64,000 nucleotides of DNA from Limisphaerales bacterium. Its GTDB lineage: Bacteria; Verrucomicrobiota; Verrucomicrobiia; Limisphaerales; AAA164-E04. A program made the translations under genes and the position numbers. The number at the start of each line of letters is the position of its first letter. Position 1 is the first letter of the stretch. The notes under the pieces are model-generated. The model did no database searches and was not told the DNA's origin. It saw only the letters and a list, made by a program, of their open reading frames with translations. Shown in pieces: positions 1 through 64,000 of the stretch. The stretch covers positions 3,554,333-3,618,332 of the forward strand of contig OZ242022.1 in NCBI GenBank assembly GCA_965204945.1, given 5' to 3'.

Positions 1-792
1 AGCACTTTTATGAAGTGCCTGTTGCAGTTGATTCCTTACAGTGGCGGAAGCGCGCGGCTCTTGGGCAAGGAAGTGGGCAGGGAAGGCCGCGAGATTCGGA
101 GGCGAGTGGGATACAACCCTGAGCAAGACTGCCACGTTCCCGGAATGGCGGGATGCGAATACGTCACTTACTGCGCTCAGCTTTGCGGTATTCCCTTTCA
201 AGCCGCCCGCCAAAGGGCGCATGAAATGTTGGACTTCGTTGGAATGGGGCAGGAGCGCTATCGAAAAATCGACACCTACTCTACGGGCATGAAACAGCGT
301 TTAAAGCTGGCTCAGGCCATCGTCCACGATCCGGAAATTGTCTTCCTCGACGAGCCGACCAACGGCCTAGACCCCAAAGGGCAGGCGCAGATACTGGATT
401 TGGTGCAAAGTTTGTGGACCGTTCACGGAATTTCCGTTGTTCTTTCTTCCCATTTGTTGCACGACGTGGATCGAATTTGCGAGCAAATCATCATCATTGC
501 CCGCGGCAAAGTTTTGGTTCACGACTCTTTGGCCCGATTGAAAGCCCGTCGGAAAGGCGCGGCCGAAGTGGCGGTGGATTCGCGCGCGGAGGAGCTGCGC
601 CAAGCGTTCCAAAAACAAGGCTGGCCGGCGGAAGTTTTGCTTAACGGACGCGTCAAAGTGGAACACGGCTCGCAAGACCTCAACCCCTTGATGGAACGGA
701 TGGAGGCAATCGGCGTTTCCCCGCTGGAAGTCGTTCCCAGTCCGAATGCTTTGGAAGAAATGTTTGTGCAAGCCCTTGAAACCGCCCAATGA
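1..792 (+). CDS. ABC transporter ATP-binding protein (5' end off-window)
   Basis: Frame 1 is open to the window edge. It has the signature-like YSTGMKQRLKLA, Walker B IVFLDEPTNGLDP and H-loop SSHLLHD. Walker A would lie upstream of the window. Confidence 0.85.
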   Translation, partial: STFMKCLLQLIPYSGGSARLLGKEVGREGREIRRRVGYNPEQDCHVPGMAGCEYVTYCAQLCGIPFQAARQRAHEMLDFVGMGQERYRKIDTYSTGMKQRLKLAQAIVHDPEIVFLDEPTNGLDPKGQAQILDLVQSLWTVHGISVVLSSHLLHDVDRICEQIIIIARGKVLVHDSLARLKARRKGAAEVAVDSRAEELRQAFQKQGWPAEVLLNGRVKVEHGSQDLNPLMERMEAIGVSPLEVVPSPNALEEMFVQALETAQ

Positions 793-1763
793 GCCTGCAC
801 GACTTCAGTTATCAACACTGGGAAGGCCGCCACTGCGGAATTTGGCGGCGCCGTTGGGTGATTGCGCTCAACAGCCTAAAATCTTGTCTGGACAACCGAT
901 GGGCGCGCAACCTCGTTCTCGCGGCCTGGACTATTGCGATGGTCGCCATTGGAATTCTTTTCCTGATTGGCCAACTGCTGGTGCCGGACAGCATCGCTTA
1001 TGAAATGGTGGAGAATCTGAACCAGCAAATGCGCGATCTGTTCGAAGGCTTAAAAGCTTGGCTCACGGATCGCCCGGAAATTTCCGTTCGCGTGGCCTAT
1101 AACATGCTCTTTTACTTCTTTGCCTTCACGTTGTATTGGCTGGGCATGATTTCGACGATGCTGGCCATTCCCCATTTAATCAGCCGGGACTTGTCCAGCC
1201 GGGCAATCATCATTTACTCCTCAAAGGCCATCAGCCGCTTTGATTACTTCCTGGGCAAATTCGGGACAATCTTCGGTTTGCTCTCGCTGGTTTGGTTGGG
1301 GCCGGTGCTGGCGACTTGGCTGGCGGGCAATCTTTTGGCGCAGGATTGGAGTTTCTTTTGGCACTCGCGCGGGGCGCTCTTTAACGCCTTGCTTTATGTG
1401 ATCGTCTCCATGTTGGTGATTAGCGTACTCAGCTTGGGGATTTCGGCCTTGTCCGCCAAACCGCGGATGGCAATGAGTTATTGGATTGCCTTTTGGCTGG
1501 TTGGCGACGCCATTGGCAGCGCCGCATCGAACACGCGCTTCTTGAGCATTTCGCATAATCTGGAGCAAATCGCGCGCCGAATTTTCAACCTTGGCGGCGA
1601 AGTTCGCCTCGCTCAGGAAAACATCCCGTTCTTGGGAGACATCATGTCAAGACCCCTCGCCTCGTGGCTGGAAGCGCCGGAGATTGACGGCGCTTTGGCC
1701 GCGCTGGCCGTCATGCTTGCCCTAGCCGTCGTCATTATGGCACAACGCGTCAAACCGGAATGA
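789..1763 (+). CDS. Polytopic membrane protein, probable permease partner of the ABC system
   Basis: 324-aa ORF with several long hydrophobic segments. ATGA start/stop overlaps with both flanking ATPase genes suggest translational coupling. No specific family recognised. Confidence 0.6.
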   Translation: MSLHDFSYQHWEGRHCGIWRRRWVIALNSLKSCLDNRWARNLVLAAWTIAMVAIGILFLIGQLLVPDSIAYEMVENLNQQMRDLFEGLKAWLTDRPEISVRVAYNMLFYFFAFTLYWLGMISTMLAIPHLISRDLSSRAIIIYSSKAISRFDYFLGKFGTIFGLLSLVWLGPVLATWLAGNLLAQDWSFFWHSRGALFNALLYVIVSMLVISVLSLGISALSAKPRMAMSYWIAFWLVGDAIGSAASNTRFLSISHNLEQIARRIFNLGGEVRLAQENIPFLGDIMSRPLASWLEAPEIDGALAALAVMLALAVVIMAQRVKPE

Positions 1764-2686
1764 GCGCCATTATTCAGGCAAAAGAGCTGAGCCGTTGGTA
1801 TGGCATTGTGATGGGGCTAAACCACGTGGATTTTGCCGTGTCGCCGGGGATCACGGGTTTTGTCGGTCCCAACGGCGCCGGCAAAAGCACTTTGATTCAA
1901 ATCATCACCGGCCAAATTCGCCCCAGTTCCGGCTCGCTCACCGTGTTTGGCGAACGCCCTTACAACAATCCTCCGTTGCTTGCCCGCATCGGCTACTGTC
2001 CAGAGCGCGAATCCGTTCACGCCGATCTTCGTCCGCTGGACTGGCTTTGCGGCCTTGCCCGTCTTTCCGGAATTCCTTCCAACGCGGTTGCCGGGCGATG
2101 CGAACGGCTTTTGGACTTGGTCAAACTTCCGCGAGCGCACTGGAAGAAACGGCTCGGCCAATACTCCAAAGGAATGCGGCAGCGGGTCAAACTCGCCCAA
2201 GCCTTGTTGCACGAGCCTGAGATGTTGGTTTTGGATGAGCCGATGAACGGACTGGACCCAATGGGACGGCAGGAGTTTTCGCAAATTCTCAAGAAACTCG
2301 CCAGCGAAGGCGTTCACATCGTCATTTCCAGCCACATTTTGGCCGAGCTGGAAGCCCTTTGCACAAAAGTGATCATTATGAGTTGGGGACGCGTTCTGGC
2401 CTCCGGCGAGAAAAAGTCGATTCGAAGAGGCATGCGCAACTGGTCCGAGCAGCTGGCGATCCGCTGCGATCATCCGTTGAAATTGGCCGGCATCCTCTTT
2501 GAGCAAAACCTCTTGCTGGGATTTGACGTCGACGAAGCCAACTCCGCCGTGAACCTGCGAATCCGATCGCCGGAAGTCTTTTATCAACGATTCCCAAAGA
2601 TTGTCCAGGAAAGCGGGCTTGCCCTTTGGGAAATGCGGAGCCAAAGCCGTTCGCTGCGCAACATTTTCGACAAGATTACTCAATAA
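1760..2686 (+). CDS. ABC transporter ATP-binding protein
   Basis: Walker A GPNGAGKST, signature YSKGMRQRVKLA, Walker B MLVLDEPMNGLDP, H-loop SSHIL. Confidence 0.9.
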   Translation: MSAIIQAKELSRWYGIVMGLNHVDFAVSPGITGFVGPNGAGKSTLIQIITGQIRPSSGSLTVFGERPYNNPPLLARIGYCPERESVHADLRPLDWLCGLARLSGIPSNAVAGRCERLLDLVKLPRAHWKKRLGQYSKGMRQRVKLAQALLHEPEMLVLDEPMNGLDPMGRQEFSQILKKLASEGVHIVISSHILAELEALCTKVIIMSWGRVLASGEKKSIRRGMRNWSEQLAIRCDHPLKLAGILFEQNLLLGFDVDEANSAVNLRIRSPEVFYQRFPKIVQESGLALWEMRSQSRSLRNIFDKITQ

Positions 2687-2700
2687 AAGTTTCCCAAGCG

Positions 2701-3483
2701 ATGAACCCCACTTTGCCCAGTTTTTTTGGCGCCGCCCGCGGGATTTGGACGTTGACTTGGCGCGCCAAGTTGGCCCGCAAGCGAATCTTTCTGGTGATTG
2801 GAAGCATGACGGCCCTTCCTTTGCTGTTTGCCTACATCGGCTTCAAAATAGGCTTTCCCGTCGAGGAATTTCACTTCTTTTTGGCGCAACTTTATTTGCC
2901 GCTGGTCGTTCCCCTGTTTTGCCTGAGCAACTTTGGCGCCGTGATCCGAGACGAATTGCAGGAGGACACCATGGCCTTTCTGATCACCCGCCCCGTGAGC
3001 CGCGCCAAACTCTTTCTGCTCAAATACCTCGCTTTGGCGGCTTGGCTGCAAATTATCGTGTTGGGCAACGCCTTGGCCTTTTGGTTTGTGGGCGTCTGGC
3101 TGGGAATTCCCGGCGCCGCATCCCTCATCGCCTTGCTGGCCGCGGTGCAGTTTCTAGCGGTGTTGGCCTTTGGCGCCTTGGCTTCATTGATTGGGTTGAT
3201 TACGCAGAAGTATTTGGTCGCCGGAATTGTCTACGGATTTATCGTCGAATTTGGGATTGGCAAGATTCCAACCAACATCAACGTGCTTTCGATCAGCCGC
3301 CACTTGAAGACTTTTCTGGCGTGGAATGCGGACTTGGCGAGGAATTACGGTTGGAACGCGGAAGGGACTTGGTTTTCTCTGATGATGGTGCTTGTCGGCA
3401 CGGCGCTTTTCTTGCTCATCGGCGCGTTGCTCTTCACCTTCAAAGAATGCCAGCATGCCGAAGAAATGCAAAAAGGTGCCTAG
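2701..3483 (+). CDS. ABC-2-type transporter permease-like membrane protein
   Basis: Hydrophobic multi-pass ORF. The ATG at 2701 lies 15 nt after the upstream stop. The longer ORF from 2626 would overlap the ATPase gene by 60 nt. Confidence 0.65.
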   Translation: MNPTLPSFFGAARGIWTLTWRAKLARKRIFLVIGSMTALPLLFAYIGFKIGFPVEEFHFFLAQLYLPLVVPLFCLSNFGAVIRDELQEDTMAFLITRPVSRAKLFLLKYLALAAWLQIIVLGNALAFWFVGVWLGIPGAASLIALLAAVQFLAVLAFGALASLIGLITQKYLVAGIVYGFIVEFGIGKIPTNINVLSISRHLKTFLAWNADLARNYGWNAEGTWFSLMMVLVGTALFLLIGALLFTFKECQHAEEMQKGA

Positions 3484-3531
3484 AGAGTGTTTCCGCAAAC
3501 GGCGGCGCTCTGACGAAATGCGGCGAAATTC

Positions 3532-3650
3532 CTTTTCTCCATCGGCAAAACCGTTACTTAGCCGATACTTAGCCGTCTCAGACCGCTTTTTGATCCGCTC
3601 AAATGCCCGAAAGCCAGAAATTCGCCAGCCGAAAAAATGCGCCGATATAA
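3532..3650. repeat. Copy A of an imperfect ~115-bp inverted repeat (partner at 8637-8752)
   Basis: By-eye alignment of 3532-3650 with the reverse complement of 8637-8752 gives roughly three quarters identity. The core is CATCGGCAAAACCG, tandem ACTTAGCCG x2 (3566-3574 and 3577-3585, 11-bp period), then GCCGTCTCAGACCGC + T5. Confidence 0.6.
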
Positions 3651-3809
3651 GCTTTTGCCCGCCAATCCTCTCATCCAATCCACTCGCTATTTGCCCCGGC
3701 GTCGCTTCAAAACTTTCTTTTTCGCAACGAGCAAAGCGAAATTTTTGCGCTTTTTCTCGTTTTCCAAAGAACTTTTCTTAACTTTTTGCATTTTTTTGTG
3801 ACTTTGGGC

Positions 3810-3838
3810 TTGACTTGTTGCGGAGGAGGGATTAGAAA
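3810..3838 (+). promoter_or_regulatory. Sigma70-like promoter candidate for the PEP-CTERM gene
   Basis: TTGACT (3810-3815), 17-nt spacer, TAGAAA (3833-3838), about 33 nt upstream of the ATG at 3871. It shares the GGCTTGACTT context with the promoter at 18747. Confidence 0.35.
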
Positions 3839-3870
3839 TAGAGAAATTTTTAACAGCAAACTAGATTCCT

Positions 3871-4629
3871 ATGAAACGAAAACTATCTTTATTGGCCGCC
3901 ATCGCCTGCATTTGCGGGGGGGGGGGGGGGGGGGGGTACGACGCCCAAGCGCAGCTGATCATTGACGTCTATCCCAGCCAAGACACTCCCACCAACAGCA
4001 TCTGGATTTTCTCTGGCAGCTCCAGCGTTGCAACCCCCGGCACGCTAAGAACTTCCGGCAACTATTCTTCGGCGGATGGTTGGCAAACGGAAAGGGACAT
4101 TTACCAAGCCAACCTCCCTTCCAACCAAACCATCACGCTCTCTCCCCTCTTTTCCAGCACCAACACCATAGACATCGAGTCGGTAAGAAAGCGCATTCCC
4201 GGCGGCGCTAGAACGCAGACTTTTGCCGCCAATGCCACCAACACGCCAACGATTACCATCGGCACCACTCCCGTCAACCGAACCATTGCTTCGATGTTCA
4301 TGAACGATGTGACTGCCGCCGACAACATTGGCATTCGGGTGAGCAGCTCTTTCAACTATGGAAGTTATTCGGGGCAGGCTTCTTCTTGGACGGGATCGGG
4401 TTTGTTAATAAACAAGCCGGTTAGCGATTTTGTTACCGGGAATGTGAACAACTGGACGGGATTGTACCCGGACTTTGCCTCTGGTGGAGTGACTTTGCGC
4501 TTCCACAGCGCCGTCATCCCTGAGCCGGAGGAATACGCGCTTGTCTTTGGTTTGTTTGCGCTAGGTTTTGTTTTCTTTCATCGCCGGCGAATGCAAAAGA
4601 AACAACGCCGCCAAGCCGCCACTTTGTAG
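3871..4629 (+). CDS. PEP-CTERM sorting domain-containing secreted protein
   Basis: N-terminal signal peptide MKRKLSLLAAIACIC...AQAQ. The C-terminus PEPEEYALVFGLFALGFVFFHRRRMQKK has the PEP motif, a TM helix and a basic tail. The body is Ser/Thr/Asn-rich. Confidence 0.8.
   Translation: MKRKLSLLAAIACICGGGGGGGYDAQAQLIIDVYPSQDTPTNSIWIFSGSSSVATPGTLRTSGNYSSADGWQTERDIYQANLPSNQTITLSPLFSSTNTIDIESVRKRIPGGARTQTFAANATNTPTITIGTTPVNRTIASMFMNDVTAADNIGIRVSSSFNYGSYSGQASSWTGSGLLINKPVSDFVTGNVNNWTGLYPDFASGGVTLRFHSAVIPEPEEYALVFGLFALGFVFFHRRRMQKKQRRQAATL
3916..3936 (+). repeat. G21 homopolymer inside the PEP-CTERM coding sequence
   Basis: Counted directly: 21 consecutive G, translated as seven Gly codons within the signal peptide region. 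Confidence 0.95.
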
Positions 4630-4680
4630 CCGGCGGCGGTAGTCCATGATCGGTGGTAAGCCAGCCGCTAGTGAGCAGAA

Positions 4681-4782
4681 TCATCACTGAGCCGGAAGAA
4701 TACGCGCTTGTGTTTGGTTTATTTGCGCTGGGTTTTGTTTTCTTTCATCGCCGCCAAATGCAAAAGAAACGGCAACAAGCCC
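4681..4782 (+). pseudogene. Orphan duplicate of the PEP-CTERM tail-coding segment
   Basis: About 100 nt that nearly repeat 4514-4617, with roughly nine in ten positions identical by eye. It would encode IITEPEEYALVFGLFALGFVFFHRRQMQKK but has no upstream ORF body or start codon. Confidence 0.7.
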
Positions 4783-5261
4783 TAGCCTCGCCAAATCAAA
4801 ACGATATCGAACGAATGGAGACTTGACAAATTCGCGGCAAGCGGGAGAAATGTTTCTTTCGTTGCAAAACTTGGGAAATGGTCGACGAATGACGATATCT
4901 TTTTCACGGTCAGGCTATGGTGCCGTGTTGCGGGAGGTTTGCAATATTTCCACCTGCAAAAAGCGAGCCCGGCTGGGGTTCGAATGCTCAGGTATAAGGG
5001 AGTGCGTTTTTGGTGAATTTCTCGCGCATGCCCTATTGCTTTCATAAGCGTCGGCCGGGCGACGTGCAAACATAGCCTCCCGGACTTTTCCCCGCCTTCT
5101 CGCAAACAAAAAGCCGCAAACCGCCTCAATTCCGTTCAGCGGCGTATCAGACTCCAAACAGCGACGGTTGAAAAGCAACAGCCCAACCGAGCCAACATCC
5201 GCGCCAAAGCGTCTCCAAACATTTTCTGGACATAACTCTTTGCGCAGGGCAAAGTAGGCGC

Positions 5262-5855
5262 ATGGCGGAAACACCTTCCACAATGTTGTCCCTCGGAACT
5301 TTGGCGCCGAGTTTCTCGTTGCCGAACACCGACGGCCGGATTATTTCTTACGAGGATTATGAAAACGCTAACGGACGCTTGGTCATGTTCCTCTGCAATC
5401 ACTGTCCCTATGTGATTCACATCCAGAACGCGCTCGCCGAGATGGGGCGCGAATTCCTTCCCAAAAACATCGTCATATTCGCCATCTCCGCCAACGACGC
5501 CGAAAAATACCCGGCCGACAGCCCGACAAAAATGAAAGAGACGGCTGAGCGGGTTGGCTACCCCTTCTTTTACTTATACGACGCTGCCCAAGAAGTGGCC
5601 AAAGCCTACCGCGCCGCCTGCACGCCGGATTTCTATCTGTTCAACAAAGAAAACCGCTTGGTCTATCGGGGACAGTTTGACGACGCCCGACCCGGCAACC
5701 AGTTGCCAATCACCGGGCGAGACCTCAAAAACGCCATGAACGCCCTCCTCGAAGGCAAAGACATCTCCCCCGACCAAAAACCTTCGCGAGGCTGCAACAT
5801 CAAATGGAAGCCGGGCAACGAGCCAGACTACTTTGCCTCCCCATCCAGTTCATAA
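5262..5855 (+). CDS. Thioredoxin-fold thiol-disulfide oxidoreductase (AhpC/TSA-like family)
   Basis: 197-aa ORF with CxxC-type motif FLCNHCPYV and the typical context APSFSLPNTDG...GRLVMFLCNHCP. Confidence 0.75.
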   Translation: MAETPSTMLSLGTLAPSFSLPNTDGRIISYEDYENANGRLVMFLCNHCPYVIHIQNALAEMGREFLPKNIVIFAISANDAEKYPADSPTKMKETAERVGYPFFYLYDAAQEVAKAYRAACTPDFYLFNKENRLVYRGQFDDARPGNQLPITGRDLKNAMNALLEGKDISPDQKPSRGCNIKWKPGNEPDYFASPSSS

Positions 5856-5862
5856 CAAGGCA

Positions 5863-6576
5863 ATGAAACCAAAACTTCTCGCCACCTTCGCATGCTTGGC
5901 CGCCCTTCTAGGGAATTCTGTCCAAGCGGAACATTTCCAGCAACCTCACATCACCGTCTACGGCACGGCCACAACCGAAGTCGTCCCCAACCTCATGCGC
6001 TGGCGTCTCTACCTGCGCACCAACGGCAAAACCGCCTCCCAAGCCGCCAATGCCCACGACCAAAACGTATCCGCCGTCATCGCCTTTCTTCGCCAACAAA
6101 AGATCGCGGAAAAAAAGATTCAAACCTCGCAACTGCAACTCGCCGAAGACTGGGAATACATAGGGGGAGGACAACGCGTCCAAAAAGGCTACTACGCAGC
6201 CAGCGTCCTCTCCTTTGAATCGCCGTCTCTGGAAAACTATCCATCCCTTTGGAAAGGGATCAGCCAACTGCCGTCCGTTTCCATCGAGGGAGTCATGTTC
6301 GACATCTCCAACCGAATCCAAATTCAAGAAAACACTCGAATTCAAGCACTCCTCGCCGCCAAGAAAAAAGCCGAACGGCTCGCTTCAGCATTGGAAACGC
6401 GGATCGGACAACCGTTGCTGATCGAAGAAGAAGCCTCTCGCCGCGATGACATCCGCACCCCAATCGTCTTCACCGCGCAAAGCCGCACCGCAGAAACCGA
6501 AAAACAATCCCTCTCGCCCGGAACCCTTTCAATTCAAGCGCGCATAAAAGCCGTGTTTCATCTGCTCCACGACTAG
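5863..6576 (+). CDS. SIMPL (DUF541) domain periplasmic protein
   Basis: Signal peptide MKPKLLATFACLAALLGNSVQA, then ITVYGTATTEVVPNLMRW...AANAHDQNVSAVIAFLRQQKI, which is typical of the SIMPL/26-kDa periplasmic antigen family. The ATG at 5863 is chosen over the overlapping upstream start at 5833. Confidence 0.75.
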   Translation: MKPKLLATFACLAALLGNSVQAEHFQQPHITVYGTATTEVVPNLMRWRLYLRTNGKTASQAANAHDQNVSAVIAFLRQQKIAEKKIQTSQLQLAEDWEYIGGGQRVQKGYYAASVLSFESPSLENYPSLWKGISQLPSVSIEGVMFDISNRIQIQENTRIQALLAAKKKAERLASALETRIGQPLLIEEEASRRDDIRTPIVFTAQSRTAETEKQSLSPGTLSIQARIKAVFHLLHD

Positions 6577-6767
6577 CGCGCATTCCCGCAATTCCACTTC
6601 ATTCCTCTTTAGGAAAAAAAACTCCGCTTCCAAAAAGATAAAAGCGAAGTGAGGCGGGAGAAACTACAAAATCCCAAAGATCCGAAAATCAATGGGACAA
6701 AGCTCGTTTCCTTTTCCCCTTTCCACCGTTGCCGGCTACACAATCTTTTGCTTTAACATCGCCAAAA

Positions 6768-7181
6768 TCAAAAATCCACATGCTCGTCCGCCCCGTACAA
6801 CGGTGACCAATTGTCCGCAGGAAGATCTTGAAAATCCTCGACTGGCCAACGATTGCGATGATGCCATCGATCCCAAACAGCAGACACAGGCAACGTCCAA
6901 TCCCGAAGACTCCCATGCTCCACGTGGCCATCCAGAAAGGCCATGTTCGCCCGCCCAGCATGCCGCCGACTAATCCAAAATGTGTAACCATCTTCCGAAA
7001 GGAATGATTTTGGTGCAATCGAATTTCTAGCAGACCATCGACCAACAAAACGCAGACGCGAATTCAATGTATACCAACCCGGACGATCTCCAAAGACCAC
7101 GCAATCCGAAGGCGAAACAATCTCCGCCATCTTGCGCGAGTAAAAGTCAGTCGTAAAAATGGACGGCCGCTCGGGACTCAC
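6768..7181 (-). pseudogene. C-terminal fragment of a prepilin-type/H-X9-DG (DUF1559-like) protein
   Basis: Contains HAGRANMAFLDGHVE (the H-X9-DG motif). Its frame stays open upstream through [21 protein letters not shown] into the G7 run at 7244-7250, where it is offset by one base from the N-terminal fragment. Confidence 0.7.
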
Positions 7182-7236
7182 CCACGGAAGAAAACGCTGA
7201 GAGACAATTACCGATTGATTCGCTCCATACGCAAAA

Positions 7237-7656
7237 TTAATAGCCCCCCCGCGTGTCTATATCGACTCTCCGCAAAATACGTTGCAGTTGCGGCAGATTC
7301 CCTGCGCACTGAAAAATGTTCGTGTCCTTGCTAAAATACTCCTCCCAAAGCAAACGATGCCATGCTCCCTTCCCTAAAATATACTCCGTTCTACCCATCC
7401 TTTGAATTGCCTCTTCCTTAGTATGAAAACCAAGAGCAAAGTAAGGCGGATGAGCTACTATTGGCGGCAAATAGTCTTCATAATCGTCAGCGTATAGATG
7501 AGACGCCAGCGCAATTTGCCGCAGGTTGTTGGCGCAATCGATGCGCTTGGCGGCCGCTTTTGCACGAGACAAAGCAGGCAACAAAAGGGCCGCCAAAATG
7601 CCGATGATGGCAATCACCACCAGCAACTCGATCAATGTGAAAGCTCTGGTTTTCAA
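7237..7656 (-). pseudogene. N-terminal fragment of the prepilin-type N-terminal cleavage/methylation domain protein
   Basis: [29 protein letters not shown] is the classic type IV pilin-like leader and methylation motif. The ORF stops (…DTRGGY*) right after a G7 run. Confidence 0.85.
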
Positions 7657-8048
7657 GGAAGCACCACAAAATCCCCGCCTGGGCCGTATCGATAATAAAC
7701 CGTGATGTCGTAAGAATCCACCTCACTATACCCTGCAAACAAACCATTCGATTCGTAAGTGGTCGCAGTCGCGGTTATGGAAGTAGGGCGAATTCCATCC
7801 TCATCCGTTACAACGGTGAGAGTGATGTTAATGTAGCCACAAACGACATCAGTAAACCCGCGTGCAGAAAAAGAATCTTCAACACTTTGAAAAAGAACAA
7901 TCCGAAAGTCAAAAGATTCCGAGCCGGAAGATTCGTCGTAGTTAGGGATTTCGTACCAATCAATCGGGTCGCCGCAAAGCCAGCAAAGCCAAGCGGGTTC
8001 TTCATCAGCATACCGCCACGCGCCTCCAAAAAATGCCAGAACCGTCAT
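7653..8048 (-). CDS. Hypothetical protein (operon with pilin-like gene)
   Basis: 131-aa ORF whose stop overlaps the start of the pilin-like gene (ATGA). No recognisable motif. It may be the continuation of ORF 8005-8343. Confidence 0.4.
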
Positions 8049-8343
8049 GCCATTTTTCTAGCCTAGCTCCACGCCCCTGTCCAGCGAAGCTGGAACTCAA
8101 AGAGAAACGGGGTTCGAATCCTGTCGAACCGTAATTCACAACTTTAATTAACGAAACCGTTGGAAGATCGACAGACCCAGGCTCATCGTTCGCTTGAACC
8201 AGAAACGGAGAGGCAAGCAAACCGATTCCGACAACACCGGCGACAACAGCGGACGCCGTTTTTTCAATTTTGGACGAAAAGCGCGATGCGGCGGCGTCCA
8301 ACCCAACCGCAATAAGCGCGAATAATGTTCTCATAAACTGCAA
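8005..8343 (-). CDS. Hypothetical secreted/membrane protein
   Basis: 112-aa ORF with hydrophobic segment AVVAGVVGIGLLASPFLVQA. It overlaps the next ORF by 44 nt around a 5-nt homopolymer (8053-8057). Confidence 0.4.
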   Translation of the reverse strand: MQFMRTLFALIAVGLDAAASRFSSKIEKTASAVVAGVVGIGLLASPFLVQANDEPGSVDLPTVSLIKVVNYGSTGFEPRFSLSSSFAGQGRGARLEKWHDGSGIFWRRVAVC

Positions 8344-8636
8344 TTAGTACTTTGTTCTGTGATTCAAACCGATTGATTTCCCCAACGGAACAAAACACGC
8401 CAGATTCCGCCCATTCGCCAAAGCAAACGGGAAAGAGAATTCGACTCTCCCAAAGCAAAAACATCTTCAAACTGTGATATTCAGCGGAAAGTTCGACAAG
8501 CGAAAAATTATCCCGTTGAGGAAATCGATGCAAGAGAAACAGAAATCCAAGGGAGCGCAAGCTTTTTTTTTCGAGAAAATTCAATTTTTTTCTTTTTGCG
8601 GGATGCCGGGTGGATGCAAATTTTGGGCTTTGGAGT

Positions 8637-8752
8637 CGGTTTTGTCGGCTGGTGGATTCTGTGGTTTTGGAGATTTTGTCGGTTCAAAAAGCCATCTGAG
8701 ACGGCTTAGTAACGGCTTAGTCTCGGTTTTGCCGATGGGAAGGGAATGCCGG
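8637..8752. repeat. Copy B of the inverted repeat (partner at 3532-3650)
   Basis: The reverse complement matches copy A. Tandem CGGCTTAGT x2 sits at 8702-8710 and 8713-8721 (11-bp period). The hairpin+T5 equivalent is at 8686-8705. Confidence 0.6.
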
Positions 8753-8896
8753 CGCGCTCTTCTTCCCAAGCGATTTTTAGCGGGAACGGATATCAGCCAA
8801 GGAGGCTTGCCAATGGCGTCGAGAGCGTTGTCTGCGGCACTTCTGGGTTGACCGAACGGGTTTCTTTCTCTTGAGTAGCGGTTACAGATTCATTTT

Positions 8897-9961
8897 ATGA
8901 GCCAGACCATCGCAAAGAACGCGCTTTCCGTCGCAGAGAGCGGGGCGGGCGGCGCGGACGCTTCTTCCCAAGTCGGCGAGAGCGATCTGCAAGCCATTCA
9001 GGAACTGCGCCGCCTCTACCGGGAAATGGGCAAAGAACTCGGCAAAGCCATCATCGGCCAGACCGCAGTCGTCGAAAGCCTGCTGGTTTGCATTCTGGCT
9101 CGGGGGCATTCCCTGCTGATGGGCGTTCCCGGTTTGGCCAAGACGACCATCGTCAACTCGATTTCGCAGATTATGTCTTTGGACTTCCGCCGCATTCAGT
9201 TCACGCCCGACTTGATGCCTTCGGATATTACCGGCACGGACATTCTTCAAGAATCCGACCAACCGGGACGGCGGGAGTTTATCTTCGTCAAGGGGCCGAT
9301 ATTCGGCAACATCGTGCTGGCGGATGAAATCAACCGCACGCCGCCGAAGACGCAGTCCGCGCTTTTGGAGGCGATGCAGGAGCATCGAGTCACCGCCTCC
9401 GGAAAAGTCTTTGATCTTCCCTCTCCCTTCTTCGTTTTGGCGACACAGAATCCCATTGAGCAAGAAGGCACTTACTCCCTTCCCGAAGCGCAGTTGGATC
9501 GTTTTATGTTCTTCATTCACGTGGACTACCCCAGCGCGGCGGAAGAACTGCGAATCGCCAAAGAAACCACCGGCGGCGCCAGGCCGTCGCTCAAGCATCT
9601 CCTATCCGGCAAGCAAGTGATCCAGTTTCAAGAAGTGGTGCAGCGCGTTCCCGTTCCCGACCACGTCTATGAAACTGCCGTTAGGTGGGTTCGCTCTTCT
9701 CGACCGCAATCAGAGGATGCGCCGAACTTCGTCAAGCAGTGGGTCACTTGGGGTGCGGGGCCTCGGGCCGTTCAATACCTCATCCGCGGCGCCAAGGCGC
9801 GGGCCGTGCTTCATGGAAGCTACCTTGTGCGCGTCGAAGATTTGATCGCCGTTGCCGAACCGGTGCTCAGCCATCGCATCCTCACCAACTTCCACGCCCA
9901 AGCCGAAGGCGTCACCAGCCGCACCGTGATCGAAAAACTCATCGAGCCGGCGATTCGTTAA
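8897..9961 (+). CDS. MoxR-family AAA+ ATPase
   Basis: Walker A-type LLMGVPGLAKT, Walker B NIVLADEINR, and the typical MoxR strings IIGQTAVVESLLVCILARGH and PEAQLDRF. Confidence 0.9.
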   Translation: MSQTIAKNALSVAESGAGGADASSQVGESDLQAIQELRRLYREMGKELGKAIIGQTAVVESLLVCILARGHSLLMGVPGLAKTTIVNSISQIMSLDFRRIQFTPDLMPSDITGTDILQESDQPGRREFIFVKGPIFGNIVLADEINRTPPKTQSALLEAMQEHRVTASGKVFDLPSPFFVLATQNPIEQEGTYSLPEAQLDRFMFFIHVDYPSAAEELRIAKETTGGARPSLKHLLSGKQVIQFQEVVQRVPVPDHVYETAVRWVRSSRPQSEDAPNFVKQWVTWGAGPRAVQYLIRGAKARAVLHGSYLVRVEDLIAVAEPVLSHRILTNFHAQAEGVTSRTVIEKLIEPAIR

Positions 9962-9969
9962 ACATAGCA

Positions 9970-10878
9970 ATGGCCGACGGCGGACAAAAATCGTGGATTG
10001 ATTCCCGCGTCCTTTCGCGTCTAAAAGCGCAGCCCCTCTACGCTCGCCGCGATGTGGAAGGAACCGTCTCCGGCCTCCACAAAAGCCCTCATCGGGGTTC
10101 CAGCGTCGAATTTGCCGAATATCGTCAATACGTTCCCGGAGACGACCTGCGACGTTTGGACTGGCGAGTCCTTGCCCGCACCGACCGTTATTATCTCAAG
10201 GAATTCGAAGCCGAAACCAACCTTCGCTCCTATCTCGTTTTGGATGCGAGCGGCTCCATGCAATTTGGCGGGGCTGATTCCACGAAACTGGCCTACGCAA
10301 AAAAACTCCTGGCGACATTGGCTTGGCTTCTCATCCACCAAGGCGACGCCGCCGGACTCTTGGCTGTTGGCGAGCAAACCGTTTTGGACGTCCCTCCCCG
10401 CCGCAACCCCGCCCACTTGCAACTCATCCTAGACTCTTTGGATGGACTCAAAACCGGCGGGCGCACCGGTTTGGCGAACGGCTTGCACGAACTGGCCGAG
10501 CGCCTCCCGCGGCGGGCGCTCGTCATTCTCTTTTCCGATTGCTTCTGCGAGGCGGGAGAACTCATGGCCTCCTTGCAACACCTCAACTTCGAGCGCCACG
10601 ATGTGGCGGTTTTTCACTTGCTAGACACTCAGGAAATTCGCTTCGAATTCGACCGCCCTCTGCGCTTCATCGACCTAGAAGGCGGCGCCGGGCAAGTGGC
10701 CGAACCCTCAGTCATACGAAACGAATACCTGCGTCGGCTTCGGCAATTTATGGACGCGCTGCAAAAGGGCTGCCGAGAGTTCGGCATCGACTACCGCCGC
10801 GTCCTAACCTCCGAAGATTACGAAACCGTTCTGGCCGATTTCCTCCTCGAGCGATCCCGGCCTTCCGCAATCCGATGA
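9970..10878 (+). CDS. DUF58 domain protein (MoxR partner)
   Basis: HKSPHRGSSVEFAEYRQYVPGDDLRRLDWRVLARTDRYYLKEFEAE is the hallmark DUF58 motif. The ATG at 9970 lies 9 nt after the moxR stop. The longer ORF from 9685 overlaps moxR and is rejected. Confidence 0.85.
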   Translation: MADGGQKSWIDSRVLSRLKAQPLYARRDVEGTVSGLHKSPHRGSSVEFAEYRQYVPGDDLRRLDWRVLARTDRYYLKEFEAETNLRSYLVLDASGSMQFGGADSTKLAYAKKLLATLAWLLIHQGDAAGLLAVGEQTVLDVPPRRNPAHLQLILDSLDGLKTGGRTGLANGLHELAERLPRRALVILFSDCFCEAGELMASLQHLNFERHDVAVFHLLDTQEIRFEFDRPLRFIDLEGGAGQVAEPSVIRNEYLRRLRQFMDALQKGCREFGIDYRRVLTSEDYETVLADFLLERSRPSAIR

Positions 10879-10915
10879 AGACAACCCTTCGGCATCGCGA
10901 TCCGCCTCTTCCGGC

Positions 10916-13024
10916 ATGAGCTTTCTCCAGCCCTTCATACTTTTTGGCCTGCCCTTGGCGCTGCTGCCAATCCTCATCCATTTGCTCAACCGCCTTCGCC
11001 ATCGTCCGCAGCCTTGGGGCGCTATGCAGTTCCTTTTGGCCGCTTCCCGCAGCTCGGTGAACCGCGCCCGGCTGCGCCAGTTTCTCATTCTCCTTTTTCG
11101 CGTGCTGGCCGTTTTAGCCCTCGTCCTCTTTCTTGCGCGCCCACTGGCCGGAGGCTGGTTGGGATGGGCCGTTTCCGCCGCTCCGGACGCCATCTTGCTG
11201 TTGGTGGATCGTTCGGCCAGCATGGAACATTTCTCCGGCGCCGGCGCTGTTTCTAGGCGAGAGAAAGTACTGCAGCTCATGGCCGAATCCGCCCAAAAAT
11301 TTGAGGAAACAAGCCATCTGATCCTCGTCGACTCCGCGCTTCGCCAGCCCCAAGCCCTGCTCAAGGCTGAAAGCCTGCTGGATCATCCCCTCACCAACGC
11401 CACCGACGCCGCTGCCGACATTCCCGCCATGTTGCAATCGGCGCTTTCCTGGCTGTTGGAAAATCAGGCGGGAAACGCCGAAATCTGGATCGGCTCGGAC
11501 ATGCAATCCAGCAACTGGCAAGCCGAAGACGACCGCTGGATATCACTAGCTGGGAAACTGCAGACGCTCCTTCAAACCGTGAAAATCCGACTCCTCGCCG
11601 CCAACGCGAATTCCACCCAAAGCGACGCATCGATAAGCCTCCGCGAACAAACCCGCCAAACCCGCGAAGGATCGCGCGAAGCAGTCTTTACCCTCGACAT
11701 AACCCGATCCGCAGAAAGCGCCTCCCCTCTGTCTGTCGAACAGAACTTGGACGGCATCAGCACGGAACTGCCCTTCGACGCCCAGTCCCAGAAACAACGC
11801 TGGCGACGGCGCGTGAACCTTCCCTCCCAAAACGCCTCCGGTTGGGGATTTTTCTCCACTCCGCCCGACGCCAACAACCGAAACAACGCCGCCTACTTTG
11901 TCTACGGCCAAACGGCCAAACCGGCGGCGCTTGTTCTCTCCTCCGATCCTATCGCCGGCCCCGTTCTCCAAATCGCCGCCGACAATTATCAAACCGATCC
12001 GCCGCAATTCGCCGCCCTGCATTCCCGTTGGAACACCGCCCCAGAATCGCGGCAAGAGACCACCCTTCTAATCTGGCAAAAACAACTTCCCGAAGAAAAG
12101 GAAGCCAAAGCCCTGGAAACATTTGCCAAACAAGGCGGCGTCGTGCTGTTCCTCCCTCCAACAGACTTAGAAAACGCGCGCTCCCCAAACCCGCTTGCGG
12201 AGTCGGACGGCAACCATTTTCACGGCATTCGATGGGAATCAATCGAAACAAACCCCGCCAACGATCCCTTCAAAATAGGCCAATGGGACCAAACTTCAGG
12301 GCCTCTGGCAGACACGGAAGAAGGAATCAACCTGCCTTTGGAACTTCTCAACATTCGCCAACGAAGACGCTTGACCGATCTCCACTCCTCAAACAACGCG
12401 GACAAAAGAACGGACGCATCCGCCTTCGCTTCCTTTCAAGACGGCAATCCGCTCCTAGTCCGAATCGCCATCGGGCAAGGCGCCGCTTGGTTTCTCGCCA
12501 CGTTGCCTCGCCCCGATTGGTCCTCGCTGGCCGATGGAAACGTTCTCATTCCGCTTGTCCAACGTCTCCTTCAAAACAGCGCCCGCCGGCAGGAAAAAAC
12601 AATCTCCGCTATCGCCGGAGAGACGAACCCGGCCATCGAATCAACCACCTGGAATCCCGTTGTCGGACGGAAAAACGCGGACTTTCGATGGCATGCGGGC
12701 ATTTATCAATCCGAAACATCCGCAGAGAATTTCCGGAGCGGAAAAGAATCGCCCGCATGGCTCGCCGTCAATCGATCTCCGCTTGAAGATGACTCTGGAC
12801 AACTCGCCATTGAAGAAATCCGCCCTCTCTTTGGCAATCTTCCGCTGGCCGTGCACCAAAAGGCAAACGAACAAAACGCGCCTCTTCAAAGCGAAGCCTG
12901 GCGCCTTTTCCTACTGGGAATGCTCGTCTTCCTTTTAGGGGAAGGTTGCCTCACACTCCCCTCGTCAAAACCAAAGCCCGTTGCTACCCATCGCCCGCAA
13001 AATCCGATGCAGGCAGAATGCTAA
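10916..13024 (+). CDS. BatA (aerotolerance regulator N-terminal) domain membrane protein
   Basis: The N-terminus MSFLQPFILFGLPLALLPILIHLLNRLRHR matches the BatA N-terminal double-TM signature. A C-terminal TM is present (LFLLGMLVFLLG). It follows MoxR and DUF58, as in Bat-type operons. Confidence 0.75.
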   Translation: MSFLQPFILFGLPLALLPILIHLLNRLRHRPQPWGAMQFLLAASRSSVNRARLRQFLILLFRVLAVLALVLFLARPLAGGWLGWAVSAAPDAILLLVDRSASMEHFSGAGAVSRREKVLQLMAESAQKFEETSHLILVDSALRQPQALLKAESLLDHPLTNATDAAADIPAMLQSALSWLLENQAGNAEIWIGSDMQSSNWQAEDDRWISLAGKLQTLLQTVKIRLLAANANSTQSDASISLREQTRQTREGSREAVFTLDITRSAESASPLSVEQNLDGISTELPFDAQSQKQRWRRRVNLPSQNASGWGFFSTPPDANNRNNAAYFVYGQTAKPAALVLSSDPIAGPVLQIAADNYQTDPPQFAALHSRWNTAPESRQETTLLIWQKQLPEEKEAKALETFAKQGGVVLFLPPTDLENARSPNPLAESDGNHFHGIRWESIETNPANDPFKIGQWDQTSGPLADTEEGINLPLELLNIRQRRRLTDLHSSNNADKRTDASAFASFQDGNPLLVRIAIGQGAAWFLATLPRPDWSSLADGNVLIPLVQRLLQNSARRQEKTISAIAGETNPAIESTTWNPVVGRKNADFRWHAGIYQSETSAENFRSGKESPAWLAVNRSPLEDDSGQLAIEEIRPLFGNLPLAVHQKANEQNAPLQSEAWRLFLLGMLVFLLGEGCLTLPSSKPKPVATHRPQNPMQAEC

Positions 13025-13028
13025 TCCT

Positions 13029-14306
13029 TTAGAAACAGCGGATGACTTCCGGCTTCCGACCCGGCAGTTTGCAAAAGGCCAAGCCTTCGCTCAATCGGTT
13101 TTCCGAGAATTCTTTTGCCATCACTTTTCGGCCGAAAATGCCCTTGAGCGGCGTCAATCCTCGGTCGGATTGATTGCAGGCGAAGCAGATTGCCGTGCCG
13201 ATTTGCGTCATGTAGTCGTAATCTTGGCCTTCAAAATCTTTCGGATTCTGCGAAAGAAGCGTCACCGCGCAACCTCGCTGGCGGGTTTGCGTAATCATTT
13301 CCTGAAGCGAGTCGCTGCGGTTTTTGTGCAGCACACGATTGGCTTCGTCGATCACTAGCAGATGCCGAAGCGTCCGATGCCCATTGCGAAGAGGCGCATC
13401 GTCTCTACTGAGCCAAAAGGCCGCTTCGGCGTCTAAGAGCAGCTGCATAATGAGATTTCGATAGCTCTGCGGAATGTCCGGCGAAAGGGAAAGCGCCCAA
13501 GATTGCGAGAAGAACTTTTCCGGCGGCATGGACGGCTCAAAGACATGAAAACGCGTGAGTTCGCTCAGCACGCTGGAAACGCTGTCGGGATGGGCGTTTT
13601 CTTCTTCCAGAGCGGCGTCATAAGCGGATTGGATGCCGTCTATACTGCGGTCCGCTTTGGAGCGGGCGACGCTTTCCACACAATTCAAAAGACGGTTTTT
13701 CTGCGTAGTGCTTGCCGAGTGCGCCGGCCGGCACAAAGAATCGCGCAAACGGATGCAAGCGCCTTGCAAGGCGGTGTTGCCTCGGCTCGCTTTGGGAAGA
13801 AAGTCCAGCGGAATGGCTTCGCTGCCGACCACCAGCGTATTCACATCGGCAATTTCATTAAAGGCTTTGTGATACTGACATCCGGGAGCAAAGTCTGGTT
13901 TGGGATCAATGTAAAGCAATGGAGCGCGAGTTTTCTGGAGAATTTGACGGATCAAATGAACGCCGATGCGGGTTTTGCCGGTGCCGGTTTTTCCCATGAG
14001 GACAATGTGCGGCGAGCCGGGTCCGTTGAGCGCAAAGTCCACGAATTCCCCTTCCGGATGCGTCTTGCCAACCGGCCCCAAGCGCAATCGAACCGCGCCA
14101 GAAACCTCCGCGGCGGGAGAATCGATGGTTGCCTCCGTTGCCGAGGATTCCGGCAAAAGGTTGGCGAGGCTCTGCGCCAACTTCGCCACTTCACCCTTCG
14201 CCTTTTCCCAATCATCGAGAATCCACTTGCCGCCGCGCGCCCAATGCGCTTCCACCGCCTTGCGAAAGTCATCCAAGCGGTCGTTGGCGTCATCCAAAGC
14301 GTCCAC
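13029..14306 (-). CDS. HerA/FtsK-like (DUF87-type) P-loop ATPase
   Basis: Walker A LMGKTGTGKT, Walker B LLVIDEANRV, then RQRGCAVTLLSQNPKDF, which resembles the HerA/FtsK RKxG...TQRP block. The listed start is GTG. An ATG at 14331 comes into frame if the A5 run (14321-14325) is one base shorter. Confidence 0.7.
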   Translation of the reverse strand: MDALDDANDRLDDFRKAVEAHWARGGKWILDDWEKAKGEVAKLAQSLANLLPESSATEATIDSPAAEVSGAVRLRLGPVGKTHPEGEFVDFALNGPGSPHIVLMGKTGTGKTRIGVHLIRQILQKTRAPLLYIDPKPDFAPGCQYHKAFNEIADVNTLVVGSEAIPLDFLPKASRGNTALQGACIRLRDSLCRPAHSASTTQKNRLLNCVESVARSKADRSIDGIQSAYDAALEEENAHPDSVSSVLSELTRFHVFEPSMPPEKFFSQSWALSLSPDIPQSYRNLIMQLLLDAEAAFWLSRDDAPLRNGHRTLRHLLVIDEANRVLHKNRSDSLQEMITQTRQRGCAVTLLSQNPKDFEGQDYDYMTQIGTAICFACNQSDRGLTPLKGIFGRKVMAKEFSENRLSEGLAFCKLPGRKPEVIRCF

Positions 14307-14400
14307 CGCGTCGCGGTATCTTTTTGCTCATTGGCGCAAGTTGTCCACGTGTTTGACAACGGATCATAAACTAAATCCTATGGCGAAAGGAAATTCCTTT

Positions 14401-14817
14401 TTACTTGTTATCTAAATAAGTTTTCAGGCGAGCTATCTTGCGCTTGAATGCACGATCATTTTTCATATCATGTTCCCAAAATCTAATAACATTCCAGCCT
14501 TTGCCTTTTAAATGCTTGACAACGGATTTATCACGTTTGACGTTGCGGGAGATTTTGCCTTCCCAATAATTTCGATTCGTTAAAGGCATGCGACAATGTT
14601 TTGGACAACCATGCCAAAAGCATCCATCTATAAATACGGCAATCTTTTGTTTTGTAAACACAAAATCAGGGCGGCCATAAAGCGAATAATTCCGTCGCCA
14701 TCCGGTAACTTTTGCAATGCGAAGAAGTTTGATAAAGGCTAATTCTGTCGAGCCATTGCCTTTTGAAGTAATGCTTCCCATAATTTGTGAACGTTTTTGG
14801 CGAGAGACGGTATCCAT
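14401..14817 (-). CDS. vsr: Very short patch repair endonuclease
   Basis: RSQIMGSI...TELAFIKLL...GRPDFVF...IAVFIDGCFWHGCPKHC...NRNYWEGKI.RN..RD are canonical Vsr motifs. The ATG at 14817 is 2 nt after the upstream stop. Confidence 0.9.
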   Translation of the reverse strand: MDTVSRQKRSQIMGSITSKGNGSTELAFIKLLRIAKVTGWRRNYSLYGRPDFVFTKQKIAVFIDGCFWHGCPKHCRMPLTNRNYWEGKISRNVKRDKSVVKHLKGKGWNVIRFWEHDMKNDRAFKRKIARLKTYLDNK

Positions 14818-14819
14818 GT

Positions 14820-15554
14820 TCACAAAACTTCCACCCAAGAGTCGTCAAATTTCAATACGTCTAAAATTTGATCCTGATCCAGCTGATGGGGTTTCCGAAT
14901 CCGAATGGCCAAGCGATTATCCGCAACGGATTCGATGATTGTAAATTGTGATCCATGAGGTTGCCATGTAAAGACATGTGCGTCATCTTTTCTTGAATGA
15001 CCTTGCAAGTTATTTCGCTTGTTCCACTTCCACCAATATTCACCGCTTGGATAGATGACTGTTTCAAATTCAAACACGGCAAGTTCAAGAAGATCATCTG
15101 ATTTTATGAGCACAACGGTGCGAACGTGTTTGTAGAGTTTTCGGATACCAGCGACTCGTTCGTTCCAAATGGAAAGCACCTTTTCTCCCAATTCATTTGG
15201 ATCGCATTCGCTAACCTTTTGGTCTCCAAACGAATAAACGGGTGAGTTTCTGCCCGATATTAAGCGGATTTTTGAAACCGTTGCCGGGCGTTTATTTTTA
15301 ATGGTTTTGGCGCCCCAAGCAGTTTGTTGTAAGATTATATCATCCAAACCAACATTGGAAGGTTTCCATTTAGCTCCAACAAGTCGAGCAAATATCTCCT
15401 CCCAATCTGACCCCTCCAAGCGAGGCGTACCTCGCGATGCTAAGAAATAAACAATTTCCTTTCCCAATTTGAGAGCAAAATCTTTTGGAAAAGTATTGAG
15501 AGGATAAGGTGGTTGGTATTTCTCAACAGTGCGAAGCTTTGGTCTTTTTTCCAT
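14820..15554 (-). CDS. Type II restriction endonuclease candidate (partner of the m5C methyltransferase)
   Basis: 244-aa AT-rich ORF sandwiched between the C5-MTase and Vsr, overlapping the MTase gene by 32 nt. No specific family recognised; the call rests on context. Confidence 0.55.
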   Translation of the reverse strand: MEKRPKLRTVEKYQPPYPLNTFPKDFALKLGKEIVYFLASRGTPRLEGSDWEEIFARLVGAKWKPSNVGLDDIILQQTAWGAKTIKNKRPATVSKIRLISGRNSPVYSFGDQKVSECDPNELGEKVLSIWNERVAGIRKLYKHVRTVVLIKSDDLLELAVFEFETVIYPSGEYWWKWNKRNNLQGHSRKDDAHVFTWQPHGSQFTIIESVADNRLAIRIRKPHQLDQDQILDVLKFDDSWVEVL

Positions 15555-16578
15555 ATTTGACTTTCTCTTCTAATAGAATCATCCGTTTGTGGACAGATTT
15601 TTCTCTTCTGATGAATTCATTGTACACTCCGTTATGCCAGCTTTGAGCTGTGAACAGTTGAAAGATTACAGATTGCGCAACAGGCACGGGAAGACTGTTT
15701 CCAGCTTGCTTTCTTGTTTGGCTGTCATTGCAAACTATCTGGAACGAATCTGGAAAACCTTGAAGTCGAAGCATTTCTCGCGGAGTAAGACGACGTTCGC
15801 CATTCACAAGAAGGTAGTTATAGGAAGCACCAGCTCTCAAGGCGCAGGAAAAGGGGTATGCGCTAATATGCCCACCTTTATTCTCGTGCCAGATCGTGGG
15901 TTCACAAGTAGGCGGATGTTTGGACAATCGCTTCTTTCTGATGTGATCGGAAACGAAGTACTTTTTTGAAACATCCTTTTCCAAGACAGATTCTAGAGAA
16001 ATCATCTCGACGTTTTCATTTGGCCAAACGAGCATTTCTCCTTTCCGCGTCCCAACGATAAAAATACGTTCTCGTTTCTGAGGCAAACCGAAATCTAGAG
16101 CATTCAAAATTCGACAATCGCAGTTGTAACCCAGTTCACTCAGAGATTCCAAAATGCGATTCAGCGTTTCGCCACTATTGTGGCCTTTCAGCGTTTTGAC
16201 ATTCTCAAGAACAAACGCAGCGGGTTTTTTACTTTTGATAATTCGAGCAATCTCGAAAAACAACGTGCCTCGAGCGTCATCGAATCCTCTTCGATGGCCG
16301 ATGATGCTGAACGGTTGGCAGGGAAATCCGGCAAGAAGCAAGTCGTGATTGGGAATTTTTGAGACGCGAATTTTGGAGATGTCCCCGGCCGGTCGCTCGT
16401 TAAAATTCGCTTCGTACGCCTCTTGGCAACCTTCGTCAATGTCGGATGAAAAGACGCACTTGGCATGAACGCCGAGCAAAGAAGCCGCTTTTTCGGCGGC
16501 AATGCGGAAGCCTCCGATGCCGCAGAACAAATCGACGAATCGAATCTTGGTTTTTCGAACACTGCTTTTCATTTCCAA
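15523..16578 (-). CDS. DNA (cytosine-5)-methyltransferase
   Basis: Motif I FVDLFCGIGGF, motif IV GFPCQPFS, motif VI ENV, motif VIII QKRERIFIVG, motif X GNSLPVPV. Confidence 0.95.
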   Translation of the reverse strand: MEMKSSVRKTKIRFVDLFCGIGGFRIAAEKAASLLGVHAKCVFSSDIDEGCQEAYEANFNERPAGDISKIRVSKIPNHDLLLAGFPCQPFSIIGHRRGFDDARGTLFFEIARIIKSKKPAAFVLENVKTLKGHNSGETLNRILESLSELGYNCDCRILNALDFGLPQKRERIFIVGTRKGEMLVWPNENVEMISLESVLEKDVSKKYFVSDHIRKKRLSKHPPTCEPTIWHENKGGHISAYPFSCALRAGASYNYLLVNGERRLTPREMLRLQGFPDSFQIVCNDSQTRKQAGNSLPVPVAQSVIFQLFTAQSWHNGVYNEFIRREKSVHKRMILLEEKVKYGKKTKASHC

Positions 16579-16629
16579 TGGATTACTTGATGTCTGGTTT
16601 CCGTCTGCACGGTGTTTTAGAAAATCCCG

Positions 16630-17616
16630 CTATTTTGAATCGGACTCTGGCAAAATGTTGCGCGCTACCTCAATCACTTTTAAATCCGAATCGCTTGAAG
16701 TTTGCCCGATAAAACCGGTTGGGACGTTGCCGAAAACAGCTCGAGTCGCCTCCATTAAAACGGCGTCTTTGGTTTGCGTTTGCGCCGCCGCGTTGGAAAA
16801 CGCTTGGAGGGTGCGAATGCTGTTCGCTCGATGATTGTTGATTATGGCGAGATGTTTCAACGCTCTGTAGTTGCGGCCGCACCAGATCGTTCCCGTCAGC
16901 AACACAGCCAAAATAACCATCTTTGTGCCGATTTTCTGGAAGATCTGGCCTTGATCCAATCCAGACTCCGTCCAAAACCACATCCCTAAGGCTACCACCA
17001 CGGTGACGAATGCAGCTCCAATCGTTCCCCTCAACCATATTTTGGCGCTCTTTTCCATTTTGCCGGCAACATTCTCGAAGTCTTTCGTAAAGACAGCAGC
17101 GCCTGCCTTTGCTGATGCTTCGCGAGCTTTGGCGATGATCTCTTCCATCTCGGATGCACCTTTCTTAGCGGCGGTCACTGTCTTCTCGACTTCCTTCGCC
17201 GAACGAGTAATCTTCTCGATGTTCTGATCGATATCGCCGCGTTGGCAAGCCAAATAAGCCGCCCACGGAGCTGATGTCTCAAAAAACGGATTCGTCGATT
17301 GTTGAATGGATCTAACGTGGTAAGATTTGTCCGAATTACCAGAGATCCCAAGACTGAATTGATCGAGATGTTCGAAACTCACAGCCACCTGACGAGTGAG
17401 TGCATTGATGTTGTCAATCGTTTTTTCCAAAAGACGTTCGAGAGGCAAATTAATCAATTGCTGGGCAAGTCTGTAGGTGCGCTCAATGTTCGATTGAATT
17501 TCTTCAAAATGGAACTCTCCCCATTCTCGACGCCTGATGAGTCTCGACTGATCGAGATTGAGAATGCGTTGCAGTTCCTTTTTGAGATTGCTGACTTTTT
17601 CCGATTCGTTAGCCAT
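16630..17616 (-). CDS. Hypothetical 2-TM membrane protein with long helical N-terminal domain
   Basis: 328-aa ORF. The N-terminal ~190 aa is charged and helical (repeats of K/E/A). Two hydrophobic helices follow (GTIGAAFVTVVVALGMWFW and MVILAVLLTGTIWCG), then a ~90-aa C-terminal domain. It is the first gene of the RM gene string. Confidence 0.6.
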   Translation of the reverse strand: MANESEKVSNLKKELQRILNLDQSRLIRRREWGEFHFEEIQSNIERTYRLAQQLINLPLERLLEKTIDNINALTRQVAVSFEHLDQFSLGISGNSDKSYHVRSIQQSTNPFFETSAPWAAYLACQRGDIDQNIEKITRSAKEVEKTVTAAKKGASEMEEIIAKAREASAKAGAAVFTKDFENVAGKMEKSAKIWLRGTIGAAFVTVVVALGMWFWTESGLDQGQIFQKIGTKMVILAVLLTGTIWCGRNYRALKHLAIINNHRANSIRTLQAFSNAAAQTQTKDAVLMEATRAVFGNVPTGFIGQTSSDSDLKVIEVARNILPESDSK

Positions 17617-17813
17617 TGCCGTACCGGTAGATTTGCAAGTTGCCGATTTTGCTTAATTCCAAACGCCGGGGATGTTGCTTGAATTTTTAATTGTTGGCAA
17701 AATCTTTTCTCTGATTTTGTTTGGGATTGTTTTCTGGGTTGGGTTTTTGCACAATTAAAGTTCTTCGTTTTGGTTTTTGAGGATCGGTGATTGGAGACGA
17801 GATTGGTTTGGTT

Positions 17814-18671
17814 ATGGGCAAAGTTTGGAATTTTAAGCAGGAGTTGACGGCGGCGTTTGGGAAGCCGATTGCGGAGAATCCGACGCAGTATATGATGGAG
17901 GCGGCGTTTCGGCATCATGGTTTGGAATGGCGGTATCTTTCTTTGGAGGTGGAGCCGGAGGGCTTGGCGGATGCGGTGAAGGGCGCGCGGGCGATGGGTT
18001 TTCGGGGGTTCAACTGCACGATTCCGCACAAGGTGGCGGTGATTGAGCATTTGGACGGTCTTGGCGAGTCAGCGGAGTTGATGGGCGCGGTGAATTGCGT
18101 GGTTCGGCGCGGAAACGCGCTCATCGGCGAGAATACGGATGGGAAGGGATTTGTGCAGTCGTTGCGAGAGTTGCGGGATCCGGCGGGGGCGGAGGTTGTG
18201 ATTTTTGGAGCCGGGGGCGCGGCGCGGGCAATCAGCGTGGAGTTGGCGTTGGCCGGAGCAAAACGGATTACCCTTGTCAACCGAAGCCGGGAACGCGGAG
18301 AGGCGTTGGCGGCGTTGCTTTCCTCGCGGGTGAAGGCGGAGGCGGAGTTTGTGTTGTGGGAGGGAGATTTTCGAGTGCCGGAGACGGCGGACGTGCTGGT
18401 TAATGCGACGTCAATTGGTTTGTTTCCGGATGTGGATGCCCGCGTGGCTTTGGAGGAGGCGAGTTTGCGTCCGGGTTTGGTTGTGGCCGATGTGATTCCG
18501 AATCCGCCAAGCACTCGTTTGGTGAAAGCGGCGCGGGTGGCTGGATGTCGGGTGATTGACGGGAAGGGGATGCTGGTGAATCAGGGCGTTCTGGGGTTTC
18601 GCTATTGGACCGGCGTGGATGCGGATGCTGAGGTGATGCACCGCGCTTTGGGCGAGGTGTTTGGAGAGTAA
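17814..18671 (+). CDS. aroE: Shikimate dehydrogenase
   Basis: GFNCTIPHK, NTDGKGF and the NADP-binding GAGGAARA motifs. The ATG at 17814 is preferred; the ORF extends to a GTG at 17787. Confidence 0.9.
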   Translation: MGKVWNFKQELTAAFGKPIAENPTQYMMEAAFRHHGLEWRYLSLEVEPEGLADAVKGARAMGFRGFNCTIPHKVAVIEHLDGLGESAELMGAVNCVVRRGNALIGENTDGKGFVQSLRELRDPAGAEVVIFGAGGAARAISVELALAGAKRITLVNRSRERGEALAALLSSRVKAEAEFVLWEGDFRVPETADVLVNATSIGLFPDVDARVALEEASLRPGLVVADVIPNPPSTRLVKAARVAGCRVIDGKGMLVNQGVLGFRYWTGVDADAEVMHRALGEVFGE

Positions 18672-18746
18672 TCTGGTTAGCGGTTGCCGGGTGGGAAAGG
18701 AATTTTGATTTATTTTGATTTATTCGAAAAAAATGGCTTGAACGGC

Positions 18747-18775
18747 TTGACTTCGGAGATAAGACGGTGTAAATA
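18747..18775 (+). promoter_or_regulatory. Near-consensus sigma70-type promoter
   Basis: TTGACT (18747-18752), exactly 17 nt, TAAATA (18770-18775). It lies in an intergenic region between convergent aroE and pyrD. Confidence 0.4.
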
Positions 18776-18781
18776 AGGGAT

Positions 18782-18971
18782 AGGTTTTTAACAACGGGCG
18801 TTTGTTTTGCGGAAGATTGTTCTTTGGAATGCCCGATAGAATTTTTAGAATTTCGATGGAAGTGGGTACACACGGAAGTCGGAAATCCCCATATCCTACT
18901 TATTGTACTAATTCTGAAAACTCCCCGGGGCCCTCAGCCATCCTCAAGGTCAAGGGCCCCGGTTTTGTTTT
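18782..18971 (+). ncRNA. Candidate ~190-nt small RNA of unknown class
   Basis: Bounded by the promoter above and the hairpin+T-tract below. It has no convincing ORF or RBS and matches no known RNA family signature that I recognise (not SRP, tmRNA or RNase P). Confidence 0.3.
18925..18971 (+). terminator. Rho-independent terminator (possibly bidirectional)
   Basis: Perfect 9-bp GC stem CCGGGGCCC / GGGCCCCGG (18925-18933 and 18954-18962), a 20-nt loop, then TTTTGTTTT. On the minus strand the stem is followed by GGAGTTTTC, so it may also serve pyrD. Confidence 0.55.
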
Positions 18972-19107
18972 CAGGGGCTGATTTCGTTTCCGCCCGGCGT
19001 TTTTTGCGTTCCTTTGCAAAAGGCGTAAAGGGATTCGTTTTTCTTTTTCTCGCTGGAATTATATTTCGAGTGCGGCTTTTGACGTTCGGCAGATGCTTTG
19101 AAAAATT

Positions 19108-20262
19108 TCAACGGGTTGGGAGGAACGGAAGGCGAGAGCCTACCGCTTGGCTGAGTGTTTTTATTTGGTGTCGTTGCATCTGGTTTGCGAGACCGCGAAT
19201 AATGTTTTGAATCAATCCGGGACCTTTGAAGACGAGGCCGGAGTAAATCTGGCAGAGATGAGCGCCGCCGGCGATTTTTTCCCAGGCGCTTTTGGCGTCG
19301 CAGATGCCGCCGACTCCGATGATGGCGAGTTTGCCTTGCGTTTGGACAGCGATGCGTTGAATGATTTCCACGCTTCTTTTTCGCATAGGTTGGCCGCTGA
19401 GTCCGCCCGTTTCTTGGCAGCTTGGCGGGAACGGCCTGCCGGGATCATCGGGGCGGGAGATTGTCGTGTTTGTTGCCACGATGCCCGCCAATGAAATGGA
19501 CTGAGCTATGTTGACGACGGATTCCAATGTATCAGTCGGGAGGTCTGGATCGATCTTTAACAAGAGAGGTTTTCCCGCAGGGACTTTGATGGATTTGTCG
19601 CTGGCCGCTAGTTGCCGATTCGTTTTGGACAAAGCGGTTAGGATGGGTTTCAGATATTGTTCTTCCTGCAAAGCCCTCACTCCCCGCACGTTTGGACAGC
19701 TGACGTTGACGACGAAGAAGTCGGCCAGACGCCAAAGTTCCTTCAAGGAATAGACAAAGTCAGAAGCGGATTCTTCAAGCGACGTTTGTTTAGACTTGCC
19801 GAGGCTGATTCCTAATGGGAATTTTGGATTGCGAGGGGATTTTGCAAGAGTTTCCGCAAGGGCGTCGGCGCCGTTATTGTTGAATCCCATGCGATTGATG
19901 ATGGCGTCGGTTTCTGGGATTCGGAAAAGGCGGGGTTTGGGATTGCCTTGTTGAGGGTATCGCGTGACGCTTCCGATTTCGCAGAAGCCAAATCCCAAGG
20001 ACGGCCATGCGGGAACGGCGATTCCGTTCTTGTCCATTCCGGCGGCGAGGCCGACGGGATTGGGGAATCGGATTCCGAATTGGGTTGTGGGGATCTCGTC
20101 CGCATCAAAAAACTCGTGGAGAAGGTCGAGCGCGGCGGGCGAACGCGCAATCGACGCGAGGCGGTTCAGCGTCCATGAGTGGATTCTTTCAGGATCGAAT
20201 CGAAACAGAACCGGCCGAATCCATTGACGATAGAACGCGCTCACGTTGAAACTATAAAACAA
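19108..20262 (-). CDS. pyrD: Dihydroorotate dehydrogenase (quinone), class 2
   Basis: Collinear with E. coli PyrD: LFRFDPERIH, NPVGLAAGMDKNG, GFGFCEIGSVT, PRLFR, NRMGFNNNG, ATNTT, GGLSG, GVGGI, QIYSGLVFKGP. Confidence 0.92.
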   Translation of the reverse strand: MFYSFNVSAFYRQWIRPVLFRFDPERIHSWTLNRLASIARSPAALDLLHEFFDADEIPTTQFGIRFPNPVGLAAGMDKNGIAVPAWPSLGFGFCEIGSVTRYPQQGNPKPRLFRIPETDAIINRMGFNNNGADALAETLAKSPRNPKFPLGISLGKSKQTSLEESASDFVYSLKELWRLADFFVVNVSCPNVRGVRALQEEQYLKPILTALSKTNRQLAASDKSIKVPAGKPLLLKIDPDLPTDTLESVVNIAQSISLAGIVATNTTISRPDDPGRPFPPSCQETGGLSGQPMRKRSVEIIQRIAVQTQGKLAIIGVGGICDAKSAWEKIAGGAHLCQIYSGLVFKGPGLIQNIIRGLANQMQRHQIKTLSQAVGSRLPFLPTR

Positions 20263-20277
20263 AACTTCCCATTCGAA

Positions 20278-21000
20278 TCAAAGCCAATTGTTTGCCAGCC
20301 GATTCAGCCATAGATGGTAGAGCTGGTTGGTTGCCAGCACGTCCTTCAAGCAATATTCCGCCACTTCTTTGCGGCGTCCTTCGGCGATGAGTTTGCTGAC
20401 GTCGTATCCGGTGATTCCGTGCGACTTGGGCGATTCAATGCCGAAGGCCTTGCAGTAGAAGTCCAAATTGAATTTTCGAGCGGCGCCGTCTCGCCCGCTG
20501 ACGTTGTAAAAAGTCAACTGGTCGGCAAGATCACAATGCGGTTTGGTTTGGAATCGGTAGCCGAGCCAATCCTTTCGGCTAATGGGGATGTTGAATTGTG
20601 CGGAGCGCAGATACAAGAAGGGAACGTCAAAAGAACGGCCGTTGAAGGTGACGACGTTGGCATAGTGCTTTGCCGTTTCCCAAAAGGCGGCGAGCATCTC
20701 CGTTTCTTCCGGAAAAGGCACGAAGGAAACCGGGCCGTCTTGGGTTTCCTCTTCTTCGTAGTCTTCGGCGACAAAGAAAACTTTTCCCCTCTGTGTTTCG
20801 GCGTTCAGCATCGCGATGCAGACGACTTCCGCCGTGAACGGCCAAAGAGAGAAGAGCCTCTCAATCTCTTCTTGCTTGGCTTGTTTTGCATCAGGATCCG
20901 TTTCGCTTGCGGCCGGCCGGAAGAGATATTCCAAAACGGTTTCGTCGAAGAAATCCTTTGGCAATGCGGAAGTTTCAATATCGAATATGAGAGAAGCCAT
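20278..21000 (-). CDS. RNase H-fold 3'-5' exonuclease (PolB exonuclease-domain-like)
   Basis: The N-terminal LIFDIETSALP is an Exo I DxE motif, followed by TFNGRSFDVPFL and later YCLKDVLAT (Exo III-like). This resembles the COG3298-type predicted exonucleases. Confidence 0.7.
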   Translation of the reverse strand: MASLIFDIETSALPKDFFDETVLEYLFRPAASETDPDAKQAKQEEIERLFSLWPFTAEVVCIAMLNAETQRGKVFFVAEDYEEEETQDGPVSFVPFPEETEMLAAFWETAKHYANVVTFNGRSFDVPFLYLRSAQFNIPISRKDWLGYRFQTKPHCDLADQLTFYNVSGRDGAARKFNLDFYCKAFGIESPKSHGITGYDVSKLIAEGRRKEVAEYCLKDVLATNQLYHLWLNRLANNWL

Positions 21001-21090
21001 AGCCTTGCGTTCTCAGAGAAAATTTAGGATGGCGGTCTCAAAATTCATCAAGAGTTCGCCATCCTGCGTTGTCAAACCAAGGCGGACAAG

Positions 21091-21201
21091 TTACCGTTTC
21101 TTCTTCGCGGTCTTCTTTACCGCTACTTTTTTAGCGGTTTTCTTTGCCGATTTTCTCTTTGCGGTCCGCTTTTTCGGCGCTGATTTTTTCTTTGTTCCCA
21201 C
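21091..21201 (-). CDS. Candidate 36-aa Lys/Ala-rich basic peptide (histone H1-like composition)
   Basis: GTG start preceded by GGAGGTGA 7 nt upstream. Product: (M)GTKKKSAPKKRTAKRKSAKKTAKKVAVKKTAKKKR. A possible promoter is TTAACG-16 nt-TATTAT at 21251-21224 (minus strand). It is below the ORF-track size cutoff and was found by hand translation. Confidence 0.35.
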   Translation of the reverse strand: MGTKKKSAPKKRTAKRKSAKKTAKKVAVKKTAKKKR

Positions 21202-21356
21202 AGACTTTCACCTCCATTTCGTTATAATATTCGGTACTTCTATGGCGTTAAGACAGAGAAACTTATATAGCGCAGGAAAACACTTGGCCAGTTTTTTTGC
21301 AATTGAATTGACTCTTTCTTCTTAGCGGTTACTTTCTGAGTGATAATTTCTCTTGT

Positions 21357-23921
21357 ATGCTGAAACTCAAAGCTCTGACACCGATGATGGCGCAATATCG
21401 CCGCATCAAATCCGAATTGCCGAGCGAGTCGTTGTTGCTGTTTCGATTGGGGGATTTTTACGAATTGTTTTTTGAAGACGCGCAGATTGGCTCCGAGATT
21501 CTAGAGGTTGCGCTGACAAAGAGAGGCAAGGTTCCGATGTGCGGCATTCCTTATCACGCGGCCGGCGCTTACTTGGGCAAGCTGCTTCGGGCGGGGAAAA
21601 AAGTGGCCGTCTGCGATCAAGTGGAAGAGGGGCGACCCGGAAAATTGGTCCGGCGCAAGGTGACCCAAATCCTGAGCCCCGGCGCTCATTTTGACGAGTC
21701 GATCTTGCAATCGGCGCAGAACAACTATCTGGCCGCGGTGCAACGCGCCGGCAAAATGGCGGCGGTTGGCGCTGTGGACCTTACAACCGGCGAGTTAGGC
21801 GCGGCAGAAGTGCCAATTGCGTATTTGCCGGCCGAACTGGATCGAATACTGCCCGCGGAGATTATTTTCCCGGAAAACGACACGGATTTATCGCAAAATT
21901 TATCCTCCGGCGCTTGGACTTTGAGCGGCTACGAAGAATGGACCTTTAGTTTGGAAACGGCCGAACACGCTTTGAAGGAACACTTCGGCGTCGCCTCTCT
22001 GGACGGGTTTGGCTTTCGCGGCCGACCCGCCGCCGCCGGAGTTTGCGGCGCCCTCCTTCATTATTTGTCACACCATCTGCGTCGGGATTTGAGCCATCTC
22101 AAAACGCCGGAATGCCGCGAAGGAGGCGATCACCTCGTTTTAGACAAGATGACGCTCAAAAACCTGGAAGTGCTCGAGCCGTTGCATCGAGACGCTCCGC
22201 CTTCGGCCTCGCTCTTTGGCTCTCTAAACGAGACGGTGACGCCTATGGGCGCCCGTTGTTTGCGGCAGTGGATTTCCCAGCCTTTGGCGCGACGCGATTG
22301 GATTCTCCAGCGTCAGGAAGCGGTGGAAACCTGGCGCAAACAGCCTCAACGCTTGGAGCAGCTGCGCCTCTTGTTGAAGGGAATCAAAGACTTGGAACGC
22401 ACGGTCAGCCGCCTGAGCATGGGAAGCGGCAACGCCCGCGATCTTTTGATCATCAAATCCGGCCTAGACAAGATGCCCGGCCTGAAAAAAATCCTGACAG
22501 AATCGGCCAAAAACACCGCCCAATATAGCGACACGCTCCTCTCCATTCCCAACCCGGCGTCGGGCGGCGTCTTGGCCGAATTGAATCAATCCATAAACCC
22601 GCTCCCGGAATTGTTGGAGAAGATCGGCCGCGCAATTCAAGACCAACCGCCGGCAACCATCAAAGAAGGAGGCATGATTCGAGACGGCGTCGACTCGCGT
22701 TTGGACGAATGGAGAAACGCCGGCAGAGAGGGCAAAAACTGGATCGCCGAGCTGCAACGAAACGAAGCCGAACGCACGGGCATCCCCTCCCTCAAAGTGC
22801 GCTTCAATTCCGTGTTCGGTTACTTCATCGAAGTCACCCGAAGCCACCTAAACAAAGTGCCAGAGCGCTACCGCCGCCGTCAAACCATTGCCAATGGCGA
22901 ACGATTCGTCACGCCGGAGTTAAAAAAAGTCGAAGAAAAAATCCTCGGCGCCGAGGAACGGGCTCGAAAACTGGAATACGAGCTGTTTTTGCAGATCCGA
23001 GAAACAGTCATCCAACACCTCAAACCCATCCAAAAAACCGCAGCCGCCATAGCCCAACTCGACGTCTTGGCCAGCTTCAGCGAAACGGCTCGATTGCACG
23101 ACTATTGCCGGCCGGCCATCGGCGAAGAAGGACAACTCTCCATCGTGGAAGGACGCCATCCCGCCCTAGAACGCTCCATAATCGGAGAACTCTTTGTGCC
23201 CAACAACACCGAACTCGGCGGCGAATGCCCACAAATCGCTCTCATCACCGGCCCCAATATGGCGGGAAAAAGCACCTTCGTCCGCCAAGTCGCCCTCCTC
23301 GCCCTGTTGGCGCATACCGGATCCTTCGTGCCGGCAAAAAGCGCCCGAATTGACTTGTTAGACCGAATTTTCACCCGCATCGGCGCCTCCGACGAACTCG
23401 CGCGTGGCCAATCCACCTTCATGGTCGAAATGAGCGAAACGGCCAACATCCTCAACCACGCCACCTCGCAAAGTTTGGTTGTCCTAGACGAAGTAGGACG
23501 CGGCACAAGCACTTTTGACGGACTCAGCCTGGCTTGGTCCATCGTCGAACACCTCCACAACCGCATCGGCGCCAAAACACTCTTTGCCACCCACTACCAC
23601 GAATTGACCGAACTCTCCTCCCGTCTTGAACGCGTCCGCAACTTTCGGGCAGTCGTCAAAGAATGGGGCGATCGCATCCTCTTCGTCCGCAAAATTGTTC
23701 CGGGCGGAGCAGACAAAAGCTACGGAATTCAAGTAGCCCGGCTGGCCGGCATCCCCAAGCCGGTGATCGATCGGGCAAAAAAGATTCTAGCGCGGCTGGA
23801 ACAATCCGACTTGCGAACCGACAGCCCAGCGGACAATCAACGACTTTCCCAAGCGAACCGAAACGCGCTCAAAAACCTAGAAACCCCACCCCAACTCGAC
23901 CTCTTCTCATTGCCAACATAA
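21357..23921 (+). CDS. mutS: DNA mismatch repair protein MutS
   Basis: TPMMAQY...LLLFRLGDFYELF, Walker A GPNMAGKST, Walker B LVVLDEVGRGTST, FATHYHELT. Confidence 0.95.
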   Translation: MLKLKALTPMMAQYRRIKSELPSESLLLFRLGDFYELFFEDAQIGSEILEVALTKRGKVPMCGIPYHAAGAYLGKLLRAGKKVAVCDQVEEGRPGKLVRRKVTQILSPGAHFDESILQSAQNNYLAAVQRAGKMAAVGAVDLTTGELGAAEVPIAYLPAELDRILPAEIIFPENDTDLSQNLSSGAWTLSGYEEWTFSLETAEHALKEHFGVASLDGFGFRGRPAAAGVCGALLHYLSHHLRRDLSHLKTPECREGGDHLVLDKMTLKNLEVLEPLHRDAPPSASLFGSLNETVTPMGARCLRQWISQPLARRDWILQRQEAVETWRKQPQRLEQLRLLLKGIKDLERTVSRLSMGSGNARDLLIIKSGLDKMPGLKKILTESAKNTAQYSDTLLSIPNPASGGVLAELNQSINPLPELLEKIGRAIQDQPPATIKEGGMIRDGVDSRLDEWRNAGREGKNWIAELQRNEAERTGIPSLKVRFNSVFGYFIEVTRSHLNKVPERYRRRQTIANGERFVTPELKKVEEKILGAEERARKLEYELFLQIRETVIQHLKPIQKTAAAIAQLDVLASFSETARLHDYCRPAIGEEGQLSIVEGRHPALERSIIGELFVPNNTELGGECPQIALITGPNMAGKSTFVRQVALLALLAHTGSFVPAKSARIDLLDRIFTRIGASDELARGQSTFMVEMSETANILNHATSQSLVVLDEVGRGTSTFDGLSLAWSIVEHLHNRIGAKTLFATHYHELTELSSRLERVRNFRAVVKEWGDRILFVRKIVPGGADKSYGIQVARLAGIPKPVIDRAKKILARLEQSDLRTDSPADNQRLSQANRNALKNLETPPQLDLFSLPT

Positions 23922-25059
23922 ATCACAAAAGAACACAAACTGCCAATCGCCTCCATCTTCTGCTTATCCTGCTCATTCCATTTATCCGAGATCCATCTTG
24001 TCTCTACTCCCATCTCACTGTCCAATTTGTCGTTCCTTATTCTTCACTAGATAAAAACCTCACTTCAGAGGCTTTGAAGCAAAGTAGAATCCAGTCATAC
24101 CAGCGGCAAGCACTAAACCGAGTTAGCGAATTATCGAAGCATAATCTAAGAAACCACGAGAGAAACAAACCCCAGTAATGTTTGAGACAACACGGAACTT
24201 GCCATATTATCCAGTGAAGATTCTCCTATAAAGACATCACGATGCGACGAAATGACTTGAGCAGAAACCCTCGCATAAATGCTTTCCCCTAAATTTCCTA
24301 ATGCCATCCCAACTTCTTCGCCCAAACCCAATCTAATCACTTCCCCAACCGACCCCCTCTTTGACAAGGATCATAAAAAACTTCATTGCGCTCCCTGAAC
24401 AATCCGCTCTGCCTCCTCTGATAACTTGCACTTTTCCTCATCCTAATGAATCGTTCCCCTTATCTTCTATAATAGACAGCGGAATTCCGCGCCATTCGCA
24501 ACTGACACTTCCCGGCATTGTAATGAATCCACTCGCTGCGCTCCGGGAAAGAACAACCATCCCCATTCTCAATGCCTCCAAATCTCAACAGAACATGGTC
24601 GTTTTTCCCTGCCAGTAGCATGAAAATGTATGAAGAACGGATGTTTGCGCTGGAATAACATAGTAGAGCGCGCATTGCGGAAAGACATTTCACTCACCCA
24701 TACATAATAGTTATACAACCATCAGGGGCATCTTATCCATCATTGAGGCCATATTAACAATCAATCCTTGGCAACTTCTCTCACACTGCATCCAATCCCA
24801 TCAACATCATTGCGATATCCAACCACTTAGATCGAAGGACAAACCGATGCGCTTGTCTGCTCAGACAGCCTGCAGTTTGGCGGAACTTGCCGGTTGCTTC
24901 ATCTCTTACCCAAACATACGTTCGCCACCCAAAACACGAGATTCCATGCATCAAATGGAGGCGAATGTCCAGTTACTATCGAAGACAAAAATATGTTCAG
25001 TGCTTATGGATACAAGAGCCGCATGTTATTCTTCTTTTGTTGTTGGTCAATTGGGGATC

Positions 25060-25680
25060 TTAGGGATTCGGCATCTGGAAAAGTTCGGATTGTGTCCAGG
25101 GGAGGGTTCGTCCGGCGGTTTCGGCACGGATGGTTTTGACTTGTTCGGCGGTTACGGGGTCGGCTTCGTTGCCCCATTCGGACTGCCCTCGGATGTAGGT
25201 TGCAAGGGAAGCGAGTTCTTCGTCGTCTTCGATGGTGTCTCGCCAAGGCACCATTTGCACCGAAGTATTCCATTGGACGCCGCTGACCATGATGGGGCCG
25301 GTCAGTCCGTTCAGGATTACGCGGAGGACTCGGTTGGGGCTTTCGGCGTTGACCCAGTCCGATCCGGCCAAAGGAGGATATTGGCCGGGGCTGCCGGCGC
25401 CGTTGTTTTGGTGACAAGGAGCGCAGTATTTGGCATATGCTTTCCGGCCTTTTTCAAAGCGTGGATCTACGTTCTTTTGAGGTTGAGCGGCTGCGAGAAT
25501 GTCGTGCGAGGCAAAGGGTTCGTATACTTTGGCATGGAATCCTCCGGCGTTGCTGTCGAGGTATAGGGTGGCTAGGTAGATAAGCACGAAAAAGGCCACG
25601 CAAAAAGGAATCGGCACTGGCGCCTGCGACGCGTGGGGTTCGAATTCCGTTAAATTTGAAGATTCTTCCGCCATTTCCAA
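25060..25680 (-). CDS. Membrane-anchored monoheme cytochrome c
   Basis: N-terminal TM (PFCVAFFVLIYLATLYL), one CAPCH heme-binding site, and a distal Met region (VQMVPW). It is the last gene of the respiratory operon. Confidence 0.8.
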   Translation of the reverse strand: MEMAEESSNLTEFEPHASQAPVPIPFCVAFFVLIYLATLYLDSNAGGFHAKVYEPFASHDILAAAQPQKNVDPRFEKGRKAYAKYCAPCHQNNGAGSPGQYPPLAGSDWVNAESPNRVLRVILNGLTGPIMVSGVQWNTSVQMVPWRDTIEDDEELASLATYIRGQSEWGNEADPVTAEQVKTIRAETAGRTLPWTQSELFQMPNP

Positions 25681-25682
25681 AA

Positions 25683-26588
25683 CTATTTTGTTTGCTCCGC
25701 TTGGTTCTTGATGGATTGGGAATTGATTTTGTCGGCTTCGTCCGGTTGAGTGAGCAGTCCCGGCGCTTCAAAAACCGTCTGGTCCAATCGTAAACTGACT
25801 AAGTAAGCCGCCAAGTCTCGGGCCTCGGGCTTGGGGATGATTTGTCGGCCTTGGGCGTCCGTAACCAACTTGCCTTCGTGCCGCAAGGCGTTGGCGTCTC
25901 CGCCGTCGCCGCGCAGGTCTCGTGTTTCGAAGAGATAGCGGTAACTCGGCATGATTGAGTTTTTGACGACTTTTCTTGATTGAAAAAGATGGAGCAGATG
26001 CCAATTCGAATCGGGTCTCCGGTTGCCGATATTCGACAAGTCCGGGCCGATTCGCTGGGATCCCAACATGGTCGTTTGATCCAGCAAGTAGTCTCGCGCC
26101 ACGGTTCGTCGAAATCCCCAGCCGCGCCGAATGTCGGCGTCTACGGGATGGTTCACCCGGCGAACTGAGGCTCCTTTATCGAGCCAGCTGCCGGCGATGC
26201 GATTGGCTTCTACAAGGGGAAGCCCGTCTTGAATGGTGAACGGAGTTGAGGGCAGGGGGGTTCCTTCTTGGAACCGGCCGTCGGCTAGGGACGACAATGC
26301 CTTGCCAATTTGCGCGGTGTTTGGTCCCCAGTCGTCGGCCACTAGGGAAAATTGATAGTTTTTTTGGCGGACTTGTTGGGTATGGCAACTGACGCAACCG
26401 TTTCGGCGATAAACGTCTAGGCCTCGATTGGCGGCTCCGGTTCGAGGCAGGGGAAATATTTTTCCAGTAGTCTCGTCCTGTTCGGGAATTTGGTTTCCCA
26501 ACTGTAACTGCGGGCTGTGGACGAAGCTGAACCACGAGGAAATCATCGCGAACAGCACGCCGAAAAAGAGCAACACTCCGTTGTTCAT
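25683..26588 (-). CDS. CcoO-like monoheme cytochrome c with large internal insertion
   Basis: N-terminal TM, GLDVYRRNGCVSCHTQQV (compare FixO GRNIYVREGCYLCHSQMI), and later RIGPDLSNIG...WHLLHL...SIMPSYRYLF. About 80-90 extra residues lie between these blocks. The ATG at 26588 overlaps the upstream TGA (ATGA). The ORF-track extension to 27047 is rejected. Confidence 0.8.
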   Translation of the reverse strand: MNNGVLLFFGVLFAMISSWFSFVHSPQLQLGNQIPEQDETTGKIFPLPRTGAANRGLDVYRRNGCVSCHTQQVRQKNYQFSLVADDWGPNTAQIGKALSSLADGRFQEGTPLPSTPFTIQDGLPLVEANRIAGSWLDKGASVRRVNHPVDADIRRGWGFRRTVARDYLLDQTTMLGSQRIGPDLSNIGNRRPDSNWHLLHLFQSRKVVKNSIMPSYRYLFETRDLRGDGGDANALRHEGKLVTDAQGRQIIPKPEARDLAAYLVSLRLDQTVFEAPGLLTQPDEADKINSQSIKNQAEQTK

Positions 26589-28204
26589 AGTTTTTTCTTG
26601 GCAGCCGTTTTGGCTCGTTTTTTCTTGGCGGCGATTGTTTTTGCCGCGGTCTTCTTCGTCAGTGTTTTTTTGGATTCCTTTTTCTTTGCCGTTGCGCGGC
26701 GCCGTGCCGACGCGGTTGCACTTAGTTTTTCTACGGCTTTGGGAACTTCCGCATTGGGAAGCCAACTCAGAATTCTTTTCTCGCCGCAGAAGAACGCCCG
26801 ATAGCCGATTCGCTCGATATTCGCAAGGAACAAGAGACTGCTTCCCGCTAAAAGCAACCAGCCAAAGAACGCCAAGCGGTTGAAAATCACCGTCCAGTCC
26901 ATGATCGCGGCAAAGGGAATCAAAATGGAAGTATGGCTCATTTCTTTGCCCTGAATCAAACCGCCCGCCCCGTTGACGGCGATAACCAAGCCCCATCCAA
27001 GCGCGGCGACCCAGAAGTGCCAATTCACCAACTTGCGGTCCGGCCATTCCGCGTCGAGAATTCGAGGCAGCAGATAGTAGGCGATTCCAAAAACAGCCAT
27101 TGAGAAAAATCCTCCCAAGACCAATTGATTCAACGCGGTCAACACCATCGTAAACTGCGTAAGATCGGCAACCCCTTTAAGCGCGTTGACGGCGCCTAAA
27201 ATGCCGGCCAGAAGGAAAGAGAGCAAACTGACGGAAACAAAGCGAAAATCCGGGTGCCACAAGCGATGCATTTGATTTCCCATCGTCAAATAAAGGTTCC
27301 AGCCAATCATAATCGCGGCAAAACAGACGAAAAAGGACATGACCGTGCTCAGACCGGAAATCCAGGAAGGAACCGTCGTTCCAGAAAGGATTCCCGCCCC
27401 GTTGCCAAAGAACAACAACAACCAGAACGAAAACAAAGCCAGGTAGCGGCTGTGGAGGGGACGGCGGAGCAATTTGGGAATGAGATAAAAAATGACGGCC
27501 AATCCAACGCTCCCCAACACTAAGGTCTTCAACCCGGCCGCATACCAACCGGCAATCACCGCCTGGGCAACCCCGCGTACGGGATAGAAATGCAACAACA
27601 AGCCGGCGGCGCTGAAAATCCACGGAAACCAAAGCAAGGCCGCAAAGAGAAACCATTGAGAAATATAAAGTTCCCCTGCCCGCCTGCGCCAGAAGGTCAC
27701 AAAAGCCAAGCCGCCAACGATGGAATAAGCGACGAAGAGAATGGGGACGGCGTATTTTGGAATCTCGAACAACTCATACGACGAGGCGCCGTCGCTCGCC
27801 AAAATTCCCACAACCCCCGCCAAAACGCCGAAGTTCCAAAAGGCAACCCCTAGACAAACATAGCCGGGTTGCGCGAGAGCCGTCCGTCCCATCCGCACCA
27901 GTAGCCAAAGAGCCGCGCCCATAGCCGATTGGAGGGCGAAGCCATAGATAAACGCCGCATTCTCCGCCGCTCGAACTCGCCCAAAAGTCAACCAAGAATA
28001 ATGAGAGAGAAAGTCGGGATCATAAAACCGAAAGGAATTAAGCAGGGCAAACAACGACCCCAGAAACAGCCATCCGGCCGACTTCCAGAGCAAGAACAAA
28101 ACCGGCATCCGACAAGATCGATCCAATTCCCGGACCGAAGTTTCCTTGCTCAAATCCACGGACGCCGCGCTCGAATCCCTAGCTATACTGTCTGTTTCGA
28201 TCAT
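26585..28204 (-). CDS. CcoN (cbb3 subunit I)-like polytopic protein lacking the canonical His ligands; Lys-rich C-terminal tail
   Basis: About 12 hydrophobic helices with FixN/CcoN-like framework strings (WLTFGRVR, GWY, FYLIPKLLRRP, MHRLWHPDFRF, VNWHFW). The ligand positions read AENA, WYAAG, GAGIL and TALNQLV instead of LHTN, WYGHN, GPHHL and GHVHAG. The ATG at 28204 is preferred; the ORF extends to 28279. Confidence 0.75.
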   Translation of the reverse strand: MIETDSIARDSSAASVDLSKETSVRELDRSCRMPVLFLLWKSAGWLFLGSLFALLNSFRFYDPDFLSHYSWLTFGRVRAAENAAFIYGFALQSAMGAALWLLVRMGRTALAQPGYVCLGVAFWNFGVLAGVVGILASDGASSYELFEIPKYAVPILFVAYSIVGGLAFVTFWRRRAGELYISQWFLFAALLWFPWIFSAAGLLLHFYPVRGVAQAVIAGWYAAGLKTLVLGSVGLAVIFYLIPKLLRRPLHSRYLALFSFWLLLFFGNGAGILSGTTVPSWISGLSTVMSFFVCFAAIMIGWNLYLTMGNQMHRLWHPDFRFVSVSLLSFLLAGILGAVNALKGVADLTQFTMVLTALNQLVLGGFFSMAVFGIAYYLLPRILDAEWPDRKLVNWHFWVAALGWGLVIAVNGAGGLIQGKEMSHTSILIPFAAIMDWTVIFNRLAFFGWLLLAGSSLLFLANIERIGYRAFFCGEKRILSWLPNAEVPKAVEKLSATASARRRATAKKKESKKTLTKKTAAKTIAAKKKRAKTAAKKKL

Positions 28205-28226
28205 GAGTCTTTTCGACTTATCGACG

Positions 28227-28607
28227 CTATTCAAATTCGCTGGGAGTTTCCAGCGGAGGCGACGGAGGCGCGACGGCAAGATCCACTCGTTCCGCCATCC
28301 TTTGCCGCGCCTTTTCTGGTTGTTTCCATTCTTGAATCATCATTTGGACGGCTTGATCTATTGGCATCCTATAAATGCCTTTTTCGGCGTTGACTACGCC
28401 GTAGCTCATCAACATTTCCTCTTCGGCAGATCGCAGTTCCGCCAAATTTGCTTTCCGAAGCTTTGCCCGCTCGGCGCCGATGGACGGAGGTCTGGTAGAC
28501 TCCCAGGTCAGCCGAAGCAGCGCGGCCATAGCGCAAAACAAACCAACGGCTAACAGAAAGCGAAGAAAGACGCCGCCTTTGTTTCCGTCGATTTTCAACG
28601 TTCTCAT
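28227..28607 (-). CDS. Small single-TM membrane protein (ActG-like position)
   Basis: 126 aa from the ATG at 28607, 11 nt after the actF stop. One TM (VFLRFLLAVGLFCAMAALL). The assignment rests only on its position between actF and the CcoN-like gene. Confidence 0.45.
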   Translation of the reverse strand: MRTLKIDGNKGGVFLRFLLAVGLFCAMAALLRLTWESTRPPSIGAERAKLRKANLAELRSAEEEMLMSYGVVNAEKGIYRMPIDQAVQMMIQEWKQPEKARQRMAERVDLAVAPPSPPLETPSEFE

Positions 28608-28617
28608 GATAGCGTTG

Positions 28618-29925
28618 TTAGGCTTCATCCACAATTTGATTGCTTGAATTCTTGTTGGACGGTTCTGGAGATGCCGAAAGCGGCCGGACATACATTCCCA
28701 ACGTCTCGGCAATGCGGGGGTCTCGTTGAGGAAAGGGAGGATGCCGGCGCAAGGTCTTGATAAAGTATTTGGCAAACAATCCCGCCATCAGCGACATACT
28801 GCCTAGCCCCCAAAGCAGGCTGGAGGCAAACAACGCGCCATCGCCCGTGGGGTTGTAAACTGGTTTCACGTTGAAGGACATGCAGGCGTAATGCATCAAC
28901 CAAGCCCACATGCACATGGGAATCATCACCGGCAAACATAGTTTGACGTCCAGACGCAGTAAAAAGAGAAAGGGAATAAAGAAGTGACCAAATATAAGAA
29001 GCAAACCTACGCTGTGCCAAACGCCTCGATCTCGCTTCGCATACCAGAAGGTTTCCTCCGGAATGGCCGCATTCCAAATCAAAAAATACTGGGAAAAGTG
29101 GATATAGGCATAGAAAACGGTGAATGCAAAAAAGAGCGTTCCGATGTCTTTGAAAGTGCTCTTTTGAATGATCGGCGCCAGATGTCCCGTTCTTTGTAGC
29201 ACAAGGGCGATTATATAAGTCGTCGCCAAAGTCGTCCACACGCTGCCCGCAAAATAGTAAGCGCCGTACATAGTGGAAAACCACTGATACTCTAAAGATT
29301 TCATCCAATAAAATGCGCCCAAGGTCAACGTGAAGGCAAAGATAAAAATCCCCACGGCGGCGTAACGGCGCATACTAATCGTGCAGGAAGCCGCGCCGGA
29401 TTTATCTTGCTCCAACGATTGCTTGCGCAAACTTCCACCCAGCCACCACCATGCGGCGAACAAAATGCATGATATAAGAAAAAACGAAATCGGATGATAC
29501 ATGATCCGTTTTATTTCCAAGGCATGATCGTGCGCAGGGCTTTCCCAAACCGCCCATGGATAAATCGAGCCGCTCCCTGACAAAACAACTAGCAAGATTG
29601 GCAGAAACAACCCCGCCAAGACCGGAATCGAACAGGCGATGTGTTCTAGAAACCTCCGCAACGGCACTAGCCAATAAGTGTCCAGGAGATGATGAAGAAT
29701 CACAAGGAACAAGGATCCTAAAACCAAGCTCAAGAAAAACATGTAGGCCGTGATATAGGAGGCGGCAAGGGTTTGGTGCAAACGCCAGGCGGGAGGAGAC
29801 CAAAACCCAAGCAAAAGCCCCAAGAGGAGTAGCAAGCCTCCCATGATGGCCAACCGATCCGGCCATTTTGCCCATTTCGACAAATCAAGACGGTCTTCGT
29901 TTTTGGATTTCATCGACTGGCTCAT
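28618..29925 (-). CDS. actF: Alternative Complex III subunit ActF (polytopic membrane subunit)
   Basis: 435-aa multi-pass membrane ORF directly after actE, in the canonical actABCDEF order. Confidence 0.75.
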   Translation of the reverse strand: MSQSMKSKNEDRLDLSKWAKWPDRLAIMGGLLLLLGLLLGFWSPPAWRLHQTLAASYITAYMFFLSLVLGSLFLVILHHLLDTYWLVPLRRFLEHIACSIPVLAGLFLPILLVVLSGSGSIYPWAVWESPAHDHALEIKRIMYHPISFFLISCILFAAWWWLGGSLRKQSLEQDKSGAASCTISMRRYAAVGIFIFAFTLTLGAFYWMKSLEYQWFSTMYGAYYFAGSVWTTLATTYIIALVLQRTGHLAPIIQKSTFKDIGTLFFAFTVFYAYIHFSQYFLIWNAAIPEETFWYAKRDRGVWHSVGLLLIFGHFFIPFLFLLRLDVKLCLPVMIPMCMWAWLMHYACMSFNVKPVYNPTGDGALFASSLLWGLGSMSLMAGLFAKYFIKTLRRHPPFPQRDPRIAETLGMYVRPLSASPEPSNKNSSNQIVDEA

Positions 29926-29928
29926 TTT

Positions 29929-30546
29929 TCAATTCTGCCGCAAAGCGGCGCGTTCGTCTTCGGGAAGTTCTTCCGCGATTGCCAAGCGGGATCGTTGCAA
30001 GGCTCTCATATAGGCCACAATGGCCCAGCGGTCGGCAATGTCGATCGCCGCGCCGTAAGCCCCCATTAAGTTTTTGCCGTGAGTGATGGTATGGAAAATT
30101 TCTCCGGCCGACATTTTGACGAGACGCGGGTCATGAAAGTTGGCGACGGCCACCATTCCATATTTTGTGATAATTCCCTTTCCGTCCCCCGCCGCGCCGT
30201 GGCAGGGGGCGCAGTGGATGGTGTAGCGTTGCCGTCCGCGATTCAAGAGCGTCTCTTCCACCGGCAAGGGAATTGTGTCGACAAAGTTTGTCGAGCCTGA
30301 AACGCGTCCCGTGTTCACCGGCCAGTCTTGATAAGCGTCGCCCCGCGCAACGGTTCCTTCCACGTAAAGTTGCGAGCTGCGTCTGTTTTCGAAGAATTCG
30401 TTTCCGGACTGGGGGCGCAGCTTGATTTGTCTGTCCATGTCTGGGAAGACCTCCCGCGGCGGTTTGGCCGACTTTGCGCCGCGAAAGCCGGCGATGCTGA
30501 CGACGGCGACGATAATCAAGATGTAAACGGCAAGAAAACAGCGCAT
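29929..30546 (-). CDS. actE: Alternative Complex III subunit ActE (monoheme cytochrome c)
   Basis: N-terminal anchor, a single CAPCHG heme site, and the typical ...HTITHGKNLMGAYG... (Met ligand region). Confidence 0.8.
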   Translation of the reverse strand: MRCFLAVYILIIVAVVSIAGFRGAKSAKPPREVFPDMDRQIKLRPQSGNEFFENRRSSQLYVEGTVARGDAYQDWPVNTGRVSGSTNFVDTIPLPVEETLLNRGRQRYTIHCAPCHGAAGDGKGIITKYGMVAVANFHDPRLVKMSAGEIFHTITHGKNLMGAYGAAIDIADRWAIVAYMRALQRSRLAIAEELPEDERAALRQN

Positions 30547-30551
30547 TCTTC

Positions 30552-31088
30552 CTACTCCTCCACAATCTCCAAATGGCTGCTACCCGCTTTCAAGAGCAGC
30601 GCACGGGTTTTTTCCTCGTCGTATTCTGGGTCGGCGCATTCGATGACAACGTAGAATTTGTCATGGGTTGCGTTTGCAAAGCGCCGATTTTTCAAAAGCG
30701 GATGATGCAGGCGCGGCAAGCGATTCAGAAACAGCATTCCAAAGAGGGATCCGAAGGCGGCCAGCAAAATGGTCAACTCAAAACCCACCGGAAAAGCGGA
30801 AAAAGGACTGAAAAGAGGCTTTCCTCCGACGGCAATTCCGTAGTCGGCGGAGTTCATAAACCAGATCATCCAGTTGCCTCCAAAGTATCCAATCATGCCG
30901 CCGCAAATGGTAAACCAGCCGACTGGGGAGTTTTTCAAGCCCATGGCCTTGTCCATGCCGTGAACGGGAAAGGGGGTGTGAACGTCCCATCGAGTGTAGC
31001 CCGCATTCCTGATGTTGGAGGCCGCCTCCATCACTGAAGCGGGGGTGTCAAACTCGGCCAGAACGCCGTATTGCCTTCCTTCGCTCAT
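30552..31088 (-). CDS. actD: Alternative Complex III subunit ActD (DUF3341)
   Basis: YGVLAEFDTPASVMEAASNIRNAGYTRWDVHTPFPVHG is the DUF3341 signature, followed by two TM helices. The ATG at 31088 lies 4 nt after the actC stop; the ORF extends to 31118. Confidence 0.8.
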   Translation of the reverse strand: MSEGRQYGVLAEFDTPASVMEAASNIRNAGYTRWDVHTPFPVHGMDKAMGLKNSPVGWFTICGGMIGYFGGNWMIWFMNSADYGIAVGGKPLFSPFSAFPVGFELTILLAAFGSLFGMLFLNRLPRLHHPLLKNRRFANATHDKFYVVIECADPEYDEEKTRALLLKAGSSHLEIVEE

Positions 31089-31092
31089 TTGC

Positions 31093-32517
31093 TCAGTGTT
31101 TTTTTCCTTTCCGTCCACCTTGCGGATGATGCGGGTCCGCCTGAGGAGTCACGCCTTTGACTTCCGAAATCGCAATCAACGGCAGAAACCGCACAAACAG
31201 CAGGAACAGAGCCATAAAAAACCCCAAGGTTCCAACATACGTCAATACGTCGACAACGGTTGGCGAGTAATGTCCCCAGTTAGCCGGAAGATAATCCCGA
31301 TGCAGGGAAGTCACCACGATGACGAAACGCTCAAACCACATGCCCACGTTCACTAAAATCGACAGAGCAAAGACCCAGACCATGTGGGTTCGAATCTTCT
31401 TGAACCAGAAAAATTGCGGAACCAGCACGTTGCAGGAGATCATAATCCAATAAGCCCACCAATACGGCCCGAAGGCTCGATTCTGAAAGGCGTACGCTTC
31501 ATAAGGATTTCCGCCGTACCAAGCGATGAAGACTTCCATTCCGTAGGCGTATCCGACGATGCATCCGGTTGCCAGAGTGACTTTGCACATCAATTCAATG
31601 TGCCGCACGGTGATTACGTCTTCCAGCTTGAGGAGCGAACGAAGCGGTATCAGCAGGGTAAGCACCATGCCAAAGCCGGAGAAAATGGCGCCGGCAACGA
31701 AATACGGAGGGAAAATTGTGGTATGCCAGCCCGGCAGCTGCGACACGGCAAAGTCAAAGGAAACGATGCTGTGCACCGACAACACTAGCGGCGTCGAAAG
31801 AGCGGCCAGCAGAAGATAAGCCTTCTCATAGTGACTCCAATGCCGGTTGGATCCCGTCCAACCCAACGAAAACAGCCCGTAGAAAAACTTGCGCGTCATG
31901 GTTTTGGCGCGGTCTCGAATGGTCGCCAAATCGGGAATCAAACCCATATACCAGAAAAGAAGCGAGACCGTGAAGTAAGTGGACACCGCAAACACGTCCC
32001 ATAAAAGAGGAGAGCGGAACTGCGGCCAAACGGGGCCTTGCGAATTAGGCAAGGGAAAAAGCCACCACGCAAACCAGATGCGCCCCACGTGAATGGCTGG
32101 AAAAATGCCGGCGCACATCACGGCGAAAATCGTCATCGCCTCCGCCGCCCGGTTGATGGAAGTGCGCCATCTTTGCCGCAGAAGGAACAGAATGGCAGAA
32201 ATCAACGTGCCGGCATGGCCGATGCCGATCCACCAAACGAAGTTGACGATGGCCCAACCCCAAGCGACCGGATGATTGACGCCCCATACACCTACGCCGA
32301 CCGAGATGAGATAGCCGATCATAAGGAAGCAAAGAATCGCAATCGGCAGACTGGTTAGAAAGGCAATCCACCACCAAGATGGCGTCTTGCCTTCCACAAT
32401 CCCCGAAATTCGATCCGACAGCCAGCCCAATGAGCGGTTGTTGGAGACTAACGGCTCTCGCTCCAACTCGCGCGGCGCCGGCGCAATAGAAAGCTTGTCG
32501 TGCGTTTGCCCAGTCAT
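31093..32517 (-). CDS. actC: Alternative Complex III subunit ActC (NrfD/PsrC-like quinol-interacting membrane subunit)
   Basis: About 10 TM helices and NrfD-like strings ([26 protein letters not shown]). The ATG at 32517 lies 4 nt after the actB stop; an alternative GTG is at 32547. Confidence 0.85.
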
Positions 32518-32521
32518 CGCT

Positions 32522-35500
32522 CTAGTGATGCCCTTCGACTTCTCCACTCGTCGAAACGCCTTGGTCGCCTCGATGATGCCCTTCGATATGCGGCGATCCG
32601 TGGGAATCGAAGGGGTTTCCCATGCTTTCCGAGTATTCCATCGTGCTCAACGGAGTCTCATGATAGTCGGGCATTTCAGGATTCGGGTTGCGAACTTTGG
32701 CCAGATAGGTCGTTCTTGGACGGGTATCCAGAAAGCCCAAAACCGCATAATTTCTTGGATTTGCCTTCATCTTGGATACTCGGCTCTTTGGCCGGCCAAT
32801 TGTGTTGCCAAAGACGATGGCGTCCGCCGGGCAGGCTTGTTCGCAAGCGGTTTGAATGGTTCCGTCTGGAACGGCGATTTCGCCGGAGTCTCGCGCCGCC
32901 ACTTTTCGCTGAATTTTTGCCGCTTCAATTCGCTGAACGCAAAAGGTGCATTTCTCCATCACGCCGCGCATCCGCACGGAAACGTCGGGGTTTTTGGCCA
33001 AGGCGGCTAAATCTAAATCGTTTTTTCCCCGCTTGGCCAAGGGGCCTTGGTAGAGGGCTTCCAGAGGCCTCTTATTGTAGTCAAAAAAGTTGAACCGCCG
33101 CACCTTCCAAGCGCAGTTGTTGGAACAGTATCGCGTTCCCACGCAACGATTGTAGGCCATGACGTTCAAGCCTTCGTGGTCGTGGACGGTGGCGTTCACG
33201 GGGCAGACGCTTTCGCAAGGCGCGCTCTCGCAGTGCTGGCAAAGCATGGGCTGGCTGACTACCTGAGGATTGTCGATCCAAGATTGGCGCTGATACTCGC
33301 CGTCCGCCTCCAGTCCGCTGAGTTCGGCTTTGGCCTCGGGGCCGCCGCTGTAATAGCGGTCAATGCGCAACCAATGCATCTCCCGGCTCTTGGCCACTTG
33401 CTCTTTGCCGACGATGGGGATGTTGTTTTCGCTTTGGCAAGCCGCGACGCAAGCGGAACAACCGATGCAACGGTTGAGATCAATGGCCATGCCCCACTGG
33501 TGAATCTCGCTCTTGAGCGATCCCCGCTCTTCGTAAGGATGCGGATACAGAGGGAGAGGCTTGCCATCCGCGCCGTGCGTGTGTTCCCCGTGCGCTTCCA
33601 AACCCATGTTGCGGGCAAAGTTCGGTTTTTCGTGGAACTGCTTGAGGTTCGCCTCGCGCACGATGGCCCTGCCTTCCATCGACCAATGATCCTGCGTCGC
33701 CACCAGCTTGTGTTTGCGTCCCGTCGGAGAAATCGACGCTCCCGAAACGACGTAGACGCCTTCGCTACGCCGAATGGGATACACGTCGAATCCGACTGCT
33801 CGGCCTTTGAATCGTCCAATACGACCTGACTTTGCCCGACCGTAGCCTAAGGCCAGCCCGACGGAAAAGTCCGCCATTCCGGGTTGCACCAACGCGGGAC
33901 CAAGCACCGAATTTCCCAATTTTCCGCCCGCAGGAATCCGAATTTGGACGACGTCGCCATTGGACACGCTTAATTCAGAGGCAGTCTTTCGGCTCATGAC
34001 GACGGCGTTGTCCCATGTGAGTTTTGTGATTGGATCGGGCAACTCCTGCATCCAGCCGTTGTTGTTGAATCGGCCGTCGTCCATGCTGGCGTCCCGATGA
34101 AACACCACTTCAATTTCTTCCCGACTCGGCAACGGCGCGGGGGACTCGTTGGCAAGCGCCGCCCTTACTTCATTCCATTGAAATTCTCCAACAGCAACAA
34201 CTGGGGCGGCGCTGCCGTCGACAAAGCCGTCGTGAAGAAAAGTCTTCCACTCCTCTTCGCCGGCATCGTCCACTTCGGCGGCAAACGCGTCGCGAACCAA
34301 AGTGTGCGGGCGCGGGTCTTCCCGTTGGATCAACCTCGCCAAAAGCTCAATTTCCGTTAATCCACCAAACAATGGAGCAATCAGGGGTTGCACCGTCGTT
34401 CGCGTTCCGTCGCCGGTTTGCGCGTCGCCCCAGGATTCCAAAAAGTGCAATTCCGGCAGATGCCACGCCGCGCCTTCGGAGCTTTCGTCGACGTGATAGC
34501 CAAGCCGAATCACCTCGCCCGCCTTCTTTACGGAATCAGTCCAACGCATGCCCGCCGGCGCGTCGTAAGCGGGATTGCCGCCGAGGATGACCAAAGTTTC
34601 CACCAAATTGCTTTCCAAAGACTCTTGAAGTTCGCCGATCGTTCCCGCCGCTTTTTCTTGCGGGTCGGCAACGAAGTTCAGCGTTTGCCCGATGTTGCCC
34701 AGCGCGTGGTTCAGCGCCAGCGCCATTAGATGCACGGCGAGCGATTGACGATAGCCGGCCACAACCAGCGAGCGGCCGCGATGGGCATTTAGATCCCGCA
34801 ACGCTTCTTTGACCCAGTTTTTTGTGTCATCTTGTTGGATTTCTTTAGTCTGCTCTTCCAGTTTTCGCCGCAACTCTGAAGCAATGCGAGAGGCGCCCGC
34901 CGGCAAGTTTTCTCCTTCCAGCATCGCATGCAGAAAAGCGGCGGCAATCGGTTGCACCACGCCCGTCGGCACGCGGAGACGATGGTCCGCATTCGAACCA
35001 GTCAGCGTCATTAACCCTTCCACCGCGTAAAGGCGGTTCATTGTGTCGCCGGCTTTTTCCACTGCGCGGCGGTCTGCCCATCCTTTGACGTGGAGGCAGG
35101 CGTCTTCTTCGCCGCCCAAAAAGTCGCAATCCAAAGAAAGGATTCGTTCGGCCTTGTCAAAGTGGAGGCGGGGAGTGAGCGGTCGTCCGAAGGCCAGCGA
35201 GGCCGCTTCTGCCGAGCGTTTGAAGCTGACCGGCTCATACTCGTGCCATTTCGCCTGAGGCAACTTCTTTTCAAACAGAGATCGCAACCGTCGGCGGGTG
35301 GGTGAACTGGATTCCCTGCATAACAAGCGCAGTCCCCGGCCTTGTTTCTGGGCGTGTTTCTCAGCAATCTCCGCCAAGCGCGCCAACGAGGCTTCTTCTG
35401 AGACTGGCTTTCCTTTGTTAAGAAATTGGCGGGATCTGTCCGGGTCGTAAAGGTTTAGGATTGCTGCTTGGGCGAAGGCATCCGTGCCGCCGCCGGACAG

Positions 35501-35908
35501 AGGATGTTGTTTGTTTCCTTCGAGTTTGACTGGGCGTCCGTCCATAGACTTTGCCAACAAGGGAACGGCGTTGCGGCGGGTGGGCATTGCGGTGGCAAAG
35601 TATTTTGCCTTCCCGTGCACGTAGCCTTCGGGCAGTTTCGAGAAGGGAACGATGGTTTCCTCAGGTTTGCGGCATCCGGTCAGGCCGAATCCGGCCAAAA
35701 GAAACGAAGCGGACATCAACTTGACGAAGTCGCGCCGATTCACTTCTCCGGCCGGTTCGGAGGATCCTTCGGGGAACTCGCGGGCGGCCCACTGCCGAAA
35801 CTCGGGCGATTCCGCCAACTCATCCAAACTGCGCCAATACTGCGTCTCGGTTGGCAGTGCTGCTTTTTTCGTGGAGGAAATCGTGATCATCGATGACATG
35901 CCGAACAA
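32522..35908 (-). CDS. actB: Alternative Complex III subunit ActB (fused molybdopterin-oxidoreductase-like + 4Fe-4S ferredoxin domains, Tat signal)
   Basis: Twin-arginine leader [23 protein letters not shown]. The large MopB-like N-terminal part is followed by Cys clusters [36 protein letters not shown] and CTFCVQRI. Confidence 0.9.
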
Positions 35909-36534
35909 TTTACTAAAGACTCAATCCGCCAATCATGAACCAACCGCCCGCCTTGTTCGGCCGGGTCGTCGCTCCAAGTCCAATCCAAGTCCGTGATCTT
36001 CTCCAAGGGGCGAATCTGGCCGGCGGGGTCCCGATGGCATTCCAAACAAAACGCCATGCTAAAAGGCTTTGCGTGATATACCTCGTCCATTTTGTGAACC
36101 GGGCCGTGGCATTCCACGCAGCTGACGCCCCGATTGACGTGAACGGAATGATTGAAATAGACGTAATCAGGCAGTTTGTGGACTTGCACCCAAGGAATGG
36201 CCGCGCCGGAACTTTGGCTTTCGCGCACCAAAGCCAACCGAGGATCTTCCTTAAGCACTTGATTGTGGCAGTTCATGCAAACTGAAGCGGACGGAACGTT
36301 GGAAAACCAGGACTTTTCAACGGCGCTGTGGCAATAACGGCAGTCTAGCCCCAGTTGATCGGCGTGGATGGCGTGAGAAAACGTCACCGGCTGCGTCGGT
36401 TGATATCCGGCGCGAGTGTACTTCGGAGTAAAGTAGTAGGTGACTCCCGCCACAACGGCGACGGCAACAAGGCACAAGCCCGCAATGACTTGACCGGGCA
36501 ACCGATTCGTCCATTTGGGAAAAACGTCGGACAT
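35887..36534 (-). CDS. actA: Alternative Complex III subunit ActA (pentaheme cytochrome c)
   Basis: N-terminal TM anchor plus five CxxCH motifs: CRYCH, CMNCH, CVECH, CLECH, CSACH. Confidence 0.85.
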   Translation of the reverse strand: MSDVFPKWTNRLPGQVIAGLCLVAVAVVAGVTYYFTPKYTRAGYQPTQPVTFSHAIHADQLGLDCRYCHSAVEKSWFSNVPSASVCMNCHNQVLKEDPRLALVRESQSSGAAIPWVQVHKLPDYVYFNHSVHVNRGVSCVECHGPVHKMDEVYHAKPFSMAFCLECHRDPAGQIRPLEKITDLDWTWSDDPAEQGGRLVHDWRIESLVNCSACHR

Positions 36535-36537
36535 TCG

Positions 36538-36705
36538 CTAATCCATCCCAATCAATCGCAAATCGGCGGCCAAATTTGCGCGCTCCAGTCCGTGTTTCTT
36601 TTCCCGGCAATGCTCTTCCGCCAACACACTGCCGCCCAGCACTTCACGACAATTACGGCATTCTCGATAATTCGGCTGCTGTTCCTTGCCCTTTTTCTCC
36701 CTCAT
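36538..36705 (-). CDS. Candidate small Cys-containing protein upstream of actA
   Basis: 55 codons from the ATG at 36705, with AGGAA about 10 nt upstream. Product MREKKGKEQQPNYRECRNCREVLGG...EEHCREKKH (CxxC...HC). Its stop is 1 nt before the actA ATG. No family recognised. Confidence 0.25.
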   Translation of the reverse strand: MREKKGKEQQPNYRECRNCREVLGGSVLAEEHCREKKHGLERANLAADLRLIGMD

Positions 36706-36805
36706 CGAATAATTCCTACTTTCTTTTTCCAGTTCCTTGACTCTATACAACAGCCCCCAAGTATGTCTCCGTCTGTTTCATGATCCGTCTCCAGCTTGAA
36801 AACAT

Positions 36806-36880
36806 TGGAGGCGAGGGTCGGAATCGAACCGACGAATACAGCTTTTGCAGAGCCGTGCCTTACCACTTGGCTACCCCGCC
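36806..36880 (-). tRNA. tRNA-Cys (GCA)
   Basis: Hand-folded cloverleaf: acceptor GGCGGGG/CCTCGCC, anticodon arm CGGCT-CTGCAAA-AGCTG, T-arm GTCGG-TTCGATT-CCGAC, discriminator T, and an encoded CCA. Confidence 0.9.
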
Positions 36881-37103
36881 AACTTGAAGCCTCGAGCCTT
36901 TTTACAGAGTCTCCTTTCATTTTTCGAACGCGAATTTGCATCCAATTTCCGTCTTTGCGCCATTCAAAAGCGCAAAAACGAAATGCATTATCCGGGAAAA
37001 TTCGACGGTGTCAACAATGCTTGTGAAAAAAATCACAAATTCGCTTGCCGATTTTGTTTTGTCCGAGTAACTTCTTCGCAAATATGGATTCACGAGAGGC
37101 CGC

Positions 37104-37634
37104 ATGCTGAAAACGCCAACCGAAATCGGCTACAACACGAAGATTGAGGGAGACGCCATCGTTACCAGAACGGACGCCGTCCTCAATTGGTTTCGCAAGA
37201 ACTCTCTGTGGCCGATGCCGATGGGCTTGGCTTGTTGCGCCATTGAGCTGATGGCCGCCGTCGCCAGCCGTTTCGACATTGCCCGCTTTGGCTCGGAGGT
37301 CTTGCGATTTTCTCCCCGGCAATCAGATCTGATGATCGTCGCCGGCACGGTCACTTACAAAATGGGGCTGGCCGTCAAACGCATTTACGACCAAATGGCC
37401 GAGCCCAAATGGGTGATTGCGATGGGCGCCTGCGCCTCCACCGGCGGAATGTATCGCAGCTACGCCGTCATGCAGGGCGTGGATCACATTCTGCCCGTGG
37501 ATATTTACATAGCCGGTTGCCCGCCCCGGCCTGAAGCTTTGCTGGACGCCCTCATAAAACTTCAGGCAAAGGTGGGCGGCAGTCCAAACACTCAGGCGCA
37601 AAAAACCGCCGCGGCGCAGCCAACGCGCCCTTGA
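37104..37634 (+). CDS. nuoB: NADH-quinone oxidoreductase subunit B
   Basis: [24 protein letters not shown] and [10 protein letters not shown] are the N2 cluster Cys motifs. Confidence 0.93.
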
Positions 37635-37913
37635 ATTGAAGAGACCAAACGCAAAACGAAAGACTGATTATGGATACTGCTACCGAAATAAATTCTTGAA
37701 AAGTTGAGAAAGTGGAACAGAAAATGAGAGGGTGGAAGAAAATATGGCGGAGGTTAGGATTAGCGGATTGACGGAATCCAACAAGCGCACGCCGAGAACC
37801 GAGCCAAACATCCACAAAAGCCCAAAGAGGAGAACAGCCGTGACAGAGGAAATAGAAAGAGCCAACGAATTTACACGGCAAACAACAACAGAAACACTAG
37901 CACAGCAAATACA

Positions 37914-38639
37914 ATGAGAACCTATAAGCACCTGATGGCAATCGCTCTGATTGCCCTAGCAACGTGCGCAGGAAGCCAACGAGCCCAAGCGCAAGAGCAG
38001 GAGAACTACGTCTGGATAACCAACACCAACGGAATCACAGAGAAAAGAACCCTCTCCAATTTCAGCACGCACCTAGCGTTCTCGGACAGCAAAAAACCAC
38101 TCATCGCTCAAATCGTCGTGCCAGAACACGCAGCAATCCATTACATCGATGTGTATGGATGCGCCAACCTGACCAACCTCGTCTACAAGCCGTCCAGTCC
38201 CAAAGACTACAGCGGAGGAAACCTCCGAGAACGCACATGGCTCACAATCCTAGCAGACGATAGAACAGGATTGCTCACCATTGCCACCCAACCTCACATG
38301 CAACGGAGAACGCGCATAGAAATGAGAGGAGCAGCCAATATCTACCCTGCATGGCTTCTAAACCTCGAATGGACGACAAACTGGCAAGCAGGAGATCCTC
38401 CAAAGATGGAAATAAGAACCACCACAACCGCCAGAGGAAAGGAAGTGGAAGTCATATGGAGAATAGGCAATCTCCAACTCGCCGATGCCGTCAGCGGAGA
38501 ATGGAAAGACTACAACGGAAGCAGTCCATACAGATTCCCGCTCGCCTCCGCCAAAGACATGCAATTCTTCCGCATCAAACCCGAAGAAGAGGAAGAGCCA
38601 GAGGATAATCAAGGAACACCGACCCAGCCAGAAAAGTAA
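37914..38639 (+). CDS. Secreted hypothetical protein (A-rich, atypical composition)
   Basis: Signal peptide MRTYKHLMAIALIALATCAGSQRAQAQ. The C-terminus ...WKDYNGSSPYRFPLASAKDMQFFRIKPEEEEE. AGA/ACA/GAA-rich codon usage differs from the flanking nuo genes. Confidence 0.6.
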   Translation: MRTYKHLMAIALIALATCAGSQRAQAQEQENYVWITNTNGITEKRTLSNFSTHLAFSDSKKPLIAQIVVPEHAAIHYIDVYGCANLTNLVYKPSSPKDYSGGNLRERTWLTILADDRTGLLTIATQPHMQRRTRIEMRGAANIYPAWLLNLEWTTNWQAGDPPKMEIRTTTTARGKEVEVIWRIGNLQLADAVSGEWKDYNGSSPYRFPLASAKDMQFFRIKPEEEEEPEDNQGTPTQPEK

Positions 38640-38686
38640 ATCGTGTGCTACCCGCAGATGGTAAATCGCAAGAAACTAGAAAAGAC

Positions 38687-39250
38687 ATGAAGCAACTAAT
38701 GAGAACAGTAAAGACGATGGCAATCACACTGATTGCCCTCGCAGCAAGCGCCGGAGCGCAGAACGCGCAAGCGCAAGGAGAACTGGAATACGCCGAGAAC
38801 CTGTTCGCCATCGTCTGGTTAGAACGCAATCCAGCAGACAAAACGCCAGAGCATGCCTTCCAACTTCTGCACTGGAACACGACGGCATACAGAAATGAAT
38901 TCGGAGCGACGCCGATACACGCACGAACCGCCAAAGGGTTCAACAGAGACAAAGAGCATGTCGGAACCATCTACAACGGAACCGTCGTGCTGGCAAAAGG
39001 AGAAATAGGAAACGGCAAAGACGAATCCGTCGTGTTCTACCTGCAAATGAATATCCAATTGACAACATTTTACCCAGAGAGAGCATTGAAAGTGGAAGTG
39101 TTCCCCAACAGACGAACCGCCATAATTACGCAGGAAGGCACTGGATTCCGCAGAATGGTCCCAGTGCAACGATACGCAACCAAACACGAAACAAACTCAA
39201 CCTTCGAAAAAGAGCCGAGAACCGCAATTAACTTCGGCCCGCTAAAATGA
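38687..39250 (+). CDS. Secreted hypothetical protein (A-rich, atypical composition)
   Basis: Signal peptide MKQLMRTVKTMAITLIALAASAGAQNAQAQ, paralogous to that of the upstream gene. The ATG at 38687 is preferred over the alternative start at 38645. Confidence 0.55.
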   Translation: MKQLMRTVKTMAITLIALAASAGAQNAQAQGELEYAENLFAIVWLERNPADKTPEHAFQLLHWNTTAYRNEFGATPIHARTAKGFNRDKEHVGTIYNGTVVLAKGEIGNGKDESVVFYLQMNIQLTTFYPERALKVEVFPNRRTAIITQEGTGFRRMVPVQRYATKHETNSTFEKEPRTAINFGPLK

Positions 39251-39398
39251 AAGACGCACGAAGCATCAAATCCAAAACGCAACGACCAAACCTTCCGTCA
39301 TGCTGTGACCAGCGCATGCCAGCAATGGGGGAAGTCCGGCCGCTCAAAGATTATGATGTTGGCTTTTTACGAATGCTGAGGAACAAAGGAAAATTCCA

Positions 39399-40025
39399 AT
39401 GAGCGAGGCAACGAAAGGTTTTGTTCAAAGGCTAAAGAAGGCTTTCCCGAAGGTTGCGGCCGAGGCAATCGAGTTTCGGGGTGAGTGGACGCTCCCGATT
39501 TTGGACAGCGGCCGGATTGTCGAAGTTTGCCAGTTCGCCAAAACGGAGCTGGGCTTTGACTATTTGGTGGACATCAGCAGCGTGGACAACTATGGAGAAG
39601 ACCCTCGCTTTGAGATTGTCTATGAGCTGTACAGTTATGCGAGCCAATCTCACTTGCGCATTGTCATCCAAGTGTCCGAAGAAAGAGCGGAAGCGCCAAG
39701 TGTGACTTCCGTTTGGCGGGCGGCCAATTGGCACGAGCGGGAGATTTACGACATGATGGGAATCCGTTTCTCCGGACATCCAGACCTAAGGCGCATTCTT
39801 ATGTGGGAAGGATATCCGTATTATCCGCTCCGCAAAGACTTTCCCTTGGCGGGCAAAACAACCGACTTGCCCGATGTTGCCTTTTCCCGCCCGGCGCCCT
39901 TGGAAGGCGGCCCTTTCGTTACGACGGCTGGGAAAGAGCATCGAGCGCAACGGGAGCCAAGAGCCAAAACGGCCGCCGCGCCCGCAGGCTTTTCTGAATC
40001 CGGCAAGGGCGGCTCTTGTGATTGA
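39399..40025 (+). CDS. nuoC: NADH-quinone oxidoreductase subunit C
   Basis: Typical 30-kDa subunit strings: LGFDYLVDISSVD, RFEIVYELYS, WRAANWHEREIYDMMGIRFSGHPDLRRIL. Confidence 0.9.
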   Translation: MSEATKGFVQRLKKAFPKVAAEAIEFRGEWTLPILDSGRIVEVCQFAKTELGFDYLVDISSVDNYGEDPRFEIVYELYSYASQSHLRIVIQVSEERAEAPSVTSVWRAANWHEREIYDMMGIRFSGHPDLRRILMWEGYPYYPLRKDFPLAGKTTDLPDVAFSRPAPLEGGPFVTTAGKEHRAQREPRAKTAAAPAGFSESGKGGSCD

Positions 40026-40062
40026 CGCTTTGCATTAATCTTTCACAACGCGCTTCAGACGA

Positions 40063-41385
40063 ATGGCGGAAGTAAAAAACATAAAAATCAAGGATGCCGC
40101 GGCCACTTGGGAGTCTCTGCACCCGAAGAGTTCTGCGGCGCAGAGCGGAAGGGAAGCGGAGGAAACCCGTCGCAGAGCGGAGACGGAAGACACCGCGACT
40201 CCCGGCGATATCGAGGGAGAAAAGCTCACGTTAAACATGGGGCCTTCTCATCCGTCCACGCACGGCGTTCTGCGCATTGTTCTAGAGTTGGACGGCGAGG
40301 TGATTACTAAGGCGATGCCCGAGGTCGGTTATCTCCATCGCGGCGACGAAAAAATCGCCGAAAGCATGACCTACACTCAATTCATTCCCTACACGGATCG
40401 GTTGGACTACCTGGCGCCTTTGGCGAACAACGTGGCCTATGCGCTTTCGGTGGAAAAACTAATGGGCATCGATCGGGCAACGCCGCCTCGGTGCCAGTAT
40501 ATCCGGGTGATTTGTTGCGAATTGGCGCGCATTTCCGCGCACTTGCTGGGGCTGGGCGCGTTCGCCGTGGACGTCGGCGCTACGACTGTTTTTTTCCACA
40601 CCTTCACGGAACGGGAGAAAATCTACAACCTTATAGAGTCTCTTACCGGAGCCCGCTTCACAACTACTTACACCCGGATCGGCGGACTTGCCCGCGATCT
40701 CCCGGAAGGATGGATCCGAGAATGCGAACGATTTCTGGACGGCGTGTCGGCCAACTTTGACGAGATGGAGAAGTTGCTCACTAGAAATCGGATTTTCGTC
40801 GACCGAACAAAAGACGTCGGCGTATTCCCGTTGGACGTTGCGATTGACTACGGAGTGACGGGACCCAACCTTCGGGCGTCGGGAACCCGGCATGATCTTC
40901 GCAAAGCGCATCCCTATTTGATTTACGATCAATTGGACTTTGACGTTCCCGTCGGCTCCGTCGGCGACTGTTATGATCGCTACTTGGTGCGCATCGAAGA
41001 AATGCGGCAGAGCGTTCGAATCCTCCGCCAGTGCTTCAGGCAACTGCCCGGCGGTCCCGTTTCGATTCCAGACGGGAAAACCGTTTTGCCGCCCAAGGAA
41101 AAAGTGCTTACCAGCATGGAAGAACTCATTCACCAATTCATCTTGGTGACCCAAGGCGTGAACGCGCCGCAAGGCCAGGTTTACTTTGGCGCGGAGAATC
41201 CAAAAGGAGAACTGGGGTTTTACATCAACAGCAGAGGCGGAGGAACGCCGCATCGGCTCAAGATTCGCGCCCCGTCGTTTGTGAATCTGAGCGCATTGCC
41301 GTACCTTCTCAAAGGCGCCATGATGAGCGACACAGTGGCGATTTTGGGTTCGCTGGACTTTGTGATGGGAGAATGCGACCGATGA
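40063..41385 (+). CDS. nuoD: NADH-quinone oxidoreductase subunit D (with ~55-aa charged N-terminal extension)
   Basis: LNMGPSHPSTHGVLR, YLHRGDEK, DRLDY and SLDFVMGECDR. The N-terminal ~55 aa before LTLNMGP are extra relative to typical NuoD. Confidence 0.93.
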   Translation: MAEVKNIKIKDAAATWESLHPKSSAAQSGREAEETRRRAETEDTATPGDIEGEKLTLNMGPSHPSTHGVLRIVLELDGEVITKAMPEVGYLHRGDEKIAESMTYTQFIPYTDRLDYLAPLANNVAYALSVEKLMGIDRATPPRCQYIRVICCELARISAHLLGLGAFAVDVGATTVFFHTFTEREKIYNLIESLTGARFTTTYTRIGGLARDLPEGWIRECERFLDGVSANFDEMEKLLTRNRIFVDRTKDVGVFPLDVAIDYGVTGPNLRASGTRHDLRKAHPYLIYDQLDFDVPVGSVGDCYDRYLVRIEEMRQSVRILRQCFRQLPGGPVSIPDGKTVLPPKEKVLTSMEELIHQFILVTQGVNAPQGQVYFGAENPKGELGFYINSRGGGTPHRLKIRAPSFVNLSALPYLLKGAMMSDTVAILGSLDFVMGECDR

Positions 41386-41867
41386 GCTTTGAAGTTCCAA
41401 AAAAATTAGAAGCCGAGGCCAACCGAAGGATAAGAAACTATCCTCAAAAACGAAGCGCGTCTATGATGTTGCTTCACGCGGTTCAAGATCAATTCGGCTA
41501 TATTTCGCGCGAAGCCGTCCAATGGATTGCCGGGAAACTGGACTTGCAGCCGATCAACGTTTACGAACTCGTCACCTTCTATCCTATGTTTCGCCAAGAG
41601 CCCGCCGGCAAACACGAGGTCAGAATTTGCCGCACACTCCCCTGCGCTCTTGGCGGCGCAAGAGAATTGCACGGGCATCTATGCCGGAGGCTGGGGTTGG
41701 ACGCCAAAGATTGCGGACTGCAAACCACTCGGGACGGCCAATTCTCCGTCGAGTTAGTGGAATGCCTTGCCGGCTGCGGCACTGCGCCGGTGATGATGTG
41801 CGGCGGCGAGTTCTTTGAAAAGGTAACTTTGGAAGAGGCCGACGCAATTCTGGAGAGCAGGAAATAG
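41382..41867 (+). CDS. nuoE: NADH-quinone oxidoreductase subunit E
   Basis: ATGA overlap with the nuoD stop. 2Fe-2S Cys pattern ICRTLPC...ECLAGCGTAPVMM. The upstream ORF extension from 41031 is rejected. Confidence 0.9.
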   Translation: MSFEVPKKLEAEANRRIRNYPQKRSASMMLLHAVQDQFGYISREAVQWIAGKLDLQPINVYELVTFYPMFRQEPAGKHEVRICRTLPCALGGARELHGHLCRRLGLDAKDCGLQTTRDGQFSVELVECLAGCGTAPVMMCGGEFFEKVTLEEADAILESRK

Positions 41868-41904
41868 AGTGGAAACAAGCAGCCAGAAAAATCAAAAAAA
41901 TCGT

Positions 41905-41975
41905 CTGCCGGACATGGATTCGAACCATGACAAGCAGATCCAGAGACTGCTGTGCTACCGTTACACCATCCGGCA
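41905..41975 (-). tRNA. tRNA-Gln (CTG)
   Basis: Hand-folded: acceptor TGCCGGA/TCCGGCA (U1:A72, as in bacterial tRNA-Gln), D-arm GTGT-AACGGTA-GCAC, anticodon loop CTCTGGA, T-arm CATGG-TTCGAAT-CCATG, discriminator G. CCA is not encoded. Confidence 0.85.
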
Positions 41976-42040
41976 AAGGCAAAGGAAGGGTAATCCCTTC
42001 GTATGCAGAGTCAAGCCGTCAAGCATAATAAGGAGGAGAC

Positions 42041-43429
42041 ATGCCTGAGGAATATCGACTCATTCTAAAACACGCCGACGAAGCGGGATATAGCAACGAC
42101 ATCGCATGCTACGTGAAGCATGGCGGCTACAAGACTCTTAAGAAAGTCCTCTCGATGAAGCGAAGGCGAGTTGCCGGCAGGGGAATGATGCCGCCTCAGG
42201 AATGGCTTCGCGAGGAAGTTAAGAAGAGCGGCTTGCGCGGGCGCGGCGGCGCCGGCTTCTCTTGCGGGCTAAAATGGTCCTTCGTCGACCGCGTCAGCGG
42301 CAAACCTATCTATCTTATTTGCAACGCCGATGAGTCTGAGCCGGGCACCTTCAAAGATCGTCAAATCATCTACAAGGACCCGCATCAGCTATTGGAAGGC
42401 ATGGCCATTGCCTCTTACGCAAACGACGTCCGCCTTGCCTATATTTACATTCGCGGCGAATTCGTCGAAGGAGCCGCCATTCTCGAAAACGCTCTGAAAG
42501 AAGCCCGCAAACACGGCTTTTTGGGCAAAGACATTTTGGGCAGCGGCTACCATCTGGATATCTACGTGCATCGCGGCGCCGGCGCCTACATTTGCGGCGA
42601 AGAAACGGGGCTCATCGAATCCTTGGAAGGCAAACGCGCCTATCCGCGCATCAAGCCTCCTTACTTTCCCGCCGTTCTCGGCCTTTATCAATGCCCCACC
42701 ATCGTCAACAACGTCGAGACTTTGTGCGCGGTCAAACACATCGCCGAAAACAGCGGCGAGACGTTCGCCAAACTGGGAACGCCCAACAACACCGGCACGC
42801 GCATCGTCTGCCTCAGCGGCCATGTAAAAAAACCCGGCTACTACGAAGTCGAAGTCGGCAAAGTCACCATCGGCCAATTGATTTTTCATAAAAACTTCGG
42901 CGGCGGACTGCGCGAAGGACGCGCGCTCAAAGCCGTGATTCCCGGCGGTTCCTCGGCAAAAGTCTTCAAAGCCGGCGAAACTTTTTTGCTGAAGAACAAA
43001 AACAAAAAGGCAAAACCAAAGAAAGTGGCGCTTCTCGATCTTCCTTATGACTTTGACTCCCTGATGGAAGCGGGAAGCATGTCTGGATCCGGCGCCATCA
43101 TCGTTATGGACGACTCCACCGATATCGTGGAAACCCTGTCCAACATCGCCGAGTTTTACGCCCACGAAAGCTGCGGCCAGTGCACTCCGTGCCGGGAAGG
43201 CTCTCTTTGGATGAGCCAAACGTTGAGCCGCCTCTCCGACGGAGGCGGACGCCGACGGGACGCGGACGATCTCCTACGCATCGCTCAAAATATTCAAGGG
43301 CGAACCGTTTGCGCTTTTGGGGAAGCGTGCGCTTGGCCGGTGCTTAGCTTCGTGAACAAATTCAAAGACGAATTCGAGGAGCGCGGCCTTCGAAACGAAA
43401 GACAAAACGCCGAGGAATCCGCTTCTTAA
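42041..43429 (+). CDS. nuoF: NADH-quinone oxidoreductase subunit F
   Basis: GLRGRGGAGF (FMN site), CNADESEPGTFKDR, GAGAYICGEETGLIESLEG, and N3 cluster ESCGQCTPCREG. Confidence 0.95.
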   Translation: MPEEYRLILKHADEAGYSNDIACYVKHGGYKTLKKVLSMKRRRVAGRGMMPPQEWLREEVKKSGLRGRGGAGFSCGLKWSFVDRVSGKPIYLICNADESEPGTFKDRQIIYKDPHQLLEGMAIASYANDVRLAYIYIRGEFVEGAAILENALKEARKHGFLGKDILGSGYHLDIYVHRGAGAYICGEETGLIESLEGKRAYPRIKPPYFPAVLGLYQCPTIVNNVETLCAVKHIAENSGETFAKLGTPNNTGTRIVCLSGHVKKPGYYEVEVGKVTIGQLIFHKNFGGGLREGRALKAVIPGGSSAKVFKAGETFLLKNKNKKAKPKKVALLDLPYDFDSLMEAGSMSGSGAIIVMDDSTDIVETLSNIAEFYAHESCGQCTPCREGSLWMSQTLSRLSDGGGRRRDADDLLRIAQNIQGRTVCAFGEACAWPVLSFVNKFKDEFEERGLRNERQNAEESAS

Positions 43430-43475
43430 AACTTCCAAACGACAACATTTCCCGGCAAAGATTCCTTTCATCTCT

Positions 43476-45182
43476 ATGGCGAAGCAAGCAGACAAAACAG
43501 CGCCTCCCGTCGGCGAAACCGTCCTCATCAAAGTGGACGGGAAGGAAGTCGCCGCTCCCAAAACAATGCCGGACCCAATCACCGGAGAACCAACGCCAAC
43601 AACCATGATTCAGGCATGCAAAATGGCCGGCGTGGAAATTCCGCATTACTGCTACCATCCGAAACTGCCCGTGGCCGGCAACTGCCGCATGTGCTTGGTC
43701 GAGTTTGGTTTGCCGGCAATGGGACGGGATCGAAAGCCCGTTCTCAACAAAGACGGCGCGCCGCAAATTCAGAAGATGACCCTCCCTTACGAACCGGGCG
43801 CGCCCCGAGGCGCCATTGCCTGCGCGACGCCGATTTCCCCCGGAATGGAAATCTATCCGAACTCGGCGGCCACCAAACAAATGAGAGAGTCCGTGTTGGA
43901 ATTCTTGCTGGCCAATCACCCGCTGGATTGTCCGATATGCGACCAAGCCGGGGAGTGCAAACTGCAGGAATACTCTGTGGAACACGGCCGATCTGAAAGC
44001 CGATTTGCCGAGACCAAAGTCCACAAACCTAAGCAAGTAGACTTGGGGCCGCGGATCATGCTGGACGCCGAACGTTGCATCCTTTGCGAACGTTGCATTC
44101 GATTCTCCCGCGACGTTGCCGGCGACGACGCGCTGGGTTTCGTTCGGCGCGGCGCGCACAGCACGTTGACGGCCTTTCCCGGCCGGGCTTTTGACAACAA
44201 CTACACGCTCAACACCGTCGACATCTGCCCCGTCGGCGCCCTTACCTCAAAAGACTTTCGCTTCCAAATGCGCGTCTGGTTCCTCAAAGAAACACCCAGC
44301 CTGTGCGCCAGCTGCGGCACGGGCTGCAACATCACAATCAGCTCCCGGGAAGAAAAAATCTACCGCTACGAACCGCGAGAAAACGACGCCGTCAACTCCT
44401 GCTGGATGTGCGACGCCGGCCGGCTCAACTACAAGTGGATCGGCCGCAAAGACCGCCTCCTCCGCCCAAAGCGGAGCGGAAGGGCGAGAGTGGAGTGGAC
44501 GCAAGCCCTCCAAGCGATTGCCGAACATTTTCGTTCGGCAGCGCCGAAGACGACCGCCATCATCGCCTCGGCCCGGCAAACCACCGAAGAACTGTATCTC
44601 CTCCGAAAGCTTGCCGATCACTTGGAGGCAATCACCGACGCGCCGGCGAGAACCGGAGAAGCCGATCCTTTGCTGGTCAACGTCGACAAGAATCCCAATT
44701 CCAACGGCGCCCGTCTTTCGGGATTCTGCTTTACCGAAATGGGCATCAACCTGCCCAAAATCGCCGCCGGGATTCGGAGCGGAAAAATCGCCAACTTAAT
44801 TGTGTTCGGCGAGGACGTCACCCGCCACGGCATCGACGCCTCCTTGCTGCAAAAGCTGGATTTCCTCGTGGTTTCGGACGTCTTGCCGAACCAAACAACC
44901 AAAAAAGCCAAGTTCTTGTTGCCCGGCTGCGCCTACGCGGAGAAACGCGGCACTTTTGTGAACGCCAAAGGCAGGCTGCAGCGCTTTCTCAAAGCGGTCG
45001 AAGGCCCCGGCGAATCGCGTCCCGAAGCCGAGTTCCTCGCCGAACTCGTTTCTCAAATCACCGGGGAAAAATATCCGGCAAGCATGGAAGGGCTTTTCAA
45101 CAAAATGGCCTCCGAAGTGAAAGCCTTTGCCGGGATTCGATGGAAAGACATCGGCGAGTTCGGCGTCGACGTGCCGATTTAA
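43476..45182 (+). CDS. nuoG: NADH-quinone oxidoreductase subunit G (short form)
   Basis: 2Fe-2S region CYHPKLPVAGNCRMCLVE, HPLDCPICDQAGECKLQ, CILCERCIRF, and DICPVGALT. Confidence 0.9.
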   Translation: MAKQADKTAPPVGETVLIKVDGKEVAAPKTMPDPITGEPTPTTMIQACKMAGVEIPHYCYHPKLPVAGNCRMCLVEFGLPAMGRDRKPVLNKDGAPQIQKMTLPYEPGAPRGAIACATPISPGMEIYPNSAATKQMRESVLEFLLANHPLDCPICDQAGECKLQEYSVEHGRSESRFAETKVHKPKQVDLGPRIMLDAERCILCERCIRFSRDVAGDDALGFVRRGAHSTLTAFPGRAFDNNYTLNTVDICPVGALTSKDFRFQMRVWFLKETPSLCASCGTGCNITISSREEKIYRYEPRENDAVNSCWMCDAGRLNYKWIGRKDRLLRPKRSGRARVEWTQALQAIAEHFRSAAPKTTAIIASARQTTEELYLLRKLADHLEAITDAPARTGEADPLLVNVDKNPNSNGARLSGFCFTEMGINLPKIAAGIRSGKIANLIVFGEDVTRHGIDASLLQKLDFLVVSDVLPNQTTKKAKFLLPGCAYAEKRGTFVNAKGRLQRFLKAVEGPGESRPEAEFLAELVSQITGEKYPASMEGLFNKMASEVKAFAGIRWKDIGEFGVDVPI

Positions 45183-45195
45183 AAGTTCATCCGTC

Positions 45196-46260
45196 ATGGA
45201 AGCGATTTCCGAAACAACTTCAATTACAGGAAACATCGGCGGCGGAGGGTTCGAGATTTTTTGGTTCGGCCTTCTCAAAGTGGTCTGCGTGCTGGCGATT
45301 TTGTTCCCGATGATCGCCTACTCGGTAATGGCCGAGCGGCGGATTGCCGCGGCCATTCAAGGCCGCATTGGTCCAAATCGAGTGGGGCCGTGGGGGCTTC
45401 TTCAACCGCTGGCCGACGGCTTGAAGTTTCTTTTGAAGGAAGACTTTACGCCAAGCCACGTTCGCAAGGTTTATTTCTGGCTAGCGCCGGCGGCGGCTAT
45501 GATCCCCGCGTTTTTGACGGTGGCCGTCATTCCCTTTGGATCCAAGCTGGGCGGGCAAGACATGGTGATTGCTGATTTGAACGTCGGCATTCTTTACACC
45601 TTCGGCATTGTTTCGCTGAGCGTTTACGGGATTGTTCTGGCCGGCTACGCCTCCAATTCCAAGTATCCGTTCTTGGGCGGCATTCGCGCCGGCGCTCAAA
45701 TGATTTCCTACGAAATCGCTATGGGCATGTCCGTCATTCCCGTGTTTCTGCTGGTTGGGGATTTGAATCTGGGCAAAGTGATCGCCTACCAAGCGGACGA
45801 GGCGTGGCTTATTTTCCAACAACCGCTCGCCTTTGTCATCTTTCTGGTGTCCGCTTTTGCCGAAACCAATCGGCTTCCGTTTGACTTGCCTGAATCAGAA
45901 ACTGAACTGGTCTCTGGCTATCACACCGAGTACAGCTCGATGAAGTTCGCTCTCTTTTTCCTTGGCGAATACGCCGCTATGATTGCCGTTTCCGCCATCG
46001 TGGTCACGCTGTTCATGGGCGGTTGGACGTTGCCCTTTTTTGGTTTGGACCGTCCGGCGGACTCTATTTTCGGCGGGCTGATTCACATCGGCGTCTTCCT
46101 CGCCAAGGTAACGTTTCTTATGGCGCTGTTTGTTTGGGTGCGTTGGACTCTGCCGCGTTTTCGCTACGACCAGTTGATGGATTTGGGTTGGCGGCGCTTT
46201 CTTCCGTTGGCGCTGGCCAACATCGTCGTTACCGCCTTTTGGCTTTGGATCACAAGATAA
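45196..46260 (+). CDS. nuoH: NADH-quinone oxidoreductase subunit H
   Basis: MAERRIAAAIQGRIGPNRVGPWGLLQPLADGLK and AETNRLPFDLPESETELVSGYHTEYSS. The ATG at 45196 lies after the nuoG stop. Confidence 0.92.
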   Translation: MEAISETTSITGNIGGGGFEIFWFGLLKVVCVLAILFPMIAYSVMAERRIAAAIQGRIGPNRVGPWGLLQPLADGLKFLLKEDFTPSHVRKVYFWLAPAAAMIPAFLTVAVIPFGSKLGGQDMVIADLNVGILYTFGIVSLSVYGIVLAGYASNSKYPFLGGIRAGAQMISYEIAMGMSVIPVFLLVGDLNLGKVIAYQADEAWLIFQQPLAFVIFLVSAFAETNRLPFDLPESETELVSGYHTEYSSMKFALFFLGEYAAMIAVSAIVVTLFMGGWTLPFFGLDRPADSIFGGLIHIGVFLAKVTFLMALFVWVRWTLPRFRYDQLMDLGWRRFLPLALANIVVTAFWLWITR

Positions 46261-46294
46261 CCAGCCGACTTGCAATATAAACTTGTAACATAAC

Positions 46295-46825
46295 ATGATT
46301 GTAGAACGAAAAAAACTCAGCTTGTGGGAACGGCTGTATCTTCCCGCTATTTTTAGCGGCTTTCGGGTCACCTTGCGCCACTTTTTCCGGCGCAAAGTGA
46401 CGATGCAATATCCCGAAGAGAAATGGGTTGTCCCAGAAGGCTATCGAGGCGCTCCCTACCTCGTCACCGACCAAGACGGACGCACAAAGTGCGTTTCCTG
46501 CCAACTCTGCGAATTTGTTTGCCCGCCGAGGGCCATTCGCATTGTGCCGCCCGGCCCCGCCGTCAATAAAAAGGCAGGCAACGTGGAAAAAGAGCCGGCC
46601 GACTTTGAGATTGACATGCTCCGTTGCATCTTTTGCGGTTATTGTCAGGAAGTCTGCCCTGAGGAGGCAATTTTTCTTCAAGAAGACTACTCGTTGACCG
46701 GCGAGTCTCGGGAGGAAATGATCTATCATAAAGACAAACTTTTGCGTCTTGGCGGCACACATCAAGACGGCGTTCGGAAATGGGAAAAGAAACAAAAAGA
46801 GGCACAGGCGCAAGGCGTTCTATGA
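46295..46825 (+). CDS. nuoI: NADH-quinone oxidoreductase subunit I
   Basis: Two 4Fe-4S motifs: CVSCQLCEFVCP and CIFCGYCQEVCP. Confidence 0.92.
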   Translation: MIVERKKLSLWERLYLPAIFSGFRVTLRHFFRRKVTMQYPEEKWVVPEGYRGAPYLVTDQDGRTKCVSCQLCEFVCPPRAIRIVPPGPAVNKKAGNVEKEPADFEIDMLRCIFCGYCQEVCPEEAIFLQEDYSLTGESREEMIYHKDKLLRLGGTHQDGVRKWEKKQKEAQAQGVL

Positions 46826-47115
46826 CGCCCGCCTCGTCTGGTTTATCATGACTATTAGGTGTTTCCATAAGCAAAGATATTAGAAAGCGGATAGGTTTTA
46901 TATGGACAATCTAAGAGTTTTATATTATTCGCAAATAATTACAGCAATGTGCAAGGCAATCGTGATTCTTTCGTTGCTCATTTAAGGGACAATCTGTGAT
47001 AACCACAAAAACAACAAGGAAAAAGGAGAGACAGACTGCCTCCTCACAACGAGAAGAATGGGCGGGCGATTCTGGGAAGGATGCCGGCCGAGCCGTTTGC
47101 TAATACTCTTTCAAA

Positions 47116-47616
47116 ATGACGGACCTTTTATTCTATCTCTTTTCGGGGCTGACACTGCTTTTTGCGTTTCTGGTGGTGGCTAACCCGTTCAGCCGCAATC
47201 CGGTGACCAGCGCCATGTTTCTCGTGCTGGCCATTGTGTCGATGGCCGGGTTGTTTGTCTTGCTTCACGCCTTCTTTTTGGCGGCCGTCCAGATTCTGGT
47301 TTACGCCGGCGCGGTGATCGTTCTGTTTCTGTTTGTCATCATGCTTCTGGACCTCCGCGAGGAGGAGAAGCGACGTTTTCGGTTTCTGGGGCTTGTTGCC
47401 GGAGGGCTTGGGTTGGCCTCCCTTGCGCTGGTGATGATTCAAACCATTGCGGCGGCGAATCCGGGCGCGGGGAAAATCCCCGAAACCGAAGGCGGCGCCT
47501 TTCCTCTCGGCGTCTCTTTGTTTACGAACTACGTGCTTCCCTTTGAGATTATGGGAGTGCTGTTGCTGGCGGCTATGGTGGGAGTCATTGTTTTAAGCAA
47601 AAAGGAAATTCTATAA
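47116..47616 (+). CDS. nuoJ: NADH-quinone oxidoreductase subunit J
   Basis: 166-aa five-TM ORF with LAAVQILVYAGAVIVLFLFVIML, typical of NuoJ. Operon position fits. Confidence 0.85.
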   Translation: MTDLLFYLFSGLTLLFAFLVVANPFSRNPVTSAMFLVLAIVSMAGLFVLLHAFFLAAVQILVYAGAVIVLFLFVIMLLDLREEEKRRFRFLGLVAGGLGLASLALVMIQTIAAANPGAGKIPETEGGAFPLGVSLFTNYVLPFEIMGVLLLAAMVGVIVLSKKEIL

Positions 47617-47922
47617 ATGCAAGTCGGATTAGAACATTATTTGGTGGTCAGCGCTTTGCTCTTCAGCATCGGCCTTTTCGGGGTGATCACGCGCCGAAAT
47701 CTCATTTTGATTTACATGTCTTTGGAACTGATGCTCAATGCCGCCAACCTCGCTCTTGTGGCCTTTTCCCGATTCAACAATAATTTAGACGGCCAATTGA
47801 TGGCGGTCTTTGTTGTCACCGTCGCCGCTTCCGAAGTTGCCGTCGGCCTGGCCTTAATCGTGGCTTTGTTCCGGCGGAGGCAAACGACCGACGTGAAAGA
47901 CATTGCCACTTTAAAACTTTAA
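47617..47922 (+). CDS. nuoK: NADH-quinone oxidoreductase subunit K
   Basis: 101 aa with LISLELMLNAANL-type string (MSLELMLNAANLALVAF) and AASEVAVGLALIV. The start abuts the nuoJ stop. Confidence 0.9.
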   Translation: MQVGLEHYLVVSALLFSIGLFGVITRRNLILIYMSLELMLNAANLALVAFSRFNNNLDGQLMAVFVVTVAASEVAVGLALIVALFRRRQTTDVKDIATLKL

Positions 47923-47939
47923 CCTTCAAACAAACGGCC

Positions 47940-49778
47940 GTGCAGACCATTGCTTGGATTCTTCTTTTTCTGCCTCTTTTGGCGACGTTGATCATCACGT
48001 TTGCCTCCCTGCAAAATCAAAAACTCAGCGCGCATCTTTCCATCGGCGCCGTTGGGATTGGATTCCTCCTTAGCGTATGGCTGTTCGCTCAACATCTGCT
48101 GGACGGGAGCGCAGTCGCGCAGTCCACCGCAACGTGGCTGGCCGCCGGCCCTTTGCAGATTCAATTCGGCGTGCGTCTGGATTCGCTGAGCATTTTGATG
48201 CTCTTGGTGGTCACCGGCGTAGGCGGATTGATTCATTGGTATTCCCAAGCCTACATGGCCAAAGACAAAGGCTACTCCCGCTACTTCGCATGTCTGAGCT
48301 TTTTTACCTTTGCGATGCTGGGCGTCGTGCTGGCCGCGGACTTTATTCAGATGTTTGTTTTCTGGGAATTAGTCGGCGTTTCCAGCTATCTGTTGATTGG
48401 TTTTTGGTTCGAGAAATCCGCCGCGGCGGATGCCTCCAAAAAAGCCTTTCTTACCAATCGAATCGGCGACTTCGGCTTTTTGCTCGGCATCCTCATGATT
48501 TGGGGATTCGCCGGGACGCTAAACTTTGAGGCGATCAAAAGCCTCCTTGCTACCAACCCGGAAATGCTGGGCGGATTGGCCACCATTGCGGGTCTCTTGA
48601 TTTTCTGCGGCGCCGTTGGCAAGTCGGCGCAATTTCCCCTTCACATTTGGCTCCCCGACGCTATGGAAGGGCCGACGCCGGTCAGCGCCTTAATTCACGC
48701 CGCCACCATGGTCGCCGCCGGAGTTTACATGCTATGCCGCGCCTTTCCCCTCTTTACGCCCGAAGCCTTGACCGTGATTGCCTGGATCGGGGGTGTCACC
48801 GCGCTTTTGGCGGCTCTCATGGCGTTGCAACAAGACGACGTCAAACGCATTCTGGCCTATTCCACTCTTTCCCAACTAGGATATATGGTGATGGCAATCG
48901 GCGTTCACGCGCCTGCGGCGGCGATGTTTCACCTAACTACCCACGCCTTTTTCAAAGCCCTTTTGTTTCTGGGCGCCGGCTCGGTCATCCTCGCCCTTGG
49001 CCATAAACAAAATATCTGGAAAATGGGCGGACTTCGCGCCCGAATGCCGACGACTTACTGGACTTTTCTGATTGGAACGCTCGCCCTTTGCGGACTCTTT
49101 CCTCTTTCCGGATTTTTCAGCAAAGACGCCGTGTTGGCCGCCGCCGCCGAACGCAACGCCATTCTTTTTGGAATTGGCATTCTCGTCGTCGGTCTAACGG
49201 CCTGTTACATGCTTCGGCTCTTTCTGGTTGTCTTTCGCGGTTCTCCTCGTTCCAACGCCGCGGCGCAGGCCGTCGAATCGCCCGGCGCAATGCACTGGCC
49301 TTTGGTGATACTGGCGGTTGCCTCCTGCGCCGCCGGTTTCTTTGGGGTTGAAGGTTTTGTCGCCCGCGCTTTAGGAATGGAAACCTCGCACAACTACGCC
49401 GTGTTGGCGGGCGCGCTCAGTCTTTTTGCCATGACGATGGGGGGCAGCGTGGCATGGGCTCTTTATGGAAAGGCGGAAACGGACCCCGTCCGGCGGCGTC
49501 TTCCGGTTCTTTCATCCATTTTGCGAGATCGGCTCTATCTGGATGCGATTTGCGAGATGCTCGTTCTGCTCACACACGAAACGCTGTCTCATCTGGCTAT
49601 CCGCTTGGATCGCCTCGTGCTTTCCGGGTTTGCGGTTCGAGGCGCGCAAGGCGCGGCAAATTTGGCCGGACGAATGCTTCGAATGTTGCAAACCGGCAAC
49701 CTGCAGACCTACGCCTTTCTCATTGCCGTCGGGATTGTGATCCTTATTTACGCCGTTGTCGGCCGCCAAATTCTTTAA
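47940..49778 (+). CDS. nuoL: NADH-quinone oxidoreductase subunit L
   Basis: Antiporter-like subunit: FWELVGVSSYLLIGFW, GKSAQFPLHIWLPDAMEGPTPVSALIHAATMVAAG. GTG start. Confidence 0.92.
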   Translation: MQTIAWILLFLPLLATLIITFASLQNQKLSAHLSIGAVGIGFLLSVWLFAQHLLDGSAVAQSTATWLAAGPLQIQFGVRLDSLSILMLLVVTGVGGLIHWYSQAYMAKDKGYSRYFACLSFFTFAMLGVVLAADFIQMFVFWELVGVSSYLLIGFWFEKSAAADASKKAFLTNRIGDFGFLLGILMIWGFAGTLNFEAIKSLLATNPEMLGGLATIAGLLIFCGAVGKSAQFPLHIWLPDAMEGPTPVSALIHAATMVAAGVYMLCRAFPLFTPEALTVIAWIGGVTALLAALMALQQDDVKRILAYSTLSQLGYMVMAIGVHAPAAAMFHLTTHAFFKALLFLGAGSVILALGHKQNIWKMGGLRARMPTTYWTFLIGTLALCGLFPLSGFFSKDAVLAAAAERNAILFGIGILVVGLTACYMLRLFLVVFRGSPRSNAAAQAVESPGAMHWPLVILAVASCAAGFFGVEGFVARALGMETSHNYAVLAGALSLFAMTMGGSVAWALYGKAETDPVRRRLPVLSSILRDRLYLDAICEMLVLLTHETLSHLAIRLDRLVLSGFAVRGAQGAANLAGRMLRMLQTGNLQTYAFLIAVGIVILIYAVVGRQIL

Positions 49779-49783
49779 TTGTC

Positions 49784-51346
49784 ATGCCACTTCTTTCCAT
49801 TTTGATTGCCGTGCCATTCGCCGCCGCTGCGGTTTTGCTAATGGCGCCGCAAGGAAACGAACGCTTCTGCCGAAACATTGCTCGCGCCGCCGCCGCAATC
49901 ACGTTTCTTCTTTCGCTGACGGTGTTTCTGCTCTATCCGCAAACAGCCGAAGGACCGGGCGGATTCAAGTTCTACCAAAAAGTCTCTTGGGTGGAATCGC
50001 TGGGCATCTCCTTTCAAGTGGGCGTGGACGGCATCAACGCCGGACTCATTTTGATGAGCGCGGCCGTGGCGTTGGCGGCGAGTTTTGCCTGCTGGGAAAT
50101 CCATCGACGCCAACGGGAATTTTATTTTCTTTTTCTGCTGATGACCGGCAGCATCGTGGGCGCCTTTGCCTCGCTGGACATCTTTTTCTTCTACTTTTTC
50201 CATGAGTTGGCTCTGGTGCCGACCTTCATCATGATCGGTGTCTGGGGCCGCGGAGAAAGCCGCCATTACGCAACCTTCAAAATCACCGTCTACCTCACAA
50301 TCGGCGCCATGCTGTCCCTTGTGGGATTGGCCGCTCTCTACCTTCAATCCGGAGCAAAAACCTTCGACATGATCGAGTTGACAAATCACGTGAAGACCCA
50401 TCCCCTTCCGGCCGACCAACAGAACCTCATCTTCCCGTTACTGCTCTTTGGATTTGGCATCTTGGTTTCGTTGTGGCCGTTTCACACTTGGGCGCCCATC
50501 GGCTACGGCGCCGCGCCCGCGGCGACGGCCATGCTTCACGCCGGGGCGCTGAAGAAGTTTGGGCTGTACGGACTCATTCGCCTGGCCATTCCCGTGGTTC
50601 CCGAAGGCATCCGCACTTGGCTGACGGTGCTTTGCTTTCTGGCTTTAGGAAACATTCTCTTCTGCGGTTGGACGGCAATGCGTCAAAAGAATCTGCATTT
50701 TCTAATCGGTCACTCCAGCGTGGCGCACATGGGAATGGCTTTTTTGGGGATTGCCAGCCTCAGCCTGATCGGCGTGACCGGCGCCGTCGTTGTGATGGTC
50801 GCCCACGGCCTTTTGGCCGCGCTTTCCTTTGGGTTGAGCGGATACCTCCAACATCAAAAAGGGTCTGTTGATATCGGCCAACTTGGCGGCCTTCTTCGGC
50901 AAATTCCTTTCTTCGGCGTCTGCTTGACGATTGCCCTTTTGGCCGGCGCCGGCGTTCCCGGATTTGCCAACTTTGCCGGCGAGATACTCGTTTTGTTCGG
51001 CCTCTGGAGCGGTTCTTTGCCTTGGTTTGCGGTTGCCGGCGTTTGGGGCGCCCTCATTATTGGCGCCGTCTACTGCATTCGCGCTATCCGCAACGTCTTG
51101 CACGGCGCCGTTGGGGAGGGAAATCAGAATCTTGCCGATGCCAAGTCTTTATCCGACAAACTGCCTTTCGTTCTCCTAATCGCCCTGTTACTCATTTTCG
51201 GCGTTTATCCCCGGCTCTTGACGGACGAGGCCGCCCGCAGCGCAAAGCCGTTGATCCTTCAAGCCAACGGAGTCTCCGTTCCACCGGCCGGTTCGGAGGC
51301 GGGCGACGTTTCCGCCGCCTTCGAATCCGCGGATTCTGGTTTTTGA
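49784..51346 (+). CDS. nuoM: NADH-quinone oxidoreductase subunit M
   Basis: FFYFFHELALVPTFIMIGVWG, PFHTWAPIGYGAAPAATAMLHAG. The ATG at 49784 is 6 nt after the nuoL stop. The upstream ORF extension from 49454 is rejected. Confidence 0.9.
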   Translation: MPLLSILIAVPFAAAAVLLMAPQGNERFCRNIARAAAAITFLLSLTVFLLYPQTAEGPGGFKFYQKVSWVESLGISFQVGVDGINAGLILMSAAVALAASFACWEIHRRQREFYFLFLLMTGSIVGAFASLDIFFFYFFHELALVPTFIMIGVWGRGESRHYATFKITVYLTIGAMLSLVGLAALYLQSGAKTFDMIELTNHVKTHPLPADQQNLIFPLLLFGFGILVSLWPFHTWAPIGYGAAPAATAMLHAGALKKFGLYGLIRLAIPVVPEGIRTWLTVLCFLALGNILFCGWTAMRQKNLHFLIGHSSVAHMGMAFLGIASLSLIGVTGAVVVMVAHGLLAALSFGLSGYLQHQKGSVDIGQLGGLLRQIPFFGVCLTIALLAGAGVPGFANFAGEILVLFGLWSGSLPWFAVAGVWGALIIGAVYCIRAIRNVLHGAVGEGNQNLADAKSLSDKLPFVLLIALLLIFGVYPRLLTDEAARSAKPLILQANGVSVPPAGSEAGDVSAAFESADSGF

Positions 51347-51363
51347 TTCAGAAACGAGAGATT

Positions 51364-52830
51364 ATGAACATTTCACTTGGGATTTCGTTGAGCATTCTTG
51401 AGATCGCCGTCGCGCTCTGGGGCGTGGTCTTGTTGCTCGTGGATTTATGGACGCCGTCTGCCCGCAAGCCCCTTCGCGTTGGCTATCTTGCCGTCGCCGG
51501 GCTAGGGGCGATCTTTGTCGGCTCGTTCTTCGTCAATCTGCCGGAAACACCTCAACTTGTATTTAACGGCATGCTTGCGCAAGACCGTCTCGCTCTCTTC
51601 TTCAAACAATTATTTCTTCTGGCGGCCATTGCCGTCCTTCTGCTTTCCATTGATTTTGCTCCGCGAATTGCATCGGGAATTTCCGAGTTTTACGTCCTGA
51701 CGATTTTTGCGCTGGCCGGAATGATGTTCGCAGCGTCGGCAAACCACTTTGTTATGGTATTTGTTTCGCTGGAGTTGGTGGCCATCGTTTTTTACATTCT
51801 GACTGGCTTTCTTCGAAACCAAACAGCGTCTCTGGAGGCTGGCGTCAAATATCTGATCCTCGGAGCGCTCTCCTCCGCTTTTCTCGTTTACGGCATTGCC
51901 TTGATCTACGGCGCTTCCGGGAGCATGGCTTTCCCGGAAATTGCCGAAAATGCCGAAGCCAACCGCGGCTCGTTGCTTTTCCAACTAGGCTTGCTTTTTG
52001 TGCTGGTCGGGCTTGGTTTCAAGATCGCCGCCTTCCCCTTTCAATTCTGGGTTCCCGACGTTTATCAAGGCGCGCCCACGCCCGTGGCCGCTTTCCTTTC
52101 CATTGGCTCCAAGGCCGCCGGGTTTGTCTTGCTTTTACGCGCGCTGTTCTTTGCGGCGCCTCATTTGGCTTCTGAGTGGAAAAATTTGTTTATCTTTTTG
52201 GCTGCCTCGACGATTCTCTACGGCAACCTGTGCGCCCTGCCGCAGCGCAATCTCAAGCGGCTGTTGGGCTACTCCAGCATCGCCAATTCAGGCTACCTTC
52301 TTTTAGGCATTGCGGCCGGCGGCCGGGATGGAGCTAGCGCCATTCTCTTTTACCTTGGCGGCTATCTCTTTGCCGTGGCCGTCGCCTTCGCCGTCCTTAT
52401 GCTTGCCAGCCGTCAAACGGGAACCGAAGACATTTCCAGCTTGACCGGGCTTCACAAACGTTCGCCGTTTCTGGCCTTGGCGATGACGCTTTCTATGGTC
52501 TCCCTTGCCGGCATTCCGCCTTTGGCCGGATTCTTCGGCAAATTTCTGCTTATTTTGGCGATTGTCGAACAAGCGCCCAGCCATGCGCCTTACTATCTAT
52601 TGGCCGGCGTTGCCATCATCGGCGTCGTTCTTTCCATTTACTACTATTTCGGCGTCGTCCGCGCAATCTATTGGGACAAGCCGACAACTGAAATCGTTCC
52701 CTTGCGCCCCAGCCTGCCTATGCATCTTACCGTCCTGGTCGGCGTCGCAGGAATGCTAGGCATCGGCATCTTGCCCGACTTCCTGCTCAAAGCCGCCAAA
52801 CAAGCCGTTGACGCCTCCTTGCCCTTTTGA
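51364..52830 (+). CDS. nuoN: NADH-quinone oxidoreductase subunit N
   Basis: FVSLELVAIVFYILTGF, PFQFWVPDVYQGAPTPVAAFLS. ATG at 51364. The upstream extension from 51022 is rejected. Confidence 0.88.
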   Translation: MNISLGISLSILEIAVALWGVVLLLVDLWTPSARKPLRVGYLAVAGLGAIFVGSFFVNLPETPQLVFNGMLAQDRLALFFKQLFLLAAIAVLLLSIDFAPRIASGISEFYVLTIFALAGMMFAASANHFVMVFVSLELVAIVFYILTGFLRNQTASLEAGVKYLILGALSSAFLVYGIALIYGASGSMAFPEIAENAEANRGSLLFQLGLLFVLVGLGFKIAAFPFQFWVPDVYQGAPTPVAAFLSIGSKAAGFVLLLRALFFAAPHLASEWKNLFIFLAASTILYGNLCALPQRNLKRLLGYSSIANSGYLLLGIAAGGRDGASAILFYLGGYLFAVAVAFAVLMLASRQTGTEDISSLTGLHKRSPFLALAMTLSMVSLAGIPPLAGFFGKFLLILAIVEQAPSHAPYYLLAGVAIIGVVLSIYYYFGVVRAIYWDKPTTEIVPLRPSLPMHLTVLVGVAGMLGIGILPDFLLKAAKQAVDASLPF

Positions 52831-52898
52831 ATCTTCCTTTGCCCCTCTCATTTCCCTTGTTTCCTGAAAATCCTTTTGACGTGGAAAAAGAGCAAAAC

Positions 52899-55517
52899 AT
52901 GAAGCAGCCGCGTCGCAAAAATATGACGGTGCCGATTCTAAAAACGATGGGAACGGCGGGGCTTTGCCTTTTGGGCTTTGGCTGGTGCGCGGTTGAATCT
53001 TCGGCCGCCGGCCTAGTTTGGAGCGAGCTGCCTTCGTTGCCAGACAAACACGGATTTGCGGGAGCATTTGCCGGCGTCTCCGGCGGCAACCTCATCATTG
53101 CCGGCGGCGCCAACTTCCCAGAAGGCCCGCCTTGGCGCGGCGGCGCCAAAGTTTGGCACAATTCAGTGTTTGCGCTGGAAAGTCCCTCCCAAGAATGGAG
53201 GCCAATCGGGCAGTTGCCCATCCCTCTCGGATACGGCGTTTCTGTTACATGGAAAGACACAATCCTCTGCGTCGGAGGAAGCGACTCCTCACAACACCGC
53301 AGAGACGTAATCGCGCTACGTTGGAACGGCGAGCAATTGGAAATCATTGGAGGCCCCGCCTTGCCGATTCCTTTGGCAAACGCAGCCGGCGTAATCGTTG
53401 ACGACTCCCTCTACTTGGCCGGCGGAAGCGAATCTCCGCACAGTCTCCGCGCTTCCAACAAGTTTTGGAAACTAGACCTCTCCAAAGGCTTAATAGAAGG
53501 CCGTTGGACGGAGCTTCCCTCTTGGCCGGGACCGGAGCGCATCTTGTCGGCAATAGCGGTTCAAAACGGAAAAATTCTTCTCGTCAGCGGGGCTCGATTG
53601 ATGCCGGACAACGACGGCAAAGCAACCCGCCAGTTTCTAAAAGACGCGTACGCATTCGATCTCAAAAGCCAAAGATGGACAGCAATCAGCGGCCCGCCGG
53701 CACCGCTTGTCGCCGCTCCCAATCCCGGCATTCCTCTCGGATACGCCGACGTGCTCTTCTTGGCGGGAGACGACGGCGAACACTTCTTCCAGCAAGCCGA
53801 ATTAAAAGAAAATCATCCGGGATTCCCCGTTCCATTGTACCGCTACAACACAGTGACCGATCGCTGGACGGATGCGGGAGAATTTCCCCGCGTTCAAGAT
53901 GACGGAGGACATCCGCGAGGCAACGGAGGAACCTTTCCGCCAGTTACAACTCCCGTCGTTTCATGGCAAGGCCAATTCGTATTGCCCAGCGGCGAGATTC
54001 GGCCGGCGGTGCGAACCCAAAAAGTGCTGGGAGTTTCTTTTCAGCCGGCAAGACCGGTATTTGGAGCGGCGAATTGGATCGTCTTGACCGTTTATCTGCT
54101 CGGAATCGCCCTCATCGGTTTCCAATGCTCCCGAAGCGAAGCCGGCGCCGAAGGCTTCTTTCTGGCCGGCCGGCGAGTTCCTTGGTGGGCCGCCGGCCTC
54201 AGCATTTTTAGCACATTGCTCAGTGCCATCACTTATTTAACCATCCCCTCCAAAGCCTACGCAACGGATTGGACTTTGCTTTTGGTGAATATAACGATTT
54301 TTGCCGTCGCGCCCATCATCGCCTGCATCTACCTCCCCGTTTTTAGAAAAAGCGGCGTCACCACAATTTACCAATACTTAGCCGCGCGCTTTGACCGCTC
54401 CGTGCAACGGTTCGGCAGCGCGTCCTTCATTCTTCTTCAATTGGCGCGAATGGGCGTCGTGCTGTTCCTGCCGGCTTTGTCTTTAGCGGCCGTTACCCAA
54501 ATGGATTTATATGCATGCATTGCGCTAATGGGCGTATTGGCGACGCTTTACACGGCGCTGGGCGGAATCAAAGCCGTCGTATGGACGGACGTTCTCCAAA
54601 CAATCGCGCTTCTCGGCGGCGCTTTGGCCGCCTTGTTAATCATGGCGAGCAACATCGACGGCGGCTTCGCCGGCTTGCTTTCCACCGGATACGAAACGGG
54701 AAAATTCCACTGGGCAAACTGGAACTTCAATCTCCTCACAGAATCCGTTCTCGTTGTCCTGATCGGCGGATTCTTCACCAACGCCCTCGTTCCTTACACC
54801 TCAGACCAAACCGTAGCCCAACGCTACCTCGCCACGCCCAACGAATCAGACGCCCGCCGATCCCTCTGGCTAGGAGCGACAATGACGATACCGGCCACAC
54901 TCCTATTCCTGCTATTAGGAACCGGCCTATTTGTCTTTTACCGCGCTCACCCCGAACTGCTGACACCGCTAGAAACATCGGACCAAATTTTAGCATGGTT
55001 CATTGCCGATCAAATGCCAGCAGGCCTTGCCGGACTTGTCATTGCCGGTCTCTTCGCCGCTTCCATGTCCAGTCTGGATTCCAGCATGCACTCCATCGCC
55101 ACCACCGTTGTAACCGACTGGTGGAAGCCCGCGTCCAAACTCAAAAACAAAACAACCAACGAAACCCTCTGGCTGCGCCGCGCCCGCCGAATCACTTTCC
55201 TTGCCGGCTCCTTCGGCACGGTTTCCGCTCTGGCCATTGCCGGAATGGAAATCCAGTTTCTATGGAACTTTACCCTCAAAATGATGGGACTGCTCGGCGG
55301 CACATTGGCCGGCGTCATGGCCGTTGGAATGTTCCTGCCCAAAGCCCAAGCGCGCCATGTATGGTACGGCATTGGCGCTTCCATTGCTACATTAATCTTC
55401 ATAAAATTCCTCACTCCAATTCATAGCTTGTTATACGCCTTCTTCGGAGCGACAAGTGTAATCCTAGTCGCCGCCGCAACTTCCCTATATCTTCCCCAAA
55501 AAACCGACGCGCGCTAA
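52899..55517 (+). CDS. Fusion protein: NanM/YjhT-like Kelch beta-propeller (mutarotase family) + sodium:solute symporter (SSS) domain
   Basis: A signal-like N-terminus, then ~400 aa with repeated GG..Y/L.AGG propeller blades (AGAFAGVSGGNLIIAGGANFP, LCVGGSD, LYLAGGSE, ILLVSGA, VLFLAGDDG). About 13 TM helices follow, with SSS strings (FFLAGRRVPWWAAGLSIFSTLLSAITYL, GGIKAVVWTDVLQ, SMSSLDS). Confidence 0.8.
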   Translation: MKQPRRKNMTVPILKTMGTAGLCLLGFGWCAVESSAAGLVWSELPSLPDKHGFAGAFAGVSGGNLIIAGGANFPEGPPWRGGAKVWHNSVFALESPSQEWRPIGQLPIPLGYGVSVTWKDTILCVGGSDSSQHRRDVIALRWNGEQLEIIGGPALPIPLANAAGVIVDDSLYLAGGSESPHSLRASNKFWKLDLSKGLIEGRWTELPSWPGPERILSAIAVQNGKILLVSGARLMPDNDGKATRQFLKDAYAFDLKSQRWTAISGPPAPLVAAPNPGIPLGYADVLFLAGDDGEHFFQQAELKENHPGFPVPLYRYNTVTDRWTDAGEFPRVQDDGGHPRGNGGTFPPVTTPVVSWQGQFVLPSGEIRPAVRTQKVLGVSFQPARPVFGAANWIVLTVYLLGIALIGFQCSRSEAGAEGFFLAGRRVPWWAAGLSIFSTLLSAITYLTIPSKAYATDWTLLLVNITIFAVAPIIACIYLPVFRKSGVTTIYQYLAARFDRSVQRFGSASFILLQLARMGVVLFLPALSLAAVTQMDLYACIALMGVLATLYTALGGIKAVVWTDVLQTIALLGGALAALLIMASNIDGGFAGLLSTGYETGKFHWANWNFNLLTESVLVVLIGGFFTNALVPYTSDQTVAQRYLATPNESDARRSLWLGATMTIPATLLFLLLGTGLFVFYRAHPELLTPLETSDQILAWFIADQMPAGLAGLVIAGLFAASMSSLDSSMHSIATTVVTDWWKPASKLKNKTTNETLWLRRARRITFLAGSFGTVSALAIAGMEIQFLWNFTLKMMGLLGGTLAGVMAVGMFLPKAQARHVWYGIGASIATLIFIKFLTPIHSLLYAFFGATSVILVAAATSLYLPQKTDAR

Positions 55518-55550
55518 GCCCAGTTTTCTAATGCCAACTCAGGAAAAACA

Positions 55551-57116
55551 TTAGCGCAACTGCACTTGGAACTGCGCAGGATCCTTGCCGCACGCTCGAA
55601 TAAAGCGACGGCTTCTAAAAACTATGTCTTTCGATCCCAAGCGCGTGTTCAAATTTTTACCCCAAAAGTAGTTCTTAAGTTTCCAAGGAATATCATTTGG
55701 CAATAGAAGTTTTTTCTCAAACAACCATTCAACGACTAATTCGTACATTTCCTTCCAAGTCTGAGAAGGAACGCTTTTTACACCATTCGGAAATCCCAAG
55801 AATATAGGATGGCGGCTGCCGGTTATAGAAACGGTCTTACCTAATTGGGAAAGATTATACCAATGTCTACAATCTTGTCCACGATCTTCCCGATCCAACG
55901 CCTCGTCCCGCTTATCTTTCAAATCCTCGAACTTTGGCTTGAAGGGCTCAATGATCTCGAGGATTTTGTCCCGAATCGGCGAGGTTGGTATTAAAAGGCG
56001 GTCGTAGTTGTTAGCAAGTTTCTTCAACAATGTCTTGGTGATCTTTTTGTTGGCGGGGATGATGATTTCGGCAGTTTCAGAATTGCAAACCTCCAGCGGA
56101 ATTTTCTCCCCCAACAGAATGCCGCTCAACTCATCGATCAACTGATTCAGGAGTTCTTTCCTTTTGCCGGCTTGTAAGTCATCTCCCTCCGTGCTGGTCG
56201 TTTCCGCAAGGGAAGGATCCTCTCGGGCATCGCCGAGTTTTAATCCGAAGCTCTGCAATTTCTCCTTGATTTCGTTGAGAGATTTTTTGCCGAAGTTGCG
56301 ATATTTTAACATATTGGCTTCGGACCTTGCTGCCAACTCTCCCACCGTGGTAATGTTGGCGTTATTTAAGCAATTGACGACTCGATTGCTGAATCCAATT
56401 TCGTTTACGCTCTTTTTACTGAGTTCCAACAGTCGCGCGCTCTCATCGTCCCTCTGTTTCCCCTCGCCTGAAACCGGCACAGAACCCGCCGTGTTCAATA
56501 GACTTTCCGCGCGCCGCAATAGGTACATCGCCTTAATTAGCGTGCTGATGAAAATCGCCTGCTTATTTACCGGCCGACTTTTCAGTTCCTTCAACTCACT
56601 CCGCCACTTGTCCAGTTCTGCCTGCAGATTGTCCACCATCCTTACACGCGCATGACTTTCTTGCACCCAACCTTGCGGTCGTTCCGTTTTCGGCAAAGTG
56701 TCAATATATTTGTCGAATAACGCACCCAATGCGCCGTCATCTTTCAATTCCGCCTCACGCTCTTCGATAAGCGAGCGCAGTTCACTGCGCCGGGCATCAT
56801 CGGGGCCGACGATAATCTCCCGCTCCGCCTTCAGCAGCTCTTTGAACGGAGCGAGCAGCCGGACGTCCCAGTCGTCATTAATCTCAAAAGCACTGGCGGG
56901 AATCATTCCGTCCTCCCTATCATCGCAGATGTTGACTGACCAGTTTAGTTTGTTCAGCGGCGGCGCTACCGGCAAATGCGCTTGTATGTGAGCACCAATA
57001 TGGCACAGGTCGCAAACTGGCGGGTGTTTATCGCCGCAATGGTGTTCGTATTCCCAGCGCCGCCATGCGCGCCACTTGCCGCAGCGTTTGCAGTCTTTGC
57101 CGAAGGAATAGGTCAC
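55551..57116 (-). CDS. Protein with Cys-rich N-terminus, coiled-coil region and RNA polymerase alpha C-terminal-domain-like HhH module; probably the C-terminal continuation of the upstream helicase
   Basis: NRVVNCLNNANITTVGELAARSEANMLKYRNFGKKSLNEIKEKLQSFGLKLG closely mirrors RpoA alpha-CTD (SVRSANCLK...IGDLV...LLK..N.GKKSL.EIK..L...GL.LG). The N-terminus has CKRCG and CDLCH. The GTG start sits 3 nt from a G4 run where the helicase frame could join. Confidence 0.65.
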   Translation of the reverse strand: MTYSFGKDCKRCGKWRAWRRWEYEHHCGDKHPPVCDLCHIGAHIQAHLPVAPPLNKLNWSVNICDDREDGMIPASAFEINDDWDVRLLAPFKELLKAEREIIVGPDDARRSELRSLIEEREAELKDDGALGALFDKYIDTLPKTERPQGWVQESHARVRMVDNLQAELDKWRSELKELKSRPVNKQAIFISTLIKAMYLLRRAESLLNTAGSVPVSGEGKQRDDESARLLELSKKSVNEIGFSNRVVNCLNNANITTVGELAARSEANMLKYRNFGKKSLNEIKEKLQSFGLKLGDAREDPSLAETTSTEGDDLQAGKRKELLNQLIDELSGILLGEKIPLEVCNSETAEIIIPANKKITKTLLKKLANNYDRLLIPTSPIRDKILEIIEPFKPKFEDLKDKRDEALDREDRGQDCRHWYNLSQLGKTVSITGSRHPIFLGFPNGVKSVPSQTWKEMYELVVEWLFEKKLLLPNDIPWKLKNYFWGKNLNTRLGSKDIVFRSRRFIRACGKDPAQFQVQLR

Positions 57117-58311
57117 ATCCCCGGCAATGATGACTGGCGGCGGGCGACGCCGTCAAGCACTTTTCGCACCAGACCACCGGCGCATCTCCGGCCGTCGCTT
57201 GGCCGCGCGGTTGCAGCGACCATTCCCGGTTCTCCTCCGGCAGTCCGTGCTTTCCTGAGTTGTCCGCCAAGTCCAGAATGATGTAGTTGCCGCCATCCGG
57301 TTTGGGGCGCAGTCCCCGTCCCTCATTTGCAAGTAGATCGCCAGACTCATCGTAGGGCGGGTGATAAGAACGCAAGAGGCGTCTGGCAAATCAAAGCCTT
57401 CGGTGGCGATAAGAACGTTGACCAGCACTTGGACGCGGCCTTCCTTGAAACCCGTCGATGGCAGCTTTCCGTTCCGCGGGCGGAGTCTCGCTGAGGAGAA
57501 CCGCTGCTTTGACACCGGCATCGTTGAACACGGAAGTCAGGTTGCGGGCGTGTTTCTTCGAGACTGCGTAGGCGATAGTTTGCCGGTTGCCTGCATGTTC
57601 CTGCCAAAACTGCAATGCGCCGGCGGTCATAATGTTCGGGGAGTTGGCCTGCTCAATCCCGCTTTCGGTGTAATCGCCAAGCGTGCGGTTAACGGCCCCG
57701 CCAATGATGCGCTGCTTCGGCGGCGGCATCAGTGTTTGCGCTGGGCACAGATAGCCTTGCGCTTGCAGTTCCGCAACTTGCGGCCCGCAGAGCAGTTCGT
57801 CAAAGAGATGGTCAAATCCTTCTTTTTCCGACAACCGCCAGGGCGTAGCCGTCATTCCAACTACGGGGCCGGGCCACTGGTGGATTGCCCGTTCCCAGCC
57901 TTTGGCGGCTGCGTGGTGGGATTCGTCAACAATCATCAGATCAGTAGGGCGGTATTGGTTCCAAACTTCCCGTCGGGCGGTTTGGAGGCTGACCTTCTGC
58001 GCCATGAGAATGACTACTCCGCCGGCCATTGCCGGCGCGCCATCGCCGGGTGTCCATCTCACATTGGTAATGACAGAAACGCCGGCTTTGGTGAGCATTT
58101 CCCGTGTCTGCTTGGCTAGTTCCTTGCGATGGGTGAGCCAGACGGCTTTGCGCCCGCTGGTCAGCCAATCTACCAGCAGATCGCCGGCGATAATGGTTTT
58201 GCCGCCTCCGGTGGGCAGTTGCATCATCAAGCGGACCTTAGGATTGGATACCAGCACATCTTGCACACGGTCCAGCAATTCCTGCTGATAGCGACGCAGT
58301 TCAATAGCCAT
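57028..58311 (-). pseudogene. RadD-like SF2 (DEAH/ResIII-type) helicase, reading frame broken at least twice
   Basis: Motif I QLPTGGGKT, motif II IVDESHH and motif III TATPWRL lie in ORF 57391-58311. Motifs V-VI (VNVLIATEGFDLPD, ITRPTMSLAIYLQM | RGRGLR) are spread over ORFs 57153-57521 and 57028-57375, followed by a Zn-ribbon WCEKC...CRGC. The breaks are at short homopolymers (57448-57453 and 57320-57322). Confidence 0.75.
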
Positions 58312-58368
58312 AATGGAGACCCCTTTTGTTTGGTCGGCTTTCGCTCAATAACATGTCGAGAATCTTTA

Positions 58369-59046
58369 TTATTCTTGCTTGTTAAATAATTTGCTTAGTC
58401 TTTCTCGCACTGCGTCAATTTTCATAAGTTCTCGCAAAAAGTAGGCCAAGTTCCTCTCTTGATCTTTGCCTCTGCTTTTTACAATCTCATCATAATCCAG
58501 TTCCAATAAGTTGCAAAATTCCCGCCCAGTCAGAACTTCGCCAATATTGATCTTGTTCTTCAGTCCCTCTACAATTGCCTTTTTGCTATCCTGATTAAAG
58601 CAACAAATATATGGCTGGACAGTATAGTGGATACGATGCGCATTCTGCTGTGTAAAGGCGTGCAGCATTCTCCTTTCAGCAGACGCTTTTTTGATATCGA
58701 ACTGATGGCCGTCTTTGAGTTCAATAACGTAGCAAGATTGTTTATCATCTCGCCTTTTGAATATTAGAAAGTCAGGCTCCGCTTCAGAAGAATCCAAGGT
58801 ATTGCACCTTTTGATTTGCAGTTTTGTCGCCATAAACACGCCTTCCTGCATAATCTCTATTTCCAAAAAAGCATCCAAATCTTCGATTTGCCGAAGCCTA
58901 TTCTGAATCATTCGTTCCAGTTCGCTGCCGGACGCTATCACCGTTCCTTGCACCTTGCTCATCAGCGCGCCAAGGGCTTTTATTCCGAACAGCCTTTCGT
59001 ATGCTCCTGAACTGCCTGTTGTTTTTCTGTCTTCCAGTTTTGCCAT
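58369..59046 (-). CDS. PD-(D/E)xK restriction endonuclease candidate
   Basis: 225-aa AT-rich ORF with EPDFLIF...x15...YVIELKDG (PD...ExK nuclease core), 7 nt downstream of the methyltransferase gene. Confidence 0.6.
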   Translation of the reverse strand: MAKLEDRKTTGSSGAYERLFGIKALGALMSKVQGTVIASGSELERMIQNRLRQIEDLDAFLEIEIMQEGVFMATKLQIKRCNTLDSSEAEPDFLIFKRRDDKQSCYVIELKDGHQFDIKKASAERRMLHAFTQQNAHRIHYTVQPYICCFNQDSKKAIVEGLKNKINIGEVLTGREFCNLLELDYDEIVKSRGKDQERNLAYFLRELMKIDAVRERLSKLFNKQE

Positions 59047-59053
59047 AGGGCAA

Positions 59054-59776
59054 TTACCCGTTTATATCGCATCCTAAAAAGTTTCTGCGCTCGTTTATTG
59101 CGGCCGTCATTACGGAAAACGAACCTGCAGCTGGATCCACAATAATGTCGCCTTCATTGCTGACGGCGGCGATGAGTTTGCTTTGCAGGTTTATGGGTTT
59201 TTGGTGGGCGTGTTTTCCATTGTTAACAATCTTCTCTTCCCAAATGTCGCGGATGTTGTGGATTTTCCAAACGCCCTTTGCCTTTTTGGGAAGTTTCTGC
59301 AAAACAACTAGATATTCTCCCACTCTTCTGGTGCGATAGCCCATTCCCATTTTTACTTTGTTCCAATTGATTAAGTCTACTATGTCCAACGCCGTTCCGT
59401 CCATCCATGCGCTAAAGCCTTGGCACAAGTGGAACTTGTCCATCCATAGGAATAAATGCCCGGAGTGGATCAGAATTCTGTTTATTTCTTGGATAAACTC
59501 CGCAATGACTTTTTCACTCATTTGCGGCAGTTCCGTTCTTTTTCGGCCTCTTTTTTCGCCTTCGTTGCCGTAACTCATCTTGTCTAATATTCCGCGATAT
59601 TGAGGATCGAAGAATACGACTGGAAAAGATGTTTCCGGCAATTGGGATAAAAACTCCCTGCCTTCCATCTTTAATCGAGTATTTGTTTTTAGATGCTTCG
59701 GCAATGCAATGTTTGGGGTTGTGACATCTCGGACGAGAGAGAATACATTGGCGGTTTTTTGAGTGGATGCATTCAT
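59054..59776 (-). CDS. Site-specific DNA methyltransferase, beta-class (N6-adenine or N4-cytosine)
   Basis: A motif IV variant VVFFDPQY precedes the AdoMet motif I IIVDPAAGSFSVMTAA...FLGCDIN. This IV-then-I order is typical of the N6_N4_MTase family. HLFLWMD and GMGYRTR blocks lie in between. Confidence 0.8.
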   Translation of the reverse strand: MNASTQKTANVFSLVRDVTTPNIALPKHLKTNTRLKMEGREFLSQLPETSFPVVFFDPQYRGILDKMSYGNEGEKRGRKRTELPQMSEKVIAEFIQEINRILIHSGHLFLWMDKFHLCQGFSAWMDGTALDIVDLINWNKVKMGMGYRTRRVGEYLVVLQKLPKKAKGVWKIHNIRDIWEEKIVNNGKHAHQKPINLQSKLIAAVSNEGDIIVDPAAGSFSVMTAAINERRNFLGCDING

Positions 59777-59930
59777 GTTGATTTACGATTTTGGTTTTTT
59801 ATATGCGGAATCAAACAGTGATAAAATAGCATTCGGCAAAGCCCAATGCGGCGGATGTTCTAAAAATCCTTCCGCCGTTGGGTTTTGCTTTTCCAACGGT
59901 TTTTCGGCGTTTGTGAAAAACAGATTTTTA

Positions 59931-62900
59931 TCAGTTCTCTTGGATGGAGACGTCGTCGATGTAGAAACCGGGAAGAGGGGAAACATCATCCGTTTGGAGG
60001 AGGAATTCAACTTTAATTTTTCCGCCAACGGAAGGGCCGGCCAGCCGAATGGAGCGTTGCGTCCAGCCATTGACGGCGCCGGCTTCGCGGAAGACTTCTT
60101 GGAGGATTTCGTTTGAATCGGCGTCGATGATGTTGACTGATACGCTGTGATAATCTTCCTCGATGTCCACACTGTGAAACTCGACAAAGCTCAAGGTGGC
60201 CACGGATACGCGAGACAAGTCAATTTCAGGGGATCGAAGGTAGGCGTCGGTATTCGCTTCAAAGTCGCCGTCCAAGTCTGTTCCATAGCAGTTGGAGCCG
60301 CTAAATGCGGCGCCGGGGCCGTTTTGCGGAGCGCCCAGTTCCCATTCGTCTTGGTTGCCGCCGTGCGTCCATCCCGGAGCGCCGGATTCAAAGTCATCGA
60401 AAAAGAGAGGCGGGGGAGGAAGGGAAACTACTTGATAGAAGCCGATGCCGTCGGACGGCGGCGAAAGAGTAACTTCAAACAAACCTTCTTCTTCCAAGGC
60501 GGAGGGGACGAGGTCGGCCAAGTCGTTCCACTGGTTTTGGGCGAGCATTGTTTTCATTTGCACCGCGTGACTGCGATTGGCGAAGGGCGTAAAGAAAACT
60601 AGGCGAAGATTGCCGTCTTCCATCGTGATGTCTTGGATGCGCAACGGCGCCAATCCTTCCGAAAGAGGTTTTCCGTTGAGGCCGTTGTGGTAGATGGACA
60701 GAATGTCGTTGGGAGACAAGGCTCTTTGCCAAATGCCCAAGTCGTCCATCAATCCTTGATAGGGGCGATCAACTGACGATGGTTGAACTTGGTAGTTGCC
60801 GAGGACGAGGGGGTTGGAGTTGCCCTCGCCCAGCCTGCCACTTAGAGGGGCGCCGACGGCTTCGCCGTTGTGATACCAATGAATGGCGCCGTTTTTTACT
60901 ATGTAGGCAAAGTGTTGCCAAACTTCGGCGGCCACGGTGTTTGGAGGCGTCGAGTAGGGCGTTTTGCTGACGCCGTGCACGCGGGCAATGCCGCCGTTGA
61001 TTAATACAAAGTCGTAGTTGACGTCTTTGCGGAAGACGCGGTCAAAGTCTGTGCCGCCGCTAAAAAGCACCGGATTCAACCATACGGAAATCGTGGCTTC
61101 GGTGCCGAGCGTCAGCAAGTCGTTGTGAGGAATTTCGATGAAGTCGTCTTCGCCGTCGAAGGAGATCGCCTTGCCGACAATTCCTTCGTCAACCAGCGGA
61201 TTGTCGCCAAAGTTGAAGAGGGTTCCATTGAGTTCGTTGTCGCCAGCGTCGAGGAGATTGTCTCCTTCCACGGAGTCAAAGGAATAGTGCGCCGCCAGCC
61301 CGCTGGCAATGTTGTCCAGTTCCTCCACGGTCAGCGCGGCGGCTTGGCTTACGGTTTGGCCTTGATCGTTGGTGACTTGGACGGAGTAAAGGCCGGCGTC
61401 TTTGGGAAGGAGGCGAATCAAAGTCAAACGGTTTTCCGTCGCTCCTTCAATTGGCTCGCCGTCTTTGAGCCATTGATAGCGCACGGGGCGTTTGCCAGTG
61501 GCCACGATTTGGAAAACGGCGCTGGCGCCTTCGAGCTTTTTCTGGGAAAGGGGTTGCACTTCGACAACCGGCGGGCCGGAAACGTCCTTCCCTGCGGCTT
61601 CGAGAATCTCGGACTCTCGAAGGGGACGCGCCCAAATGGACAGCTCATCCAAAACGCCGTTCAAATAGCGGGCAACGGAATCCACTTCGGCGTCATAGCC
61701 GCCGATTGTGAGGACTTCGGAACCAACTTCGCCAAGCCCGCCTTCGGCCGCTTCGCCGATTGGGAAACCGTTTTTGTAGAAGAAAACAAAGCCGCCTTTG
61801 TAGACGATGGTGAAGTGTTGCCATACGTCGAGCTCGACCGATCCTTGCGGCAGGTTGGCTTCCCATCCCTTGCGCGCCACGGTGCCGGGATCTGCCCCGT
61901 TTCCCCGCCGAACCACAATGGTTCGGGTGACGGTTCCGGGGTCGTTGATGACGCGAATGCCGAAGTGATTGCCTTTGCGCAGCACATAGCCGGCGCTGCG
62001 GTTGTAGGTGCCCGCGCTTTCCTCTTCGCCGTAAGTGTTCAGGCGAATCCAGAACGAAAAAGTGGCCTCCGTTCCAAGTTCGCTCAGCGCGGGATTATCG
62101 TCGACGGCAACGACGCTTTCCAGACCGTCAAAGGCAAGGCCGTTGTTGACTTGCCCCGAAGTCCAAGCGTCATCATCGGGGAATCCCAGCAATACGCCGT
62201 TGAGGTCGTTGCCCGAACCGTCAGCCGCGCTCTCGCCGGAAGTTTCGTCAAAAGCCCAATAGCCCGCGCGGCCGGTGTCCAAGTCTTCAACGGGGGTGAC
62301 GGAAAGAACGGCCGCGTTGCTGATGGTTTCGCCGTGATCGTTTTGAACGCGCACGGTGTATTCTCCGGCGTCGGCTTGGGAAACGTCGGGAATGACCAGC
62401 GCGGGCTCGGTTGCCGCGCGAAGGGGTTCTCCGTCTTTGTGCCAAAGATAGCGCAAGACGCCGACGCCGTCTGCGGTGACGCTGAGCATTGCCGTGCCGC
62501 CTTCATAAAGCGTTTGGTTTTGCGGTTGCGAAGCGATTTCCGGCACAGTGGCTTGCGGCGGCAGTTCAAAATCGCCATCGAACACGGCGCGGATTTCCGC
62601 TGAGGAAAGAGGTCGTTTCCAGATCAGAACTTGATCCATCAAGCCGTTGAAGAAGCTGTTTCCATCATCGGAGCCGATGCGCAGAGGCAGTTGGCTGTCG
62701 TCAATCGGGCCGGGAACGTCAACGGAACCTTTGAGTTCGCCGTCAATGTAGGTTTTGGCCGTTGCGCCGTCAAAGACGCCGGCGATGTGATACCAAACGT
62801 CGGCCTCAAGCGAATCTCCAATGCCGGCGGTAAAGTTAGAGCCTCCGTGCTTGACTAGAAAGTTCATGCCGCCGGGGCGGACGCCTTGTAGAAAAAAGTA

Positions 62901-63305
62901 GTTGTTTCCTTTTTCCAGCATGCGGTTGCCGGCGCTTCCAGCGTCTAAGGGAACGTTGGAACGGAACCAAGCCATCACCGTCAACCCTTCGGTAACCTCG
63001 CCTCCGATGGCGTCTGCATCTGGAACTTCAACGTAGTTGGATCCGTTAAAGGCAATGGCGCCGCCCACTTTGCCCTCAACCCATTGGGAGTCGTCATCGG
63101 CAAAGTCCATCAAGATTCCGTCGTTGTTCCCGGCGGAATCCGAAGCGGTGAGGCCGCTGGTTTCATCAAAGTTCCATTCGGCAACGAGTCCGTCTCGAAT
63201 GGAGGATTGGGCTTCGGCGGTCTTTTGAAGGCCTCCGAAGGCAAGCGCGAAAACGAGATAAAAGGGAGCGGATCGAAATAGAAAGTTGTGCATAAGCCAG
63301 TTCAA
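59931..63305 (-). CDS. Large secreted LamG (concanavalin A-like lectin) / Ig-like repeat protein
   Basis: A signal peptide, then three LamG-type modules (each G..A.W.FDE.SG...D.SGN...G.L.....D..W..G..G.A..FDG...V...VW.H....Y.G......Y.NG....LD(E/D)L.IW.R.LS..EI). Two Ig I-set-like modules (...Y.W.KDGEP...DAG.Y.V.V.N..G...S..A.L.V) are interleaved, with a distinct C-terminal beta-sandwich-like domain. Confidence 0.8.
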   Translation of the reverse strand: MNWLMHNFLFRSAPFYLVFALAFGGLQKTAEAQSSIRDGLVAEWNFDETSGLTASDSAGNNDGILMDFADDDSQWVEGKVGGAIAFNGSNYVEVPDADAIGGEVTEGLTVMAWFRSNVPLDAGSAGNRMLEKGNNYFFLQGVRPGGMNFLVKHGGSNFTAGIGDSLEADVWYHIAGVFDGATAKTYIDGELKGSVDVPGPIDDSQLPLRIGSDDGNSFFNGLMDQVLIWKRPLSSAEIRAVFDGDFELPPQATVPEIASQPQNQTLYEGGTAMLSVTADGVGVLRYLWHKDGEPLRAATEPALVIPDVSQADAGEYTVRVQNDHGETISNAAVLSVTPVEDLDTGRAGYWAFDETSGESAADGSGNDLNGVLLGFPDDDAWTSGQVNNGLAFDGLESVVAVDDNPALSELGTEATFSFWIRLNTYGEEESAGTYNRSAGYVLRKGNHFGIRVINDPGTVTRTIVVRRGNGADPGTVARKGWEANLPQGSVELDVWQHFTIVYKGGFVFFYKNGFPIGEAAEGGLGEVGSEVLTIGGYDAEVDSVARYLNGVLDELSIWARPLRESEILEAAGKDVSGPPVVEVQPLSQKKLEGASAVFQIVATGKRPVRYQWLKDGEPIEGATENRLTLIRLLPKDAGLYSVQVTNDQGQTVSQAAALTVEELDNIASGLAAHYSFDSVEGDNLLDAGDNELNGTLFNFGDNPLVDEGIVGKAISFDGEDDFIEIPHNDLLTLGTEATISVWLNPVLFSGGTDFDRVFRKDVNYDFVLINGGIARVHGVSKTPYSTPPNTVAAEVWQHFAYIVKNGAIHWYHNGEAVGAPLSGRLGEGNSNPLVLGNYQVQPSSVDRPYQGLMDDLGIWQRALSPNDILSIYHNGLNGKPLSEGLAPLRIQDITMEDGNLRLVFFTPFANRSHAVQMKTMLAQNQWNDLADLVPSALEEEGLFEVTLSPPSDGIGFYQVVSLPPPPLFFDDFESGAPGWTHGGNQDEWELGAPQNGPGAAFSGSNCYGTDLDGDFEANTDAYLRSPEIDLSRVSVATLSFVEFHSVDIEEDYHSVSVNIIDADSNEILQEVFREAGAVNGWTQRSIRLAGPSVGGKIKVEFLLQTDDVSPLPGFYIDDVSIQEN

Positions 63306-63446
63306 TTAGGAATTTAGCGCAAAGTCAAGCATGCGCCCAAGCGGTTGTCAAGGATTACTTGCCGTTTGGTTTGAGTTGCGAAACCAAAAAATGCGGCGGC
63401 AGAAACGGGGAGGCGAGCGATTTTCTGATTCCATCGGCGCTTTGGG

Positions 63447-64000
63447 TCAAGCCAAGCCTTGATGAAACTCCTGCAAGGCGTTTACGGAATAGCCGCGTTT
63501 TTGGATCGTCGAAATTGCCGAGAGAGTGGCTTCGGCGCTTCCCAAAGTTGTGATGACCGGCACTTCGGCATACACGGCCGTTGTGCGGATTCGAACTTCG
63601 TCGCCGCGCGGCGTTTGCCCTGAAGGCGTGTTGATTACCAGTTGAATCTCTTTGTTCAGCAAGAGATCCAAAGCATTGGGACGCCCTTCGGAGACTTTGA
63701 AAATTTCCCGGACTTGCAAACCCGATTCCCGCAACACGACGGCGGTGCCCGAAGTGGAGATCAACTCAAAGCCGAGCCAGGCAAACTCCCGGGCAATCTT
63801 GCCCGCTTTTGGCTTGTCGCCGTCGCTAACGCTGATAAAAACGCTCCCCTTCAAAGGCAGGGAAAGCCCGGCCGCCAGTTGAGACTTGCCGAAGGCCGTT
63901 CCCAAGTCGGCGTCAATGCCCATGACTTCTCCGGTGGACTTCATTTCGGGCGACAACAAAATGTCCTGCCCGAGAAACCGGTTGAACGGAAAGACCGACT
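63447..64000 (-). CDS. carB: Carbamoyl-phosphate synthase large subunit, C-terminal part (5' end off-window)
   Basis: KSTGEVMGID, then the MGS-like allosteric domain (GSVFISVSDGDKPKA..IAREF..LGFELISTSGTA..L...G......V.KV.EGRPN..DL......QLVINT). The ORF is open to the window edge. Confidence 0.9.
   Translation of the reverse strand, partial: SVFPFNRFLGQDILLSPEMKSTGEVMGIDADLGTAFGKSQLAAGLSLPLKGSVFISVSDGDKPKAGKIAREFAWLGFELISTSGTAVVLRESGLQVREIFKVSEGRPNALDLLLNKEIQLVINTPSGQTPRGDEVRIRTTAVYAEVPVITTLGSAEATLSAISTIQKRGYSVNALQEFHQGLA

Follow-up and report, generated by a model that had tools for sequence, protein, structure and literature searches.

We consider it likely that the G21 homopolymer at positions 3916 to 3936 of the window, i.e., the whole 64-kb (64,000-nucleotide) stretch of Limisphaerales DNA that was analyzed, is a slipped-strand (simple-sequence-repeat) translational switch of one member of a PEP-CTERM-type multigene family. 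At least a dozen related Limisphaerales surface proteins are probably each toggled at random by a poly-G switch of this kind. Reading the sequence together with its ORFs confirmed the original prediction that the 21 G residues are in frame and encode seven glycines. They form codons 16 to 22 of 252, all seven of them GGG, and keep the reading frame of the gene at 3871..4629, the N-terminus of which reads MKRKLSLLAAIACIC-GGGGGGG-YDAQAQ-LIIDVYPSQ.... The features of the locus are listed below.

3810..3839, forward strand: putative sigma-70-type promoter, with TTGACT (3810-3815), a 17-nt spacer, and TAGAAA(T), proposed from conservation only
3871..4629, forward strand: gene for a secreted PEP-CTERM-type protein of 252 aa, belonging to an uncharacterized Limisphaerales family (from the ORF and its homologues)
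3871..3951, forward strand: signal-peptide coding region, with n-region MKRK, h-region LSLLAAIACIC, Gly7, and c-region YDAQA, read by eye
3916..3936, forward strand: G21 homopolymer, 21 uninterrupted G between TGC and TAC, the proposed slipped-strand switch
3952..4515, forward strand: mature domain from Q28 to about V215, with a beta-sandwich fold predicted by AlphaFold
4516..4626, forward strand: PEP-CTERM-type sorting tail, with IPEP, a hydrophobic helix, and RRR/KK (motif scan)
4674..4781, forward strand: orphan second PEP-CTERM tail (ITEPEEYALVFGLFALGFVFFHRRQMQKKRQQALASPN...), 84% identical by tblastn to the tail of the gene itself

On inspection, the N-terminus of the product showed the features of a Sec signal peptide, namely an n-region with basic residues, a hydrophobic core, and an AQA|Q site; the tract follows the core and precedes the cleavage region. 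A27 and Q28 were invariant in the family alignment, and the signal peptide is predicted to be cleaved after A27 (AQA|Q), consistent with the -3/-1 rule. We also considered whether the conserved Cys that precedes the tract marks a lipoprotein (signal peptidase II), testing for the lipobox pattern [LVI][ASTVI][GAS]-C where the hydrophobic region ends. This reading was rejected, as the residue preceding the Cys is I, L, or F (C-I-C, C-L-C, Y-L-C) and not G, A, or S; the upstream Cys of the signal peptide is not conserved in the family.

The C-terminus, IPEPEEYALVFGLFALGFVFFHRRR, has a PEP motif followed by a hydrophobic helix and then a basic cluster, past which approximately 10 residues extend. 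The isolated tail scored 15.2 bits against TIGR02595 (E = 0.03), compared with a cutoff of 16, and gave a weak match to NF033554, floc_PepA (E = 1.4e-4). The AlphaFold model of the window protein, a beta-sandwich with a C-terminal helix (pLDDT 76.5), had no significant match in the PDB. The mature domain likewise matched no family in Pfam or NCBIfam, and a Pfam search at E ≤ 1 returned one spurious transmembrane match and nothing else. No exosortase was found among the approximately 26 window ORFs scanned. The window also codes for a full-length MutS (21357-23921).

The tract stands alone in its surroundings. The longest other runs in the 64-kb window are G6 and C7, which makes G21 the sole G/C run longer than 7, and a G run of at least 21 is expected by chance only 2e-8 times in the window. 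Tandem Repeats Finder reported no notable simple repeat in the same 64 kb apart from G21. Across the 26 long window ORFs, GGG accounts for 11.6% of the Gly codons, and the remaining Gly runs of three or more in these ORFs are all composed of mixed GGC/GGA codons. Because GGG is rare and the other runs are mixed, the Gly7 run appears to be a DNA-level feature, selected as DNA; if the peptide alone mattered, seven successive GGG codons would have a probability of approximately 3e-7. The rarity of GGG, the mixed-codon Gly runs, and the existence of family members without any Gly run all support the earlier claim that the tract is an expansion and not a requirement of the peptide. That claim had been drawn from two other window genes, and their signal peptides, ...CAGSQRAQAQ (37914) and ...SAGAQNAQAQ (38687), do exist as described. 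However, both genes encode small secreted proteins that have no kinship to the tract-bearing family, and the evidence given here is the better basis for the claim.

The same evidence weighs on a peptide-level explanation, according to which the run is a flexible poly-glycine spacer for export or processing and its length variation is neutral in-frame drift. Gly and other small amino acids often occur close to the cleavage regions of signal peptides, and in-frame copies of the family tolerate anything from Gly2 to Gly9, as this explanation would have it. We nevertheless hold a spacer to be very unlikely, since the tracts measured at the DNA level are pure G despite the rarity of GGG, the frame is broken in at least 30 copies, and other members have a different signal peptide without a Gly run. 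Moreover, some of these Gly-less members have poly-C or 7- or 8-nt repeats instead, which encode very different peptides.

Swapping the tract in silico for tracts of 17 to 25 G yielded a full-length product at 18, 21, and 24 only, and peptides of 27 to 32 aa at all other lengths. These simulated tracts agree with the expectation that any slippage other than by multiples of three truncates the product. As in known contingency loci, the repeat is pure, has a unit that is not a multiple of 3, and is placed early in the ORF.

To place the gene in its family, we turned to a protein search, which found 256 homologues of the window protein, with many per genome. Many of them are located on three complete chromosomes (4.23, 4.31, and 4.52 Mb), and the remainder are on ENA metagenome contigs. 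According to a scan of genome contigs, which found 6 loci, OZ241891 (4.23 Mb) and OZ251460 (4.52 Mb) are Limisphaerales MAGs. The number of paralogs per genome is at least 13 to 20. The family is narrow, in that 150 of 1.84 billion cluster representatives matched at E ≤ 1e-3, and a scan of JGI metagenomes found essentially no family members, with one weak match to the tail.

Most family members carry an uninterrupted run of G at one and the same codon, and wherever the tract was examined as DNA it occupied this place. The motif TGC-Gn-TAC was found with n = 18, 15, 20, 24, and 14 in five paralogs on OZ241891, and with G11, G17, G19, and G16 on other contigs; among the loci examined as DNA, those with G11 to G24 at the position of the window tract are L001 to L005, L007, L009, L010, and L013. 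The tract lengths ranged from 11 to 24 bases when measured at the DNA level and up to 27 when inferred. The position recurs in approximately 80 paralogs or orthologues from several independent assemblies, and the tracts are uninterrupted in nearly all copies, the exceptions being few (e.g., P0031 and P0132). When eight family 5′ regions were aligned, the tracts were in register behind a start codon and a promoter-like stretch (T-rich, TTGACT, A-rich), in which TTGAC and the A-rich −10-like box were invariant or nearly so. In the window, too, a T-rich stretch lies 5′ of the TTGACT of the putative promoter; a simple consensus promoter scan of the window did not flag the TTGACT...TAGAAA stretch.

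We found the orthologous locus of the window gene on OZ241891 (L002) and on ERZ26167651 contig_26 (L013), where it shares its flanks with the window: ABC-transporter genes upstream, and AhpC/TSA and SIMPL genes downstream. These flanks are 88 to 92% identical to those of the window, and the gene body is less conserved (79.5%). The tract at the orthologous locus is G15 in L002 and G16 in L013, compared with G21 in the window. Comparison across related strains and metagenomes, which had been proposed as a check on the original prediction, thus revealed a single codon position, variable length, and both frame states, as phase variation predicts. The comparative data support the contingency-locus (phase-variation) design that had been proposed for the tract, by which its length would switch within a population.

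Identical alleles from separate assemblies allowed four pairwise comparisons, and in three of the four the tract differs (18/17, 21/19, and 15/16). L009 and L001 align over 3375 bp with 0 mismatches and a single gap, which is the difference between G17 and G18, i.e., between off and on. L010 has G19 where P0016 has Gly7 (G21), and their mature proteins are identical. L013 and L002 align over 5715 bp with 0 mismatches and differ by G16 versus G15 as well as by an unrelated A3/A2 indel. The remaining pair, P0015 and P0134, has tracts of equal length (Gly5). As read from assembled sequences, these differences match the prediction of phase variation and yet fall short of proof. Since the unrelated A3/A2 indel shows ordinary assembly noise, the differences of 1 to 2 G between identical alleles could be long-read consensus errors and not biology. 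Some of the alternative assemblies look long-read.

The allele pairs also bear on whether the poly-G, or its length, is a platform artifact, produced either by no-signal G calls in two-color Illumina sequencing or by homopolymer miscalling in long reads. Every platform calls homopolymer length less reliably than anything else, and such an artifact would account for the disagreement of 1 to 2 G between identical alleles in different assemblies, with the ordinary A2/A3 discrepancy giving the baseline of assembly noise. We judge it very improbable all the same, as the tract is internal to a 64-kb contig and within a coherent ORF, shares synteny with the orthologous locus, and recurs in the approximately 80 paralogs or orthologues from independent assemblies, among them metagenome assemblies of the scaffold type with G11 and C11. 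Two-color poly-G artifacts are found at read and contig ends, and this particular source was rejected for a tract that is internal, syntenic, and recurrent at one codon position. The existence of the tract is not artifactual, and the doubt is limited to the exact number 21. Because assemblies of identical alleles elsewhere differ by 1 to 2 G, this exact length and the in-frame status of the window copy rest on unreliable homopolymer calling.

To describe the frame states, we sorted the best 120 of the 256 homologues by their N-termini into the following classes.

About 30 of 120: in frame, MK.K-hydrophobic-C(I/L)C-Gly2-7-...AQAQ
26 of 120: out of frame, first alternative frame, '...LRGGGG'
4 of 120: out of frame, second alternative frame, '...FAGGGG'
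21 of 120: start called just past the tract, MIIDVYPSQ...
About 33 of 120: alternative signal peptide without a Gly run, ...LEQSQAQ

The '...LRGGGG' and '...FAGGGG' forms are the signal-peptide DNA translated in the remaining two frames, and an alternative-frame ORF of the window itself (3786..3965) reads the '...LRGGGG' form. A cluster member, P0121, stretches the in-frame range to Gly9. Of the 21 members with a start past the tract, two were checked as DNA; with G19 in one and G16 in the other, neither is in frame. The long ORFs that extend upstream in some homologues ('...KLDSYETKTIFIGRHRLHLRGGGG...') were not accepted as genuine products, being promoter/5′-UTR and signal-peptide DNA read in another frame. 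The 'on' share of approximately one-third is equally expected from random length-calling noise.

A complete mature domain through the PEP motif is kept in 53 of the 53 off-type proteins, and such intact off copies argue for reversible silencing over decay. A few copies are truncated (P0034 and P0051) or have frameshifted tails (P0134 and P0135), and nearly all of the tract-bearing copies listed for the 4.31-Mb genome are off. Together with the large number of off copies overall, these observations would fit a non-adaptive mutational hotspot in a decaying family, in which slippage is a by-product and the off copies are pseudogenes being lost. We find this unlikely, not only because of the 53 complete mature domains and sorting tails but also because nearly all tracts are uninterrupted, the promoter-like region is conserved, and four repeat types arose at one gene end.

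The repeats other than poly-G are found in the same region in members with the alternative signal peptide. L012 has C11 immediately 3′ of its start codon, and further members read MK..PPPPPPPP.. at their N-termini; L011 has a perfect octamer repeat, (GGCAAGCG)x7.4, with a TRF score of 118; and L006 has a TCGGGCA heptamer repeat. Neither peptide function nor nucleic-acid structure readily explains four repeat types with frame-shifting as their one common property, and their convergence is the strongest family-level case for contingency behavior.

Nucleic-acid structure or transcription could otherwise have been invoked, with a G-quadruplex in the DNA or mRNA, or slippage of RNA polymerase that puts some of the transcripts back in frame, tuning the expression level instead of flipping it on and off. 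It is established that an intramolecular G-quadruplex is possible in principle for G21 and that long homopolymers can cause transcriptional slippage. However, this explanation is rather improbable given that the C tracts and 7- and 8-nt repeats of other members share frame-shifting alone and that tracts down to G11 exist. Ordinary RNA folding of 3835-3990 was also unremarkable, with no extra stability relative to shuffled sequences (z = 0.73), G-quadruplexes being outside the folding model. Either process could coexist with the DNA switch and make the 'off' state leaky.

Recombination has left its mark on the window gene as well. The window protein is a mosaic, in which residues 69-228 are 100% identical to the paralog P0002, while another paralog, P0003, matches it at 95% identity over residues 29-68 and the tail; both paralogs are from the 4.31-Mb genome. 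Downstream of the gene, flank homology to L002 and L013 restarts exactly at 4674, where their intact genes carry a tail ending in ...RQALASPN. In the simplest reading, a paralog cassette reaching from the promoter to the stop codon (~3707-4632) would have replaced the ancestral gene and left the ancestral tail behind. The segment at 4674-4781 is read as that tail because the orthologous homology restarts exactly there and matches the tail of the orthologues.

From these data, we propose that replication slippage would frequently and reversibly add 1 G to the tract or remove 1 G from it. Only tract lengths of 3n join the start codon to the mature domain, with other lengths ending in the short peptides of 27 to 32 aa. 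A gained or lost Gly would be harmless, because the Gly residues would be removed with the signal peptide at AQA|Q. When on, the protein would take the Sec route for export, have its PEP-CTERM tail processed by an exosortase, and be presented at the surface or in the matrix. Each paralog would flip independently, giving rise to a population with combinatorial surface-protein repertoires, and inter-paralog recombination would add sequence mosaicism. It is plausible that such a system is selected by evasion of phages or grazers, or by switching between aggregated and free-living states. With regard to the aggregated versus planktonic idea, there is a weak resemblance between the tail of the window protein and that of the floc protein PepA. 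Mismatch repair, represented in the window by MutS, may damp slippage, and the presence of MutS may be the reason for tracts longer than those in repair-deficient Campylobacter or Helicobacter.

Among known systems, the opa genes of Neisseria are the closest analogue, in mechanism only. As summarized in bioRxiv 10.1101/2020.09.16.300947, the opa genes have a CTCTT repeat in the signal-peptide coding region and form a multicopy, recombining family. The Limisphaerales family resembles them in having a frame-shifting repeat in the signal-peptide coding region of multicopy genes scattered over the genome, a frame state of its own for each copy, and mosaics formed by inter-copy recombination. On the other hand, its repeat is a G homopolymer of 11 to 24 bases as measured (up to 27 as inferred) instead of a pentamer, and its product is unrelated to Opa: Opa is an outer-membrane beta-barrel, whereas the Limisphaerales protein is a predicted beta-sandwich with a PEP-CTERM tail. 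No Opa homology was detected by Pfam at E ≤ 1, and the model is that of a soluble beta-sandwich with a C-terminal helix. Furthermore, Neisseria is a human pathogen, while the Limisphaerales here come from metagenome assemblies without a known host, and their switching is inferred from sequences.

The sialidase gene nanH3 of Gardnerella offers a second parallel. It is a single gene with a C8-14 tract just after the signal peptide, for which length heterogeneity was seen by clone sequencing, and an out-of-frame tract leads to annotated 'proteins without a signal peptide' (10.1101/2020.09.16.300947). The likeness includes a homopolymer at the signal-peptide coding region, a surface-tethered protein, and the same symptom in annotation. 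Unlike in nanH3, the Limisphaerales tract lies inside the signal peptide, belongs to a gene family, and is known from assemblies and not from clone sequencing; the nanH3 product has no homology to the Limisphaerales protein, so that the likeness is one of mechanism.

Poly-G/C tracts in coding regions also switch surface-structure genes by slippage in Campylobacter jejuni and Helicobacter. Those tracts are typically 8 to 13 bases long, the organisms are said to lack MutS/MutL-type repair, and the targets are mostly glycan-modifying enzymes and not a paralogous protein family. The Limisphaerales tracts differ in being longer (11 to 27 bases) and in occurring alongside a full-length MutS encoded in the window.

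In the same phylum as Limisphaerales, Akkermansia muciniphila (Verrucomicrobiota) has 17 genes with homopolymers of >8 bp, enriched at gene starts, for which phase variation was proposed, and it has 21 PEP-CTERM proteins (PMC3048395). The repeats highlighted there are short (G8 and C10) and located in capsule genes, and they were tied neither to PEP-CTERM proteins nor to any gene family (PMC3048395). The window protein is similar to PEP-CTERM/exosortase cargo (TIGR02595; Zoogloea PepA, NF033554) in combining a signal peptide with a PEP motif, a helix, and a basic cluster, but unlike the named PEP-CTERM subfamilies, it has an unmatched mature domain, a tail that scores 15.2 against the cutoff of 16 bits, and the approximately 10 extra residues. 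Our literature search found no paper that ties PEP-CTERM proteins to repeat-driven switching or that reports such switching in Limisphaerales.

Simple-sequence-repeat contingency loci as such are already known; what is notable here is the lineage, the size of the gated family, the convergent repeats, and the PEP-CTERM cargo. To our knowledge, repeat-driven phase variation has been studied almost entirely in host-adapted pathogens and commensals. We see about even chances that free-living Limisphaerales have an Opa-like 'phasome' of exosortase cargo, that is, at least 13 to 20 scattered paralogs of a lineage-restricted surface protein, with independent, convergent, and hypermutable repeats (poly-G, poly-C, a 7-mer, or an 8-mer) in the cleaved leader and cassette-like reshuffling, which would give combinatorial surface variation in an environmental bacterium, under pressure from phages or grazers or as an aggregated-planktonic bet-hedge. 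If the switch is real, opa-style leader repeats and recombination would act across a whole surface-protein family in an uncultured environmental verrucomicrobial lineage, and phase variation would extend to PEP-CTERM/exosortase cargo, the biology of which is poorly known. It would also suggest that, outside hosts, the cell surface is under strong and fluctuating selection by phages, protists, or attachment, and would provide defined loci with which to follow on/off dynamics in metagenomic time series. For annotators, it would be a warning that dozens of 'signal-peptide-less' or N-terminally odd MAG proteins are frame artifacts of a switch.

A C12 tract was also observed in the leader of a prepilin-type protein at L004, which hints that leader-peptide homopolymers may be a general strategy in this lineage.

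A comparison of the loci showed that flank homology to L002 and L013, which carry the orthologous locus of the window gene, picks up again exactly at a duplicate orphan PEP-CTERM tail lying 45 bp past the stop codon of the window gene. Because the homology restarts at this very point, the window gene appears to be a cassette from a paralog that took the place of the ancestral copy. The features of the window considered here are as follows.

4653-4826 (core 4674-4781), duplicate orphan PEP-CTERM tail
15523-16572, C-5 cytosine DNA methyltransferase
21357-23921, MutS of full length, including all five domains
37914-38639 and 38687-39250, two small signal-peptide genes
59931-63293, minus strand, large protein of 1120 aa carrying three Laminin_G_3 (concanavalin-like) domains plus Ig domains

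Since MutS is complete, this genome, which keeps very long G tracts, has mismatch repair. The tract was just G11 in L007 (8046-8075), the orthologue in another species of the locus represented by the identical alleles L001 and L009. There, the frame is kept by a compensating 1-nt insertion closely downstream, where TACCAAAGCC replaces TACGACGCC, and the product reads ...GGGGTKAQAQ. Near the start codon of those members of the family whose signal peptide is the alternative one (...LEQSQAQ), we found frame-shifting repeats of other kinds, which are listed below together with a tract in a minus-strand gene (3995..4876) of L004.

L011, 188-246, perfect (GGCAAGCG)x7.4 repeat
L012, about 3010-3020, C11 run immediately 3' of ATGAAAGTA
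L006, about 2420-2445, TCGGGCA heptamer repeat
L004, 4837-4848, C12 tract (coding strand) in the leader MNSSINQSISPPPRSS, ahead of the mark of the leader/mature boundary

The L004 gene encodes a prepilin-type N-terminal methylation-domain protein (PF07963, DUF1559-like), a second exported protein, unrelated to the PEP-CTERM-type family, whose cleaved leader contains a homopolymer.

Outside the tract, the assemblies of L013 and L002 are identical except for a 1-nt discrepancy, A3 at 3865 and A2 at 3442, respectively, at a site away from long repeats. This discrepancy gauges how much indel error these assemblies carry as a baseline, and it limits the proof obtainable from differences in tract length. 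Near-identical copies of family proteins (P0135 versus P0136, P0015 versus P0134) are also separated by a frameshift in the region coding for the PEP-CTERM tail, reading ...GFVISSESCGMRLAVVKR versus ...GFVSFHRRRMQKK... there. This reflects a mistake in assembly or else a second site of variation at the 3′ end.

Elsewhere in the window, the 1120-aa protein is probably another surface or adhesion protein, and its gene is without a repeat tract. The two small signal-peptide genes, which had no family match, are flanked on one side by what looks, on reading the sequence, like the gene for NADH dehydrogenase subunit B (37104-37634) and on the other by apparent genes for subunits C and D (39399-41385), an unusual insertion within a putative nuo-type operon. 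The methyltransferase gene lies inside a stretch of low GC content (14000-18000; 0.45-0.48, against 0.53 overall), a possible restriction-modification or mobile island.

Follow-up and report, generated by a model that had tools for sequence, protein, structure and literature searches.

The locus analysed here lies in a window of 64,000 nucleotides from a Limisphaerales bacterium (GCA_965204945.1 OZ242022.1:3554333-3618332), which is the whole stretch of DNA under study, and comprises five minus-strand open reading frames (ORFs), confirmed at the coordinates where a previous sequence-only reading had placed them. In transcriptional order, these are a gene called at 16630-17616, encoding a 328-aa protein with two transmembrane segments (2-TM protein); the 351-aa ORF of a C5-cytosine DNA methyltransferase (M, 15523-16578); a putative type II restriction endonuclease (R, 14820-15554, 244 aa); a Vsr ORF (14401-14838), whose gene occupies 14401-14817 and encodes 138 aa when counted from the ATG at 14817; and a 425-aa ATPase ORF with a GTG start (13029-14306). 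R and M overlap by 32 nt, the Vsr ATG lies 2 nt past the R stop codon, and 4 nt separate the end of the ATPase ORF from the BatA gene (10916-13024), which runs convergently. Since all five genes share one strand with close spacing and no terminator was detected, though the promoter/terminator scan was uninformative, co-transcription is possible.

M matched the Pfam DNA_methylase model PF00145 (E 7.4e-90, profile positions 1-322 of 324), TIGR00675 (6e-90, 302 bits against a cutoff of 100.65) and the PADLOC MTase_II model (4e-103), and belongs to the C5-methyltransferases with conserved catalytic motifs. The alignment to the PDB structure of M.HhaI (8e-65) covered only residues 8-178 and 254-309, where motifs I-VIII and IX-X were aligned, while the target-recognition domain was not alignable to that of M.HhaI. 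Comparison with a homologous cassette (L033) indicated that the true M start is most likely the ATG at 16572. The Vsr protein was identified as a T:G mismatch endonuclease by TIGR00632 (4.8e-32, 110.7 bits, over the cutoff of 97.85), Pfam Vsr (9e-17, 61 bits, cutoff 27) and PADLOC Vsr (4e-17). No sequence match for R was found in Pfam, NCBIfam, PADLOC or PDB. The AlphaFold2 model of R (pLDDT 79.6, pTM 0.75) retrieved as best PDB folds the restriction endonucleases HinP1I (E 0.026, TM 0.30), DpnI and 3ndh, all of them weak (E at least 0.026, TM at most 0.31), and none of the characterised nucleases was matched significantly in either sequence or fold. R has 3810 homologues, mostly 70-79% identical, and in four of four independent contexts (the window, L033, L120 and L121) the family is located directly 3′ of an m5C methyltransferase, usually overlapping it. 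R is described here as a putative type II restriction endonuclease from an abundant family that has no Pfam model; a tblastn search of plasmids with R returned nothing.

These three genes form a discrete insert of about 2.26 kb (approximately 14368-16627, minus strand) with a GC content of about 0.42, the values being 0.41-0.44 over 14250-16250 against 0.53-0.62 in the flanks. Its boundaries were defined by comparison with L001, in which blastn homology stops at 16628 and restarts at 14364, and with L118, which has the same left junction and shares the right end down to about 14368. The cassette includes a 49-51-nt leader 5′ of M and about 33 nt past the Vsr stop codon, and direct or inverted repeats around it were found only at chance level. 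Over its coding part (16574-14422), it is 94.3% identical in nucleotide sequence to L033, where the genomic context is different, and its Vsr shares 96% of amino acids with that of L118. In L120 and L121, the M-R(-Vsr) genes are found among housekeeping genes, without the 2-TM gene or the ATPase. M-R-Vsr is, in this sense, a compact, mobile and self-contained cassette, which occurs without both flanking genes in unrelated contexts. Its horizontal acquisition follows from its foreign composition, the fact that the closest syntenic relatives (L002, L116 and L001) lack it, and its 94% nucleotide identity in the L033 context. The sequence-only reading had recognised a type II m5C restriction-modification (RM) core with its own Vsr, a methyltransferase with the C5 motifs, the 32-nt and 2-nt spacings and an AT-rich, probably acquired core, and all of these descriptions hold.

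The ATPase ORF at the end of the string has a HerA/FtsK-type P-loop domain, which matched the PADLOC models DndH (C-terminus, 6.7e-13) and mad8 (1e-17) and the PDB structure of DptH (7es4, 2e-7), with the Pfam models DUF87, AAA_10 and TrwB near threshold. Over this core, the ORF shares 95% identity with P0001, a full-length member of its family. That family consists of longer proteins, since the 120 homologues listed measured 440-534 aa, most of them 509-525 aa, and many carried a DndE domain (PF08870). Alignment columns 1 to about 88, present in all 14 full-length relatives compared, are missing from the window ORF, and tblastn matched only residues 96-511 of the 511-aa L001 ATPase, at 95%. 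The first 95 codons, that is, the DndE DNA-binding domain, have been lost, and the HerA/FtsK P-loop domain has been preserved in full. The segment homologous to the family (13029-14279, minus strand) is preceded by a relic of dndD (14280-14364, minus strand), whose 28 codons are the counterpart of residues 70-97 in the truncated DndD of L001, a protein of 341 aa (tblastn, 82% over 28 aa; blastn, window 14364-14274 against L001 7133-7223, 91%). This L001 protein corresponds, in turn, to DndD/PbeC positions 385-676 and to residues 355-699 of the L003 DndD. In a three-way sequence comparison, it was verified that a 7-nt microhomology, CCGCTTG (14274-14280), at which the blastn segments overlap, fuses the relic in frame to ATPase codon ~96, so that the start codon and first ~9 codons of the ORF come from dndD and the equivalent of L001 7224-8284 has been deleted. 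On these alignments, the ORF is a 5′-truncated chimera, a remnant rather than a native 425-aa gene or an intact family member. The sequence-only reading was thus correct as to P-loop type, coordinates and the 4-nt distance to the BatA gene, but not in treating the ORF as a complete gene.

The partners of this ATPase family point to its origin. A DndD-like ABC ATPase is encoded directly 5′ of the family in 39 of 39 metagenome loci with enough flank, DndC in 27 of 28 and a small protein in 25 of 28, and the same dndC-small protein-dndD-ATPase operon was found in L003 and L030. DndE-HerA/FtsK fusions beside a DndD-related ABC ATPase have already been described (PMC10853773). The ORF descends from a defence/epigenetic system of the Dnd type, of whose adjacent partners (a DndD/CxC ABC ATPase, DndC and the small protein) the window retains the 28-codon dndD relic only, and no DndC is encoded in the entire 64 kb. 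It could be argued that, after loss of DndE, the truncated protein was neo-functionalised as a stand-alone HerA/FtsK ATPase, given that its frame is intact over 416 codons, that the in-frame fusion supplied a GTG start and that its dN/dS is low (0.08-0.20). Against the closest relative, the dN/dS of 0.20 does not exceed that of equally distant genes in the flanks (0.13-0.33), so that no decay is demonstrated and a residual or new function is conceivable. However, dS to the closest relative is only 0.06, a divergence too small for the test for relaxed selection and one at which an intact frame carries little information. Moreover, none of the other relatives seen shows the truncation, the family otherwise always retains the DndE domain and the DndD partner, and the other N-truncated copies in metagenomes (L056, L098, L105 and L111) sit in visibly eroded operons, all of which makes neo-functionalisation highly improbable. 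Most likely, the ATPase gene is a recently made remnant, without DNA-targeting domain or partners, and non-functional.

At the other end of the string, the 2-TM protein proved all-helical in AlphaFold2 (pLDDT 75), with two hydrophobic segments in the hydropathy profile (~196-216 and 229-247) forming a transmembrane hairpin, as anticipated from the sequence, and with a highly conserved C-terminal segment (WCGRxYKALKH...NRHRALS...KDAVLxEATRAVFG). A profile search recovered 3957 representatives at E<=1e-3, equivalent to some 4000 clusters at 50% identity. The protein matched no PADLOC model and, at E<=1, no Pfam model, SLATT included; SLATT proteins in BFVD reached only E 1.6-3.3, and neither the SLATT profile nor a partner generating a nucleotide signal was found. 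The Foldseek comparison that the sequence-only reading had recommended yielded only coiled-coil noise against PDB. An identity as alpha-pore-forming toxin was considered and not adopted, the match to MakE (E 0.0055) being far below the cutoff and that to AhlB having an E of 0.94. The gene, with dN/dS of 0.31-0.35, is included in the homology with L001, L002 and L116, which ends at its stop codon. By this criterion, it lies outside the RM cassette and appears to be older than the cassette at this locus. No conserved neighbour of the family was found, as there is no shared neighbour cluster across 26 loci from many phyla, and its neighbours are a mixture of defence, mobile and housekeeping genes. 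The gene is read here as an independent single-gene unit, and the best guess as to its product is a membrane-acting exclusion or abortive-infection-type protein. A more specific proposal, that the protein, representing an unnamed large family with phage-encoded structural relatives, may on its own counter phages or exclude superinfection by targeting the membrane, and that the gene may serve as a marker of a slot exchanging nuclease-based defence modules or contribute to its stability, is speculative and rather doubtful; a tblastn search of phages with the 2-TM protein found nothing.

The history of the locus was approached by comparing the states of the slot that separates aroE (shikimate dehydrogenase) from the MoxR/DUF58/BatA operon in L003, L001, L116, L002 and L118/L119. 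Sister strains contain an intact dndC-small protein-dndD-ATPase cluster. L001 and L116 carry the 2-TM gene, an HNH gene, a truncated dndD and the ATPase, with no RM genes, and L118 has the same RM cassette, itself broken, beside a full-length ATPase. The 341-aa dndD of L001 was initially read as a fresh truncation by the HNH insertion, a reading that was softened, as the combination of HNH, half-DndD and ATPase also occurs in distant Chthoniobacter loci. The window and L118 have the cassette junction in common, yet the window flanks are closer to the RM-less strains, and the history would therefore need recombination. No tRNA was found within ~19 kb of the locus and no integrase among the adjacent genes examined. 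Cargo in the slot seems to be exchanged through homology in the flanks together with illegitimate (microhomology) deletion, with the cassette probably spreading among strains by homologous recombination.

The fact that this lineage keeps the 2-TM gene while the downstream nuclease module differs (HNH in L001 and L116, RM here) could indicate that the gene is a constant front partner of exchangeable nuclease modules, and a few distant loci do have a nuclease-type gene just 3′ of it (PLD-SNF2 in L005, GIY-YIG on a Vibrio plasmid). Nevertheless, across the 26 loci there is no shared downstream cluster, many downstream genes being non-nucleases or lying on the opposite strand; the family is also found beside housekeeping genes such as RNR and Hsp70, and both the RM and the HNH-Dnd modules are widespread without it. 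Such a partnership is considered very unlikely.

A further possibility, suggested by the sequence-only reading, is a composite system in which the RM genes cooperate with both of their neighbours, the HerA-like ATPase serving, for example, to translocate DNA and the 2-TM protein being the membrane effector. In its favour, the genes lie close together on one strand, HerA/FtsK domains have been repeatedly captured by defence systems (PMC10853773), the ATPase matches PADLOC mad8 and DndH, and the junction of 2-TM gene and cassette is common to two strains. On the other hand, no co-occurrence was observed outside the lineage, as neither the 2-TM gene nor M, R or Vsr adjoined the ATPase family in any of 80 metagenome loci, and none of the other components was present in the 26 loci of the 2-TM family. 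Additionally, the ATPase is a deletion product without DndE domain, L118 combines a broken RM cassette with a full-length ATPase, L001 and L116 lack any RM genes, and the cassette occurs alone elsewhere (L033, L120 and L121). Scanning the five proteins with PADLOC, a check that had also been recommended, returned mad8/DndH for the ATPase and the generic MTase and Vsr models, but nothing for the 2-TM protein or R, and no match to mad6, mad7, Sir2 or DUF4297. The MADS model (bioRxiv 10.1101/2023.03.30.534895) requires both mad6 and mad7, and the partner components of HerA-based composite systems, whether MADS or Sir2/DUF4297-HerA, are absent from the string. The composite system, which the sequence-only reading would have regarded as refuted by a lack of co-occurrence in other genomes such as that observed here, is not borne out and is regarded as extremely improbable.

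The preferred reading, to which a probability of roughly 0.85 is assigned, is that a horizontally acquired m5C RM cassette overwrote the middle of an older, decaying Dnd-type (phosphorothioation) cluster, and that the genes on either side of it, an unrelated orphan encoding a membrane protein and what is left of an ATPase gene deprived of its 5′ end, are not parts of a new system. The aroE-batA locus is a palimpsest of defence-gene turnover, a variable slot in which defence-type modules would overwrite one another. The first layer would have been a Dnd-type cluster of dndC, the small protein gene, a dndD-like ABC ATPase gene and a dndE-herA/ftsK fusion. In the second, a sister-strain variant, a dndD shortened at its N-terminus and the full-length ATPase gene would have been preceded, on the 5′ side, by the 2-TM gene and a gene for an HNH_2 nuclease. 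In the third, that of the window, the M-R-Vsr cassette would have taken the place of the HNH gene and of the first part of the shortened dndD, and a later microhomology deletion of 1.06 kb would have taken the rest of dndD together with the first 95 ATPase codons. The type II RM system would now be the only module likely to work as a unit. M would methylate C5 of cytosine in a short motif, R would cut unmethylated copies of that motif, and Vsr would nick the T:G mismatches arising from 5mC deamination, with repair restoring the C.

These findings call for caution, as co-oriented, packed genes in a defence-rich spot can mimic a novel multi-gene system and here represent successive replacement layers. 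They also provide a clean, base-resolved series from one natural population, leading from an intact Dnd-type operon through the HNH variant and the RM insertion to the microhomology deletion, which could be used to study integrase-free turnover of defence slots, and they draw attention to two abundant uncharacterised families, that of R and that of the 2-TM protein.

In comparison with known systems, the locus resembles defence islands and hot spots in that close strains carry different cargo between aroE and batA, with sharp deletion endpoints and shared cassette junctions incongruent with flank similarity, but the slot is not marked by terminal repeats, by a tRNA or, among the adjacent genes examined, by an integrase. 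The 2-TM protein shares with the 2-TM effectors of conflict systems (SLATT domains and ClyA-type alpha-pore-forming toxins) a helical soluble part, a two-helix membrane hairpin and a sporadic occurrence, partly in defence-rich neighbourhoods; it differs from the SLATT and ClyA-type families in having no nucleotide cyclase or other sensor partner and in its C-terminal motif block. The clade-3 DndE-HerA/FtsK fusions, relatives of the PbeBCD core (PMC10853773), include full-length members that share 95% identity with the ATPase core of the window, whose HerA/FtsK domain resembles the C-terminus of DndH/DptH. Those family members follow a DndD-like ABC ATPase, a small protein and DndC, whereas the window copy has neither the DndE domain nor any partner gene. 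Finally, the cassette differs from type II m5C RM systems with Vsr (Dcm/Vsr, or the M-R-V arrangement of the HpaII type) in that its R matches no Pfam, NCBIfam, PADLOC or PDB family by sequence and has weak HinP1I/DpnI fold matches, and in that the target-recognition domain of M cannot be aligned with that of M.HhaI, the closest solved methyltransferase. It has in common with them a C5-methyltransferase with complete catalytic domain, an overlapping downstream putative R gene followed by Vsr, and the character of a compact, mobile and compositionally foreign cassette.

The studied locus records, in layers, how the content of a variable slot has turned over: an ordinary M-R-Vsr cassette is flanked on one side by an orphan membrane-protein gene unrelated to it and on the other by a Dnd-type operon's final, beheaded gene. 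All five minus-strand ORFs of the sequence-only reading were found in the window, with the overlap and spacings it had described: the 2-TM gene (16630-17616, 328 aa), the C5-cytosine methyltransferase gene M (15523-16578), the putative restriction endonuclease gene R (14820-15554), which overlaps M by 32 nt, the Vsr gene (ATG at 14817, 2 nt downstream of the R stop) and an ATPase ORF (13029-14306, 425 aa) that stops 4 nt short of the convergent BatA gene.

Homologues of the ATPase were searched among 5.8 billion proteins, and those among the matches listed were mostly full-length, about 510-520 aa, with a few shorter fragments; many of them had a precomputed N-terminal DndE (PF08870) match and several were labelled DndE by JGI. 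Aligned with 14 full-length relatives, the ORF of the window has no residues in the first ~88 columns. A PADLOC mad8 match (1e-17) was confined to the ATPase core, and the mandatory MADS partners are absent. The normal partners of the family are seen in L003, a relative's contig with the same aroE-side synteny as the window and an ATPase of 67% identity, and in L030, a further intact Dnd-type example. Both carry dndC (PADLOC DndC, 4e-98), a small Sp-DndD/PbeB-like protein, a ~699-aa DndD/PbeC-like ABC ATPase and a 511-513-aa ATPase. When 80 metagenomic loci encoding an ATPase relative were searched with reference proteins, DndD was found immediately upstream of the ATPase in all 39 loci whose upstream sequence reaches at least 2.2 kb (36 of these DndD genes being full length), DndC in 27 of the 28 with at least 3.7 kb and the small protein in 25/28, while an HNH_2 gene was present in 7/80 and the 2-TM gene, M, R or Vsr in 0/80. 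The sequence-only reading had proposed a composite defence locus formed by the two accessory genes around the RM core; with a truncated ATPase ORF, and with none of the other four genes at any of the 80 loci, this proposal does not hold.

The origin of the truncation was traced by comparing syntenic contigs of close relatives with the window at the DNA level. Between the shikimate dehydrogenase gene (aroE) and the ATPase, the relative L001 encodes a 2TM protein (345 aa), an HNH_2 protein (310 aa), a 341-aa protein and a 511-aa ATPase. The 341-aa protein matches positions 385-676 of the 685 in PADLOC PbeC (1e-29) and shares 58% identity with residues 355-699 of the L003 DndD, and is a DndD/PbeC-type ABC ATPase reduced to its C-terminal half. 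Homology between the window and L001 ends at 16628, 2 nt past the 2-TM stop codon, restarts as a 91-bp fragment (14364-14274) within the 341-aa gene and then runs on from ATPase codon 96 (14279 downwards). At this second break, CCGCTTG is common to both parental sequences and the deletion preserves the frame, with the GTG start and first ~9 codons of the ATPase ORF (…DALDDANDRL) derived from dndD and the remainder from the ATPase gene. The reading frame of the remnant is unbroken. Compared with the nearest relative it shows 10 non-synonymous and 15 synonymous differences, a dN/dS of 0.20, and genes close by give values in a range that includes this one at an equally short distance; the truncation is just a recent one. 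The remnant is most likely non-functional, because it has lost its DNA-binding domain and no longer has its obligate partners DndD and DndC.

Other relatives show the same aroE-batA slot in different states. L116, whose 2-TM protein is 87% identical to that of the window, carries 2TM, HNH, a truncated dndD with an in-frame stop and a 511-aa ATPase; L002 (94%) has a fragmented HNH call, a 5′-deleted dndD remnant and an ATPase with a ~45-codon in-frame deletion; and L118/L119 (71%) retain a broken RM cassette, Vsr, the last 55 codons of dndD and a full-length ATPase. Several sister lineages thus show independent erosion of their Dnd-derived genes. In L002, the closest relative, the internal ATPase deletion lies at 5539-5546 (corresponding to L001 8778-8904) and the HNH gene is called as a 114-aa fragment only, which is an independent decay of the same module. 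In several Dnd-type operons, an HNH_2 nuclease gene whose product shows a faint signal of the ScoMcrA sulfur-binding domain lies directly 3′ of dndC (L031/L032 5809-6735; L048 4215-5069; L056 6061-6963; L105 2866-3732; L106; L111 778-1689; L040 1-351; L001 5957-6889), and the genes 3′ of it start variously, DndD from residue 62, ~224 or ~321-355 and the ATPase from 37, 144 or 215. The arrangement represents either an alternative architecture or erosion of the modification operon that has recurred in association with HNH; PT self-modification would not be compatible with a nuclease that senses PT.

The identification of the core (~14368-16627) as a type II m5C RM system with its own Vsr is borne out by matches of M to PF00145 (7e-90) and TIGR00675 and by a Vsr score above the curated TIGR00632 cutoff. 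The catalytic domain of M aligns to M.HhaI (8e-65), no alignment to M.HhaI being possible in the target-recognition region, and the protein is unambiguously a C5-cytosine methyltransferase. The ORF finder placed its start at a TTG at 16578 (window 16570-16578); comparison with L033, a contig carrying the RM genes in another context, indicates an ATG at 16572 (MKSS...) as the conserved start. With 3810 matches, the R family is highly abundant, and sequence searches of Pfam, NCBIfam, PADLOC, PHROG and PDB gave no match. The top PDB structures for its AF2 model (pLDDT 79.6, pTM 0.75) are three type II REases, HinP1I, DpnI and 3ndh, all with non-significant scores, and the putative endonuclease label therefore rests mainly on conserved position. 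Directly 3′ of the Vsr stop lies a near-palindromic AT-rich 15-mer, AAAGGAATTTCCTTT (14386-14400), which is kept in L118 and appears too short and too AT-rich for a canonical terminator.

Horizontal acquisition of this core, also proposed from the sequence, is upheld by its GC content (0.41-0.44 against 0.53-0.62 in the flanks) and by the M-R-Vsr copy in L033, from the same metagenome series, which shares 94.3% nucleotide identity with window 16574-14422 in a different neighbourhood. More distant R relatives (70-73% aa identity) are found directly behind an m5C methyltransferase among housekeeping genes in L120 and L121, with Vsr present in the former and absent in the latter. This is an autonomous, mobile cassette, and no repeats, tRNA or integrase were found flanking it. 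The same cassette, with a left junction identical to that of the window, occurs in L118/L119, interrupted by insertion of a NOV_C gene that leaves residues 1-99 of M and 75-244 of R; in these contigs (L118 7695-9523, L119 3768-5590), a NOV_C-domain gene and a 70-aa ORF stand in place of M 100-351 and R 1-74. The cassette of this sister strain is inactivated, with Vsr left intact. There was a single cassette insertion, and the subsequent deletions differ by lineage. Since the two strains that carry it have flanks that are not mutually closest, we infer an exchange of the cassette between strains by recombination.

The 2-TM protein is all-helical in its AlphaFold2 model (pLDDT 75), and its two hydrophobic stretches lie at about 196-216 and 229-247. 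Among 1.84 billion representatives searched with a profile, 3957 relatives were retrieved at E<=1e-3 (1170 of them at E<=1e-30), nearly all of about 330 aa. C-terminal to the TM hairpin, the family shares a block of strong conservation. The gene's dN/dS of 0.31-0.35 is consistent with a functional, fast-evolving gene. Between the sister strains (window, L001, L116 and L118), its aa identity is 70-94% and its dS reaches 0.55, whereas the flanking genes are far less divergent (dS 0.25-0.39), which suggests allelic exchange or fast evolution. Across 26 genomic loci from many phyla, no neighbouring gene family recurred in more than six, nor was any consistently adjacent; together with the 0/80 ATPase loci, the co-occurrence expected of a composite system was seen for neither accessory gene. 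Type IIG and type I RM, DrmMI-like, IetS, AbiEii-like and integrase genes lie within three genes of family members, as do Hsp70 and ribonucleotide reductase genes. A remote relative (25% identity) on the Vibrio tubiashii plasmid pFP31 (L114, NZ_CP117031.1 193354-194370) neighbours genes for Hhe, a HEPN-associated protein, a GIY-YIG protein and AbiH; it stands in a run of co-oriented single genes with spacers of ~120-500 bp, a layout resembling a defence-rich cassette array of the integron type. Against PDB the AF2 model (m8899f14d70c2) gave nothing significant, and against BFVD it matched uncharacterised phage proteins (best A0A8S5TVZ3, E 1e-9, 23% identity; also A0A514DFU2 and a Gordonia phage Lucky10 protein), which places the family in viral genomes as well. 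Stand-alone, membrane-acting exclusion or abortive infection is the most plausible, if only weakly supported, guess for its role.

The novelty of the locus is low, as its components belong to known kinds, leaving aside the uncharacterised 2-TM family, the only element with some discovery potential. The HerA/FtsK-DndE fusion beside a DndD-related ABC ATPase has already been described as ‘clade-3’, and PbeB, PbeC and PbeD as the small protein, the CxC ABC ATPase and the DndE cognate, respectively (PMC10853773).

Follow-up and report, generated by a model that had tools for sequence, protein, structure and literature searches.

In the window, i.e. the 64-kb stretch of DNA analysed here, the genes of ACIII are followed by a cbb3-type oxidase module whose catalytic subunit carries none of the histidines that bind heme and copper. 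We propose, with a probability of roughly 60%, that this CcoN-like protein is a non-catalytic, cofactor-free descendant of the cbb3 catalytic subunit, which persists as a structural subunit in the membrane part of a complex centred on ACIII. In an ancestor of the lineage, a genuine cbb3 oxidase was encoded (fixS-ccoN-ccoO-cytochrome c), in some lineages directly after actABCDEF. One clade, found mainly in Limisphaerales/Pedosphaerales, has lost the CuB ligands, both ligands of heme b and the ligand of heme b3, together with the catalytic Tyr, the polar residues taken to form the proton channel and the adjacent fixS/ccoS. The same clade has kept the 12-helix fold, the operon position, purifying selection and the heme c sites of the partner proteins. 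A literature search found no description of this ligand-less CcoN family.

A cbb3 subunit I fold without metal ligands

The CcoN-like protein is a true CcoN homologue, as a sequence-only reading of this DNA had proposed. It matches Pfam COX1 with 122 bits (E 3.6e-35) and TIGR00780 ccoN with 104 bits, well under the cut-off of 583. In a Foldseek search, its AF2 model (pLDDT 88.9) superposes best on CcoN of P. stutzeri (3mk7_A; target-normalised TM 0.88, rmsd 2.1 Å, 448 columns). All 12 helices are kept, along with many Trp, Gly and Pro framework positions. The sole family match of the polybasic C-terminal tail is a K/A-rich segment of a ValRS model.

Ligand columns are numbered by P. stutzeri CcoN (3mk7_A). 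Here, phmmer aligns H60 with E81, H207 with A223, H257/H258 with G271/I272, H345 with L358 and H347 with Q360. MAFFT and a profile-profile alignment by hhalign (72 ligand-less against 21 canonical sequences; Prob 100, E 3e-137, 460 columns) agree that none of the six heme/CuB ligand columns holds a histidine. With the structural superposition, four independent alignments thus bear out the earlier claim of a complete loss, and the canonical CcoN strings given there agree with the P. stutzeri sequence once the alignment is computed. Depending on the method, the H257/H258 pair shifts by one or two residues (I272/L273 or L273/S274) and never meets a histidine. The surrounding stretch F266-S274, directly followed by a two-residue deletion, is likewise placed 1-2 residues apart by the three methods, none of which puts a Tyr or His in the respective columns. 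The seven histidines that the protein does contain (H68, H205, H251, H313, H317, H396, H424) all lie outside the ligand columns; H396 aligns with a non-ligand His also found in canonical CcoN.

Across the window protein and 80 related loci, we counted 47 different six-column patterns, and the H60 column of close relatives holds E, G, S or A. The full ligand set occurs at none of these loci, and among 145 new cluster representatives, 82 lack His at all six columns. That the replacement residues vary freely across the family argues against substitute ligands. We infer that the CcoN-like protein would no longer bind heme or copper, which would make the reduction of O2 or NO impossible.

It is very unlikely that the protein is still a redox enzyme, reducing O2, NO or another substrate by unconventional means with heme or metal bound through non-histidine ligands. 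Relatives with altered active sites do exist among the HCOs: in gNOR, an Asp replaces one His, and in some eNORs and in nNOR the heme is ligated by His/Lys or His/Met (PMC11214002). The gNOR, eNOR, sNOR, nNOR and NOD enzymes and the bd-like oxidases of Nitrospira/Nitrospina are, like the window protein, divergent members of the oxidase superfamilies with changed canonical ligands. However, they have one or two residues replaced and keep their hemes and metal site, whereas the window protein has lost all ligands without conserved substitutes. Indeed, gNOR was described as the first HCO family in which even a single active-site His is exchanged (Murali et al. 2024, PMC11214002). Early-branching relatives of the ligand-less clade (pattern HNQRYH) retain two low-spin heme b His, which would suit a redox enzyme. 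In the window protein, by contrast, all six ligands are gone and the replacements (E, A, I/L/S, L, Q) are non-ligating and differ between close relatives. There is no conserved His, Met, Cys, Lys or Tyr that could take their place, and the heme-propionate partners (His337 and an Arg), the catalytic Tyr and ccoS have been lost as well.

Loss of the tyrosine, the proton channel residues and ccoS

Y251, H337, T215, Y223, S240, Y317, E323 and one canonical-invariant Arg are replaced in the CcoN-like protein, and several Gly residues invariant in canonical CcoN have become bulky residues in the ligand-less form. T215, Y223, S240, Y317 and E323, which we take to be proton channel residues of P. stutzeri CcoN, correspond to Gly, Phe, Ala, Phe and Leu. 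The ligand-less clade has no newly conserved polar, His, Met, Cys, Lys or Tyr position. Nine positions are conserved specifically in this clade, all of them hydrophobic or Gly/Ala, so that no new polar network is visible.

In the four distinct canonical contexts, fixS/ccoS always overlaps the ccoN start (E 1e-29 to 1e-34). A locus with partial ligands has a remnant (E 4e-4), and next to the CcoN-like gene it is undetectable in the window and the 80 ligand-less loci (best E 0.9). In the window, 22 nt separate the stop of the preceding small gene from the ATG of the CcoN-like gene, which leaves no room for ccoS.

These replacements bear on the idea that the ligand-less CcoN has taken on a new task within ACIII, conducting ions or protons or providing conformational coupling, and adds to energy conservation. 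Polytopic subunits without redox centres, for instance ActF or the antiporter-like subunits of complex I, would be comparable. The 12 helices and the Trp/Gly/Pro framework, kept under purifying selection, would fit such a role, as would the linkage to ACIII, which is obligate in the loci surveyed. ACIII itself has been described as a possible proton pump driven by redox chemistry, and ActC and ActF as containing putative proton pathways (PMC5928083). We nevertheless consider a coupling module unlikely: the polar residues of the cytoplasmic proton pathway are gone, the clade-specific positions are apolar, and ActB, ActC and ActF, the ACIII subunits compared, all evolve more slowly than the CcoN-like protein.

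Operon context, conservation and descent

The actABCDEF genes (28618-36534), the small gene, the CcoN-like gene, the CcoO-like gene and the third cytochrome c gene all lie on the minus strand (Table 1), with open reading frames and junctions as the sequence-only reading had described them. ActA is 62-93% identical to the product of the first operon gene in related loci, and actC is the most conserved gene of the operon (dN/dS 0.07). Promoter-type sites are no more numerous in the region than in shuffled sequence. The small one-TM protein matched neither a Pfam nor an NCBIfam family; it has homologues in 69 of the 80 ligand-less loci and in the canonical loci L081 and L085, and its position in the gap between actF and CcoN is common to both kinds of operon. 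The host is a soil/freshwater Verrucomicrobium.

Table 1. Features of the ACIII-linked module in the window.
Feature	Position	Strand	Basis
Sigma-70-like promoter candidate upstream of actA	36987..37014	-	TTGACA-16-GATAAT, 11/12, consensus match only
actA, pentaheme cytochrome c, N-terminal TM helix	35887..36534	-	five CxxCH; Pfam Cytochrome_C7/c3
actB, Fe-S/molybdopterin-like subunit, start codon uncertain	32522..35908	-	Pfam Fer4_7/Fer4_11; syntenic orthologues
actC, NrfD-type membrane subunit	31093..32547	-	Pfam NrfD, E 2.3e-23
actD	30552..31118	-	Pfam ActD PF11821, E 1.7e-62
actE, monoheme cytochrome c (CAPCH)	29929..30546	-	Pfam Cytochrome_CBB3/Cytochrom_C; one CxxCH
actF, second polytopic membrane subunit	28618..29925	-	sixth position in every related operon, 30-96% identity; no match in Pfam search
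Small one-TM protein, 126 aa	28227..28607	-	between actF and CcoN gene
CcoN-like protein, cbb3 subunit I homologue without heme/CuB ligands	26585..28204	-	539 aa + stop
Codon E81, column of low-spin heme b ligand His60	27962..27964	-	phmmer, MAFFT, hhalign
Codon A223, column of CuB ligand His207	27536..27538	-	phmmer, MAFFT, hhalign
Codons F266-S274 (FGNGAGILS), columns of cross-linked Tyr251 and CuB His257/His258	27383..27409	-	phmmer, MAFFT, hhalign
Codons Q350-Q360 (QFTMVLTALNQ), columns of His337, His345 (heme b3 ligand) and His347 (second heme b ligand)	27125..27157	-	phmmer, MAFFT, hhalign
Lys/Ala-rich polybasic C-terminal tail of CcoN-like protein, residues about 487-539	26588..26746	-	conserved in close clade; low pLDDT
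CcoO-like monoheme cytochrome c, 301 aa, N-terminal TM helix	25683..26588	-	Pfam FixO, 75 bits in two stretches
L7/L12-C-terminal-domain-like insert in CcoO-like protein, residues about 77-149	26142..26360	-	Pfam Ribosomal_L12 in homologues; AF2; Foldseek
Membrane-anchored monoheme cytochrome c (CAPCH), CcoP-related	25060..25680	-	Pfam Cytochrom_C/Cytochrome_CBB3; TIGR00782 ccoP, 30 bits

The order actABCDEF-small-CcoN-like-CcoO-like(-cytochrome c) recurs in 80 Verrucomicrobiota loci with 33-93% identity, and the survey of orthologues finds both the ligand-less form and its linkage to act genes kept in these genomes. actF is present in all 77 loci with upstream DNA and the CcoO-like gene in all 76 with downstream DNA; where all nine genes are found, the order is identical and on one strand in 44 of 45.

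There is next to no chance that the CcoN-like gene is decaying into a pseudogene or arose from an error of sequencing or assembly; nothing speaks for this except the loss of catalytic residues. The open reading frame is intact (539 codons, about 540 having been reported before) and translationally coupled to the next gene, its TGA overlapping the ATG of the CcoO-like gene (ATGA at 26588-26585). Intact orthologues occur in 80 independent genomes with identities down to 33%, and the family comprises at least 141 distinct clusters at 50% identity. The dN/dS of 0.20-0.24 argues against decay of the gene and, with the intact coupled frame, the orthologues and the high AF2 confidence, refutes this explanation.

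Selection is nevertheless weaker than on the canonical oxidase. The dN/dS of the CcoO-like gene is similar (0.18-0.24). For a canonical pair, identities are 82% (CcoN), 89% (ActC) and 69% (ActB), whereas CcoN-like proteins in ligand-less pairs of matching ActC and ActB divergence are 48-60% identical. Judged by these comparisons, the constraint on ligand-less CcoN is relaxed relative to canonical CcoN, yet real.

In an NJ tree, the ligand-lacking proteins fall into a single clade inside the canonical cbb3 oxidases, some of which are ACIII-linked; the earliest branches are forms in which only the heme b His pair remains. Canonical sisters are found in the same ACIII operon, and the CcoN-like protein thus descends from genuine ACIII-linked cbb3 oxidases.

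Partner cytochromes c

The CcoO-like protein keeps CVSCH and the axial Met213 (the Met of 'SIMPSY'). All 52 aligned homologues share C65, C68, H69 and M213, and CxxCH is present at every related locus. Extra residues between the two motifs had been noted before; the insertion is real, and its length is about 71 residues (CxxCH-to-GPDL spacing 116 vs 45 in a canonical sister) rather than 80-90. Pfam Ribosomal_L12 matches 29 of the 52 aligned homologues (best E 5.4e-8), while the window copy alone is not significant. AF2 predicts a beta-alpha-beta-alpha-beta fold for the insert (pLDDT about 90), which Foldseek matches to 2zjq_5 (TM 0.78, rmsd 2.4 Å) and 1ctf (TM 0.73).

The third cytochrome c, whose start may be the ATG at 25674, has orthologues in canonical operons (37-41% identity) and carries a single CxxCH at each of the 65 loci in which it was detected. 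It went undetected in 5-6 ligand-less loci with enough downstream DNA, and about seven ligand-less loci lack the L7/L12-like insert. As each is missing from some loci, neither is obligatory.

The heme sites weigh against a purely structural or assembly remnant, in which ACIII or the CcoO-like protein would depend on CcoN for folding or stability and the module would have no electron transfer of its own. Co-conservation with ACIII and the strongly relaxed constraint are compatible with such a remnant. However, the invariant heme c motifs and axial Met and the usual persistence of the third cytochrome are hard to explain without a redox role, and the addition of a new, well-conserved domain to the CcoO-like protein suggests an active function. 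We therefore regard a mere remnant as improbable.

Comparison with known systems and proposed role

The window module shares with the cbb3 oxidase (C-family heme-copper oxidase; P. stutzeri 3MK7) the 12-TM fold of subunit I, its succession by a FixO-type monoheme subunit and a CcoP-related cytochrome c, and the heme c site of CcoO. It differs in lacking the ligands of heme b, heme b3 and CuB, the cross-linked Tyr and an adjacent ccoS/fixS, in its replaced proton-pathway residues, in the 71-aa insert and in a monoheme third subunit. Linkage of ACIII and cbb3 has been reported in verrucomicrobial methanotrophs and Opitutaceae (PMC8498564). The canonical loci L081 and L085, which belong to the grade enclosing the ligand-less clade, have the identical architecture actABCDEF-small protein-CcoN-CcoO-cytochrome c, with ActC 72-77% and CcoN 37-39% identical to the window. 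Unlike the window, they have all six His, the Tyr, an overlapping fixS and a CcoO of normal length (216-220 aa). Their CcoN is second only to ActC in conservation, whereas ligand-less CcoN is the least conserved.

Retention of an enzyme fold as a structural subunit after loss of catalytic residues is known from the inactive peptidase-like core proteins of mitochondrial bc1, which have a different fold and belong to a different complex. We found no precedent of a cofactor-less structural homologue for heme-copper oxidase subunit I.

In the ACIII-caa3 supercomplexes of Rhodothermus marinus and Flavobacterium johnsoniae, ACIII passes electrons directly to its membrane partner via c-type hemes (PMC5928083). 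There, too, oxidase genes follow the ACIII operon, which provides a working model for docking of the module on ACIII; the partner is an active A-type oxidase, in contrast to the cofactor-less subunit of the window module. A catalytically dead scaffold working with ACIII and c-type cytochromes, as the sequence-only reading had suggested, is the best-supported explanation, and the sequence-level checks proposed with that reading (profile and structural alignment, orthologue survey, dN/dS) all agree with it. It is also favoured by the losses of the Tyr, the proton-channel residues and ccoS/fixS and by the descent from ACIII-linked cbb3 oxidases, which point in the same direction.

In our preferred reading, the CcoN-like protein would be a membrane platform that holds the TM-anchored CcoO-like and CcoP-like cytochromes c against ACIII, so that the module may act as an electron outlet. 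Electrons would pass from menaquinol through the ACIII hemes to the CcoO-like heme c and on to the third cytochrome c; the outlet would feed an oxidase or reductase encoded elsewhere, where O2 would be reduced. The 64-kb window contains no other terminal oxidase, and in L072, L076, L080 and L083, the ligand-less module is followed downstream, within about 5 kb, by genes of an A-type oxidase (COX1/COX3/COX2). The L7/L12-like insert may shield the vacated periplasmic side of CcoN or serve as a docking site for a partner. If the protein were nothing but an anchor, it might have become smaller; the retention of all 12 helices therefore hints at a role beyond anchoring.

Taken together, at least 80 related genomes carry beside ACIII a conserved module whose genes are routinely annotated as a high-affinity oxidase. 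Since all metal-binding residues of its catalytic subunit have been lost, this annotation is almost certainly wrong about O2 reduction, which such a protein should be unable to perform.

Loss of the heme and copper ligands from a retained CcoN fold

The 539-aa CcoN-like protein matches Pfam COX1 with 122 bits (E 3.6e-35, cut-off 34.8 bits) and reaches 104 bits, below the cut-off of 583, with TIGR00780, the equivalog model for cbb3 subunit I. The best PDB match of its AlphaFold2 model (pLDDT 88.9, pTM 0.86) is P. stutzeri CcoN (3mk7_A), with a target-normalised TM score of 0.88 and an rmsd of 2.1 Å (Foldseek). The superposition of the model on 3mk7_A confirms that the CcoN fold has been kept.

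The sequence-only reading had described the protein as collinear with CcoN and devoid of every heme- and copper-binding histidine. We aligned it with 3mk7_A by phmmer (E 1e-20) and with 120 homologues by MAFFT, and 72 ligand-less sequences were compared with 21 canonical ones, which carry all six histidines, by profile-profile alignment in hhalign (Prob 100, E 3e-137, 460 columns). All three methods agree that no histidine occupies any of the six ligand columns. In 3mk7_A numbering, the columns of His60 and His347 (low-spin heme b) hold Glu81 and Gln360, that of His345 (heme b3) holds Leu358 and that of His207 (CuB) holds Ala223. Those of His257 and His258 (CuB) fall on two of G271, I272, L273 and S274, varying with the alignment. 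The protein has seven histidines of its own, none of which lies in a ligand column, and the active-site histidines of a NOR-type site (high-spin heme His and His-based FeB/CuB) are missing too. Because the alignments agree and the protein's own histidines all fall elsewhere, the observation of ligand loss stands.

The column of the cross-linked Tyr251 is occupied by G267 according to MAFFT and by F266 according to hhalign; across the ligand-less clade, 85% of the sequences have Gly there. Further losses were scored column by column between the ligand-less clade and its canonical sisters. His337 is a Gln in the CcoN-like protein, an arginine invariant among the canonical sisters is replaced, and T215, Y223, S240, Y317 and E323 correspond to G, F, A, F and L, respectively. 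We take these five residues to form the single cytoplasmic proton pathway of cbb3, a list that reportedly goes back to work by Buschmann et al. in 2010. Several glycines invariant in canonical proteins have given way to bulky residues in the ligand-less clade, which is consistent with filled heme pockets. Nine positions are conserved in the ligand-less clade alone, all of them hydrophobic or Gly/Ala.

These comparisons bear on two alternative roles. If the CcoN-like protein had been re-purposed as a proton- or ion-conducting module, it would have to do so with its channel residues gone and with no new polar channel apparent among the nine clade-specific positions, and we regard this as unlikely. 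Unconventional cofactor ligation is less probable still. The column comparison revealed no conserved His, Met, Cys, Lys or Tyr specific to the ligand-less clade that could act as a substitute ligand, and the residues replacing the ligands are too variable, differing even among close relatives and forming 47 six-column patterns in the window protein and 80 related loci.

At its C-terminus, the CcoN-like protein carries a Lys/Ala-rich polybasic tail (…AKKKESKKTLTKKTAAKTIAAKKKRAKTAAKKKL; residues about 487-539), which is presumably cytoplasmic. The tail is kept in most close relatives and is missing in canonical CcoN and in distant ligand-less relatives, the latter being ~50 residues shorter.

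Operon context and partner cytochromes

Ten genes, from actA through the third cytochrome, lie head to tail on the minus strand (see table). The gene order and coordinates bear out the earlier placement of the cbb3-like genes on the same strand directly after actABCDEF and a one-TM gene. Judged directly from Pfam families and CxxCH counts, actABCDEF encodes an ACIII, and the six-gene set is complete, with a pentaheme ActA, Fe-S ActB, NrfD-type ActC, ActD, monoheme ActE and ActF. Only 22 nt separate the stop of the small gene from the CcoN-like ATG, and the CcoN-like stop codon and the CcoO-like start codon overlap in an ATGA. A sigma-70-like site precedes actA, from which nuoB diverges, and a terminator scan found no convincing terminator 3' of the third cytochrome gene. 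The nearest relatives are Limisphaerales MAGs (Verrucomicrobiota), of which L001 (OZ241891.1) is 93% identical.

Features of the window and of related loci (coordinates are window positions unless a locus is named)
Feature	Position	Strand	Remarks
actA	35887-36534	-	five CxxCH; Pfam Cytochrome_C7 / multiheme families
actB	32522-35908	-	Pfam Fer4 domains
actC	31093-32547	-	Pfam NrfD
actD	30552-31118	-	Pfam ActD E 1.7e-62
actE	29929-30546	-	one CxxCH
actF	28618-29925	-	
small one-TM gene	28227-28607	-	126 aa
CcoN-like gene	26585-28204	-	539-aa product
polybasic tail of CcoN-like	26588-26746	-	
CcoO-like gene	25683-26588	-	
insert in CcoO-like	26142-26360	-	
third protein	25060-25680	-	TM-anchored CAPCH cytochrome c
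ATGA overlap	26588-26585		CcoN-like stop, CcoO-like start
sigma-70-like site	37014-36987		upstream of actA
nuoB	start at 37104		divergent from operon
low-GC patches	14001-16000; 58001-60000		
AAA/HerA-like ATPase	13029-14306		beside C5 methylase
C5 cytosine methylase	15523-16578	-	first low-GC patch
ORFs flanking C5 methylase	14820-15554; 16630-17616		no Pfam match
ResIII helicase fragment	57391-58311		with N6/N4 methylase
N6/N4 methylase	59054-59776	-	second low-GC patch
Kelch-symporter ORF	52827-55517	+	896 aa
ORF with RNA polymerase alpha C-terminal domain	55551-57116	-	521 aa
L083 CcoN homologue	10001-11506		H-N-Q-R-Y-H (P0062 clade)
A-type oxidase genes, L072	13242-18522		
A-type oxidase genes, L076	7165-8034		
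A-type oxidase genes, L080	16148-20403		
A-type oxidase genes, L083	16833-21299		

The CcoO-like gene adjoins the CcoN-like gene and its product matches Pfam FixO with 75 bits. C65, C68, H69 and Met213 are invariant among 52 homologues, and the CxxCH motif is found in every locus. The third protein, whose orthologue is the third gene in canonical operons, has also kept its CxxCH; it is missing by BLAST in 5-6 loci.

The sequence-only reading was right that the CcoO-like protein keeps its CVSCH motif and wrong about the length of its insert, which is ~71 rather than 80-90 residues. In an alignment of the CcoO-like proteins (A4), the insert forms a conserved domain (residues about 77-149), which is absent in about seven ligand-less loci. 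Pfam Ribosomal_L12 (PF00542) matches 29 of the 52 homologues (best E 5.4e-8), the window copy alone falling below significance. AlphaFold2 confidently predicts a beta-alpha-beta-alpha-beta unit for residues 77-149, which resembles the C-terminal domain of L7/L12 (2zjq_5 and 1ctf; TM 0.73-0.78, rmsd 2.4-2.5 Å), with weak Foldseek database E-values of 0.06-0.16. Outside the insert the pLDDT of 72 indicates moderate confidence only, and the heme region of the model was therefore left uninterpreted. Apparently, a cytochrome that is anchored in the membrane and presumably periplasmic has acquired an L7/L12-type domain. We know of no L7/L12 CTD-like domain in such a protein, and its presence there is unusual in itself.

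The state of the CcoO-like protein also speaks to the idea that the CcoN-like protein is a purely structural remnant without any role in electron transfer. This is improbable, given that the CcoO-like heme sites are invariant and that this protein has gained a domain.

Elsewhere in the window, two patches of low GC content (0.45, the window as a whole having about 0.54) overlap DNA-modification genes and probably represent restriction-modification or defence islets that were acquired. The 896-aa ORF apparently joins a Kelch beta-propeller resembling N-acetylneuraminate epimerase with a sodium:solute symporter domain, which suggests sialic-acid uptake and mutarotation. The sole Pfam match of the 521-aa ORF is an RNA polymerase alpha-subunit C-terminal domain (residues 229-288), an unusual architecture for that domain.

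Loss of the ccoS maturation gene from the operon

Four distinct canonical contexts were compared, in two of which (L081, L085) the gene order is actABCDEF-small-fixS-ccoN-ccoO-cyt c, and in two of which (L084, L086) a fixS-ccoN-ccoO cluster stands alone. In all four, a FixS/CcoS gene of 63-70 aa overlaps the start of ccoN. An HMM built from the FixS sequences of these contexts returned E-values of 1e-29 to 1e-34 in canonical loci and 4e-4 for a TM-less FixS remnant in the partial-ligand locus L083. In six-frame translations of the window and the 80 ligand-less loci, the same HMM gave nothing better than E 0.9. CcoS is needed for the insertion of cofactors into CcoN, and its loss from these loci along with the ligands fits a cofactor-free protein.

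Three canonical CcoN proteins of Chthoniobacterales (P0509, P0511, P0515) are annotated with both FixS (PF03597) and COX1 domains; these are apparent FixS-CcoN fusions or read-through of overlapping genes.

Selection, distribution and origin of the ligand-less clade

For the CcoN-like gene, dN/dS between the window and the related loci L001, L002 and L003 amounts to 0.24, 0.21 and 0.20, respectively; within the operon, actC gives 0.07 and the CcoO-like gene 0.18-0.24. The sequence-only reading had suggested this measure, and the values from the three comparisons, with the ORF intact, indicate that the gene is not decaying neutrally. The intact ORF, the dN/dS of 0.20-0.24 and intact orthologues in 80 genomes refute the notion of a pseudogene or an artefact.

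A scan with one genome per species yielded 80 related loci, almost all labelled Verrucomicrobiota, chiefly Limisphaerales/Pedosphaera, with two from Luteolibacter/Akkermansiaceae. None of the 80 CcoN-like proteins they encode carries all six ligands. Wherever there is enough flanking DNA, actF is present upstream (77/77 loci) and the CcoO-like gene downstream (76/76), and of the 45 loci with the complete set of nine genes, 44 share order and strand. The orthologue survey that had been proposed thus finds both the ligand-lacking form and its act linkage recurring. A partner beyond the operon did not emerge, as ORF clusters within 7 kb up- or downstream of the 80 loci reach at most 17 loci. The records of L012, L040, L047, L053, L055, L058, L071 and L073 bear names such as Klebsiella, Bifidobacterium or Akkermansia muciniphila MAGs; on contigs with a verrucomicrobial-type operon, these odd labels are probably due to mis-binning or mislabelling in the source records.

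The ligand-less profile was also searched against 1.84 billion cluster representatives. The best 150 matches included 145 new proteins, 141 of which have lost at least two ligands and 82 of which have no histidine in any of the six columns. At 50% identity, the family falls into at least some 140 clusters.

A neighbour-joining tree rooted on P. stutzeri places the canonical proteins in a basal grade and the ligand-lacking ones in a single nested clade, in which forms with only the low-spin heme b pair (six-column patterns such as HNQRYH and HSQK..) branch first and fully ligand-less ones later. Built by this method from a single alignment, the tree is not decisive. The canonical grade includes proteins encoded within the same ACIII operon. 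Among the matches listed for the canonical homologue P0058, Chthoniobacterales and Terrimicrobiaceae sequences dominate.

Of the six ligands, the early-branching H-N-Q-R-Y-H sister group (L083 in the P0062 clade; also P0064, P0068, P0078, P0081 and P0086) has kept just the histidine pair of the low-spin heme b, and its heme b3 histidine is replaced by Tyr. It is a possible one-heme intermediate toward full cofactor loss. The CcoO gene of L083 is apparently frameshifted.

Between the window and the canonical loci L081 and L085, ActC is 72-77% identical and CcoN 37-39%. Within the canonical pair L081/L085, the identities are 82% for CcoN, 89% for ActC and 69% for ActB, while ligand-less pairs at equal ActC and ActB divergence share only 48-60% in the CcoN-like protein. 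CcoN has shifted from being among the most conserved genes of the operon to the least conserved, while still under purifying selection.

Proposed role and electron acceptor

Taken together, these data show a folded, selected 12-helix descendant of CcoN that lacks every residue holding heme b, heme b3 and CuB, and we are highly confident that it is a non-catalytic homologue maintained by selection. For its mechanism we favour a scaffold with an electron outlet, to which we assign a probability of roughly 0.6. Judging from its sequence, the CcoN-like protein would be without cofactors, which would make the reduction of O2 or NO impossible. It would instead act as a membrane platform that seats the single-helix CcoO-like and CcoP-like cytochromes and probably docks both on ACIII. 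Menaquinol-derived electrons would then pass from ACIII through the hemes of these two cytochromes to an acceptor encoded elsewhere.

Pfam scans of 20 flanking ORFs revealed no other terminal oxidase within the 64-kb window; the flanking ORFs match mutS, pyrD, shikimate dehydrogenase, DNA methylases and transporters. In four related loci (L072, L076, L080 and L083), A-type oxidase genes (COX1/COX3/COX2) lie ~5 kb or less downstream of the module, directly adjoining it in L072 and L076. In supercomplexes, caa3 oxidases are known to receive electrons directly from ACIII, and oxidase clusters often follow ACIII clusters (PMC5928083). In cultivated Limisphaera genomes, bd and caa3 oxidases were reported besides ACIII and a 'cbb3' (PMC13608581). 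The downstream A-type oxidases, the ACIII-caa3 supercomplexes and the Limisphaera oxidases together make an acceptor encoded elsewhere plausible. L072 and L076 also differ in the slot between actF and the CcoN-like gene, where an additional cytochrome c takes the place of the small one-TM gene.

More broadly, we propose at even odds that a large, ancient clade of Verrucomicrobiota has an obligate ACIII supercomplex in which a cofactor-free 'pseudo-oxidase' forms the structural core and positions a CcoO-derived outlet cytochrome, to which an L7/L12-like docking domain was added.

Implications for annotation and physiology

Cbb3 genes are commonly taken as markers of high-affinity, microaerobic respiration. 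In public annotation (NCBI, JGI), the ligand-less family appears as 'cbb3-type cytochrome c oxidase subunit I'. The neighbourhood of ACIII and cbb3 genes in Verrucomicrobia has been reported and treated as a genuine oxidase (PMC8498564), and a survey of HCOs from 2024 describes the active-site histidines as completely conserved except for one replacement in gNOR (PMC11214002). A ligand-less CcoN family is not described in the full-text literature searched, the coverage of which is incomplete, so that this is an absence of evidence. By descent and fold the CcoN-like protein is a member of the HCO superfamily. Classifying it as a cbb3 oxidase would be wrong, since it fails to show the defining features.

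If our reading is true, the ligand-less family would be the first among known HCO families to have given up redox chemistry entirely. The loss of all active-site histidines via visible intermediates represents a natural experiment on other uses of the subunit I fold. The module also offers a concrete, testable case for electron hand-over by ACIII, and suggests that an ACIII-oxidase supercomplex can persist after its oxidase is gone. For the ligand-less clade, a microaerobic lifestyle deduced from 'cbb3' genes is almost certainly false, and 'cbb3 high-affinity oxidase' calls, together with the microaerobic lifestyles inferred from them, would be systematically wrong in Limisphaerales/Pedosphaerales genomes and MAGs.
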